Positions 1 to 64,000 are shown, counted from the stretch's first letter. The stretch: 64,000 nt of DNA from Phoronis australis (GCA_002633005.1 NMRA01001020.1:1-64000), one strand, 5' to 3'. Notes: generated by a model from the sequence alone, not told the origin. Translations and numbers: made by a program.

Positions 1-149
1 GTACTGTGAACTGTGCGTCTGCGCCTTTTTAGTGGACTTTTGTCTCGTTTCCACGGACTGTTTGTTTCGCTGAGGCGGACCTTTTTGCCCACTTCGCCAA
101 ATGGGGGCTCGTTCGAGCCCCCTCCCGAGCCCCCCTGGGTGCGCGCATG
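1..149. mobile_element. Right end of a CATGCGCGCACCCAG-family MITE (hAT-like), cut by the window start
   Basis: Ends in CTGGGTGCGCGCATG, the same terminus as the complete copies at 37613-37769 and 38049-38188. Confidence 0.7.
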
Positions 150-159
150 AAATCTCACC

Positions 160-560
160 ACCATGATTTACTGATTTTTGACATGAAACTGGGCATTTTG
201 GTTTAACACTATAAAAACATTTGAAATTATTTTCGTTGCTTTTATGAACTATATTTTATCAATTACAGTTATTACCTTGTTCATTTTCCGGTCATCTCTA
301 TTAATTTCAGATATCGGAGCTTCATTGACATCTTTGAATCCTCCCTTCTTTAAATACAGTAGGAGCTATATGTCTTCTAACTTTCTTCCGTCTGGGTCAT
401 CTACGTTTATTAACTCTGAGAAGAAGCTGATAAGTGTCCCAGATGAATCTTTCATCAGGATTTCCTGAGGCCTCACTTTCCCTTTCCTAAACAGTGCTGC
501 TGTGACGTCACACCCTGTCATTGCATGCAATTTTCAGGCAATGCTGCTGCGAGACCCCTT
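160..560 (-). pseudogene. Academ-type transposase fragment (XPG/H3TH-like region), degenerate
   Basis: Hand translation gives GLAAALP..LHAMTGCDVTAALFRKGKVRP...LLY...DVNEA, matching the HAxTGCDxTxxxxxKGK motif. It contains an internal stop and a frameshift. Confidence 0.7.
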
Positions 561-983
561 GTTACCGAAACGCATCGTTGTTTATATATTTATTTAAATA
601 GCATTGGGACTCCACCGCGTGGATGCGCACCAAATTAGGGGTGATTTGTATTTTATCACGGAAGACATTATGTTGGCCATCGACAAATGACTCCGCGAAA
701 CTAAAACATTGCAAACACTATACACTACACTGAATTTCGACATCATACAAAAAATTCTTCAAAAAGTTACCACTAGGCGAGTAAACTGTCTTGCATCTCG
801 ACAACCGTCTGCTTTTCGCTTGTAGTGATCCTGAGAGTAAACACAGGCTTTAGTGAACGAAAGTTTTTTATAATTAGTTGTTGTTTCCTGTGGTCCCGAT
901 TTTGCAGTTAACTTAATAAATACACCACTTTTGTCACCAAACTTCGATTTTCGTGGTGCAATTTTTAACATCTTGTTGTCCAG

Positions 984-1384
984 GGCCCGGTCTCCAATCT
1001 TTTTACTCGAAATGGCACTCGAAATTAGGTTTGGCATTTTCTACTCTACTTTTGGGCGAAATCAAGATAAGTGTGTATTATTCTATGCTCGAGTACACAA
1101 TAACTTACGTAGATAATTTATTGTCCTTAGTTCACAGTTTGTAAACCCAACATTAAAGCAATAAGTTCGAGTTTGAACTCGAAATTTCGAGTTTTTACTC
1201 GAGTTTGTAGCACGAATATAAGGGTCTTCAAGGGCAAACTTGAACTAGAAACTCCTATGCATAAACTATAATGTATTCGAGCACAGTCTGATAACCTATT
1301 ATCTTAAGTTCGCACAAAAGGAGCAGAGAAATTGTCAAAAATAGTTTCGAGTTCGTTTCGAGTACAAAGATTAGAGACCGGGCC
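984..1384. mobile_element. MITE with long imperfect TIRs and CAG TSD (PIF/Harbinger-related, CWG target)
   Basis: Termini GGCCCGGTCTC...GAGACCGGGCC, flanked by CAG at 981-983 and 1385-1387. Internal inverted arms are rich in CTCGA. Confidence 0.8.
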
Positions 1385-1489
1385 CAGGTGTGTGGATTTC
1401 CCACCCGAGTACTTGAACTAGCAGGGGAAAGCTGCATGGACGATTGTATCTCCATTTTTAAGGTCCTTTCTGAGTTTTTGGCCCACTAT

Positions 1490-2500
1490 TTCCGAGTAAA
1501 ATTTGTCTTTCACGGGTCATTGGGTGTTCAGTGCAGCACAATTGTTGGTTTTAAATCAGTTTAAGCCGATACCTTGAAAATCTAACTGTCTCAAAAATGG
1601 CAAACCCTGGTTGACATTTTTGAGGGTTTCTGCCAGGCACAATCCAGAGTGTATTTTGTTTGCCGGTCATAGGGCATTTAGTGACCTGTGGCATGCATTG
1701 AATCTCATGTAATTGTTTTTTTTGTGGTATCTCGAATGTATGTGCTAGCTCATTTTGGGGGATCTTTTTTCGTTTCTGCCGGTCCCATTCCAGAGTGCAG
1801 TTTGCCTGTCATGGGTCATTCAATGTTCAGTGCGGTACTATTGTCCGTTTTAAATCAGTTTTGGCCGGTACCTCGAAAATCTAGTCTAGATCCAATTTTG
1901 ATGGCATACCGTGGTTGAGATTTTTGGGGGTTTCTGCCGGGCACAATCCAGAGTGTATTTTGTCTGTCATAGGGGTTTTAGTGATCTGTGACATGTATTG
2001 AATCACATGGATTTGGTTTTGTGTGGTACCTCGAATGTATGTGCTAGCTCATTTTTGGTGGGTCCTTTTTTGGTTTCTGCCGGACCCATTCCAGAGTGCA
2101 ATTTGTCTGTCATGGGTCATTTGGTGTTCAGTGCGGTACTATTGTTCGTTTTAAATCAGTTTTGGCCGGTACTTCGAAAATCTAGTGTAGCTCAAATTTT
2201 TGATGGCATACCGTGGTTGAGATTTTTGGGGGTTTCTGCCGGGCACAACCCAGAGTGTATTTTGTCTGTCATAGGGGTTTTAGTGATCTGTGACATGTAT
2301 TGAATCATATGGAATTGGTTTTGTGTGGTACCTCGAATGTACGTGCTAGCTCATTTTTGAGGGGTCCTTTTTGGTTTCTGCCGGACCTATTCCAGAGTGC
2401 AATTTGTCCGTCACGGGTCATTTGGTGTTCAGTGCGGTACTATTGTTCGTTTTAAATCAGTTTTGATTGGTACCTCGAATATCTAGTCTAGCTCATTTTT
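1490..2500. repeat. Tandem satellite, about 300-bp unit, about 3.3 copies
   Basis: GGGTCATT..TGTTCAGTGC recurs at about 1514, 1813, 2114 and 2415 with high unit similarity. Confidence 0.9.
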
Positions 2501-5241
2501 CGGGCTCTTTGTAAGGCCCCCAGGGGTCACACCCAGAGTCCAGACAACGGCAGACGTCCATTTCTGTACATACTGAGGAGGACTTTAAATGCTCCCGTGG
2601 TCAGATGTTGGTACCTCGTTCATTGAGGGCTCAGTCCTTTTTGGAACGAAAAATTATAATGTTTCAACCCGTAGCAGGGGCGGATCCAGGTTTTTCAGTT
2701 AGAGGGGGGCAGGGCATAGGAATAAGCAGCATTTCGGCAGATGCGCGCGCCCAGCCTAAACTCTGGGATGCAGGGGTCTTGAATTCTTGAGTTTGCGGAC
2801 CTGTTGACTAAAAAATGATAAACGGGGTTCATTCAGCGCCTATGCGTTGTTTATTCACCCCCCAAGACCCGCCCTGGTTGCGCACGTGTGCTAGTCAGCA
2901 ATTCGCACCCGAACTCAAAAATGGGATCTGATACAATTTTAGTAGTCATGAAAACACAGCCTGGCTGGCCCATTCTCCGGTCGTTACTATGATGCTTAAC
3001 AAGTGACCGACAAACATGCGACAAAATATGATCTAACTTTTCGAAAACATTTATAAATTTTACACGGACATATTTTGCTTCGTCGCGGCAACGACCCAAC
3101 GCTTTCGAATCTCAACGTCTTTAGAGATTGTGAAGCAGACAGTTGCGTGTCCGTATTTTTTTCTAGCCGTTGGCGGAACAACACGGTCTGAAAAACAGAA
3201 CTATGCTGATAATGTAACAGAGCTATAGTAGCGAGCCTCGTTTTGGAATGAGCCTCCTGTCGGCGTGAATAGGATCTATAGTGTACTATGTGTAGTGTTT
3301 TTAACTCACGCGCCAAAGGTCAACAAACCTGATACATCCCAATAAAAGGCAAAGATACAGTATCAAAGTTTTGACATCAACGTAGGCCTACAAGGCAATG
3401 GGTTCTACGCAACACTGAGAACAGGGGTTGACCAGTAACCAAACAACTGCTGCCCAAAAACATTGTCTACTGAAGTTTCGGACTCTTAACACCGACCACC
3501 GCTGGCAATTAAGGTACAAACTTTTGAAATTCGACCTTCCGCTGTCAAATAAAATGTTCATATCGAACTCTCCCTCAAAAATGTTGGTTGCAGACCTGTG
3601 ATATGGTAACCGGCCGACTCCCGTACTGGGGTCACCGGCCCACCACTGCATTAATGAAAAAGAAAATTTCAATATGCCGTCAATCGTTGTTGTGACAATG
3701 CTATTTTTTGGAGTAAATGAGGCAGTGAATAACAGTTACAGAACACTCAGCATTCCACGTTACTCCTGTCATTGTAGCGAGAGCTGACGATAATAGTTGG
3801 TTGTCTCGATGCAAATAGAGGGAGCGCTGAATCAGCGCGACTTTTCGTGATTTTGCATTTCACATCATAACTGAAGTCGAATACGATTCTCAGATTTGGT
3901 TATGTTTGGAGTCTACTCGAAATGCGACATTAGATACGATTATTTGAGTATGACTCCAGTGAGCACCGGCGATTTTGAGAATGAAATCTCGAGTATGAGT
4001 ATGAACCTGACGGAGGTTGCAGACTGGGCCTCGGAGTCACAGTCGACGGAGGTGGGGTGCGGCAAATTTGACTTAATTCATTTCCAAAACATTTCCATAA
4101 TAAAATACAGTTGCATGTTTCCTGCACTAATTATTCGTTTAAAATTAATTTTTGATAAGAATTCAAATAAAATAACTCTATTAGCCGTTTCTGGGCTAAA
4201 CATTCGTTGCAACAACACCCGGCAAGACTGTACACAATCGCTTGTCTTGGTGATAGAGTCATACATTTCCCACAATGCAACTGCGGCGGCAAAATCAAAT
4301 ATGGCGGATTTGCACATTCGTTATTGAACACACGCCGCTAGACATCTCTACGGTCCGTGAAACAACAATGTCCCCCAGTGGCCATTAATTCCAATTTCGC
4401 TAGCAGATTCGTTTCCCACTGTACATTCTCTGTTGCCAAACGACAGAGAAAACAGCAACGGGGTGACACCAGACAGCCGAGTTGGCGGACCAGTTCACAG
4501 CTTTCTGGTTGTCTGCCGTCCTTTTCACTTCGTTTGTCATGCGAAGTCCTGTAAACGACAACTAATTGATACCAAAGAAGGGCATTTTTGTAGTTTTTTA
4601 ACCCTCGTGGTTTACGCCCATGTGAAGCTGGCGAGTGTAGCCTCTTGGAAAGGTGCTTGGTAATGACATCATTCGTTGTGGCTGTATCACACTGAACGTG
4701 ACCATCACCGCATACAACCCAGCATTAACGAATGGGGTAAAAAATAAAAGGTTTTGAAAAATTTGTCAGACTCTTTCACCGTACTTACTTGATGTTGGCA
4801 TACTGGTCAAGATGAGGCACGCTTGCAAACAGATCGTGTTGCCATATATGAGGCCCAGCAGGAACATATCGTGCTTACGGTAGGTGCTACCCTTCAGAAA
4901 CAAATGAAAATTTCGTTTATATAAAGGAGTGCTTTCCATAGACGGAAAAGTGAAGCTAGGATTAGTACATGCTTCACCATCTAGATATCTCGAGCAGATG
5001 TGCATGACCTAGTCTCAGCTTCTGTTGGAAGAACACTGCTCTATGAAGTGCAGTCAAGTTCAAGGTATTATTTACCTTGGTATGCCAAACCGAATTTCTA
5101 CTATCAAGCTTGGCGATCGTTTTAATTTAGTATTCGTGCAATGGATCTGCAATTATAACGTATTCCATGATGTCATCGTCACAGTGCAGTTTTCTAGAAC
5201 AAAGGAAGCAATGATTTCCGTCGGTGGGAATAGCGAACCTG

Positions 5242-5392
5242 CCTCCCGTTCAGCAACGCTAGGACCTAGCTTAAAAGCAAGACTTTGCGAGATTACGCGA
5301 GATATTGCCGTGTATTTTAAATACGAGCACGTGACCTTGACTAGCTTTTGGCTAGGTCCTAGCGTAGGTCCTAGCGTCTACTGAACGCATGC
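5242..5392. mobile_element. CTAGGACCT-repeat MITE with CTG TSD (copy 1 of 3)
   Basis: TIR-like CGTTCAG..ACGCTAGGACCT at both ends, CTG on both flanks. Homologous copies at 15317-15467 and 63549-63723. Confidence 0.8.
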
Positions 5393-5543
5393 CTGGTGAA
5401 TCAATGGCAACATTGCCTCCCTTTATCACCACTGGTTTTCTTCCTTTCAGTCTGTGTATTCTCAAACCGGCTACCTTGTATCCTTACTCTACAGATACAC
5501 CTTTTTGCCACCAGATTGTAGAGCAAGAACAGTGGTGAAACCG

Positions 5544-6110
5544 CAGACTATAGTACATGGACCGCCAACTATGTATGTTTTCAATGGACGAAATCTTTGA
5601 ATTTGTGATCTTACGCATAAGCCGTTACGTCACTATTCAATAGCGACACCTGGCAAAATTAGCAAGGTTTACTTCCGGCAAGTACGTCGTCTGCTAATTA
5701 TGGTCATTTCGTGTGGATTTGGATATCGATTTTGCATCCGTGTTTTAATGAATTGAACGCTCGTAATGTGTTAACTTTTTAAATGAAGTTCATGTGAATA
5801 TTCTAGAAATAACAATCAGGCATACTAAAAAACCAACCTCGCACTTCAACAGCAGTTGACGTTTCATTTTCAGCTCGAATGCACGCCGGAGTCGCTCAAA
5901 ATTTCTAGACTCTAGGTTTGGAAGACCTTGAGCAACATTTCAATACCGAAATTCTTTTTTTTTCGCTGTACTAGACAGTAAAATAGACGCTAAAATTTCC
6001 CGTTACAATACACTAAACGGAAACTGAAATTGGTAATTTAGGAAGAGAGTGGCGCCCCCCCTAGGACAGTACGCGAGAAAATGTCGGAGCTGCGAATCTG
6101 CTATCTATAG
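5544..6110 (+). mobile_element. Short internally deleted derivative of the P-like CATAGAC family
   Basis: The left part (AGACTATAGTACATGGACCGCCAACT...) matches about 36494-36645 and the right part (about 5920-6110) matches about 39295-39490. Confidence 0.7.
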
Positions 6111-9100
6111 CGTAACACATTCTAGTTATTGTACTTACTTAGCAATTAACATAACTAAAGTGATCTTGCAAAATATAGCTAATCTAATTCACTGTGAGGT
6201 GCTTTATTCAAACCGAACATCTACATTGTAGTCGTTTTTCTGATCGAGACATGTACAGATGTAGTGCATGCGAGCCCGCCATTTGACGAAATGGGCAAAA
6301 AGATCCACCTCAGAGAAACAAAAACTCCTAAAAAAGTAGAAAACGAGAGACAAAAGTGCAATAAAAAGGCAGGAAGTACCAGAATGCACAATTCAGAGCT
6401 TTGAACTTAACCCGTGAATCTTAGTAAAAGGTCCACATTCTCAAAAATTCGATCCCCCAATTTTTATGCTGGGTGCGCAAAGGTAGTGAAATAGATATTT
6501 TAAGTTTGGATCTATTTTGACATGGCAACAAATGGCTCACTCAGTGAATTTGGCGACAGTGTCAGTTTCTCTTTTGTTAAGTGGTGGGTATATGCGTGCC
6601 CAGATTTCAGTAAAACTCTTGTCATTTTGCAGGATGGGTAACGAGTATGTGCGACACTCACAAACGTTTTCCCTGAGTCTTTAAAAGAGACAAAGTTATC
6701 TACTTCTTGACAAATAGGGAACTGACAGAACACGACACAAGTCCTTTACGATGAGGAGCCCCGGTAAAAATGTCCTTTCAAGTGCACATGAGAAGCAAGA
6801 GAGAAACCTTATGACCCGTTGCAAAACTTCAGTTAACCCCACGCGAACTTAAAATCCTTGCACTTTATCTCAAAAAGCAATCTAGTTCAAAAACTTAAAA
6901 ATGTATATTTAACATGGCATAATGTTGAGATCCTTTCTGCTATCAAACTAAATACCTTTTTGAGCACAATTTTGTACCGCGACCGAGATCAGAAAATCAT
7001 TGACTATTCCAGTCATTTCCGTGATCTGAATCCCTGTGCTTCAGTTCAGGAACGATTCCTGAATGACGGTCATGTTGTCCATAAAACGTAGCACAGTGGT
7101 GCAACAAAAATGCGAAAATTTGATGGTTTCCGAACCATAAACTAGCCAAAAATTCCGAGGAGACAGTTTTCTGTGAAGAAGTTAGATATCTTAAAACCAG
7201 TTCAGGCATTGACCATTCCACCTAAGAGTAAAACTAAGCTATATTTAAAAAAAATCCGTAACAGGTCACGTTACCGCATCTGCCTGACTTTTTCATGCAG
7301 TGACTCTTAAAAGCAAAAGAACTAAATCCATGTTTATGAGTATGAAAGCTGGGTTGTAAGTTTCGGTAGAACGTTGATTGATCTTCTGAAAAAGCATACT
7401 CACTTCGCTGTTGATGCGCTGCAAAGACGTCGTTGAAGTTGTGGTTGTTTCGATCGATAGTCTTGCTATCTCTTTGTGCCACCTATGAATAGAATGATTG
7501 AAACAACAATCAAATCCTGTGCAATTCAAAATCAGCTTCAGTTGTTCCAGGTATGGTAACCTTAACACCAGGTTAAGAACGTGTTGAATTTTGTCTTCCC
7601 AGTTCGCTATTTTTAATGATTTGAGCCCAGACTTCCAATGCGTCCAAAAAACCCTAAGTTTTTACATTCCCGAAAACGGCAATAAGTCTCCTTTCTCTTC
7701 ATTACTTCACGTGCTTCATCGTTTACTGAAAGAATGACGTTAAGGGAGCCGTGTGAGCGAAAGTTTATGCAATTTTTTTGTCAGCGAAACCGCTCGAATT
7801 TGGGCTAAATGCTGTTCGTTCAATGCCGGCTTGACTATAACAACGAGAACATCGTGGAATTTAACCAAGACAATTACAAACAGGACGAGAAGCTCCAAGT
7901 GAGTAAAGATTTCTTCCTGTGACAGGAATTCGAGCTTCTCCAGATATTCCTTGGTGTTATTTCTATTAGAATTTCCTAAATATCGAAGACTCACAATCGC
8001 AAATGACAAAGGGCGGCTCTGGAACCAGAAGAAACAAGTGCCGGATATTCTAGATCACTGGCATTAAAATAAGTGGAGGCACATCCTTATCTTCTAAACA
8101 GTACCACCGTCTCAATTGGCTCAAACAGAGACGATGACCATCCCTAGTAGGCCCTGCGTTAATTTGTGTCTCACAGTAATTAAGCCGTCAAAGACATTTT
8201 GCTACAAGCACCTTTTGCTCCCGTCATGGAGGTACAGCTAAGAAGGCCGCTGATATCTTGATCTCTTCCCAGCTCGAACAAATTAATACTCCTGCAATCA
8301 ATTTTTTTGAAAGACTTCTTTGAATTGTCAAAATCTGCAGCACAACATTTTTACACTGCTCGCCAAGGTATATGACATCATGTCATGAGTAGCTTTTTGT
8401 TTTGACTGCATCGCCATGCATCGCATCGCATAGGGGTGACCTCGGGGAGAGCCAGTCGATAACCTGCTACGCTGTACCAGTGACGATTGCAAGTTCTGGG
8501 AACGTGGCTGCCAGGGTCACTAGTCTCGTAATTGGATAAAATTGTACATATCAAGTATTTTGTAGATGAATGAACTGACGAGTGGGAAGAAATCTTAATT
8601 AACCAAGATTGTGTTTGAGTTGCAATGCTCTTCATTTCGACGTACTCCATAGGTGTCCCTTGAGAAGTAATTATGGCATCTTAACTAGTATGACTGTTTG
8701 GTCAGTTTGAGGCAAAAATGCCTGTCGGATTACATCCGTTTCTCAGTTGAAAGCTTTGCGGCCGTAATTCTGCCTAATATTGAAATTGCTTCTGGACTAT
8801 CCCGACATCTCGAAACATAATCCGTCGTTTGAGCGAACGTTTTTTCATAGCATTACGACTGTCAAAGCAATGGAAAATCCTGAATATATTACTAATTTCA
8901 AACTCTGTTCATTGATTAACACTTAAGGTTTTGCATGTTGAAGAATTAGAGGAACAAACGAACAAGCTTACATCGTGTTTTCTGAACCTGGGGCCAGATC
9001 TTCGAGTGTTCTGCGTACTTCCTTCCTTACGGAGTTGGTATTTTGATTCGTTTCCATTTTCACTTACGAAGTTATTCCCGAAACAGAAAGATGAACAATG

Positions 9101-9346
9101 CTTAAGAGTGTGTGTCGTAGCGTGGACCTGTAAAATAAATGGATACTTCTCACCGGTCGCTTTCGGGTGGAAGTCCCTATCTAATGGCAACCAAAGACGG
9201 ACCCCCTTTGTTAATTTCATAACTTCATACATCATATATTTCTACTTTGACAACAATATAAGTAACGAATATATACTTTTTTTATAAAAGCACGTCATCG
9301 TCTATATTTTCAGCGGACGAAGAGGGTGGCAATAGCTGTTTGTACA

Positions 9347-10425
9347 CGCAGGCGTTCGAATTTCCCGATGACTCATAAAACATAAAGGTTGGACAATAAA
9401 ACTTTGCCGAGCCGAGGCTCCCAACTTCAACAGTCCCGAATCCTAATAAAATCTCCGTGCATCTTTCTCACACTGGTACTGCATAAACGTTCAATGCCTT
9501 ATCTTTCCTTGATTCCATTACACTATCCCTGTGAGTTGTGAATTAAGGACGAAATTTTCCAAAACAAACTCAAAACTCTGAATTCAAGGACCTAAAATAG
9601 TTAGCATGGCAGATTTCAGTTGTGCTTTAACTTCTGAGCCAATCAAAGATAAAATTTCGAGTTTGAGAAAGCAACCCCTGTGTCAAAGTCAAGAAATTTA
9701 TCCCTAATTTCAATGACTGCAGCTGGTTATTGAAATTAACCTTCCGCTTACGTGCAATTTGTTTATTCTTATAGCTAATTTTAACCCTTAACCTACAATT
9801 TAATCGCCAGAACCGGCGAATATCGTGTTTGATCTTGACATAGTGAGCTACTCTTTGTTGAAGCACAACGGACGACTCGGTTTTTGGCGGATATTAACCG
9901 ATGTCTGACTACATGCATGTTTAGTCGCGGTAAATCATCGTCGGTAAATGCCGGATTTCGCAGTAAGCCAGAGATAGAAGCCAGCAACCGGGGTATCACG
10001 ATTATAAACAATGTTGTTTAGCATAACCAGAGTTTAATTACATTCAAACTGATACATGTACCAATTTATGTGGAGGTTGCTCAAATAACATTCGTGGGTG
10101 CTCGAAAACAGAGCTCCGGAAGCGTCCGCCTCGGATGCTCGAAGGTCGTCTGCCATGAATGTCTTACGTCACAAAATAAGGCCGTTGAATTTATGATTTT
10201 GGCGTTCTTTAACATTTTTTGTCGTCAAGTCACCACTCCAAGGCAATTTGAAGTCATCAAATGAAAGCAAGTATTCAAAGATTTGTTCGATACTAGATTC
10301 GTAGAGTTCTATGCACATTTGAGTAGAAAATTCTGAGCAAACAGATTTCGAGTGTCCAACCTTTATGTTTTCTTATTGAGTGACGTCAGAGGTGATCGGG
10401 GAACAAATAAACTCAAGCACTTGTA
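9347..10425. mobile_element. Non-autonomous DNA transposon with 8-bp TSD (CACAGG-type termini, P/hAT-like)
   Basis: Flanked by TTTGTACA (9339-9346) and TCTGTACA (10426-10433). The paralog has a single TCTGTACA at about 17826. Termini resemble 44702-44814 and 62740-62823. Confidence 0.8.
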
Positions 10426-11987
10426 TCTGTACAGTGAATCATATCATAACTTTACCGTGTCAGCCAGCGGAAAACGTAAGTCCCTTCATAGCCTATCATG
10501 GTCTGCACTTTAAAATCTTAAAAGCGTGCATCGCCATGCACCCGCGCCTCGTGAGTATTATATTTACGTCACTCAAGCAAGAATAAGACAAAAGCATTTG
10601 ATGTGGCAGCCAATACTCAGCTCTTAAACAGAGCTGAAGGCCTACCGGGCCACTTGGTGAGGTGAAATTGATACAAGCCAAAAAATTGGAAGGGGCATTC
10701 TTGTTCGGTGTCCTAGAATTAACCACCTTTGATACGTTGAGAAAACCGCAAACGGTCTTAAGGGTTATATTTCGCCTCTTTTTACCTTCCTCTAACAACA
10801 ATGATTACCAAATCGTATGCCGTTTTCTATCTTTAGTTTTTTACCTTATGATGTCACGTACTGGGCAGAATGCCAGCCAATGAGCACAGTGAATCTTTTA
10901 GTTCAGGAGTTCACCGGTGGGTTAAAACTACAAATGACAAGTGGACAATAAAAAGTCGAATCTTTGAGTGAATAAGTTCTTTCGAAGGGCTTGATTTCCA
11001 CTTCTATTCGATGTACTATTTTTTAAGGTAAATGTGTTCGTGCGATACCAATATCGTCGTGTTTGACTTGCAATTTGAGTGTGATGTGCATTGCACTTGA
11101 TTCTAGACTTTCACTGTCTGAGAACTTTCAACCCTGTTTAAGGGTTGGTTTACCGACAAACTTCAACCGTGTTTAAAGTCCTCGTAGCAATTTTTTTTAA
11201 CCTGTATTCAAGCGGTAAGTAGTAATCGAACAAAGTTTAATAAACGCGCCACTCATGAATCCGACCCGAAAACAGACCGCCATTTTGAACTAAACGCGAA
11301 ACCGGAACTATAACAGAGGCATGGTCAACACATGCTCTGCCACAAGGGTAGCCATTTTGGAGTCCATGTTCTTCCACCTACTCATGGTCACTACTATATA
11401 ATTTGTACATTTATACCACAACATTAGCGTCAAATGGCAAATACAACCGTGTAATAACCCATAAAGTTATCTCACTAGTGAGATATCGATTTGGCGGGAA
11501 ACCTAGGAAGGGGTCGAACCCGGGACCCTAATATTGCTAGTCGCCGACTTTACAACTACACCACGCAGCGACTGACGTCATCAAGATTGAAAATAGAATA
11601 CTTAAATGAGCACGCGCAATAATCGCACGTTCAACAAACCACATTGTACTGTACTTATACGCAACGAAAAATAAGACACATAATTTCCATAAAAATGATA
11701 TCTTAATTCGGTGAAATTTTTCTCTCATGTCCTCTTACTTATAAATCACCGATCTCTAGTTTGAATGCGGGTATCGTCTCGTCAGGATCTTTGACTTGAG
11801 AATTATATTCAGTTACCAGTGGTAACCTACTTTAGCAGACGATAATTTCCCGGTCGAAGCTTAGCGTGTAAAAAACGTGTTTTAAGCTATAATAGTTGCT
11901 TAACCTTAATTTAGAGATTCACTTCATTTCTATTTTTTTNAGGTAGATCGATTCATTGCAATGTTTCTCGTTTAGTATGTGGTATAA

Positions 11988-12151
11988 ATAGATTATTACA
12001 TGTTCTCAGTCGTTATCCCCCTTATCTAGAGCCCTCGTGGATTTTGTAGAATTATAACCCTCGGGGCTAACGCCCCTCGGGCGATAATTCTCCAAAATCC
12101 ACTCGGGCTCTAGATAACGGGGGATAACGTCTTCGCCATGTAATAATCTAT
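11988..12151. mobile_element. About 164-bp palindromic (foldback) element
   Basis: ATAGATTATTACATG...CATGTAATAATCTAT arms pair almost to the centre around GGGGCTAACGCCCC. Absent from the paralogous block. Confidence 0.8.
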
Positions 12152-12739
12152 ATGTATACGTTGGATAAGAAGCTGACACCCAAAGAACTCAGCGAGACGC
12201 GCAAATCTTTCTCTGAAAACTTTGGACTAAAGTCATAACAAATTTAGCCCATAAACCAGGAATCATACCGTAATTACGTCAATAGTGGTATCATTTTTAA
12301 ATACTTCATAATATATTTGATCAATTCCCACTGCTTTTTTATATTTCAATTTCATCACTACTCGCTTAACTTCACCGTGAGTAATGTTTTTATTCAAAAT
12401 ACTACTTTCATCTTTATTTAATTATTCGGGATTTTCTGATGAAACTGTTCTTTTGTTGACTGATTGTTTATGCACTTCTGTTGTTTTTGTTTCTTTCTTT
12501 GTTCATTTCCCATACCAGTGTTTTACGAGCGTAATCGTTGTATCCAATGGAAGATTCGGTCGAAGGACATGTGAGCTCCGCAAAAGCTGTACGTACGTAA
12601 ATTTCCGCGCGCCAACCAACAAGCGGAACACGACGGACGCAACCCGACGACTGTAAATATTCCATGCGTTAGCATATCATCCAACAACTTTCAACGCCCA
12701 TGCTCCTTGCTCTTAAATGGATGTTTTTTCCACGCATTT

Positions 12740-14175
12740 ATTATCATTGATAAACAAGTACAAAAACAAACCAACAATTAAGCACATCCATCTATTCACG
12801 CATGCACAACTCAGGAGAGACCATTTTCGTATCTCCTACAAAGTAAACAACTGCTACATGGAGTTAACGTGAACAATGAACTTTTCCCATTTCGCAGAGA
12901 AGCTGTCATACAGAAAGTTTTTATATGCAATTAATTTTTCAGCATTATAGTACTTATCAGTATATGTAACGAACTTGTGAAAATTAGGTATATTTTTGTG
13001 ACATCTCTCCTTGTAAATGTACTGTTTGGCTAGTAGAAGCAAAATATTAAATAGAAAATCGTGCGTCTCATAAAGTCCAAGAATAACACGTTCGAGACAG
13101 TTGGGAAGCTGAATGCGACACTTTTGAAGTAGCTTTTCGAATTCCTTCCAGAAATCGTGTACAAGGCTACATTCCCAAAAAGGATGTGACATCGTCTCTG
13201 GAGCTTTATTACAAAAGGAACATAAATTAGAATCCCGAACACGGATTTTCACTAAAACGGCATTTGTTGCAATAATCCTGTGTGGTATTCTAAATTGGAA
13301 CCATCTAATGTTGGGATCCTTTGTAGTTTCATAAGTCAATGCGTATATTTTCTTCCAATCTAAACTATCTCCTAACTCTAGTTAACATTTACACTCTGAC
13401 ATAGAAGGTTTCTTAACGTCATTAAAGACCGAACAAATATGTCTACCACCAAATATGTCTACTACCAAATCTTTCCGTAAGTGAGTAATTGCTAAAGGCA
13501 TGCAAGGAGAGTAGACATAAACACTTTTAAATTTAATATGAAATAGACTTTTTTGAAGCCTTCTACAAAGTTGGTTTTCACATCGAACGTATTTTTCACA
13601 TGGTTCAAACTAACTAAATCACCATCAGAGGTATGCATATCTATAATAAATCTTAAGCCTTTTACAAACCAAGGCTTAAAACAATACCAGTGCCTCCGAC
13701 CGCCAAGTTACTATTAAACCACAAAGGTTGATTCAAAAGTCCTCTTTACTCGCTACAATTATTGTCTTGTAGAAAGGCGTCATACTTCCAATTACGTCGC
13801 GCCAGTAGGAATTACCAACTTGAGTTAACTTCGACTTAATAAATTCATCTCCAAATGAAGCAAAATTCTTTAAGAACGGATACAGTGAGTACAGTCATTC
13901 ACCACTTATAGACTCAGGGCTTTCAAGATATCTACGGGCCATGGCGAGTGTTAAAGCTTTGCTGAAAGTATACATATTAACCATTTGAAATCCTCCTCGA
14001 TCAAGTCCTAAACTGGCCGTAGTTCGTTTAACTTCATCATTAGGAGCCTGTCATACAAATCTAAAAAACGTCGTATTCAGTTCATCCAAGATTTTACTGC
14101 TGGATTTAATAAACTTGACAACAAAAAATTAAATTTAGAAATAGCTAATGTTTTAATTACAGTTACTGTACCAAT
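12740..14175 (-). mobile_element. 5'-truncated L1/Tx1-clade LINE, 3' part of ORF2 (zf-RVT region)
   Basis: ORF 12854-13339 reads WFQFRIPHRIIATN...CSFCNKAPETMSHPFWEC..V..FW...LLAKQYIYK. Degenerate upstream coding continues to about 14170, with AATAAA near 12737-12742 on the minus strand. Confidence 0.88.
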
Positions 14176-14852
14176 AGTCTAGTCGAAAAAGGGCCCCCGT
14201 GCACCCCCCGGACTTCAAGATTTCTTCCTGTGACAGGAATTCGAGCTTCTCTAGATATTCCTTGGTGTTATTTCTAACAGAATTTCCTAAATACCGAAGA
14301 CTCACAATCGCAAATGACCAAGAGCGGCTTTGGAATGTGCTCGATATTCTAGGAGATTACTGTTATTGAAATAAGTGGCAACACATTCTAATCTTCTAGA
14401 CAGTACCGCCGTCTCAATTGGCTTCAAGAGAGACGACGGCCATCCCTAATAGACCCTGCATTCGACGGAGATATTTCGGTAATTTATATCTCACAGTGAT
14501 TATGCTGTCAAATTCATTTTGCTACAAGCACATTTTGCTCATGGAGGTACAGCTAAGATGGCCGCTGATATCTTGATCTCTTCCCAACAGATACTCCTGC
14601 TATCAAATTTTTTTCGAACAGTCAATCTTTGAGTTGTCCAAAATCTGCACCAGATCATTTTTACACAGCTCGCCAAGGTAAATGACATCATATCTGTACT
14701 AGCTTTTTCTTGCGACTGCATCGTCATGCATTGCATATGAGCATCTCATTGGGGTGACCTCGGCGAGAGCCAGTCGATAACCTGCTACACTGCTGGCCCG
14801 TGAGGATTGCAAGTTCTGGAAACTTGGCCGCCAGGGTCGCTAGTCTCGTAAT

Positions 14853-16997
14853 AGCGGAGTTGCAACCGAATCGATTTAACGATTGCGCATGTCCGGAAAT
14901 TAGGGTACGCAAAGGCTATTGGGATTGATTAGGGTAAATGGAATGGCCGACTGGTTTGCACGACGTGTGATTTGTGTGCATTAAACTACGCTGCTGCATG
15001 TAATTCTGCCGCTATTCGCCCTAATAAGCGCCCATGCCCCAACAAGTGCCCCAACGTGTTTTCATACTTTGCTAAAGTAAGCGCCCAGCCCATAAACTAC
15101 ATGTGAAAAATGGCCTTACCTACAGTCTCCAATTTATCAATTGAAAGATCCGACAGTTCTGAATTTGTAGACCACGAGCCTCACCGTTATGTCCGTGTAC
15201 ACTTCAAACTTAGGCCGCGATTCAAAAAGAACGCAGAAGTTTTGCTGCTCTTGCGAGGGATGTGCCCCACTACGCGGGTCTGGACATTGAAAGAGACGCA
15301 GCGTACTTGTCAGCAGGCGTGCGTTCAGTAGACGCTAGGACCTATGCTAGGACCTAGCTAAAACCTAGTCAAAGTCACGTGCTCTCATTTAAAATGCACG
15401 GCAATATCTCACGTAATCTCGCGAAGTCTTGCTTTTTAGCGAGGTCCTAGCGTTACTGAACGGGAGGCGGGATTGCATTGTTTCTTTCCGGTACAGATCT
15501 TCTCCGACCTCAACAGGAATCCAAACTTCTTTGAACACGTGAAAACAGTGAATCGAAGACTAATAAAAAAAATTCGACCAGTGTTAGCACGCGGCCAAGA
15601 AGCGCGCGCTGGATAATGTACCGGCTGTCATCGAAGACATTTAGTCGGGAACTATCTATTCATGAAACAGGTAACATAGCGTCGGCAAATAAATATTGGC
15701 ACTAATTTCCGAAAGTTTGTATTACCGTAAAAAACTTTTGCATAATTTTTAAGAGAAATTACTTAACTAATCATAATTGGTGTTTTTAACGTCAAAATGA
15801 CCCACTGATAGTGAATACATTCGCACTCTTACACCCCAAATCTTCCGGAAAATAGCTGTTACACTACGGTCACGCATCCACTCACCCGGCGACTCAATGA
15901 GTGACATATCGGTCTTACAGAAAAAATTCTCGAACGTTTTTTAGCAGATGAAGCCAGCAAATGCTAAGCTAAATATTAAAACACGCTCTGCTTGACTGCT
16001 TGAGTTAATTTCTTTGAATACAATGCACACCTAGATCATTACATCGCATTTACTCTGGCAAAGGAACTCTGATGACAAGCACACGCACGCTTACTCTCAC
16101 ACACACGCACACAAACTTCAAAACAAACGTCACGTGACAACAACATATGTGTTCCTCCAGAGATTTTTCTCGTGTTGCGGGCTACAATCTAGCGCAGATT
16201 TGGACTTAATCTGCAGTTAATCCAGACTCCACAAGAACTTAAAAATCTTAGAGACGCTATTTGGAAAACTTGAGGATGATTTCAGGTAATTTGTTGAGAC
16301 CAAGCTGTATTTTTATTCAAGAAGTCAAGCCCTATCGACGATTGCGAGACCGGCAGCTACGCATTTGTCGGCAAGAGTTCGCCCTGGGACTTCAACACAA
16401 TTTTATGAAAAATGATCGTAATTTAACAACGAATTTGATAGCAATGCACCACAATTTTGTAGAAAGTAAATAATAATATTCTGCACGCTTTATCATAGCA
16501 TATAGTGTGCGTACGTTAAGTGAGTTGACCCAGAACAATTGATTGTGCAGAGGCATTTTCATCAAAATTGCTCTTGTTGGCTTGGTTCTGGTCAAGCGAA
16601 AACAATGTTTTTTCACTACCAACCGCCGTGGAGTATTTGTTATTGTTTCTTAGAAGGGAAATATTGTTGGGCAGTTTCCAAGACACGTTTTCGTGCCGCC
16701 CTCAAAATGAGCGCTGCATACTTTATGCTACGAAGTCGGAAAGAAGTCACGAAGTCGGCCTTTGCTACCAGCTCTACCGATGTCTCTGACCCACGTTTAA
16801 CGCAGTTCTTGATCCTTGGTAAACAGGTAGTAACTAAATTTTTTATCTCGATAACTGGTATAATTAGCATGCCAGGCACAGAACACGTATAACCTCCCTG
16901 TGGCCGGTTCGCCCGCTTGCCGACGTACTTGTTTACCGGCTTAACCACAATGCAACATTCTGACCCTTTTCCAATATGACGGCGTTGCAACTCCGCT
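14853..16997 (-). mobile_element. ISL2EU-like non-autonomous DNA transposon with a THAP remnant, AT TSD
   Basis: Perfect 14-bp TIR AGCGGAGTTGCAAC, AT on both flanks, and empty site CTCGTAATTGGAT at about 8525. Minus strand about 16900-16655 reads GGYTCSVPG/...YYLFTKDQELR*TWVRDIGR...FFPTS*HKVCSAHFEGG.K....CPTIFP. Confidence 0.85.
15317..15467. mobile_element. CTAGGACCT-repeat MITE (copy 2, inverted), nested in the ISL2EU-like element
   Basis: Reverse-complement match to 5242-5392, with flanks CAG/CGG. Confidence 0.8.
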
Positions 16998-18321
16998 ATT
17001 GGATAAAATGATACATATCAACGATTTTGTAGACGAATGAACTGATGAGCGGGAAGAAATCTTAATTAACCAAGATTGTGTCTGAGTTGCAAGGCTGTAG
17101 ATATCGACGTACATGTACACCATAGCTGTTCCTCGAGAAATAATAATGTCAGTTTGACTATGACTGTTTGGTCAGTTTGAGGCAAAACTTCCTGTGTATA
17201 GAACGCCTGTAGGATGACCACCGTCACTCAGTTGAACTCAGCTTTGCGGCCGTAATTCTGTCAAATATTGAAATTGATTCTAGGCTATCCCGACATCTCG
17301 AAACATAATCCGCCGTTAGAGCGAACGTTTTTTTATAGCATCAAGACTGCCAAAGCTATGGAAAATCATGAATACATTACTAATTTCAAACTCTGCTCAT
17401 TGGTTAACACTTAAGGTTTTGCAATTTGAAGAATTTGAGAAACAAACAAACAAGCTTACATCGTGTTTTCTGAACCCGGGGCCAGATCATCGTTTATTGT
17501 GCGTACTTCTTTCGTTACGGAGTCGGCACTTTGATGTGCGTCCATTTTCACTTATGAAGTTAATTCCGAAACAGAAAGATAAACAATGCTCAAGAGTGTG
17601 TCGTAGCGCGGGTCTGTAAAATACATGGATACTGCTCACCGATCGCTTTCGGGCGGAAGTCTTTATGTAATGTCAACCGAAGACGGCCGCCCTATGTTAA
17701 TATAATAACTTCATACGTCATATATTTCTATTTTGACAACTATGTAAGTAACGAATGTAAACTCTTTTTTATAAAAGCACGTCATCGTCCATATTTTCGG
17801 GGGACGGACAGGGTGGCAATACCTGTCTGTACAGTGAATCATATTATAACTTTACCGTGTCAGCCAGCGGAAAACGTAAGTCACTCCATGGCCTATCATG
17901 GTCTGCGCTTCAAAATTTTAAAAGCGTGAATCGCCTATGCACTTGCGCCTCGTGAGTATTTTATTTACGTCACTCAAGTAAAAATAAGACAAAAGCATTT
18001 GATGCAGCAGGCAAAACTCATCTCTTAAACAGAGCCGAAGGTCCACCGGGCCACTTGGTGAAGTGAAATGGATACAAGCCAAAACTGAGAGGGACATTCT
18101 TGTTCGGTGTCGTAGAACTAACCATGTCAAATTCCCTTGATACGTTTAGAAAACCGCAAACGGTCTTACCGTTACATTTCGCCAAATTGTCTGCCGTTTT
18201 CTACCCTTAGTTTTTTACCTCATGATGTCATGTACTGGTCCGAATTCCACCCAATGAACACAGTGAATGCTTTAGTTCAGGAGTTCACGTACATGTACTC
18301 AATACACTACTATATAATTTG

Positions 18322-18478
18322 CAAGGGAAGATCTAGGATTTTTAGTTGGGGGTCAGGGGAGAGAATTAGCCAGGATTTTGCTCGTCAGACATTTGCACCC
18401 CCCCAATTGCCAAATGGAATCTGGCAGAGTTTGGGGGGGGGGCACGGCCCCCTTGGCCCCCTTCTAAATCCGCCACTG
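18322..18478. mobile_element. hAT-like MITE (GGCGGAT family), 5-bp TSD
   Basis: CAAGGGAAGATCTAG...CTAAATCCGCCACTG with flanks ATTTG/TTTTG. Confidence 0.7.
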
Positions 18479-18662
18479 TTTTGTACATACTACACGTTGG
18501 ACAAGAAGCTGACACCCACAGAACTCAGCGAGGCGCGCGAATCCTGCTCTGACAAATTTGGAATAATGTCATAATAAATTTAACCAGGAATCATACCGTC
18601 ATTACCAAAGACCACTGCATTTCGAACAAGTAAGTCAAAAGGTCAATAGTAGTAGCATGTTT

Positions 18663-19221
18663 CATAGGCGGATTTAGGGGGGGGGGCCAGGGGGGAAAAA
18701 GATTTAAATGTGTGCAGTTTTAGTGTTGGGGGGGGGTCTTTTGGGCATTTGAAGACTATTTTAAATACGACAAATTTGTTAAGAATTGATGGCACAAAAT
18801 ATAAAACGGGTAGTAAGCATTACAAAAAGAAGTAGGTTTCGCACGCAAAGGCTGTGGACCATAAATAAGTAGGTCTCTTAGAAAGAAAGTAGTAGATAAG
18901 TTGTGGTGGTGTAGTGGTAAAGCACGCACGCTCTATCCTCCGGGTCGTGAGTTCGAGTCTTAGGTTCTTGCAGCGTTTTCTGTTCGACACGTTCTACGTT
19001 TTTTTCTTTTTTGCCTCTTTTGTCTTCAGGAATTAAGGAAAATGCTTGATTTTTAGAGGTAAAAACAGAAAAATTTCTTGGGCGGGAGGGGGGCAAACCC
19101 CCCTCCCGACCTCCCCCCAATTCGGTGCTATGCGCATCTACAATCGTGGTTCAGTTTGCGCAAATGCTTACAGCCGGACAAAAAGTTGGCCCCCCCTTGT
19201 GATATCCTAGATCCGCCACTG
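18663..19221. mobile_element. hAT-like MITE with 5-bp TSD, carrying a tRNA-like A/B-box segment
   Basis: CATAGGCGGATTTAGG...CCTAGATCCGCCACTG, TSD TGTTT on both sides, empty site at about 12293. Internal GGTGTAGTGGTAAAGC...GAGTTCGAGTC at about 18905-18960. Confidence 0.85.
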
Positions 19222-19840
19222 TGTTTAAATACTTCATACTGACACATTTGATCAATTCCCACGGCTTTGCTATATTTCAATTTCATCACTACCCGCTTAA
19301 CTTCATCGTGAGTAATGTTTTTATTCAAAATTCTACTGATTGTTGATACAGGCATCACTTTTGTCATTGGTTACTGTGTTTTGTTTACATATCACGCTGT
19401 TTATTTTCTTTATAGGTAGCAGTACATCTTTTGCCGCTGTGATTGGGTTTCTTTTAGTAAGCCGGTTCTTTCCAGTGGCTACAATGGCGTTTGCAGAAGC
19501 TTGACCGGCCGGCTATTATTACGTACTAGCCTCTGTATGTTACGCGGGTTTTGGTGACTAGTGTTTCTCGTGTATGGCGGCATTCGTTGACAAGATCTGT
19601 AACGCGAATCATGTGTTGTTCTCGGATGCTGGAACTTATATAATAAGCACAGACTGTTGGCCAAACTGTTGTAAGAACTGAGTATTATGGCACAGCATGT
19701 TGTACTTGTGTTTATCTACTAGCGAAGTTCAGAGCGTATAGATAGTTGTTGTTTAACGTATAGTTTCTTTCAGCTGCTTGTTTGGCGTATATTGCGCGGT
19801 ACCCGCTTCATAGAATAAATAATGACGGTCGCAGTTATTA

Positions 19841-21785
19841 AGGTATTTCAAGTGACGTCATCACTTTGTGTGTTCACCATGTTGGACGTGTTGAAACGTC
19901 CAGCTGTCGTTGTTGTTGCACGCTTGTGTTTGTTTTCCTCGATTTCTTTAGTCATGCCTATTTATTGTGTGGCGGTAGGTTACAGCAACAACCAGTCCAG
20001 GGACAAGAATTTGTCGTTTTATAGATTCCCTAGTGTAAATTCTGAGCCAGATCGGCGAAATAGGTGGATTTCAGCAGTGAGTCGTCAGAACTGGACTCCT
20101 ACACCGTACTCGAGGCTCTGTAGTGCACATTTCATATCAGTTAAATAATATTATTGTAATCGATGAGTTTATCGTGACTAGAAGCTTCCACCGCTTCCAC
20201 CACGTCTCAGTTTTGCATGCTTAGTTAAGATTTCCGCCGTTGTCTTTGGTTCTTCGAGACTCCTCGTTGTCCGACCAGACTTCTACTAGAAGCTAGGGCG
20301 CCATATTTGTCATATCACTGAAGGCAAGCCCAGGTTTAAGTTCCGATTAATGTCGTAAAAGTTAATACGTGGAATCCTAAACTTAAAAGAGGATTTAAAA
20401 CTTGTCCGTGCCTTTCTTTGTTGACATTTCTCTATTCCTCGGCGTATTTTACTTATTTGCTTTACTTCTGAAAACCGGTTAGTGTACCGAATTTTCCAAA
20501 CCTCATAACATGTAATTAAGCGGTCAACTTTCGCGAGTTGTTGCAATTGTAAAAAGGCATACCCAGGAATATTGTTCCCTGGAGTAGTAAAGAGAAACAT
20601 TGACCTGAAATTTTTCTATTGTTATTCACATGTGTATTTTCGGCACATGTAATCATTACTGAAACAATTTTACCGATAGCAGTTTGGAACTAGTCAGCTG
20701 CTAAAGTAAGCACATATTTCACTACTGTTTTTTTAAAAGCTGGCCTCTGTTTTTTGCAGTGTCATGTTTTATTAATTTCCGCAATTCGCAAACACACATT
20801 AGCACATGTAGTATGTGGGAATAATTTCATTGGTGCATTATTTTTAGGAAAGAAGTCCGATGACAAGCTTTGTCCCGACTACGTGCCCAGTGTGTTTGCT
20901 CACACTTCTGCATCCCAAGTTGAGAAAAGAAAGCAAGCACTCTCTGCATTTGAACGAAGATGCAACTCAGACAAGCGTCGCCGAGTATAAAAAGAGAAAA
21001 GGGATGCTGCTAACGTGCTGTTGGACCTATCTCGAAATAATGACGAGAGCGAAGATACTACTTACTCTGAAGTGACTACAATAAATGACCAAGAATCTGT
21101 TAACACAGTACCTTGTGACTGGGAAATTGTCAATTCTGCAAATGCTGAAATCTCGAATCTGCTCAGACAAAACGAAATCCTGAATGCTGAAGTTTTGAGC
21201 TTGCGCCAAGAAAACTTGTTACTTAATGAAAAATTAAAAAACTTGAGTTTGGATGAACACGATTTTGTGAACTGTGATGAAAAAGTCCTGTTTTATACCG
21301 GTTTAGCAAACTACCAGTTGTTAATGATTAACTTTTCAGTGGTGAAAAAAATTTTGAGGAACTTCGACTCCGTAACAAAGTTTCAGCAGTTTGTCATCAC
21401 TCTGATGAGACTAAGACTTAATCTAAATATTCAGGATCTTGCGTACAGGTTTAACGTAAGTTCATCGACAATTTCACACATATTTATTAGTGTTATTGAT
21501 GTTTGTTACTGTCGACTTGTCTCTCTGAACTTAGTTTTGCCAGAACGCCACTGCAGTCTCCGAAAGTCACTCCCTATGTGTTTTAACATTTCCTAAACGT
21601 GTAGTAGTAATAGATTGCTTTGAAGTATTCATTGAACGGTCAAAGGACCTTCAGAAATACCACATACTCCAATTACAAGTCACACGATACCGTGAAGTAT
21701 TTAATTGGCATTGCTCCTCAGGGCGCATTAATTTTCATTTCAGGGCGATTTGATCGCGTGACTCAATGACGTAGTTGAAATACCT
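19841..21785 (+). mobile_element. ISL2EU/IS4EU-like (PIF/Harbinger-related) DNA transposon, internally deleted
   Basis: TIR AGGTATTTCAA.T.ACGTCAT at both ends, flanked by TA (TTAA if the termini are read one base inward). It encloses a THAP-HTH-DDE pseudogene. Confidence 0.85.
19954..21742 (+). pseudogene. THAP + HTH + DDE_Tnp_4-type transposase pseudogene (2 exons: about 19954-20140 and 20848-21742)
   Basis: MPIYCVAVGYSN..FYRFP..RRNRWISAVSRQNWTPTPYSRLCSAHFIS|GKKS...DYVPSVF; FYTGL; LMRLRLNLNIQDLAYRFNVSSSTIS; [11 protein letters not shown]; [20 protein letters not shown]. It has stops, frameshifts and a mutated donor, and is truncated inside the DDE domain. Confidence 0.9.
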
Positions 21786-22915
21786 TAAAGGCACTATTTC
21801 CGCTTCACTTTTGTTAAAAACTTCATGAAACGGATCTTTACGCAAACACTTTTATTCGAAACCTAAGCCCAAATAATAGCCTTCGCCATGGCATCGAATT
21901 TTTTTTATAATGAACTGAATTTAATACAGATTTTTTTAGCTTAATTTTTCATTTTGTGTGGTGCACCAAGAAATAAATGAATGCCGGACGAAGTGTCAAT
22001 CGAAGATTCGAGTGTCGAATATGAACTTGGAGTTTCGGTTAATCTCAAGATCGTATACAGGCCTACGTGAACTCGGAATACCCACTCAAATAATCCCGTT
22101 CAAGCTACTATAATTAGTTAACGGGTGAAATAGGTGCTTTTTGAACCAATAATTACAGAAATTTGCTACATTGAACAAAATATTCACCAGATTTCTTTAA
22201 TGTGTATTTAATTACGACCTCACGCTTACGCGATCTTCAGATTAAAGTTCACGCATACCAAACAAGTAATGGCAGACGTTCGGTATAAGTTAGTTAGGTT
22301 GTCCTCCGTTGAAAAGGCTTGCTAATCGTCCTCAAGTTGACTATTACCGCAGTAAAGTTTGAAATGAAGATCAGTTTGGGTGCTGGACTTATCTGCGATC
22401 CCAGATGGCTGTTGCACGGTCTCATCAAGGAAAGATTTTTCTCGACAGGTAAGTCGTCAACTCCGGATGTCCGAGGCGCACTTGTTACAGCAATGCTAAC
22501 CATAAAGTTTTCAGAATATTATGGTAGATTTATTTTACTTCCTAACAGTACATAATAGAGCACACCGACATTACAATATTCCTGTAGTAAGATCCTTGGT
22601 GTCTTTGACTGAGAATTTTGTGCGTTATTCTACCGTTTTAGTTGCTTAACCCTCGGGCTCGGTTTCGTCCACTTGTGGTTGTGTCGTGGATTAATTTGAG
22701 CAAACAAAGAAGCCACATTTACAAGTGTTTCTCATGTAAAAGTAAGGGGACTCAAGGTAAGGGCTGTTGTGTCATTGTGTGAACTAAGACATAACAGCAA
22801 TCCTTGAGTAATAATCATTTAATAATCCTCTCTTTTCCGAATTCATGTTATCTTGCAGTGTGTATAGAGACTGACAGTCTATACAGCCTGTTATAGTGCT
22901 AGTCTTGATACTCTA

Positions 22916-23062
22916 CAGTGGCGGATCTAGGATATCACAAGGGGGGGGCCAACATTTTGTCCGGCTGGAAGCATTTGCGCAAACTGAACCACAATTGTAG
23001 ATGCGCATAGCACCCAATGGGGGGAGGTCGGGAGGGGGGTTTGCCCCCCTCCCGCCCAGGAA
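22916..23062 (-). mobile_element. Partial inverted copy of the 18663-19221 MITE, running into the gap
   Basis: Near-identical reverse complement of about 19075-19221. Confidence 0.85.
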
Positions 23063-24052
23063 NNNNNNNNNNNNNNNNNNNNNNNNNNNNNNNNNNNNNN
23101 NNNNNNNNNNNNNNNNNNNNNNNNNNNNNNNNNNNNNNNNNNNNNNNNNNNNNNNNNNNNNNNNNNNNNNNNNNNNNNNNNNNNNNNNNNNNNNNNNNNN
23201 NNNNNNNNNNNNNNNNNNNNNNNNNNNNNNNNNNNNNNNNNNNNNNNNNNNNNNNNNNNNNNNNNNNNNNNNNNNNNNNNNNNNNNNNNNNNNNNNNNNN
23301 NNNNNNNNNNNNNNNNNNNNNNNNNNNNNNNNNNNNNNNNNNNNNNNNNNNNNNNNNNNNNNNNNNNNNNNNNNNNNNNNNNNNNNNNNNNNNNNNNNNN
23401 NNNNNNNNNNNNNNNNNNNNNNNNNNNNNNNNNNNNNNNNNNNNNNNNNNNNNNNNNNNNNNNNNNNNNNNNNNNNNNNNNNNNNNNNNNNNNNNNNNNN
23501 NNNNNNNNNNNNNNNNNNNNNNNNNNNNNNNNNNNNNNNNNNNNNNNNNNNNNNNNNNNNNNNNNNNNNNNNNNNNNNNNNNNNNNNNNNNNNNNNNNNN
23601 NNNNNNNNNNNNNNNNNNNNNNNNNNNNNNNNNNNNNNNNNNNNNNNNNNNNNNNNNNNNNNNNNNNNNNNNNNNNNNNNNNNNNNNNNNNNNNNNNNNN
23701 NNNNNNNNNNNNNNNNNNNNNNNNNNNNNNNNNNNNNNNNNNNNNNNNNNNNNNNNNNNNNNNNNNNNNNNNNNNNNNNNNNNNNNNNNNNNNNNNNNNN
23801 NNNNNNNNNNNNNNNNNNNNNNNNNNNNNNNNNNNNNNNNNNNNNNNNNNNNNNNNNNNNNNNNNNNNNNNNNNNNNNNNNNNNNNNNNNNNNNNNNNNN
23901 NNNNNNNNNNNNNNNNNNNNNNNNNNNNNNNNNNNNNNNNNNNNNNNNNNNNNNNNNNNNNNNNNNNNNNNNNNNNNNNNNNNNNNNNNNNNNNNNNNNN
24001 NNNNNNNNNNNNNNNNNNNNNNNNNNNNNNNNNNNNNNNNNNNNNNNNNNNN
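23063..24052. other. Assembly gap (N run)
   Basis: 990 consecutive N. Confidence 1.
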
Positions 24053-24211
24053 ATGCTTCGCCATCAACAGCAGGTACCTATTCTAGCTTTGGATAATGGC
24101 ACATTATAGCATTCTGTAATGTTAACAGCAACAGAAAGTGTATTGTTTTTACCAAGGTATCAGCAGCCAATTGCCATCTCACGTTAACATGGATTTGATT
24201 TTATGTTGTAG

Positions 24212-26340
24212 AACAAGAGATGTGTTGGGAATTTTCAACCTGCTGATTCTTATGTACTCTGGCAAGCGTTTTGCTACTCTCAAGGCCTTGTGTACCGGCT
24301 TACCAGAATTCTGCTAGCTATCAAGGATCACAGCAGGCCAGTCCTGGAAGATGAAGCTGGCAATGCAAGGTAATTAATATAACTGCGCCAAACATGCATG
24401 TTGGCTACTGGTGTGGCCACGACTCAGTATTCAACAGGGGTTTAAAACTAAATTGTAAGTGGCCATTAGCGGGGTAGTGCTAAAATGAGTGATAATTTAG
24501 GACTCTGCTAGAAACAAAGGGGCAAACACAAAATTGAGATGAGAAGACGTGGGAAGGCCTTTTCTGCAATGAACAAGCTATGCCACGTCCTGTTATGTCC
24601 CCAAGGCTACATCAGTGCAGCTTATGACAAAAAGACCACCTGCAATGCTTACAGAAAGTTGAATTTGATTGTTCCTTGAATGGGAGATGATTTAAATAAC
24701 CAAAAATTGTGACATATGAATTAAAAGTGTCCGAGTGTGCTCCACATGTCCTGTGTGGGTGAGCATTGTGTGTTTATTTTCATCCATGCAATGTTTCCTT
24801 GTCCATACCTATGTCGCATGATATCTCAAGAACAGTGCTGTAGTGGGGCGTAGGCGCACGTAGGCGCAGCCAACCACCTTTTGGCATTTGAAGGTAGCGC
24901 ATATGCACCGTACAGTGCTCAAGGTGATACGGTGGGCTTTGGGCACCTACTTACCACAAATTTTACCACTTCAGCACTGCTCAAGAAGGAAGTTTTGTTT
25001 GTATTTTGTGCTGAAGTTTAGATGATAGCCTTGACTTTGAATTCACAGTCACATTTAGAAAATCAAGATTTTACTTGGAAAACATTTGCCCATGCAATTT
25101 TGTGTATTTACACAAAGGTGTAAGTGGCCTATCTCCAGGTGTTAGTCACATTTTGAAGGTCACAATATGCAATTACATAGCCCTGAATGCCGCATCTAAC
25201 CCAGCAACCAACCAAGGGGTTACGTGTTGCCTAAGGTCTCTGTAGCATTTCCATTTCATTGACCTAATAGACATGAAAATACATCAGTTATTTTTGTGTT
25301 CACAAAGGTTGAGAGAGGCTTTCATAAGATTGGTTTCAAAATCATTACAATTTAAAATTATGAAATCCTTGAAAACTATCACATCCTGATAGGCATAGCA
25401 GTGACACAGCTTTGAACATTGGGTGGCCTTCGGTCCTGGGCGGCAGCCCCAGGTGCAGGCCTTCATCTAGGTGGCATCTAGGGTGTCCAACTACGCAACT
25501 TGACATAAATTTAGACACATTAGGTAGGTTGCCCTATTTAGCTTTTTGGACGCTCAAGTAAAGTGTACCATTTTTTTATTTAGCTAACAACAGCCCTGGA
25601 AGCTAACTGTCCTGGTCGAATAAGAAAGTTAAGACATGGTGTAAGATGGGGTAGACTTTATTGCAGACCACAGTAACATTCCACACCATAACAGCGATTT
25701 GACTTAAGGTCATAGAAATAGTCAAGAGTCATTGGTCATGGATGCCTTCATTAATTAGAAAACTCATTTGGAACGCCCTATTCTTTAAATCGTGTATGAA
25801 ACACCTGCTAAATGCTAAGATGTGGTGGGGAACAATTCAGCCACCCTGTGACAAATGCTGTTATTTGTATTGTTTTCTCTTCTTGAAATGTGTGAAACTC
25901 TTATCACTTAATTAACTACATGTAGTATATTTTTATATTTTGAATAATGAAAACATGTTATCCAGTGTTTGAAACGACTTCGAAAAAGTTTCTAAAACAC
26001 TGAAAGAGGTGCATAATGTACTAATTGTTTGTAGAGTTTCATATGTTTCACACTCTTCATGTTTCAGGGTAAATCAATGCTGCTGCATTCATTTTCGTGT
26101 CTGGCAATGACATTGAAACAACTGTTATTCTTTCTAGGGGAGCAACTTATCTTCAACAAGAAGAGCAGGAGACGGTTGTCCATTCCGGTGAAGGCTTCTA
26201 AGAGCTATGACGAGCTAGCTGATATTGTGAAAACCCGGTTAAAAGACATGTCAGACATGCACTGCTTCCATGAACATAAAAGCAAAATTACTCCTGCTTG
26301 TTGTCTGACAACATTGCCGTCTTCGAATGATTGCCATTAG
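24212..26340 (+). pseudogene. Kolobok-type transposase C-terminal exons, degenerate
   Basis: AG-exon-GT at about 24212-24369 reads TRDVLGIFNLLILMYSGKRFA / VYRLTRILLAIKDHSRPVLEDEAG. The exon from about 26138 reads IFNKKSRRRLSIPVKASKSYDELADIVKTRL. Confidence 0.65.
24833..24979. mobile_element. hAT-type MITE, 8-bp TSD
   Basis: TIR CAGTGCTG(T/A)AGTGG with CTCAAGAA on both flanks. Confidence 0.88.
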
Positions 26341-27789
26341 TAGAAGTCAGTGCGTCAAAGAAGCTGCCTGACAGAGGTTATTTAAGATGACATGGCAACT
26401 GGGTGTTATTCAGTCATGTGCCCTAGTTTGTTGCAGAGGATCATCTGGTACTACAGTTTGGTTTATAGTCATGATACATCCAGTTATGCAGAAGTTAACA
26501 TGTCCAGTCAGGCCGTCGACCTTCAAACTCTGCCATGGGCAGTTTGTGTAGTGTCAATTTGGAAACTGTCAAGGCTTGTAATTTTCCTCTTTTAAGAGGA
26601 TTTACTATCTCTTGGTTTCGATTTCCTCTTATTGCATTTCCAATTTCCTCTTTATGTCTCTTTTTTGACCATTATTTTGACTTCTATACCAAAAATCTCT
26701 ATCAAAGACCCTAGTATTAATTTGTGGAATGATACATCACCTGTCATTGATCATTCCAAGCCCTGAACCTTAACTTTGTACAAACAATTTCTTTATGGAG
26801 CGTTTGGTTTACAGAAACACTTTCTACATGGTGAGTAAGATACAACTGGTAATACCAGTTTAACTTGTATTACCATTGGATAGTTTTATTGATTCTTAAC
26901 TATTTTCTCGGCCAAATGTGTAGTCAGTGGTTTGTCTTCAGCTGGGTCATAGAGAGGGGGATATTTGTATACAAGGGTCACCATGAAGCTTCTCTGTTAC
27001 GTAAAATTGTTTTTAGTGATGTTTTACTGCTTAGGCAATTCACATTCATATTAAAACCTGCATTTAGAAATCTTGAATTTGAGAGTGATGGTGTTGAACA
27101 TTACAATATATATTTTGAATGGCTATGCTGTTGGGTTAGAGGTTGTGCTTGTAAGTAAGGTGTGTTACATGAGTAGCAGATTACTCGCGATTGGTCATTG
27201 CAAAAGCTATAGAACTTTTAATCAGAAAATGTTGCAACTTCTGATTATGGGCCATGGCCAAACAACCAGGAGACTATGTCTATTGAAAGGACATCTTGTT
27301 TTGTTAATTTTGTCCAATCATCTTTCTGTCACCTGCTAATGCATCATTGGCGTTAATCAGGAAAGACAAAAGCAGGAATCAACTAAAAACTCATACCCCT
27401 ATCTCACAAATTAGACATTATGTTCCTTGGTCGGTGGCCTTTCCCACAGTTGCATGCAATTTGCTAAAAGCGTACGTCATGCTTTTACTGTTTAGCAGAC
27501 GTTGAAATTTTTTTTGAAAATTTCCTCCAAGTTTTGAGGGTTTTCGATGGTTACAGAGCATTAATTTGTTGCAGAGAACTAGGTGGGAAGTCGATTTTAG
27601 TATTTTACTTTATTTTGAAAAGTTAATCCATTACTGGTTTTTCGAAATTTGGGCCGTTGCCCTACATGACGGTAACTAATTTAAGAATGCTCTAGGTTCT
27701 TGTTGCAAGTCAAAATCCAAATGGACTTTCTATACTAGACTAAGAAATAAAAAGTTCACTCTGACAGTTGTGCTTTCATCTCACAAAGT

Positions 27790-29603
27790 AACAATTGTGC
27801 ACAAGCAGGTTTCAGTGCTCAGCTACAATTTTTGTGTAGCCTGTATGTCCCAATAAAGTCTGTGAATATTTTTGTCCAAACACAACTGTGCAACTCTGTC
27901 CACATGTCTTCCAAGATGTCCATGTTGCCCCAAGATAAAGTTTCTGTATGCCTGATGTCAGTTAGACGCATTCTGATCAGTCTCTGGCTTCAGTGTCATC
28001 ACATTTCGTTGCAGCTTGTCGAAGGCAAGTACACCTTCTCCAGGCAAAACACTTGGAAATCCTGAAAGCATTGGTAAAATATATTACCGTGCGGTTTCGC
28101 ATTACTGTAGATTTGATAAGGAACATTTGTCTCTTGTAAATGAATTATATACAACAGCAACTGGTTGATTGGGGTTGACATCCTATATTGGACAATCAAA
28201 ACGTATAGAATTATTTTCATTATTGCAGACTGAACTCACCAATACTTTTGTAAATTGACATTTGGTTGGTTTTGGATGGGATTTGCTACTGAGATTTGAT
28301 TGTAGTTCTTGGCCAAAGATTGGTTTTGCTTCAAAAAATGATTTGAATTGTGTGGCTGTATATCTGTTTAAACCAATTGAAGATTCAAAACTTATGTAGC
28401 TATAGGAGTGTTTGAGGTCCTGGTGACATTAATATGAATCACCTAAAAATGAAAAAGAGCAGACCAAAAAAGAACTAAACAATTTTGTAAAATATTTCCC
28501 ACTGATATATGTAGTCTGTAGTCAATACTAAAAACTTTGTAGTGATTAAATTTTTAGACAACGGTTTAGTGAATACTTACAGGTAATAATGAAATGCAGT
28601 TAGCAGATTGCTTCCCACAGCACACTTTTATTTCTGGTTGGCATTTCTTGACACCTGTGACACGTTCTGATGGTGCTGGGTAATGATCCAGTGAAGTGAC
28701 CTCTGCTAGCCTAAATTCTAGACGCGGGGGTCTTGCTTGGCGACATCCAACATTAGGTCTCTCAATTCCTTCTTTTATTCATGCGACTGATTCGACCCTA
28801 AAGTGAGAGTAATTCAGTGACATTCACAGTAATAAGAACAATTTTTATAACTTTGTTTGTATTGTTGTAGGATTTATTTGCCAACAAGTACAAAGACAAC
28901 CACTGTATGACTATCAGATTAGAACTCATCTACTGGTTTAGGATTGGGTTTTGGATTAATTCATAGGCGGATTTAGGGGGGGACAGGGGGCCTGGCCCTC
29001 CCCCCCCCCTTGGCTGCCGCAAAAGGGGGGGGGGGGGCTCGGACCCGATCGTATCGGGACCTGCGTAAACGCCTTCTCATTTTTTTGTTTTTTTAGTCCA
29101 CTGTTAGCTTTGTACTACGAGGACCAGAAATTGGAGCAACCCAATTTTTCGGGCTGGGTTCTCGCACTCAATCGTAAACCACACTTGCCCAAGACAAAAT
29201 GTTGCCCGCGGCCCCCTTATGGTATCCTCGATCCGCCAATGTAATTTAGAGATGCAGCCATGGATCGTTTCTACCCCATGCACTAGGTCCAGAGCTCTAT
29301 AATTGCAAACCCATGCAGTCCCAGGGCCTGGAAATTGAATATCACAGTGTCACGCAGGAAACTTATTTTTCGTAAGCAACTGATATCGTGCACCTCCGAG
29401 TTGTACATAATCTCCCAGAGGAGGAAACGTTAACAACCAAACTCGACGAAGTCATGAATCACTAAGACTCGATTGCAGATTTAAAATTGAACACAACTCA
29501 CGAGACTGTAGCCTGTATGTTATGTAATATAGGCATAGACAAGTACAAGCTGGCAAGAAGTCCCAAAACACCTAACTGACCTCGACCGCTTGTACTTGAC
29601 ATG
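27790..29603 (-). pseudogene. KolX-like / P2X7 C-terminal-like gene remnant, multi-exon
   Basis: FQVFCLEKVYL.../N*HQAYRNFILGQHGHLGRHVDRV at about 28045-27890. Upstream AG/GT-bounded exon remnants at about 28241-28443 and 28581-28797. Confidence 0.55.
28962..29241. mobile_element. hAT-like MITE (GGCGGAT family), 5-bp TSD
   Basis: CATAGGCGGATTTAGG...CCTCGATCCGCCAATG with TAATT on both flanks. Confidence 0.88.
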
Positions 29604-31883
29604 TTTCTCTTCCGTCAGCTGATTCGTGTGCATTATGGGTAATCTCTCCACTGGCAACCCCGCATAAATAATGAGGTTTGGCTGAAGGTCCGCCCATTTT
29701 TTATGAATTTAAAAAATTAATAGTAAAATAACGAGAGTATGTACATGGCTGTAATTTACGAAAAGAGTTAATTTTAGTGATATCTTTCGATTGGCAAAGC
29801 TCAATTTGTGATCTAAGCAGGCGAAAGTAAAGGAAATAGTGACTTTAATAGGCAGATGTTTGTGCATGGAAATGGTTTCCAGTAGTAGAATAGATAGCAC
29901 GGGTTCCAGTTAATTGTGTATTGTTAGCGAGGTACATGTAGTATTTGCCTGTCGTAGAGTCATTGTCGCGAGTCTTTCTAACGCTCTTGGTATATAGTGC
30001 TTGTTAATTACGCTTGCTTGCCGAGTACTCAGACTGTGTGTTTTTATTCATTACAGATAACCGCTTTTTCGGTTTCTCCTTTAAAACGCTTGTTCGGAAT
30101 CTTTTCAACTAAATAATAAAGTGTGTTATGTAAACGACTTTTAACTTATCCCTGTAGCCAGACGCTGCTACAATTATATAATGACTCGAGATCGGCTTTT
30201 GTGAAAAGTATATCAGCACAAAATTCCCGGTTAAAACTGTTTACAGTTAAACCATGGTATAACGATTCAAAGTGGCGCATCTGACGCATTTTTATCATTT
30301 TTCAATCTTGCTGGGGTGAATTTTTGTAGGTGGATTCTTTGAGGTATACTCTTTCAAAGGAATCGTTACAATTTTTTCGCAGACTGACCGTTTTGAGTTT
30401 TTTGACTTTCAATTTCAGAAAAAAAATGCAAAGTTTCAATTTTCTTGAAACTTTTGTGTAATTTTGTGGAACTACTCTGTAAGTTAGATTTTTGAACGTT
30501 CTTTCAGAAAATGTATCTATTTTTCGTTAAGACGTCTCTTTTTTAATTATTCGGGATTTTCTGATTACACTGTTCCTTTGTTGACAGATTTTTTATGCAC
30601 TTCTGTTGCTTTTGTTTGTTTCTCTGTTCACTTCTCACACCAGTGTTTTACGAGCGTACTCGTTGTGTCCAATGGAAGATTCAGATGAAGGACATGTGAG
30701 CTCTGAAAAATCTGTACGTCCGAAAAGCGGGCCAACCGGCAAGCGTAACACGACGGACGCAACACGACGACTGTAAATATTCCAATCGTTAGCAGATCAT
30801 CCAACAAGTTTCAACTAAATGGATGTTATACGTGAGGAGATGTCTCACGTAGTGCGAGAAAAGCAACCTAATTTGCTGACAACTTCTTACATCTAGACGT
30901 ACATGTAAGTGACTTTTGTTTTACCGAATTATAATCTACTACAGGTTAGTACACTACTATTTTTGTTCAATGCTACTGTACATTCTTTGTGCATTGCTAA
31001 TTTACAAGTAACTCTACAACTAACGTCAACGGCAGAGGCGGCTCTCGCTTTTCGACTTTTTTGAAAAGAATTCTGGGAACGAAATTAAGTATAACGCCCA
31101 GTAGTCAATTTGGGCAACAAATGAAAGACAGCTTTAAACACCATACAGTCACTAAGATTAAAATTCTTCGAAAATGTCACCAACCTTTCTCTGAGACCTT
31201 GTTTTTGCCTCCTGTAGAAAGTGATACATACGCTATTTACAAGTGTAAATTCGAGATCCACCCCATTATTTTTTCTCATTCTCCTTCTCTGAACACAAAC
31301 TTCGGATCCATTATGTATTTATTTCAATAACAGTTAATTAGTCTGACTATATGTAATGCCTCCTTCGCCAAACTTTATTTCACTCGTCGTTTAATTAAGA
31401 CTATGATGTCGAGCAAAGTTCTTACTAAAAGTGGCGCTGTAGTACAGTAAAGAAATCGATGGGTGACTTCTCGGCGAATGCCATTCCTGGTTTCCACTCA
31501 CTAATACGGTCTGGAGTTCCGAGAGACTCAGCCATGCATTGTGTCCGGGCATAACAAGATAAAACACACTACAAGCCATTGAAACGACCCTACAATTGGT
31601 CTCTCGTAGTTGTTAAAACAAACCTGAACTTGAAAACAATTTCCACACGTATGACCACTTGCCACGTTGACCTACTCTTGGGTGTTACAATTACACACAC
31701 TTCTAACAGGCAATTCCTACACAGCGGAAACCTCAACACCTGAAAATCACCATAAAGTCCTAGTAGCACACGTTTTAACCCTTATTAAATGTTTAGAAGA
31801 AATTATAAAGCTCTTAACACGTGGCTATTAGATTTTGCTACTGTATATGTCACTGAAATTTATTTTACTGACTGAGAACTTAA

Positions 31884-33012
31884 AGGCGAAGCCAACCTTT
31901 TTCACTGACTGTGAGAGCAGTCGAGTCGGTCATTGTTCTACCTCGGTTGTGATAAGTTCGGTCGTCGTTTGGTTTTGCTTACGAGTCAGTCAACATGCCA
32001 CGCTGTTGCTGCGTACTGGGGTGTACTCATTATCGTCTCACGTACTAGGAAGAACTGTACGACTTGCCCGAGTGTCCCGCGACACACTCCCACTGGAGGG
32101 TGATCTGAGCACCCAAACTGCTTACATCCCGCCGTGTGACTCCCTCGCCACACACCTGGCACCCTCTAAATAGCTCCAATACAAGTCCACAATAAACTTA
32201 TCAAACTTAGGCTCACCGATCTGTTCATTGGATGACGAACTGTCCTCTTCACTGGGTGTCGAACTGGGCCTGTATTCACTCCCACTACTCAACATCGCTG
32301 CAGGGCTGCTTACAGGCTCTTGGCTAGAGACAACAGCACAGGGTGAATCACGTTCATTTCCCGGAATTGCACACAATGGGGTACATTCGGAGGCACGGGT
32401 GACAGTACATGAATTGCCTCCAGTCACTGTATATAGTGGCCACAGCTCGCGAGGTTCTTGCTTCAAAAACGCACTTCCCGGGGTTGGCGACGGGGCACTG
32501 CCGGGAATCAACAATGACGTACATGTATGGTACCCTTCTTCAGGCGGTGTTTCGCAGGGACCTTCATCAATTCAGCGTACATATCTCTGTCGTAATCTGA
32601 CGGCAGGAAATGCTTGCCACACACTCGGTAACCCTCCACTGCTTCGTATGTTGCGTGGACGGGTAGCGCTGCTTTCTTCACGCACGAGCTAGCCAAGTAC
32701 GGCGAAGTGTGTCATTCTTCGGAAAGGTACGCAAGGTACCCAAAGCGCGTGTGAGACGATAATGAGTACATCCCGGCACGCAGCAACAATGTGGCATGTT
32801 GACTGACTTGTAAACAAAAGCAAACGACGACCGAACTTACCACAACTGAGGTAGAACAATGACTGACTCGACTGCTCTCACAGTCAGACTATATTAAAAG
32901 AAATTGGCGAGAAATTCTTGCCTCCCAACACGTCACTTTAGGAGTAAAGGACTAGAATTTAATCAAATTACGAAAAGCTTTATTAAGTGAAAAATTTGTC
33001 TAGGATAAGCCT
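31884..33012 (-). mobile_element. Kolobok-like element with THAP-transposase 5' remnant and long internal inverted repeat
   Basis: TTAA|AGGC...GCCT|TTAA. Minus strand from ATG 32797 reads MPHCCCVPGC...FPKNDTLRRTW.../YRVCGKHFLPSDYDRDMYAELM...LKKGTI, then EPKFDKFIV. Inverted arms at about 31905-32041 and 32751-32887. Confidence 0.75.
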
Positions 33013-33128
33013 TTAAGTCCAACCATGTGCTTTCACTAACAAGAGCGAGACATTACCTTGGAATATGTGTGTGAACAAGTGCAAACTGTGTTATTACGTC
33101 ATAACCTTTCGTATGATTGCCGGCTCTA

Positions 33129-33890
33129 ATTACTCTGCGCGTGTAAGCGCAGAGTACTGTTGTTCCTGGGTTTTCTTCAATTTTATTCTTATTCTTATTA
33201 ATCTGCGCTTACACGTGCAGATTACTGTTGTTCCTGGGTTTTCTTCAATGTTATTATTCTGCGCGTGTAAGCGCAGAGTACTGTTGTTCCTGGCTTTTCT
33301 TCAATTTTATTACTCTGCGCGTGTAAGCGCAGAGTACTGTTGTTACTGGGTTTTCTTCAATTTTATTCTTATTACTCTGTGCGTGTAAGCGCAGAGTAGT
33401 GTTGTTCCTGGGTTTTCTTCAATTTTATTCTTCTTATTCTTCTTATTCTTATTCTTCTTCCGACCAAATTTGAGGCTTAATAACTCCAAATTGGGTGCAG
33501 GTACGGTGTTTAGATTCAGATATGGCTTTTGACAGTATATAAATTTTGATTGGTTATATAATCATATTCCATATTGCACCAGAAGAGGTCATTTGGTGCA
33601 AAGGTCATATAATTTTCAAAATCCTACTCCTTCAGTTTTAAAGCTATCTTTTTCAAATTTGGTGCACAGGTACAGTATAAGTCAACATGAAAATTTGAGA
33701 AATTACTTTTCTAAGTAATCGGGTCATCCAATCAGGTGAAATAGGTCAAAGGTCATTTGGTGCAAACTAAAATTTTGAGCTAGACACTTAAAATTGACAG
33801 GTCTGATTGCCACAGGTAAATCAAATCGGAATCCAAAGTTTCAGGTCATTTAGTGCAAACATGGGGTCATTAGGTGCATTTTCCTTCTGA
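33129..33890 (+). mobile_element. Helentron/HINE (pearl-like) non-autonomous element with a tandemly repeated terminal hairpin module
   Basis: About 5 copies of CTCTGCGCGTGTAAGCGCAGAG-TACTGTTGTTCCTGGG, then a (TTCTTA)n microsatellite, then a GGTCATTTGGTGCA-repeat body. Confidence 0.6.
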
Positions 33891-34699
33891 AAATATGACC
33901 TTTTCAATCAGCAAGTATTCTGATGTGTCAACCGTTAGACAACTGTGATTCTCCGCGTTAAAGGCCTATGGTCCGAGTTATAGAAGAAAAAACCTCTTGA
34001 CGCCGTTTAAGCCGGTTTTTTGATGTGACATGGAGTTCAAAAAGTTATTAACTTTCAACTTGTGCAAAAAGTTTGAAAAAAATCGTTGTAAATACTACAA
34101 ACGAATGAAATGTTTACGAAGAATTTAGTATCCCGACTGCTAAACAGATTATAAACATTACAACAACGCATGCGCAGCCACAGATCTAGAGGTCAACAGA
34201 ATTTATACAAATGGCGGGGTCAGAAGTAGATCTATGAAGTGTACGTCCGAAGGCGAAACGCAGTCGTCCTCCTCTACGAGATTCAGAAAAAGACGTGTTA
34301 GCCAGTACAAAAAGCGGCATTACTAACAAACTTTGTACCTGTAATCGACTCGTTCGATAGGTGAGAAACAATGAGGACAATGGTTAACTACGGTCCTGAA
34401 TCGAAGTTAACTGTGCCAGTTGACTTCACAGTAGACAAGCGGAGCGTCGATGCTGTGGTGTACGGTAGTATGAATGATTAACTTCGGTTACATCGAAGAA
34501 GTTATTGTCAGGGGCCACTGCTATCATCGACAATTACCGGGTAATGTCGTCGCTAAACGCTGCTCATATTTTGCTCGAGTAGTTACTAATCGAATTAGAA
34601 ATAGGTTTTTGTGTCCATTAGCACATGTCAATGTTCCCAAATTATCACATTAAAAAATCCTTGTGTACAAGTGTTGCATCAGCACTACTGTGTGGAATC

Positions 34700-34772
34700 A
34701 TAGACTATAGTACATGGACCGCCAACTCCGTTTACTTTCAATGGACGAAATCTGTGGTCTTACGCACAAGCC
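34700..34772 (+). mobile_element. Left terminus of the P-like CATAGAC family, ending at a single N
   Basis: Nearly identical to 36492-36565. Confidence 0.7.
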
Positions 34773-34773
34773 N

Positions 34774-35000
34774 TGCCACTAGGGGGCACACCGGTAGTCG
34801 GATCCGTCCGAAAGTTCGCACATGTCGTCCCATTCATGAATGGAACATAAGTGCCAAATTTCATGAACAGATGTCAAAGGGTTTTGGAGATAGAGCAGCG
34901 GACGCCGGACGCCAGACGCCGGACGCCGCAGAACGGACGGACGGACGGACGGAGATGACGGCATAATGCGTCCACATATAAATATGTGGGCGCATAAAAA
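34774..35000 (-). mobile_element. Helentron/HINE-type end
   Basis: A (GGAC)n microsatellite, then hairpin GCGTCCACATAT-AA-ATATGTGGGCGC, then an A-run. A related decayed copy is at about 44040-44475. Confidence 0.6.
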
Positions 35001-35641
35001 TACACACTTGGTTTATGACCTGGGAGCACCAACAAAAGATTGCAAGAATGCTTCAACAATAAACTGATCCTGATCTTGGAAACTCCTTCGGTCTAGAGTT
35101 GAAACTGTACAGTTCACATTATTTGACTATACCAAGAAACCATTCATGTTAAAAAACAATGGAAAGCACATGGGACACATCTATCTGAATTTGAACGGAC
35201 AAAATTTCATTCAAACGAAAAGTACCATGCAAACCCATGAAATATGAAATCGCTTTGGTAAAATGTAACAACTTGTTATATTTTAGGAGAGGCCTAGCAG
35301 AGCAAAATGTAACAACTTGTTATATTTTAATCAGCACATAATTGAGTGGAAACAAATTAAGCACTGTACAACAGGTAACCCTGTGTACAGTATGACAATT
35401 GAGGTACCTTTTCCCAAAGTTAAACATTCTACCATACCCCGAGCTACCATATCAAGAAATTAAAATGATCTCAGATATTCTGAAAGCGAGCTAAATGAGC
35501 ATTGAGCTTGTGCAAAACATATTGTGTTGGTTGAACAAGTTGACCATGAAATACCTGTAATGGATCACAAATCTTCACTTTTGTTCATTTAATTCATTTC
35601 AACCTTGACACTTTTCTGCTGACAAATATGCAACAACTCAC

Positions 35642-35863
35642 CGGAAATCACAACACCATGAACTTGTACTTCACACAGCGTGAGGATCCCATCTTCATCG
35701 AAAATCTGTATATACAAATAGCGCCCAAACACTGGATGACTACAGTTTATACGTAGTGTGTCTCCTGTACTAGCACGTCCTGGGTAGCGACTACACTGTT
35801 GGGATGGGGCAGGTAGACTTGAGCTGTTGGTTACATTGACAAAAAAGTTATGGAGCCGCTCAC
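35642..35863 (-). CDS. F-type lectin domain 2, C-terminal exon
   Basis: AG/GT-bounded, 222 bp, phase 1-1, open: GERLHNFFVNVTNSS...QCSRYPG...GDTLRINCSHPVFGRYLYIQIFDEDGILTLCEVQVHG. Confidence 0.9.
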
Positions 35864-37612
35864 CTATTGAAATAAGAACAGACAGACATCAAGTGTGAAC
35901 AGCAAGTCAGTGAAAACACAGCAGATCGGTCTAGAGGCCATGAAAAGTGCATATACCAGTGACATCTTTTGGTCAAATACGTCAGTAGTGAAAGGGTCTA
36001 CCCCCAAATTAAGCTCATTTTGGTGTTTTGTTTATTTTTAGATAAATGTAATTCGCGGAGGCTATCTATAAGACCAACCACAAAAATGAGAATGGGAAAC
36101 ATAAATTATAAGTTTCCAACACTTCGCCGAGGAGCATTACACAAAAACTGAAAAAATCTTCACACATCATGCAATCAATGGCAAACGCCCACAAAAAAAC
36201 ATTTTTTTCAAAAAAATAGGTTTCATTGGTATGGAAAACCTTCACGGCAAAAACCTCGTACCGATCATATAATCCAAGTTGTGTTTTAGTAACCTTATTT
36301 ATTACTAAGACCTAAGTAACAGTGTATTCATAATACCCAATTTGTACCAATCACTAATTGTTAGCTTTTGCACCCTCAACTAAACCTCCCACCTTCGATC
36401 TCATTATAACATTGAGTCTTCAATTAAAGCAATATGCAGAATCACAAGAACAGCAAAGATTTCAGTGTAAACAATGCAAACAGACTTGTATCATAGACTA
36501 TAGTACATGGACCGCCAACTCCGTTTACTTTCAATGGACGAAATCTGTGAGCTTGCGCACAAGCCTTTACGTCATTATTCACTGGCGACACCTGGCTCAA
36601 TTATCTGGTGTAATTTCCGGCAAGTACGTCGTCTGCTAATCATGGTCGGTTGCTGTGTGGCCGGTTGTTCGGCTACGCAGGCGAAGTGCAGAGGCGTTAG
36701 CTTCCATAGTGTACGAAGACCACAAAATCCGCTTTGGGAGAAAAAGTTAAGTTCTTGCGTCGACGTGAATGGAAGTTTTTCTTCCAAAAAAAAACTCATA
36801 CATTTGTTCACGACACTTCGAAGATGGGTGTTTTTTAAGAGGCTCTGGTAGGCCTACTACTTAATCCTGTCTTCACAAATCCATTTTTCTTTTCTCCGTT
36901 TTGATGAAAACTATCTGGTAAACTTTTTGACGAAAAATGTCCGCTAAATTTCTTCCAATGGTAGTGACTGGTGAACTCTTGTCCTTACGAGGACCTTCAG
37001 CCATAGTCTAGTGAGCGAATTAACCAAATTACTCTTAGGTGGCCCTGATCAGACGGTTGGTCTCAGCATAATGCGCAGATTTGGCCAGGATTTGGATCAG
37101 CGATTTCAACAAATTCACATTCGTGTACAAATAAATAGGACGCTAGTAAAACCTTTAACATAAATAAAGATTACATTAATACTTCAGAAATAAATACCTG
37201 GACCTGTCAAAATCTATCCCGCAATTCAACAGCAGGTTACATACTCAATTATTTATGTCGACTGTATGCCGCACAAAACTTGAACCATCTTAGCCAAGTA
37301 CGCTGCAGTCTATGAAAATACCAGAATAACGAAAAACCTCGGAAGCAAGGGAAATGAACCCTAAGAGGTAGCAAGCAAGATAAAGGGGGTGGTAGGGACG
37401 TGAAGCTGACGTGTGCTAATTTTCAATTTCATACTTTTATGTGGCATTTTCATAATTTTGATTTGAGATGTCAACTCAGATCAAACGGTTTGAAAGTTCG
37501 GATTTTTAATTTGTAATGAACTTGAGTTGCACTGCACGTGACCTTTTATGAATTTACCGTAGTTGGCTACAGACAGGCCCACCTTTATAAAAACTAGCAA
37601 CGTAGACAAACG

Positions 37613-37769
37613 CATGCGCGCACCCAGGGGAAAAGTCCAAGAGAAAGAGACGAAAGTCCACAATACGGCAGCACCCCGTTTTTTATTTTAGTTCTCACGC
37701 TTTTTGTTAGCAAAAGGTCCACTTTGCCAGAGATTCGAGCCCCCGTATTAGAGGCTGGGTGCGCGCATG
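37613..37769. mobile_element. CATGCGCGCACCCAG MITE, 5-bp TSD AAACG
   Basis: Perfect 15-bp TIR with AAACG on both sides. Confidence 0.9.
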
Positions 37770-38048
37770 AAACGTCTACACAAATTGCACCCAATGCAGC
37801 TCCTGGTTTAAACGCGGGCTTCTTTTTCAAAGTTTGGTCAGGTATAAATAACGCCACAAACATGGAGGTTCACTGAAACACGTCTACCTTACAGATGTGA
37901 CAATCCCTAGCCACGGAAAACTTGAGAGGCCGACAAAAATACTAATGATGAAATACCGGTGATGATAATCATCCACTTTGTTAATTTACTTCACCTACAC
38001 AATTGGAAATAGCCGCTAAAATGAAACTCATTCGAGTAAGCACCACGT

Positions 38049-38188
38049 CATGCGCGCACTCAGAGGGGGGGTTCGAGCCCCCCCCATTTCGCGAAGTGGG
38101 GAAAAAGGTCTGCCCGCTCTCTTGTTAACAACAGGTCCATAACGTCAGGAATTCGAGCGCCCCATTTTGAAGACTGGGTGCGCGCATG
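38049..38188. mobile_element. CATGCGCGCACCCAG MITE, 5-bp TSD CACGT
   Basis: TIR with one mismatch and CACGT on both sides. Confidence 0.9.
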
Positions 38189-38684
38189 CACGTGAGTCCC
38201 TGGACAGCCCCAATATGGTAGAACCCAAGGAGCTCAAGTCGGGGTTAAATCAGGATGGGCATAAATAAGGAAATTTACTGTATCAACAGATTAGACAAAT
38301 AAGAATAAGATACAAAGCATTGATACAGTGTACACGCGCACAATAACTGGGTCTATCATTTTCCCGCCGCAAGCGATTGAACCAATCGGATCACCAATGG
38401 CGCAAACCTTTCGAAAACAAGCCTGATTTTTAGGGAGTCTGTTACTGCTCTTTATATTTTCAAAACTTTAATTTGTTATAGTTAATTTATTTGCTGTGCA
38501 CCTCAATGAGACCAGTTCATATATATGCATTTAACACGATTAATACATTGTAAAACCATAGATTATGCACTATCAACATGAGACAAAAACAGTACACCCC
38601 TTTATTAAAAAATGGGTTAAAGGTTAGAAACAAAGGACGAGAGCGTAGACAAGTTTCCATCACTTGCAACGTCGATTTTTTACG

Positions 38685-39001
38685 ATGGACGTTGGAGAAG
38701 AACATCAGTCTGGTGACAGCAACACGGAATCGCACGAAGGCGATGATTTTCGAAATTTGATTCGTTGTGTTGTTTGTCATTTTTTCCTACAGTTCAGGAT
38801 TATTTGTGGATACAGGAACAAGAACTGAACGATGCAGGGTTCGTGACAACGTTGGTGAACGGTAATATCTATCTAAGGTGTTACAACTGTCATCGATATT
38901 GTCATCTCCTCTGTTTTCATCCAACCTTCCCAGATGAAAACTTGAATGAAGAGGACCTTCAGTACTTGAGTGAGCATGGTATACTGTGTGATTTATGTTG
39001 A
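38685..39001 (+). CDS. Small intronless PHD-type (C4HC3) zinc-finger protein, about 105 aa, with one frameshift in a T run
   Basis: MDVGEEHQSGDSNTESHEGDDFRNLIRCVVCHF joins, by adding one T at 38780-38785, to FPTVQDYLW...LRCYNCHRYCHLLCFHP...ILCDLC*. All eight C4HC3 ligands are present. Confidence 0.65.
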
Positions 39002-39006
39002 ATTAT

Positions 39007-39092
39007 TCAACGGTTCTTTTAAGAACCATTTCACGCTATACCTACAACCAACGGCCCTTTTAAGGGCCACTCAACACTTCCCAGAAGAACTG
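39007..39092 (+). terminator. Two histone-mRNA-type 3' stem-loops plus an HDE-like purine motif
   Basis: TCAAC-GGTTCT-TTTA-AGAACC-ATTTC (39012-39027), CCAAC-GGCCCT-TTTA-AGGGCC-ACTCA (39053-39068), and AGAAGAACTG at 39083-39092. Confidence 0.8.
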
Positions 39093-39662
39093 CTCACTTG
39101 AGAATGTTGATTTATCAACACGCTTTCGTAGTTTTCTCAGTAGGCCTATGTGAACCGTAAATCAAAAACTGTCCGATAACTATGCTGCTATTGGGCAAGC
39201 AGACGACATAAAGGGTCGGAACCGAAGTTTGAATTTTGAAATTAATTACCAGTAGCATTGCCAAAAGTACTCACAATACCAACACTTCTACTATTGAAAG
39301 ATTTTGAAGAGCGTTTCAATACCGAAATTAATATAAATTAATGTTTTTTTCGCTGTTTTGGACAGTAAAGTAGATGCAGGTATTTCTCGTCAAATTAAAA
39401 CTGACCGGAAACTGCAGCAGATAGGTCAGGAGAGGTCAACTCAGCTTGTAAGAATATGCTGGAGTTGCGAATCTGTTGTCTATAATCTATGCTTGTATGT
39501 AGTTGGAGGCCTTAGAGACATCATCCAGAAAAAATCTCAACCAATCAGCGTAAAGTGGTTCATATGACATCATCGTGGCCATGAAATTACTGGGAAGCCA
39601 CACTGCGTAACAGCTGAGTGCTATTTCTTGGACGTTCTGTACTTGTCAATCTCTGGGCTAAA

Positions 39663-39935
39663 ATGCCTCTTTGCATGGTGTGCGGTTGTAGCAATGTCAG
39701 CGACAATGTGATACATTTGCACAACTTCCCCACCGATCATGTCGTGTGCCGTGCGTGGAATAGATTTGTATCAACGACAAGGACTGGCGACAAACTTTCC
39801 TGATCGGCAAGATCTGTTTTAGGCTTGGTGCAAAGCCGTAGCCCTATACAAAATCTACAGCTTCGCGTAGATGTGGGTAAAAATGACTAAATAAAATCTG
39901 ACTCAGAAATAGTCTCATTAAAAGCTGCACCATTC
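39663..39935 (+). pseudogene. THAP-domain remnant (transposon-derived)
   Basis: MPLCMVCGCSNVSDNVIHLHNFPTDHVVCRAWNRFVSTTR, then decayed. Confidence 0.7.
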
Positions 39936-42475
39936 TTTGAGTGAGTAAACCAAATTATTTACCGGTGTTGGAAGAATTATCGTTCTACCGCTCATCTACT
40001 GCTAAAATTGAAGTGCGTTATTGTGTGTCGGCGTTTTGCCATTACGTCACCTGACCTGAACAGTTTCTTTCCCTCCCGGTTCATTCTATCAACTCTTCTT
40101 TGCTGGCTCGAGGTTGTGTACTGTCACAGCAAATTGTCCGAATTTAGAACAATCTTTACTGCTGCTGCGAAGCTGTCATCATGTCCCAAAAGAAGTCGCA
40201 AAATTTTAATACGGTACGTGCGCTTGTCACGAGTGTACTGTTTTCAAAATGATTTTCTTTGTTACACAACTCAAAAGGTGCAGAGTAATGCTAGAAAATG
40301 ACGTTTATTAGATTGTTCTTCCCGTAAACGACTGGCAACGAGCAAGGTGAGTGTCCGAATTGTCTCCCAGATTTTGCATGCACCCCAGAGGTCGGTCGTT
40401 GGCTCTGCGATATAATTTTCATAACGAGGTGACTAACACAACTCGTACCCGGCCTGTATGATATTTCGTGGTTTAACAGAGCTCAATTCACAGTGTTACC
40501 TTGATGTATATTGGCGATAGTCTTCAAACAGCTAGCTGGCTGGCTACAAAAAATCTGAAGTGTGATCACAAATTCTTATAATTGGGTATGTTTTCATGCA
40601 ATCCAGACTTTATTGGGTAGTTTTAATTTATTGCATACACTCACAATGTTGTGTTGCTATTAAATTTTCATTTTTTTTTAGGTTGACCGAGTGGCGGTGA
40701 TTAGGCTATGGGTTGCAGCATTTCAAGGCGACTTAATTTGAAAATTGAGTTTCTAATATAAAGTTTTCAATGAATTTGATTATAATTGCTTTGTACGAAA
40801 AGATCAAGCTGATATGTGTTGTAATGTTTCCAAGTATTTTGCACCAAATTAAACGGCCTATTGTTGCCTATACCAATACGGGACACACAATCGACAGCCG
40901 CCTGTATTGGAATCGTGCAGCATTCACACCTTCGGCTTCAAAGAAGTCAATGCAAAGCTCCTAACATCAAAGTATTTCTATCAAGCAAATTACTCTTTAT
41001 AATTAACATTGTGAAATTGCTGATAACAATACAGATGAAGCGATTTGTTTTTAACGGCCGTTTCGACAGCCCCAGTCACACTCCTGGGGATTCCCATATA
41101 GGCCCGTATTAGAATATGATGCTAAATAAATGAATAAAAATTCTAAAGGTAATGATTTTGATCAATTTTAATATTAACTACCATGAAATGAAAAATTAAT
41201 GTGTTGCCTTGATTTTCCACGTATTTTGCACTAAATTAAATGGCCAGTCATCGCTGATTCCAGTACTATGGAGACACAATGAAAGCCAAATTCGTGGTAA
41301 TGATGATGTCATAGACTTCGATTGGCGCGAGCGCCGTCTCAACTTTTTTTTTTGGCGCTAAATGGGGTTCGTGATGGTGTTATCGTATTGTCGAAGGCCT
41401 ACTTAATTAACGACTGGGGTATGCTATCACACAGTATTTTGATGTTTTTTATCAATAAATGTATTTTAGATGTAAAAATAGTCATTTTGGCACCATACTT
41501 GGCCTTTAAAGAATCCGTGAATGATGTGTTGACAAGATTACAAAAGACTGATCCTTGGGTGTCTACCCATTGTTTAGTCAAAGAACAACACCTAGCGGTA
41601 TAAAATCACAAAGAAGACTTGGCAAGGTCCTAGAGTCATTTCAAATAACTGCGATCATACATATGTTAATTGTTAATGTAAAATAAAACCAATCCTCGAC
41701 CCTGCTTTAGATTCTTGGCAGATCATGCTTCATGCATAAAACTGACAGCTAAGACAAGGCAACTGGTAGAAGTATGGCATTCTCTCGTTGAGTCCAACTT
41801 GTTTTGTAGTATAGTACAACAAGTTGGGCATTTATGGTGGGAGGGCCAGCTCTTTTTTGTTCGATAATTGCACTAATCTCGCATAAGATCCTATCTAGCA
41901 TGACTGGGCTGTGCTGCTGAAAATAAAAGTCGAGTAATAAATGTTTGAACATAAACCAATAGTATTTCTGATTTTCCTCATCAAATGCTGATCATGTTTA
42001 GATTTTGAATGACCAAAATCACAACAAAATACAACTGAAGTTAAGACAATCTATTCTGTCCAAACGTACCAACGCACTGGGTTTGACTGTGTTCACATGT
42101 GGTTGGTAATAAGCTTGGTAGATAATTGGCCTGCATGTTGTCATACCAGACAAAAGACTGTGCTCGGCAGTAAACCAAGGAGCTAGATAATATCAGTACC
42201 TCTCTATATCTGGTAAAAGTCACTGAACAGGATAACACCTAATGGTACACACTTGTTGAGCCTGGTCTGAACCAATGACCTGACTGGTCAAGTCCAGGTA
42301 TCAGCTCTAATTTGAGTAAGGAACACCACGGGACCAATTTCATGACCCACACCATTAAACTAAATCACAACATATTTTTTTGTGAATACACATTTATAGC
42401 ATTAGTCCGTATACAAAAATTAGTTTTAGTGAATTGTGACTTCATCAAAACATTTCAAATGAAGGTGCAATTTAC

Positions 42476-42679
42476 CACAACAGTCTTTTCGGTTCAGTAT
42501 AGTGACATCAGAAATAGAGTACACAGCTAACAGGTCCACTCTCCACCAGGGGTCCTTCTCTTCAACTGTGTGAGTACAGTAGGTGTAGTGTTGACTCAGG
42601 TCCCCATCCACAGCTTTTGAAGAAGTGTAAGAACCCATTGTGCTGGACTGTTGAGTTGGTTTGTTAGCAGCGATATTCC
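42476..42679 (-). CDS. F-type lectin domain 2, N-terminal exon
   Basis: AG/GT-bounded, 204 bp, phase 1-1: NIAANKPTQQSST...SSKAVDG...CTHTVEEKDPWWRVDL...VTILNRKDCC. With the next exon it forms the canonical HX26RXDX4R motif. Confidence 0.92.
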
Positions 42680-44544
42680 CTGAAATAAAACCACAATAAT
42701 GGAGAAGAGTTATATTTAGGGAAACAACAAAACTGAGGGAGACAATGTCTTTGACAAGAATGGTCATTAAGTACAGCGAGAAATATGAATTAGCAGTTAA
42801 CCATATAAAACACATTTTGGTAACACACAAGTCAATGCCAAGTCTGAAGAAATATCAGGAACAATCATTTTAAATTTGACATCAGTGAGTAGAAGGAAAG
42901 GTGGGAGGGAAGGATGAATAGAGATAGAGAGGCCGGTGTAGAGCAAGGGAGGGAGAGGGAGCGAGTTTTACATCTTGCTGAAATGACAATAACACTAGAA
43001 ACAAACAAACACATTTCATAATAAGAAAGCCTATACTTTTTGCTATAAAATTACATAATCAGAACATAACGTTTGAGATGTAATTTTACTTGAAGTTGCT
43101 ATCCCTGGAATAATCTTTAGTGATCTACAATTTAAACCACCATTTTGTACAGAGGAGAGCAACGGCAAACAAAAGGTCCGAAGAAGACTGACATTTGTTT
43201 TATTTCTATATGTTTTATTTTGCTATTCTCTATTTGTTTTCTAGAAGATTGTGCTTGATTGACATGACCCATGAGGTCAAGTGATGATGTAAGTTGTTTA
43301 CAATAGCACACTAGACAACATTCTAACACGTTCCAGCATATTAGTGACAAATATAGAACCAAATCAGTTTTTGGCCACAATAAGATCAAAAACCGGACGA
43401 TAGCTGCACAAATAAAGTTGTAAAGAAATTGTTGTAAATATGATCCTGATGATGTCTAATGAAAACACGAAACGTTGAATTGAACATGAACTTTTTTATT
43501 TGTGCGGCGATCGTCCGGTTTTTAATATAGAACCAGTGGTCTGGAACATTATCGAGTATATGTGTTTGTAGAATGATTGGGTAGATTCTAGAAAGTTCAA
43601 GATTGTGGTCTAAGAGGTGACAGGAACATGGATTCCACAATGTCGCAAGTGGTGCCGTGCGGTCACGCCAAGGTGATTATTTCTATAGACTCTGAGAGAT
43701 CCCAAGTCAGAGTCAGTGGAGATGACATTTTCTGAGTGTCAGTAATATATGGCCAGGCTATAGAAATTCAATTATCACCCAAGTTGTTTTTAGCTGAATG
43801 GCTCCATCGAGTTTACAGTCATTTAGCTTTTCCAACCCCGACTCAAAAGTCCTGGGACACCCTCGCATATTCCCCAGTGATAAAATATATTTCATTTACA
43901 AGAAACACAATCAAATGTAACTTTTGTCTCAAATCTGCCACTACCACATAGTTCTTGGGAGAATACATTGTTTGAGTAATGTTAATAGGTAAAAAAACTG
44001 CCATATTTGACAAAGATTAATAGGATTAAAGATGAAAAACAGGTTTTCATCATGGGATGTCATAGTACCCAGACCTAACCAAAATCAAGGACAGTCGTGT
44101 TCTTTTCAATACAACATATATGCCAACTTTCATTACGTTTTTGGCAGGATTGGCGGATAGAGAGGTGGATGACAAAAAAGACTTGAAAATCTTAAAAATG
44201 GTCACTAGGTGGAACAGAATACGTCAAATCCATCAACAAATAAAAAGGTATAGTGCATTTGCCAAATTTTATGAAAATTGATCACACAAACACGAAAAAC
44301 AAATTTTGCCACTAGAGGGCCCAGCAGTGACTGAATCAGTCCAAAATCCATTTTCTTTCTTTAGCATCACAGGAACATATTTTCTAAATCTTGCGAAGAT
44401 CCTGTAAATACAGTAGCAGACTGCAGATGCCTAGACAGAGATGATGGAAATGTGGATATGTGGGTGCATGTAACAATTTTGTAAAATTTTGGAGAGTATT
44501 CTTTAGCTGTGAGAAAACACCCTTTTAGGCGTCACTTTTCATAA

Positions 44545-45111
44545 GGGCTGTTCCAGTAAAATCTGTACGGGAGGGGGGACGGCACCTTTTTTCGAACCCA
44601 CCACCCATATTTTTCATTTATTTCTTCAGCCTACCACCCGTAATTTTTTATAAGTTTGAAATGCAACCACCCGTAATTTTTTTTGTTTGTGTGGTTGACT
44701 GCACAGGTGCTTGAGTTTATCTGTTCCTCCATAGCCACTAACGTCATTCATTACTAAGAAAACATATGTTTCTTATATATGGTGATTAGCCATCGAGAAA
44801 TTCGAGCACCTGTGGTTAAATGGTGTTACGGGCATGCCAATGAGGAGATCGGAGGGAGTGAAAAAGTCAGAGCTTTTTGCAAGTTGCATTTTTCTTTCAG
44901 TTTTTGATTCTGTGCGGATTGTTTATAAAATTTACTAAAATTACCCACCATCAAACATTTATGGCCCAATGAAACAACAACGACCTGTATTTTTTTATTT
45001 TTTTGAAGTACGACCACCAACCATTTTGAATTTAAATCAAACGCAACCACCCATAAATTTTTATTTCAGTTGCCTTCCCCCCCTCCCACACAGATTTTGC
45101 TGGAACAGCCA
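44545..45111. mobile_element. MITE with TAA TSD (PIF/Harbinger- or Zator-type), with a nested CACAGG element at 44702-44814
   Basis: TIR GGCTGTTCCAG(T/C)AAAATCTGT with TAA flanks. Nested CACAGGTGCT...AGCACCTGTG has flanks GTTGACTG/GTTAAATG. Confidence 0.8.
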
Positions 45112-46802
45112 TAATAACCTCTTCTATAGGAATACCTTTCGAGCTGACATGGCATGAATTTGGCTAACCATTATAATTATTATTATTACTATTACTACAA
45201 CAAGTGCTGTTTCAAAAGAATTTTAATGGGGTTCTTAAGTTCAACCTTAACGATAATGTGAGAAACGTTTTGATAGCTGTGGATGTAGAGTAGGCCAACT
45301 TTTTGGAAACGAGGAGGTTGAGATTTAAATTCTTGTTTAGACATGCACCAACTTCAAAAATTGATTATTTTTTAACTATTGGCAAGCTCGGAAGTGTTTG
45401 TAATACAGCTATATCCTTCTGTAGTTTGCCATGAAGAACTGAATTCAGACTATAATCTTTTACTTGGGACTTACATCTAAATGTGAGGATATCCACAATG
45501 TTATCATTTTTTGTCTCTTGCTGAAAACAAATTTCCTTCTCAAAGAACTGGGGCTCCTTCTATGATGATTTGTAACTTAGTCAAAAATTGCCTTTAGTTG
45601 AACTCTGGAGACAGGCATTTTTTCAAGAACTGGCGGCTAGTCAGCTATGGCTGCGGTCACTGTGTCATTAAAATAGCTGGTAACGGACAAACGAAACATC
45701 CAACAATTTTATGTGGAATTGACCCCCTATATTCTTAAAAGAATACAGTAAGGGATTGGTACTAGGTTTCGTTAAAAGTGTTGTATGGAACAAAAACGGC
45801 CAACGTCAAAATCAGCGATGGCTTTAAATATGCGGCGCAAGTTTTTTATGCAATGTAGCAAAGGGTTTATACACCAAATTCCCTTGTCTGCCTAAAACCA
45901 CGTATGTTGTTGACAACGAGCTGCGACACAAAAAACAGTGCCTCGTGAGACACGTGGGTTCACATCTTTTAATAGAATGTCCTATCTTTGTCTTTTTACA
46001 TATATACTTCAGACTAACGAACATTGATAAAATAACAATCGTATGGTAATTGCTATTTTAGCTTAAAAGATAATTTGAAGAGAAGTTGCATGTTTTTGTA
46101 GTCTGTGGGAATGGTCCCCTTCATAAGAAACTTGCCCCATACAGTGGTGAGACGTACTTCGTCAATAGATTTTTACTACTAAATTGGTAGACAGAACCCG
46201 TCACAATCAGAAACTTTGATCTAGCTCCTTTTGTGTGGAGCAGGTCAATTACCGCATCAGCGATGACTTCAAGGCAATAAAACACTGACTGAAATAGATC
46301 AAACTATTGTGGACTAACGGGTGATTTTTCTATGAAATTGGCTTCTGAAATTGAAGTCTCCATGAACAATTTTGTTGTGGTCATTTTTTCCCGAAGAGAT
46401 ACAATAAATTCTGGCCAAAATATGGAATTGCTTCTGTTTTGCTTACCAAGGGAAGTCTGTAATGCCAGTTACACACTTGGTTTATGACCTGTGAGCGCCA
46501 ACAAAAGATTGCAAGAACACTTCAACAATAAACTTGTAACCTGATCCTGAAAACTGCTTTCGTCTGGAGTTGAAACTGTACAGGGTACACTTCTGACTAT
46601 ACCAAGAAACCATTCGTGTTAAAAAACAATGGAAAGCACATGGGGACACATCTATAAATTAGAGCTGGACAGAATTTCATTCAAACAATCTGACATAAAA
46701 TGTAACAACTCGTTACAGTTTAGAAGAGGCCTAGCACCATCAAATTAACATTTTACGAAATTGTTACATCGTATCAGAGCATAAATGAGTGGAAAAAAGT
46801 AA

Positions 46803-47220
46803 GCATTGTACAACATGTGTAAGGACACTGTGTACAGGTCACATTATACAACATGTGTAAGGACACTGTGTACAGGTCACATTATACAACATGTGTAAGG
46901 ACACTGTGTACAGATCACATTATACAACATGTGTAAGGACACTGTGTACAGTAACACATTGTGCAACATGTGTAAGGACACTGTGTACAGTAACATTGTG
47001 CAACATGTGTAAGAACACTGTGTACAGGTCACATTATACAGCATGTGTAAGGACACTGTGTACAGATCACATTGTACAACATGTGTAAGGACACTGTGAA
47101 CAGTAACACATTGTACAACGTGTGTAAGGACACTGTGCACAGTAACACATTGTACAACATGTGTAAGGACACTGTGTACAGCAACACATTGTACAACATG
47201 TGTAAGGACACTGTGTACAG
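46803..47220. repeat. Minisatellite, about 38-40-bp unit, about 11 copies
   Basis: CATTGTACAACATGTGTAAGGACACTGTGTACAG(GTCA/TAACA) repeated in tandem. Confidence 0.95.
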
Positions 47221-47473
47221 TATGACATTTGAGGTACCTTTTCCCAAAGTTAAAGATTCTACCATACCCTGAGTCACCCTATCAAGAAATTTAAATGATC
47301 TCAGATATTCTGAAAGCGAGTTGAATGAGCATTGCGCTTGATGTGCAAAACCTGCTGTATTGGCTCTACAATTTAACTATGAAATACCTGTAATGGATCA
47401 CAAATTTTCACTTTTGTTCATTTAATTCATCCCAACCTTGATACTTTCTACCGACAAATATGCAACAACTCAC

Positions 47474-47698
47474 CGGAAGAAATCACAACACCATGAACTT
47501 GTACTTCACACAGCGCGAGGACCCCATCTTCATCGAGAATCTGTATATACAAATAGCGCCCAAACACTGGATGACTACAGGTTATACGTAGTGTGTCTCC
47601 TGTACTAGCACGTCCTGGGTAGCGACTACACTGTTGGGATGGGGCAGATGGGCTTGAGGTGTTGGTTACCTTGACAACAAAGTTATGGAGCCGCTCAC
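47474..47698 (-). CDS. F-type lectin domain 1, C-terminal exon
   Basis: AG/GT-bounded, 225 bp, phase 1-1, open: GERLHNFVVKVTNTS...GRYLYIQILDEDGVLALCEVQVHGVVISS. Confidence 0.9.
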
Positions 47699-49955
47699 CT
47701 ATTGAAATAAGAACAGACAGACATCAAGTGTGAACAGCAAGTCAGTGAAAACACAGCAGATCGGTCTAGAGGCCATGAAAAGGGCATATACCAGTGATGT
47801 CTTTTTGGTCAAGTACTTCAGTAGTGAAAGGATCTACCCCCAAATTAGCCTAAGCTCATTTTGGTGTTTTTCTTGTTTTTAGATTCATGTAATTCGCAGA
47901 GGCTATCTATAAGACCAACATCAAAAACGAGAATGGGAAACATAAATCGTGAATTTCCAACCCTTCGCCGAGGAGCACTTCACAAAAAAATCTTCACACA
48001 ACATGCAATCAATGGCAAAGGCACAAAAACACACTTACTGTTGAAATTTCATATAGCTGTTAATGGGATCAAATAAAAGTGTATAACTTCTAGGATCCCA
48101 TTCTGCCACGCAGTTGGCTTAAATCAGTTTGAAACTTCGCTGCGTGGAGTTTTAAGGTAACCGTCCAAACTTGTGTGTGCAAAATGAGCGAGTTGATAGA
48201 GACAACTTAAGTAAGTTTCAATAAAAAACATTTTTTCAAAAAATAGGTTTTAATGGTATGGAAAACCTTCACGGCAAAATCCTTGTACCAATCACATATC
48301 CAAGTTGTGCTTTAGTAGCCTTATTTATTACTAAGAGTTAAGTAACAGTGTATTCATAATACCCAACCAGTACCATTTACTAATTGTTGGCTTTGGCACC
48401 CACAACTAAAGCTCCCACCTTCCGTATTATAAAATTGAAAGCCTTTAATTCAAGCAATACACAGAATCACAAGAACAGTAAGAGTTCATTGTAAACAATC
48501 GACTTAACAGACTTGTATGCAGTTGGAGCCCTTAAAGAAATCGTCCAGCAGCTAAAACACTTTTTTGACACCAGGAAAGTATGTATTGTTCATACAAAAT
48601 GTTGTTTTTGCTTCTTACATACCACGGAAAGTAATTAATTGCAACGCAAATTACACTGCTCATAATTCGTAGCCCCTTCAAGAGCCCCAGAAAAAATCTC
48701 AACCAATCAGCGTAAAGTAATGTTGTGTTGCAAGATTGAGAATTCACTTGAGAATGAAACAAGTATGTTTCGAAATATCGTGTCTTTTAATTATGTCGAT
48801 AGGTCAGTTACTGTATCTATGTTCAGTTGAGAGTAGAGTTTTGTTCAGAAAGTATGAACGCAACGGAATAAAGACCATGAACAATGAAAAGTGTCGTGCA
48901 TTTAACAAATTCTGTATAACAGAAAACTTGCTCCCGAAGTACAGTCAGTTGACAAGATTAGAAAAAGTAAAACTGATCCTTGGGTGTCTACCCATTGTTT
49001 AGTCAAAGAACGACACCTAGCGGTATAAAATCACCAAGACTTTACAAGGTTCTAGTCAGGCCTAATTTCAAGTAACTGTGATCATACATGTGTTAATTGT
49101 TAATGTAAAATAAAACCAATCATCTGTCCTGCTTTAGTTTCTTGGCATGTAAAGAGCTCCCAGAATGTTAATGTTACAGATCATGCTTCACGCACAAAAT
49201 TGACAGCTAAGACAAGCCAACTGGTAGAAGTATGGCATTCTCCCGTTGAGTCTAACTTGTTCGGTTGTATACCACAACAACAAGTTGGGCGGATGACCAT
49301 TGTAGCCTGTACTGAGTGATTAAGTACATTCTGGCCAGCTCTCTTTTGTTCGATAATTGCGCTAATCTCGCATAAGATCCTATCTAGCATGACTGGGCTG
49401 TGCTGTTAAAAATAAAAGTTGAGTTAGCTGTTTAATGTTTGAACATAAGGCAATAGCATTTCTGAATTCCTCGTCAAATGCTGATTATGTTTAGGTTTTG
49501 AATGACCAAAATCACCCCAAATACAACTGAAGTTAAGACAATCTATTCTGTCCTAACATACCAACGCACTGGGTTTGACTGTGTTAACATGTGGTTGGTA
49601 ATAAGCTTGGTAGATAATTGGCCCGCATGTTGTCATACCAGACAAAAGACTGTGCTTGGTAGTTAACCAAGGAGATAGATAATATCAGTACCTAGTCACT
49701 GAACAGGAGAACACCCTAATGGTACAAACTTGTTGAGCCTGATCTGAACCAATGACCTGACTGGTCAAGTCCAGCTATCAGCTCTAATTTGAGTAAGGAA
49801 CAATGTGAGACCAATTTCATGACCCACACCATTACACTAAATCACAACTTATTTTTTATGAATACACATTTATAGCAACTCTAAGTCGGTATATAAAAAT
49901 TAGCTTTAGTGAATTGTGACTTCATCAAAACACTTCAAATGAAGGTAAAACTTAC

Positions 49956-50159
49956 CACAACAGCCACCTCGGTTCACTATAGTAACATCAGAAATAGAGT
50001 ACACAGCTAACAGGTCCACTCTCCACCAGGGGTCCTTCTCATCAACTGTGTGAGCACAGTAGGTGTAGTGTTGTGTCAGGTCCCCATCCACAGCTTTTGA
50101 AGATGTGAGACCTAGATATGTGCTGGACTGTTGAGTTGGTTTGTTAGCAGCGATATTCA
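49956..50159 (-). CDS. F-type lectin domain 1, N-terminal exon
   Basis: AG/GT-bounded, 204 bp, phase 1-1: NIAANKPTQQSSTY...AVDG...CAHTVDEKDPWWRVDL...NRGGCC. Confidence 0.92.
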
Positions 50160-52095
50160 CTGAAATAAAACCACAATAATGGAGAAGACTTATTTTTAGA
50201 GAAACAACAAAACTGAGGAGACAATGTCTTTGACAAGAATGGTCGTTAAGTACAGCGAGAAATATGAATTAGCAGTTAACCATGTAAAACACATTTTGGT
50301 AACATAGAAGTCAGTGCCAATCTGAAGAAATATCAGGAACAATCATTTTAAATTTGGCATCAGTGAGTAGAAGGAAAGGTGGGAGGGAAGGATGAATAGA
50401 GATGGAGAGGCCGGTGTAGAACAAGGGAGGGAGAGGGAGCGAGTTTTACATTTTGCTGAAATGACAATAACACTAGAAACAAACAAACACATTTCATAAT
50501 AAGAAAGCCTATACTTTTTGCTACAAAATTACATAATCAGATCATAACCTTTGAGATGAAATTTTACTTGAAGTTGCTAGCTCTGAAATAATCTTTAGTG
50601 CTCTACAGTTTAAACCACCATTTTGTACAGAGGAGAGCAACGGCAACCAAAGGGTCCGAAGAAGACTGACATTTGTTTCATTTCTGTATGTTTTATTTTG
50701 CTATTCTCTATTTGTTTTCTAGAAGATCGCGCTTGATTGACATGACCCGCCATGAGGTCAAGTGATGATGTAAGTTGTTTACAATAGCACACCATGCAGA
50801 CAACATTCTAACACGTTCCAGCATATTAACGACAAATATAGAACCAAATCAGTTTTTAGCCACAATAAGATCAAAAACTGGACAATCGTCGCACAAATAA
50901 AAAAGTTGTAAATAAATTGTTGTAAATATGATCCTGATGATGTCTAATAAAAAGACGAAACATTGAATCGAACATGAACTTTTTTATTTGTGCGGCGATC
51001 ATCCATTTTTTAATATTATATTAATAAACTAACAGTATACATGAATCTAAAGCTGATGTACCTGCACAAGTGTTCACAGAGACTGTAGGTTGGAGCACAG
51101 GCACCTTTAAGTAGCAGTCTACAATATATATACTGGGGAGCCCAATGTTCGTCCGCCTAAGCATAAAACCGACTTGCTGTTGTACTCACCGAATTATTCC
51201 ACTTCAAAGTTATGATCTGAATAGGATTCGATTTAACTCTCACAGATATACCGCATTCATCGATTCGGAAGTTTTCTTTAATTTGTGCCGAGTTATTTCA
51301 AATGTGCACTGCCTTCGGCAGCCATTTTATTGTGACACCTAAGTTCGTCATATGCTGCCCCCTTTTGTAAAAACTGAGAAACATGCAGAAAAAGGCCAAC
51401 GAAGTAATGAAAATTGCAACAGCCTGTTTTTATTGACATAAACTCGATTTGAAGCTTTGATGTTGAGCTCTGCACTGTGGTTTCCAATAAAAGCCAATTG
51501 GACAACATTTCAATGCAGTTTAATGGTGAACGTGAGGCAAAAATGTTAAGAACCCAGCGTATCGCATTTGTCTGCGGATTTTTCCTTTGGCCTTCTAGAT
51601 CCTACTAGTGCCTGGGACAAACAGATACATTGCATAAACAAACCCTGGATCATGTTTTGTGTCCCGTCGGAAGAAAATTTAAATTCGAAAACATCTTCTG
51701 AAAACGCACAAAAAAGTGTATTAGTAAAATCTACTGATTTTTAAGTGGTTTTAAAAAACAATCGGTAAACTCACCGATTTCTGTCTCATTACTTTGATAC
51801 GTGTCTCTTCCGATAAGTTAGTACCTAACGTGCAGACGAGAACTCCAAATTGGAACGCTAAGTCCCGCGTGGTTGCGCTGCACGCGAAACAAGATGGCGG
51901 ACGAACTTTGGAGCCTGACGAAAATAGGTAACCGGACGATATTGTAGAGGGCTACTTAAAGGTGCCTGTTAGAGGCTGCCATATTGAGAACAGCCAGTGC
52001 CACCTATAGATGAACAGTGAGCCCTCTAGTGGCAGTACCAATATTGTCTATCTTCCCCCAACTCATTGGAGCACTGAGTCCGGCAGCGACAGTGG

Positions 52096-55000
52096 CTAGG
52101 TCCGTCCGAAGGCGGAGGAAATTAAACCTGGGGAACGGAATGTTACGATGAAGTCCTTGATGGGGCGGCCAAACACGCACTCAGCGGGTGACATTTTTGT
52201 GTCTTTGTCAGGGGTATTCCGGTACTGCCGCATGGCACGCTGAAAGGCATCCGTAGCCAGTTCGCCATCATCGGTGCCGGTGTTGTCAGTGACGAGTCTC
52301 TTCATAGCAGTCTTCACACCGATATCGGCGTCGTGGTCGAGCAGAACTCTGGGCCGCCGTCGCTCGAGATGGGTTTTCTGGTATACCGAAAGTAAGGGTA
52401 TCCACCAAAAGCCATCCGAGACGGAGTGGGCCCTTTCCACAGTCCGAGCCAGTTCAGTGGAGTATCTGTCAAATATGACTAGATAATGGGCACCTTTGTA
52501 GGTGAAGAAATCTGCACAAACGCTCTGAAAAGGGTGCACCGGTTAGGTTGGTGGCATTAGCCATCCGGTTGCAGTGGTTACAGTTGTCTCTGCGGTTTGC
52601 AATGTCTACAATGATGCCAGGCCAGAAGACGGCCGGCTTCAGCACGAGCCAGCATGGACGATACATCCTGGTGAGCAGAGTGCAGGGTGTCCAAAACAGC
52701 GGATCGCAGCTTGGGAGGGATCACGATGCGGTCCTTGTAGATGACAACACCATCAACGGCGTAGAGATGCTCTCGAAACTGATTATAAGCAAGCACTTGG
52801 GAAGCTCCGACTGTTTATTCGGTAGACAGCACTCAACATGGGTCAACAGGGCACTCATCGCGGGGTCACTGCTTGTCTAATCGCGTACCTTGTCCCATGT
52901 AATGCAGTCCGGTGAGGTCAAAGTCCAGACGGCTGAGTTCCATAACTGTTCCTCGATGGATGGCAACTGACTGGAGGTGGGACTCGGAGGGTCGCCATGA
53001 CATGGTAGCTGCCCTAGGGTGCAGCGTGAGGTAGGGGCGAGACACAGCTGTCTGAAGATAAACAAGCAGAGTCATAACCCGTGATGTTGGCAACGTCATC
53101 CGGGAGGGGACGTCGCACCACTGGTCCTGATGGGCGCCGGGACGTTGCATCTGCTGCTTTGTGATGGGCACCAAGTACATGCATGACCTTGAAGCGGTAC
53201 CGAAGCGTCTTTTCCTTCAGGTTCCTGATGCGGGGGTTTGGTATATCTTCGAGGGAGCAGTCTGTGAAAATCTTGACCAGCGGCTTTTGGCCAAGGACAA
53301 AGTAACGAGCTTTGTCGAAGGCATCAGCAACGGCGAGCGCTTTGCCCTCTGTCGGAGCGTACCGGGACTTAGCGGGGTGGGTGAAACGGCTCCCGACGAG
53401 AGTTGCCTTCCAGCCTGAGCGACAGAAAACGGGATGAGGCGCTGACATGTGCTTTTGCAAGAGCCAGAAACCAATGCCCTCTTTATACCAATCAGTGGCA
53501 AGGCACGTCGGTAGCGATTTGTCAAATATACGCACCCCGTGCTCAATGTCTTGAACGATGACTCTTTTCGATTCGTCTAATAAGGACTGTAGCTGGTCCG
53601 TCCATACAAATGGTGTGTGGAGCTTCAGCAAGTCACGAAATACTTTCATGCAGTCAGCCATGCTAAAGGCATACGATACCTGGTTCAGGAGGCCGTCAGG
53701 CGCATGTCAGTAAGTGACTGTGGGGTGGGGAAGTCCAGGATTGTGCTAAGGAACGCCCTGCAGGGACGAACAGAGTCTCAAGTGATCTCAAATCCAGCAA
53801 ACTCGACCGAGTCCCGGCCAAAGGTAAACTTGTCCGGGTTGAGTATGATTCCATTATTTCCACAGAGCTCGAGCCATTCGCAGGCCTTGAAAACCTTTCC
53901 ACCAGGGTGTCTGCCCAGAGCAAAGTATCATCTTCGTCTTCTTCTGTATATGCGCGACCAGCTTATCAAAGCGGGGGTGTACGCATTGTCAGATGCTATG
54001 TATCCTGGGGGGGCACACGGTATCGGTATCGACCCCATGGGGTGATAAAGGTGGTGAAATGACGGCCTTTCCGACAAATAGATACACTGTGATAGCCGTT
54101 TCAAGCGTCGAAGACTGTTTTTTTCGTCTTCGGTGGGACCGATCTGGCCTGGTGGAATGGGGACGGGGTATGATGTGTCTCTCGCAAGGCTTACTTATTG
54201 AGTGGCTGGAAGTCGACGGTTCGGTGGTGGCGTTTCGGGCAGGAGTAAAGCGAGGCTGTCTCGGGACTGTCAGCAGTATGTTACGGAGCAGTCGGCGTCG
54301 GGTTGGGCATGTTCTGTCCTGAGTTGCAGAACTCACCGATTGTCGGGAAGTGCGCAGAGATTATGCCAAGGGCTACGCATGCTTATCGGCTCAGGAACAC
54401 TGCTTGATGAGGCCGTGATGTAGACCAGGTGGCGTGTTTCTCGCGCCTTACTGTCGTTATTGCAACAGTGAAAGCGTATGGGAGTCGCGCCAATGATTGG
54501 TATGCATTCGTTGTTGGCTGCGTGCATTTGCATATGCACGGGATGAGGTCGTGATTCGTGAGTCCGAGCTGAAGTGAGATGCCAATACCAGCTCGGCAGC
54601 TCTGGCACCCTGTATCCGCCATGCAAGAGACTTCAGTAGTGGTTGGGCAAGAGGACAGCTGGTGTGACAATCCCAAGCGGGCATAGCCCTCGGTACAGAC
54701 AGATGCCTCTAACCTGGCGAAGGGTTAGGGTTTTGCGGGTCAGGTTGTCATACAGGTGGTGGTCCAGGCAGAGTGTGGGCTGAGATGACTGCTGTGTTGA
54801 GGTGGGTGCATGCAGGCCACATAGGGCGTTAAAGACGGCGTTCCCAGCAGATGGCATGGGCTTGCTGCTGCGGCAGACAGACTCGAAGTGGTTTTTCTTT
54901 GTATCGTGTTCATGTATGGCCATGGGCGGGGCAGTCTTCTTTGCGAGTGTGGCATGGCTGTCGGCAGTTTTTGCACGCAGGGAACTCTTTGTGCATGAAG

Positions 55001-55466
55001 GGACCAGGATTGATGGCTGGGGGCCTCTTGTTTTCCTATATGCACTTGCCTCGTGCAAACGGGAGGCTGACCGCTTGCCGAATTCCTTGGCTTCGATGAG
55101 GCGCCGTGAACATGAACAGGCAACGGAACGTATGGATAGTTCTTTAGTAAGCCGCAATTCGTCAGAGAAATCATTGTCTACGAGAAGCCGGCCACAGACA
55201 CGGAGATGTTTCACGGCCTCATACTTGCTATCAACAGCCTACCTTTCATTCTTCACTACCGCGAGCCACTTCCTAAGCATTTCGGGCTCTCGAGGAAGTC
55301 CAAACAACGATATACCCGCTTTCTTCGCAGCCTCATAGTTCGGACAAGCGGGAACGATGCACCGCAATATAGCGGCATTCACTCTGCAGACGAACCACTG
55401 TCGTCGCTGCGTCGTTTCTCACCTTCCTCACAGGTTAACGCGACACCTCTTGGCAAGGTGAGGTAG
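52096..55466 (-). mobile_element. Heavily degenerate Ty3/Gypsy retrotransposon internal region (gag-PR-RT-RH-IN)
   Basis: RNase H LATDW..GIGF.LLQKH...GSRF..PAKSRYAPTEGKALAVA; IN zinc region IVIPPKLR..VLDTLHSAHQ; IN core PFQSVCADFF...YLVIFDRYS and YRNTP...SPAECVFGRPIKD. Many frameshifts, and no LTRs recognised. Confidence 0.9.
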
Positions 55467-55547
55467 ACCGTTTAAGAGGCGATGTGGAAGTAGACCGATT
55501 AAGACGGTAAAAAAGACCAATTAAATCGGGTTGCATGCTCCTTTTAA

Positions 55548-55870
55548 TCGTGGTGGTGCAGTGGTAAAGCATGCGCGCTCTATCCGCTGGGTCGTGAGTT
55601 CGAGTCTGTGGTACTTGCAGTTTTTCGTGTTTGACACGTTCTCCGTTTTTTTTTTTTTGGCCTTTTTTTCTTGGATAATACTTCGGGAATCAAGGAAAAT
55701 GCTTGATTTTCAGAGGAAAAAACAGAAAAATGTCCTGGGTGGAGGGGGGGCAAACTCGTCTCCCGACCTCCCCCCATTCGGTGCTATGCGTATCTACAAT
55801 CGTGCTTTGAGCAAACGTTTTCAAACAAAATGTTGGGCCCACCCTTGTGATATCCTAGATTCGCCAATGC
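55548..55870 (+). mobile_element. Partial copy of the tRNA-like-carrying MITE (right half)
   Basis: Similar to about 18903-19221 and ends CCTAGATTCGCCAATG. Confidence 0.8.
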
Positions 55871-55989
55871 ACTCACTCAGCTTTTTGTGGAGCCGGTAGA
55901 AAAAAGGCTGCTGACGACCAGAGAAAGAAGGAAAGGAGTTCCCAGAAGGGCAAAACTGTGGAAGAGGTTGAAGTAGGTGGATCATCTGC

Positions 55990-56500
55990 AAAGATTGAGA
56001 GCATTGCCACCTTCTTGAAATCCCAACAAACAAGCTCTTCTGTTTGTTTCTCGATTACACTATGAAGGTGTATGATGGTGTACTCTTGAAGCTCCATTCC
56101 GAAGAACCACTTATCCGTGAACTCAGGGACTGTCTTGTTGGCCTTGTGAGGGCTTTGTATAGCAGGTTCTTGAAGCCGGTTGCTGTTGCTGATAAATCTC
56201 TGTCACAGGTCAACTTCGCAGATCGAGCCAACCAGAAAAGTGATGCAGATATTTTGATTGGGCAGCAGGTCCCTGACTTTATTGAGCACAATCGTCTGTG
56301 AAGTAAGGGCAGTGAAGAATTCTTCGATCGTGTGCGACAGTATTTTGAAGTTGCGTGCATGTTCTTGGTAAGCAAGCTGCTATTTGATGACACATTGCAT
56401 GTTCCGAGCTGTGAAGAAAGTAGCTTCTGAAAGAAGGGAACATCTGTTTTTGCCGCGTTATTCCAAAGACTGACAATGTCTTGTGGAAGGAACCATGGAA
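55990..56500 (+). pseudogene. hAT-type transposase C-terminal fragment
   Basis: FLDY...EEPLIREL...LYSRFLKP...NQKSDADILIG...FFDRVRQYFEVAC.FLVSKL; contains stops. Confidence 0.6.
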
Positions 56501-58091
56501 TTTATACTGGAAGATGTATAGTTTTTTGCGGCCATGGCGACTGCACTGACTTCGTAACATGTTGAGCTGATGGTAATACTCAATGTTTTTTCACAGACAG
56601 TACGGTGGTGGGTGTTCTCATACACTTGCAATGAATAATAATTCAAAACTTTCGTGAATGGTTTAGAATATATCGACTGCTGCAAAACATTGTCTAGTGC
56701 AGATTCATAAAGACCTTTTTGCAGATATGTTTTTGTGTTAAGAAATTAGGTGTATATTAGGCATGTATTAACATAACTAGTTAAGCTCAGTAAGGACTTT
56801 TTCTATTTATTATAATCTGACATGGATCAACGAAGCCTGCGCAGTGTTCCCAATCTCATCAGACGTGACGGGCATGGACATTTGCCACGTCAGTTGGCAG
56901 AGGTACCAAAGAGGTGCAAATTCATGGGATGCAAACGACGCTCATAATTTATGTGTCTACGTTGGGAGGTGTATATTACCGTGGACAAGTGTAGTGACTG
57001 TTTTTACAACTACTGAAAGTGAAAGTGAAGAAAAATTGAAAGTAAAGAAATGGAAGAAAAATTGAAAGTGAAGAAAAACCGGGTCCCACACCTATCTGGT
57101 AATGACATTGTTTGAAGACACACTGTTGCTGATGAAACTGCAAACCAGCGAACCTGCTCTCACGTGACCCTGGTATACGAACATAGATCATTTCAGCCTG
57201 TATTTATGTTTTTAACCAACAAGCTATGAGAAGTAAGGTTTTCTATGACGAGAAACGTAATTCATGTCATTTTTGCTTTTTGCGTGAAAGTGTCCTTTAG
57301 TTCATAAGGGTTATTAGAGTGACCATGCCAACGACCATGCCAGTACACCTTCATTAATCTTTTTAAAGCTGGTTACATCAATATGCAACTCGCAATTTAA
57401 GAAGACAAAATTTGCCAACTTTTCATATAATCATACAACATACGGTTACTTCTGCGTGGTGTTAAGCCAAGTGAACGATGCAAGAAAAAGCAATGGTTTT
57501 TGAACATTGAAAACCACGAAAAATAATTGTAGACATCGAAAATGTGAACAGAAGAAACACTCTTGATCGAAAAAGTGAATTATCTTATGAAATATTCTGA
57601 TTCTGTCAGTTTGATGACGTCACAGAGCACTTACTATTAGTCCGGTTGTGACATACCAGACCACGTAAACCTGCAAGCAAAACTACAGTGTTTTGACCCT
57701 CAAAATTGGTTGATAACTTTCTAAAGACACGTAGAAGAGGTAATAGTTTTGTTGGAGCTGATGAGTACATGTCAAATGAAATTAATTACTTTTCATTGAA
57801 TGTCAAGTATGTCGTCTGGACCTCCTACAGGGTAACAAGCGCAAGTTAATCTTAGAAAGAAAATTTGTTTTGTCACCCAAATAGGGCGCCTGACCGTATT
57901 CTGTGGAATCGGCATTGTGACGTGATGTTCGATTACACGTTTTATTCGGAGTATTGGACTTTAGTCGTAATGATAGTTTAGTCAGAGCTACTTCCTGTGG
58001 TCATCAACTTCCTGTCTCAGACCATGAGGTCATGATATAATAAAGTGATGTTTATTAGTTAAAATCTACGAGTTAACAGTAATTCGTTACA

Positions 58092-58102
58092 TGGTGGCAG
58101 CG
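58092..58102 (+). promoter_or_regulatory. Primer-binding site, complementary to a tRNA-Leu-type 3' end
   Basis: TGGTGGCAGCG directly after the LTR's terminal CA; it complements ...CGCTGCCACCA. Confidence 0.75.
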
Positions 58103-58286
58103 TGAACAGGACCCTGATGAACCACTGAAGAGCCGAGCAGACCAAATTCATGAAAAAGCATTGTGGTTTTGCTCATTAATCCCTAAACTAGTGAGCCTGA
58201 TCTGGTGAGTCCATTCCAGTTTTTACTCTGACTTGACTTTAAAGACATGCTTAAGAAGTCCCTGTTGTCTCAGATTGCGACTCACG

Positions 58287-61200
58287 ATGGCCCACGCTTA
58301 TGGTCTACCTCCTCCCTCCCCCTAAGATTTGCACTCCAACAATGTGGCAGAAGGATGGAGGAAATTCCGGAATGCTTGGGCAAATTACTCGCTGGCATCG
58401 GAACAAAACAAGAAGCCGGAAAATGTCCAGGTAGCAACACTCCTTACTGTAATTGGAGAAGAAGCAAGAGAATTTTTCTACACCTTCGACATGATTGATG
58501 CCGAAAGAGAACAGATTGGTGCTGTAATGGACAGGTTTGCGACGTGTAGCGAACCAAAAAAGAACACCCCATTTGAGAGATGCTGCTTTAATAAGCGTGT
58601 ACAGGAACCAGGCGAATCGTATGACCAGTACAAGGCGGCTTTGCAAAAATTGGCCGAGAGGTGCGAGTTTGCTGACATCACGCCAGACGACATACTCAGA
58701 GATCGTTTGGTATTCGGCATTAGAGATCCCAAGGTACGTGAACGCCTACTCAGAGAAGCTTCACTGACGTTGAAAAAAACGATGAGATTTGCAGGGCAGC
58801 CGAATCAACATCAGAACAGATGAAGTTGGTTGGAGAGGCTACAACGGGAGTCCATGCAGTCAACACTAGAAAGAAGCACCAGCCAACCCAAAGGAACAAA
58901 AAACAGACACAGACAAGCAAACAGCATGAGTGTCAAAGCTGTGGACTCAAGCATGGTGAAAAATGTCCTGCGAAAGGAAAGCAATGCAATAAATGCAGAA
59001 AATATAACCATTTTGCGGTTAAAGGCTGGAGTGACGCATCTACAAAGAAGGCCAATGCATTGTATGAAGAGGACCACCCCCAAACATACGCAATCTCCAA
59101 TATGGGAGAGCTTTCGCCTCGACAGATAATAACACTTTGTCTTGAAAACGGAAATTTTGTGCAGTTTCAGATTGACAGTGGAGCTGAAACATCGGTTATC
59201 CCGGTCCACATCTACAAAGAAGCTGCGGGTGACCATACACTGGGCAAACTGGAGTCAGTGGCATCGTGCATAGAGGCCTATGGAGGAAGCAAACTTCCGA
59301 CAATGGGTCGAGTGACTCTCGGTGTTTCGAGATTTGATAGAAGATGCAACATCAGATGTCTAGTGGTTGACAACCCAAATGGAAGACCCCTGCTAGGGGA
59401 GAAGGCGTGCGTTGGTTTGAAAGTACTCAAATACACAGACAACGATGATATGAGACGACCCTACCCTAAGGATGCCAAGATATTCAAGATTACCATGGCG
59501 ACGGCATCAAACCCAGTTTCAAAGGAAGATTTTGTAAAAGCATTCCCAGATGTATTCAGTGACAAGGTGGGAAAGCTTGAAGGGGAGCACCAGATCAGAC
59601 TGGATGACAGTGTGCCAGCTGTACAACATGCACCACGCAGGGTACCAGTGCCCCTCAGGGAACCCTTGAAAGCGAAGCTGGAAGTTCTTGTCAAGGATGG
59701 GATCATTGCCCCGATTGAAGAGCCCACGGAGTGGATCAACTCTATGGTTGTTGTCCGTAAAAAAGACAGTGACCTGCGCATATGTTTGGACCCCAAACAC
59801 CTGAATGAGGCCATTCTTCGAGAGCACTACGAGATGCCGACAGTGGAAGACATCGCTACCAGATTGCACAACGCAAAAGTATTTTCCGTGTTGGACGTGA
59901 CCAAAGGTTTTTGGCATGTACCTTTAAGTGAAGAATCATCCCGGTTGACAACCTTTCACACACCCTTTGGGAGATATAGATGGCTTCGTCTCCCTTTTGG
60001 AATAAAGTCGGCACCTGAAGTATTTCAGAGGAAAACACACGAGCTTATACAAGGTTTACGTGGCGTTGAGGTTCAGGCGGATGACTTCTTGGTAGTCGGT
60101 TTTGGGGACACTACAGAAGAAGCTGTACGTGATCACGACAACAATCTCTCTACATTTTTACAACGGTGCAAGGACAAGCATGTAGTACTGAACCGTAAGA
60201 AATTCAAGTTTAGGCAATCCTCTGTGGAATTCATCGGTCACATCGCCTCAGACAAAGGTATTCAGGCCGACCCAAGTAAAATCCAAGCTGTTTTGGACAT
60301 GCCGTCTCCAGAAGACGTCAAGGGTGTCCAGAGACTCTTAGGCATGGCACAATACTTGGGTAAGTTTTTGCCCAACCTCTCCAGTATTGTGGAACCTTTG
60401 AGAGCACTTACAAGAAAGGAAGTTCCTTGGTCCTGGGATGTGCAACAAGTGCAGGCATTCGACAAACTCAAGCAGGCCATCGCAAGTACTCCCGTTTTGC
60501 GATACTACAACCTGGATGAAGAGCTGACGATACAGTGCGATGCATCCCAGTCCGGACTTGGCGCAGCGTTGTTACAGAATGGACAACCCGTGGCCTACGC
60601 ATCTCGAGCACTTACTTCAGCAGAGCAAAACTATGCTCAAATCGAGAAAGAGCCATTGTCTTTGCCTGTGAGCGGTTCAACACATACATCTATGGTAGGG
60701 ATCAGGTGACTGTCAACACAGATCACAAACCCTTGGAAATGATTGCGAAGAAGCCCTTTTATCAGTCACCGAAAAGGCTACAGCGCATGTTTCTAAGACT
60801 ACAGAAATATGCATTAACCATTACGTACGTTAAAGGAGAGAGCCTTTTCTTAGCGGATACTCTAAGTAGAGCATATCTGAAAGATACCTGTGAGGTGAAA
60901 GAGGTAGTGACAGTCAACCATGTAGAAGAATCGGATGCTTTGACAACTGACCTTTGGAGACAATTGGCAGCAGAGTCAGCCGAAGACCCAGCTCTTTCGG
61001 AGCTGAACAAGATGGTTCATGCTGGCTGGCCAGGCACACGCAGCGCAGTTTCGCAGGTTCTACGTCACTACTTTGGTATGCGCGACCAACTGGTGTGCGA
61101 AGGACCCTTGGTGTTTAGAGGATGCCAGGTGATCATTCCCAGGAGTATGAGGAGGCAAATGTTGTCGCAACTGCACTCAACTCACATTGGAATAGAGGGG

Positions 61201-61479
61201 TCTATTCGACGGGCTAGAGAGTCCATGTACTGGCCGGGCATGGCAGGTGACATCAGAGAATTCATCACACAATGCGACACATGTCTGTCATATCGGTCGA
61301 ATCAACCAAGGGAGACTCTGATGACACATTCAGTGATAACATTACCATGGGCGAAAATTGCGGCTGACCTGTGTGAGTTCAATGGGAGAACTTAACTTGT
61401 GTTGGTGGATTTCTACAGCAATTATATAGAAGTCGCCAATTTATCTTCAACGACATCCAGAGCTGTCATCAAAGAGATG
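58287..61479 (+). pseudogene. gag-pol polyprotein, frameshifted (about 58320, 58780, 60650), stop at 61393, truncated in integrase
   Basis: Gag W..F..AW.NY..A...LRDRLVFGI; Cys/His knuckles; protease QIDSGA; RT LRICLDP, RLPFG, QADDFL; RNase H CDASQSGLGA, NYAQIEKE; IN H..HIG...C..C. Confidence 0.93.
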
Positions 61480-61689
61480 ATGATATAATAAAGTGATGTT
61501 TATTAGTTAAAATCTACGAGTTAACAGTAATTCGTTACAGGCATGAAATTGTCAACAATCAGTAATTACTAATACAGACAAAAACGATGCCACTGAGATT
61601 TTTCAACTCATCGATAGACCGTTGCCAATGCCGGAATTAGGGCCCCAGGTGGAGTCCAGTCAATCGAACGATACAACAGAACGCAAAGG

Positions 61690-62235
61690 TTTTTGAACAG
61701 TGAAAAGCACGAAAAACGATTCTGGACATCAAAAATGTAAACAGCAAAAGTGGTCTTGGAAGAAAAAGTGAAATAACTTTTTGAAATTTTCCCGTTCCGC
61801 GAGTTTGATGACGTCACAGCACACTCGGTCCGGCCGTTGACTGACCGGACCAAGTAAACCTGCAAGTAAAACTAAAGTGTATTGAGCCGTAAAAGTTGGT
61901 TGATAACTTTCTAGAGACATGTAGAAGATTTGAAGGTTTTGTTGGCGATGCTGGGTACATGTGAAATGAAATTAATTACTTTTCATTGACTTAAAGTATG
62001 TCGTCCGTATGTCAACCTGCGAGTTCGATGACGTCACAGAGCACTCGTCCGGCCTGGTACGAGACCGGACCACTAAGTAAACCTCCAAGGAATACTAAAG
62101 TGTATTGAGTCGTCGTGGAAAATGGTTGATAACTTTCCAAAGACACGTAGAAGGGACAATGGCTTTGTTGCGTCTGCTGGCTATATATCAAACGAAATAA
62201 ATAACTTTTCATTGGCGTTAAGTATGTTGTATCCA
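61690..62235. repeat. Diverged repeat of about 220-300 bp, two copies here and a third at about 57500-57825
   Basis: GATGACGTCACAG...GTAAACCT.CAAG...GGTTGATAACTTTC...GTAGAAG recurs at about 57613, 61807 and 62027. Confidence 0.8.
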
Positions 62236-62378
62236 ACAGTGGCCGGCGATATCAGCGACTGTTTTAAAACTCTGCTTACGGATACAAACAAGGATTAAAA
62301 TTGTCATAACACGTATATTTGTGAAGGGTGATATATGTCCATGACATCGCATGAGCAGTTGCAAACGGACATTGGGTA

Positions 62379-62526
62379 GTATGACAATCCACTGCTTATT
62401 ATGCTTATATTCACGACTTTAGGTCACCGGTGTATAGTATGACAATCCACTGCTTATTATGCTTATATTCACGACTTTAGGTCACCGGTGTATAGTATGA
62501 CAATCAACTGCTTATTATGCTTATAC
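62379..62526. repeat. 58-bp tandem repeat, about 2.5 copies
   Basis: AGTATGACAATCCACTGCTTATTATGCTTATATTCACGACTTTAGGTCACCGGTGTAT repeated. Confidence 0.9.
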
Positions 62527-62627
62527 CTATAGTTCTGCTCGTCACCTCGTCGTGAAACTTATAATCAACATGTAGAGGTAGCGAGCGGAGCAGGCGCATG
62601 CAAAATCTAGCCCGGGAATCAATCAAC

Positions 62628-62659
62628 CATAGACATCTTAATACAATGTGATGTCTATG
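62628..62659. mobile_element. 32-bp TIR-only remnant with 8-bp TSD (P-type excision footprint candidate)
   Basis: CAATCAAC|CATAGACATC-TTAATACAATGT-GATGTCTATG|CAATCAAC. Confidence 0.75.
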
Positions 62660-62739
62660 CAATCAACACTCACCTTGCAGGTTGCAGCCGCTTGAGTGAA
62701 AAACAATCTAATGAACGTCATTTGTTTGCCTAATGTAAC

Positions 62740-62823
62740 CACAGGCGCTTGGGTTTATCGCAAATGACGTCACTCAATAATATTATTGAGTGACGTCATT
62801 TGCGATAAACCCAAGCGCCTGTG
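62740..62823. mobile_element. 84-bp perfect palindromic element with 8-bp TSD
   Basis: AATGTAAC|CACAGGCGCTTGGG...CCCAAGCGCCTGTG|AATGTAAC; 42-bp arms and no spacer. Confidence 0.9.
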
Positions 62824-63548
62824 AATGTAACAAAAAAGTCTGTCGCACTCGTGACATGAGCACGCGCCCTGTCCTATAATTTTGCGACATCTTTCGGAAG
62901 ATGATGACTCAACTTCGCAGCAGCACGATTTGTTCTGAAATTCGATTCGCTGATATTAAAATACTAAAAACTTATGACGACTCATTTGAAATGAAACTAG
63001 TTCCGATAATTTGTTGTGCCTTGTACGCAACGTCGTAGAAGAGAAGAAGAGCTGACTGAACGGTTAAAAAATTAAGGAACTGGTCAATGTAAGCCGACCT
63101 AAAAGAACGCTTCTCAATTTTAGCAGCACAATTACGAGAGAATGACAATTTTTCCCGGTGGTCGAGCGCCGATAAATAATTTAGTTTACTCAAGGAAGAG
63201 TGTCGTTAATAACACTAATTCGGTGAAGATTTTATATGTTCAGTGTTTTACCCATGCACATCGGCGCCAAGCTGTATATTTAGCATACTGCTTTGCCGCA
63301 CAAAGGCTAGTTATGATGCTTCACCCGAGAACCAGAACGACCATTTTTTTCTTGACTAAAACGTCAAATTGGAGAAAACGATTTTCATTTTGTTCTAAAA
63401 CTTACGCAGTGGATAAAGTTACAATTATTTAGCTCAAAAGCGTGCAACGTGGTTGGTTTGTGGTTAAAACTCAAAAGCGTCGCGTGTTACAAAGCGAAGT
63501 GTACTGTAACGCACAAATATTTCGTTGGAGTAATCGGCACGAGATCTG

Positions 63549-63723
63549 CCTCCCGTTCAGTAACGCTAGGACCTCGCTAAAAAGCAAGACTTCGTGAGAT
63601 TACATGAGATATGGCCGTGTATTTTTCATAAGAGCACGCGACTTTGACTAGGTTTTAGGTAGGTCCTAGCGTAGGTCCTAGTGTAGGTCCTACCGTAGGT
63701 CCTAGCGTCTACTGAAAGCACGC
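63549..63723. mobile_element. CTAGGACCT-repeat MITE (copy 3), CTG TSD, expanded internal repeat
   Basis: Homologous to 5242-5392, with four TAGGTCCTA units instead of two. Confidence 0.8.
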
Positions 63724-64000
63724 CTGCATATGCATAAGTATATAGCTCCATTGTATGATCTGTGTAGGCCTACCGGTAACAAATCTTAACTTGTTTGTCA
63801 CTGCGGTTTCAATCCCCGGCGGTCATGTTCAGTCCTCGGGTCATGTTTTCTGGTGGGGCGGTCATGTTTTAAGGTGCGTCAGTCCCATTTTCTGGTGCGA
63901 TGGTCCCATTTGATCCCCGGAGTTCCTGTTTTGGGGGAGTCGGTCGACCGGCGGTCGTGTTGTTTCTCACCCGTGAACCAATGCCCACCGAATCTATGAC

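Follow-up and report, generated by a model that had tools for sequence, protein, structure and literature searches.

A PHD-finger micro-gene in a P-like DNA transposon of Phoronis australis is followed by two histone-type stem-loops

The window, the whole 64,000-nt stretch of Phoronis australis DNA that was analysed (GCA_002633005.1, NMRA01001020.1:1-64000), contains a 3,000-bp element with the ends of a DNA transposon. The element and the parts that define it, in window coordinates, are as follows.

36492-39491, plus strand: non-autonomous P-superfamily-like transposon, with terminal inverted repeats and a target-site duplication; RNA reads with mixed flanks break at both ends
36485-36491, plus strand: left target-site duplication, CTTGTAT (7 bp), present as a single copy at an empty paralogous site near 48512
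39492-39498, plus strand: right target-site duplication, CTTGTAT
36492-36503, plus strand: left terminal inverted repeat, 12 bp, with 1 mismatch against the right repeat and imperfect out to about 31 bp
39480-39491, minus strand: right terminal inverted repeat
36642-36861, plus strand: frameshifted THAP-domain remnant, two collinear Pfam THAP pieces
37613-37769, no strand assigned: nested MITE 1, with 15-bp inverted ends and the 5-bp duplication AAACG; reads skip 37607-37770
38049-38188, no strand assigned: nested MITE 2, with the 5-bp duplication CACGT; a contig skips 38047-38208

A reading made from the sequence alone had proposed that this locus holds a transposon-borne gene, and the inverted repeats, the target-site duplication, the empty paralogous site and the mixed flanks all bear this out. 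The segment 35001-43528 is duplicated, in diverged form, at 46470-51016; the duplicate has one CTTGTAT and the gene-bearing segment two, flanking exactly 3,000 bp. RNA reads enter mixed flanks at 36492 (78-165 per run) and at 39491 (94-133), with a consensus agreement of 0.43-0.49, and some reads join approximately 36660 to approximately 39260 and represent internal deletion derivatives. The mixed flanks at both ends and these derivatives indicate dispersed copies at different insertion sites. Both nested MITEs are missing from some element copies. Elsewhere in the window, 5543-6110 (approximate limits) is a short derivative of the same P-like family that has both ends and lacks the PHD gene described below, and 34699-34772 is another left end of the family, beside a single N.

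The THAP domain begins 150 bp inside the left end. Its two pieces match profile positions 1-38 at 14.9 bits and 49-61 at 17.4 bits, each below the 23.9 cut-off, and they are likely to be the start of a deleted transposase gene. Searching the interior of this internally deleted copy for a transposase catalytic core, with 65 fragments and three read-through frames, gave no informative Pfam match. The P-like assignment is made because of the element ends and the THAP remnant; target duplications in the P superfamily measure 7-8 bp, and two of its members, Galileo and 1360, have one of 7 bp (PMC3698922). Membership of Kolobok was excluded, as PMC9587614 gives that group a TTAA duplication and RR..YY ends, against the 7-bp CTTGTAT here. 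The element resembles the P superfamily (P, Galileo, 1360) and its deleted derivatives in its short inverted repeats, 7-bp duplication, left-end THAP domain and shorter two-ended derivatives. It differs in having no catalytic domain and in carrying a second gene, of which the available portions of the P-superfamily literature make no mention. Judged by these features, the element is a non-autonomous, P-superfamily-like DNA transposon of 3,000 bp that houses the PHD gene, and the window copy is a frameshifted, transposase-less derivative.

Several further features of the window were recorded. The MITEs at 37613-37769 and 38049-38188 have CATGCGCGCAC ends and 5-bp target duplications, and related sequence lies near 74-150 and 6271-6478. 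Two pairs of interleaved duplicated segments, 7906-12695 with 14217-30815 and 35001-43528 with 46470-51016, are 76-90% identical and each is broken by different insertions; they reflect either a segmental duplication of some age or two haplotypes that the assembly placed one after the other, and are the source of the empty sites. A further insertion at 39563-41313 has 26-nt imperfect inverted ends and is missing from the duplicated segment. A separate element at 19819-21596 carries THAP (Pfam E 9e-11) and HTH_Tnp_4 (E 4e-15) domains and is presumably of the Harbinger/ISL2EU type. Gypsy-like reverse transcriptase/RNase H/integrase-zinc-finger frames lie at 58326-61395, a second RNase H remnant at 53014-53706 and a zf-RVT remnant at 12857-13381, and a perfect palindrome of 84 bp lies at 62740-62823.

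Within the right half of the element lies the short gene, with the following features.

38382-38398, plus strand: two CCAAT pentamers, at 38382 and 38394, for which a promoter role is unsupported
38685-39001, plus strand: PHD-finger micro-gene, 105 aa on read-through and broken in the window copy (ATG 38685, TGA 38999-39001)
38780-38785, plus strand: run of six T, the site of the frame shift in the window copy, with one more base in other copies

The sequence-only reading had described a frame of about 105 aa here, with an acidic N-terminus and a one-base break at the T run, and each of these points was recovered. Its suggestion that a base of the T run is missing was likewise confirmed. In RNA runs X8, X9 and X10, an extra T was found at the run in 19 of 55, 11 of 37 and 6 of 11 reads respectively, and an extra C in 12 of 59, 6 of 38 and 0 of 12; among reads that stem from other copies, roughly half run through the break. 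A public protein, P0001, which is 94% identical to the C-terminal piece, also passes straight across it. DNA run X1 holds one extra-T contig with a depth of 438.5 out of 791 summed, the divergent pieces listed having depths of 4-16; this points to a large group of near-identical copies, depth being no copy number. Reads, contigs and P0001 thus agree that many other copies carry an uninterrupted PHD frame. Splicing into the AG at 38792 was rejected, because no joint or loose end lies there among the RNA rows shown and the +1 insertions account for the frame; among the joints listed, none falls inside the ORF or leads into 38793.

The copies record past purifying selection on the PHD frame: 24 of 36 variants fall at third codon positions, and 18 are synonymous against 9.6 expected (p about 0.002), the test covering 36 of the 40 best-supported variants after removal of two at the edge of the T run and two beyond the stop, with 131 further variants outside this set. 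A dead subfamily is common, having stops at 38727 (41 of 134 reads) and 38809 (36 of 101) and a lost first Cys (34 of 95). At 38766-38790, a divergent subfamily appears to have lost its first CxxC pair to small indels close by; it too has stops, yet is abundant.

The CCAAT pair had been put forward as upstream boxes of the gene. Both pentamers are present, but a promoter role for them finds no support: they lie about 290 nt upstream with five ATGs between, and the plus strand of the window has 72 CCAAT pentamers and four pairs within 20 nt, so that this pair is not unusual. No convincing promoter of the PHD gene was found locally.

The read-through protein has eight Cys/His ligands in C4HC3 order, and all eight align with a family of stand-alone PHD proteins, with a whole-length profile match of E 3e-26. 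When 1.84 billion representatives were searched with a profile, with no limit on length, six matches of 77-169 aa were obtained, and a second round gave 14 from 738 candidates. Members of the family are approximately 108 aa long and share an acidic SGxSxTES start, the C4HC3 ligands and a long insertion after the first knuckle. The window protein is 36-42% identical to these relatives and groups with P0001 and P0002 in a clade apart (100/99 support). One cluster of the family has five near-identical members, each on a different megabase contig, and another includes DPMN_056048 of Dreissena polymorpha. The Pfam PHD model scores the C-terminal piece of the window copy at 14.2 bits, under its 24-bit cut-off, and the relative P0003 passes Pfam PHD_NSD at 27.7 against 23.9; with its ligands aligned to a family that includes this relative, the protein is PHD-like, as had been claimed.

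Structure models of two relatives, P0003 and P0013, and not of the window protein itself, have pLDDT values of 71 and 76. A PHD finger is named in 42 of 50 rows of their structural matches (best Z 3.9, rmsd 2.8-3.6, 63-65 residues aligned), the best Foldseek E is 0.11, and the Atlas neighbours are all PHD and all under 0.9; these models resemble PHD fingers weakly but consistently. Sequence searches of the PDB gave nothing under E 0.03 for the PHD family. The window protein has a Tyr two residues before the His and no Asp after the third Cys, positions that presumably bear on H3-tail binding. The first 12 residues of P0003-P0023 and of the window protein form a nearly invariant acidic serine motif, SGESDTES-like, which is possibly a phosphorylation site or a histone-tail mimic.

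The region between the stop codon and the right end of the element holds four further features.

39012-39027, plus strand: histone-type stem-loop 1, GGTTCT-TTTA-AGAACC, 10 nt after the stop (RF00032 22.8 bits, E 0.0037)
39053-39068, plus strand: histone-type stem-loop 2, GGCCCT-TTTA-AGGGCC, 51 nt after the stop (RF00032 above gathering)
39083-39092, plus strand: HDE-like purine run AGAAGAACTG, seven purines then CTG, 14 nt after hairpin 2
39394-39399, plus strand: ATTAAA, a possible alternative poly(A) signal in the element

The positions, loops, stems and 10-nt and 14-nt spacings of the hairpins are those that the sequence-only reading had given. The Rfam Histone3 model (RF00032), which it had named as the check to be made, matches 39048-39094 at 36 bits against a gathering threshold of 34 (E 8.3e-7), the sole gathering-level Rfam match in the 64 kb; hairpin 1 alone falls below that threshold, and both are of the histone type. 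In both, the stem is 6 bp long with a G-C pair at its second position, and the loop is 4 nt long with a U at its third. A strict stem-loop pattern, written after the hairpins had been seen, has two matches in the window where 0.0012 would be expected; for the 70 nt nearest to any one stop the expected number is 6.6e-7. The hairpin region has a folding z of -3.7, and none of 200 shuffles folds as well. No histone domain was matched by Pfam in any frame tested.

The two hairpins form a 30-nt direct repeat, 73% identical with a spacing of 41, and their four stem differences are two compensatory pairs. This could have arisen by duplication with compensation or by two separate captures, and either suggests that the hairpin pair has been under selection for structure. 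In histone mRNAs the 26-nt stem-loop unit starts 25-60 nt past the stop (10.64898/2026.10.14.759114); here the unit of hairpin 2 starts at 46 nt, inside this range, and that of hairpin 1 at 5 nt, outside it. No purine run follows hairpin 1. The run behind hairpin 2 is weak evidence: for 4.7% of window positions, a 9-nt slot placed like the one here contains the start of a seven-purine run. Cleavage is predicted after 39073, five bases past hairpin 2. The stretch between the stop and the element end is free of AATAAA, in agreement with the earlier statement that none follows the stop, and PAS-like hexamers occur at 39330, 39364 and 39394.

Compared with the 3' end of metazoan replication-dependent histone genes (SLBP, U7 snRNP, CPSF73), the locus is alike in stem, loop, A/C-rich flanks, 46-nt spacing, purine run and absence of AATAAA. 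It differs in that the gene encodes a PHD-like protein and sits in a transposon, in that the hairpins are two in tandem, and in that cleavage is only predicted. By its sequence, then, this region would work like a histone 3' end, though the gene is not a histone gene.

Other copies were compared across the same region. In record 7 of run X5, another copy covering 38815-39110, six differences were found, five in the ORF, one in the spacer and none in the stems or purine run. Record 16 of run X6, which bears a second species label and is of low depth, spans both hairpins with two differences in 127 nt. For some divergent copies in X1 (records 1, 5 and 7, about 81-90% alike), the alignment begins at the ATG and stops shortly beyond hairpin 1; five X1 contigs diverge past 39044, and their hairpin 2 and purine run thus lie outside the alignment. 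None of the 40 listed variants falls within 39002-39110. The variant-free 3' region is weak evidence and partly an artefact, because the rows thin out already from 38933, where the divergent subfamily drops out (p about 0.02, later rows only).

Three RNA runs (X8, X9 and X10), of which 18-19% of the reads were read and whose library selection is unspecified, were examined over the gene and its 3' signal. A search for sequencing runs that contain the stretch listed none on record as RNA, which says nothing about expression. Both strands are covered across the whole element in all three, as is expected from copies within host transcripts. The first-mate-minus depth, which represents the sense strand if the libraries are of the dUTP type, is 43 (X8) and 30 (X9) over the ORF against about 12 over the upstream interior; X10 has no such excess. 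After the signal this depth is 27 and 41 in X8 and X9, against 20 and 31 over the hairpins; since it is at least as deep after the signal as over the hairpins, read-through transcripts exist. No pile-up of RNA ends occurs at 39073 or 39032 in these runs. The transcript end near 39073 that the sequence-only reading had expected was therefore not borne out in these libraries of unspecified selection: depth continues through the position. These results lean towards cleavage not being dominant in these RNA samples. Given that selection and tissue are unspecified and that less than one fifth of each run was read, an untailed message could have been missed. No poly(A) junction was found among the loose ends shown, beside which 392 further ones exist.

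Relatives of the PHD gene were also examined at their own loci, five of which (L003-L007) were fetched from metagenomes. In four of the five (L003, L004, L006 and L007) a long ORF directly follows the PHD frame, the distance from the PHD stop to the next ATG being 2 nt in L004 and L007; in L005 there is an interruption within the PHD frame. L004-L007 belong to a single family (80-99% DNA identity) and L003 to a second (66-69%), and these therefore represent two independent cases. The long ORF of L007 passes Pfam DUF7869, and has 335 relatives across molluscs, fish and insects, frequently within clusters that have several members; a PDB sequence search with it gave no match. From its motifs, it is taken to be a Sola1 (Sola-type) transposase. 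In L003:826-3169, L004:1836-4006 and L007:1-2462, splice-acceptor-like sequence stands before the PHD micro-ORF and the DUF7869 ORF after it, in a bicistronic-looking layout of which no description was found in the literature.

The PHD micro-ORFs beside DUF7869 (for example those of L003, L004 and L007), to which DPMN_056048 is related, have a size of about 105-114 aa, the acidic start, the insertion, an HP(T/S)FPD motif and the eight ligands in common with the window gene. They follow splice-acceptor-like sequence, run into a long ORF and lack a hairpin, whereas the window gene has the hairpins and lacks a DUF7869 ORF. None of the five loci gave an Rfam match at E 0.5, and the coupling of PHD gene to hairpin is therefore not family-wide. 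A Sola-type remnant in the window was considered and rejected: tblastn of the long ORFs of L003, L004 and L007 against it gave nothing under E 0.5. Among viral contigs there were two short weak matches (L001, L002), and a search of them with the family alignment gave none. A hairpin-pattern match inside a phage ORF (L008) and a 27-residue match in prokaryote genomes (L009) were both taken as chance. Given that the PHD gene stands beside a DUF7869 gene in its relatives and in a P-like element here, it resembles an accessory module that transposons of two kinds carry, and hairpins apparently accompany it only where the PHD gene ends a unit.

The data show the element with its copies, a frame that is open in many of them and was under purifying selection in the past, the ligand pattern of a PHD finger, and the two hairpins at their distances from the stop. 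The best explanation, which is given about an even chance of being right, is that a transposon accessory gene acquired a histone-type 3' end, and that in intact copies the message is bound by SLBP and cut by U7 after hairpin 2, coupling the helper it encodes to replication or oogenesis. On this explanation the PHD gene would have moved between transposon types as an accessory module. Beside the DUF7869 gene, presumably Sola-type, it would be an upstream ORF for which a separate 3' end is unnecessary; as a lone gene in the present element it would require one. Intact copies would transcribe a short PHD message for which the two stem-loops after the stop are a working histone-mRNA 3' end, SLBP being predicted to bind the hairpin and the U7 snRNP to cut at the position given above. 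With an end of the histone type, the message would be coupled to DNA replication or to storage in the oocyte, the times at which cut-and-paste elements multiply, and the PHD protein would be a candidate chromatin-binding helper acting in targeting or counter-silencing. Of the original proposal that a non-histone mobile gene has adopted histone 3' processing, the gene, the element and the histone-type hairpins stand; the transcript end at 39073 is a prediction to which the RNA runs lend no support.

In the main rival explanation, the hairpins are passengers: one or two pieces of a histone 3' UTR, copied in by gap filling or template switching in the manner of Pack-TIRs and spread unused with a recently amplified subfamily. 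Cases of TIR elements taking up host DNA, some of them multicopy, are described for animals in PMC8277862. The continuation of RNA through the signal and the lack of hairpins in the relatives are consistent with this, and many copies are near-identical or dead, so that their conservation may reflect youth. Nevertheless, passenger hairpins appear unlikely, though they deserve serious weight, for two reasons: first, two hairpins with compensatory stems would have to have arrived in sense orientation 10 and 51 nt past a stop with no histone coding remnant. Second, some of the divergent copies stay aligned through hairpin 1. In both this element and the multicopy Pack-TIRs of animals (PMC8277862), a TIR element amplifies internal sequence foreign to its transposase; Pack-TIRs carry host gene fragments, whereas the cargo here is a whole selected gene from a mobile-looking family with an RNA-processing signal, and no parental host locus was identified.

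The hairpins could also be used, but for something other than U7 cleavage. In this scenario the message receives its poly(A) tail farther downstream, the ATTAAA at 39394 being one candidate site, and SLBP bound to the internal hairpins serves storage, translation or decay control, or the hairpins are an SLBP decoy. Read-through depth past 39073, the PAS-like hexamers downstream, the position of hairpin 1 too near the stop and with no purine run, and the weakly non-random run after hairpin 2 would all fit. This scenario is considered rather improbable, given that hairpin 2 is canonically spaced with a purine run at the HDE position and that no poly(A) junction appears among the loose ends shown. 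A further suggestion, that the signal ends a longer element transcript running from the left end through THAP transposase and PHD gene, or blocks read-through out of the element, draws on the shared orientation of the THAP remnant and the PHD frame, the bicistronic-looking relatives with their 2-nt stop-to-ATG distance and the failure to find a convincing local promoter; it is very doubtful, as minus-mate depth between THAP and PHD lies below that over the ORF in X8 and X9. That chance or faulty assembly produced the frame or the hairpins, as the frameshift of the window copy and the sub-threshold Pfam PHD score of its C-terminal piece might suggest, is scarcely credible in the face of the Rfam match, the profile match to the whole read-through protein and the independent runs that contain the stretch.

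The explanation by an acquired, working histone-type end has to be set against what is known of such ends. In PMC6303110 and PMC4604434, histone mRNAs are the sole metazoan mRNAs known to have a stem-loop end. According to the latter, SLBP in human cells targets essentially histone mRNAs only, which counts against this explanation, and the one non-histone human interval with a stem-loop is unexpressed. Within a literature whose subscription papers were incompletely covered, no description was found of a histone stem-loop on a gene carried by a transposon, or of P or Sola elements that contain a PHD gene, and the accessible portions of 10.64898/2026.08.17.745202, PMC8230255 and PMC4455052 hold nothing on a PHD gene with a histone-type end.

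In its widest form, the explanation holds that a stand-alone PHD accessory gene is exchanged between DNA transposon superfamilies and that the present lineage has connected this gene to the SLBP/U7 pathway; the result would be an mRNA that encodes no histone, lacks poly(A) and is coupled to replication, and its product would read or mask marks on chromatin at the time when transposition is most profitable. This is put forward tentatively, with somewhat less than even confidence. If true, a selected, multicopy transposon gene with a histone-type end would break the histone-only rule, and selfish DNA would be able to tap the RNA control of S phase or the oocyte. Transcriptomes based on poly(A) would then miss a class of transposon messages. 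The unnamed family of approximately 108-aa PHD proteins, found in two transposon-type contexts, would be a candidate for a shared accessory with which transposons handle chromatin.
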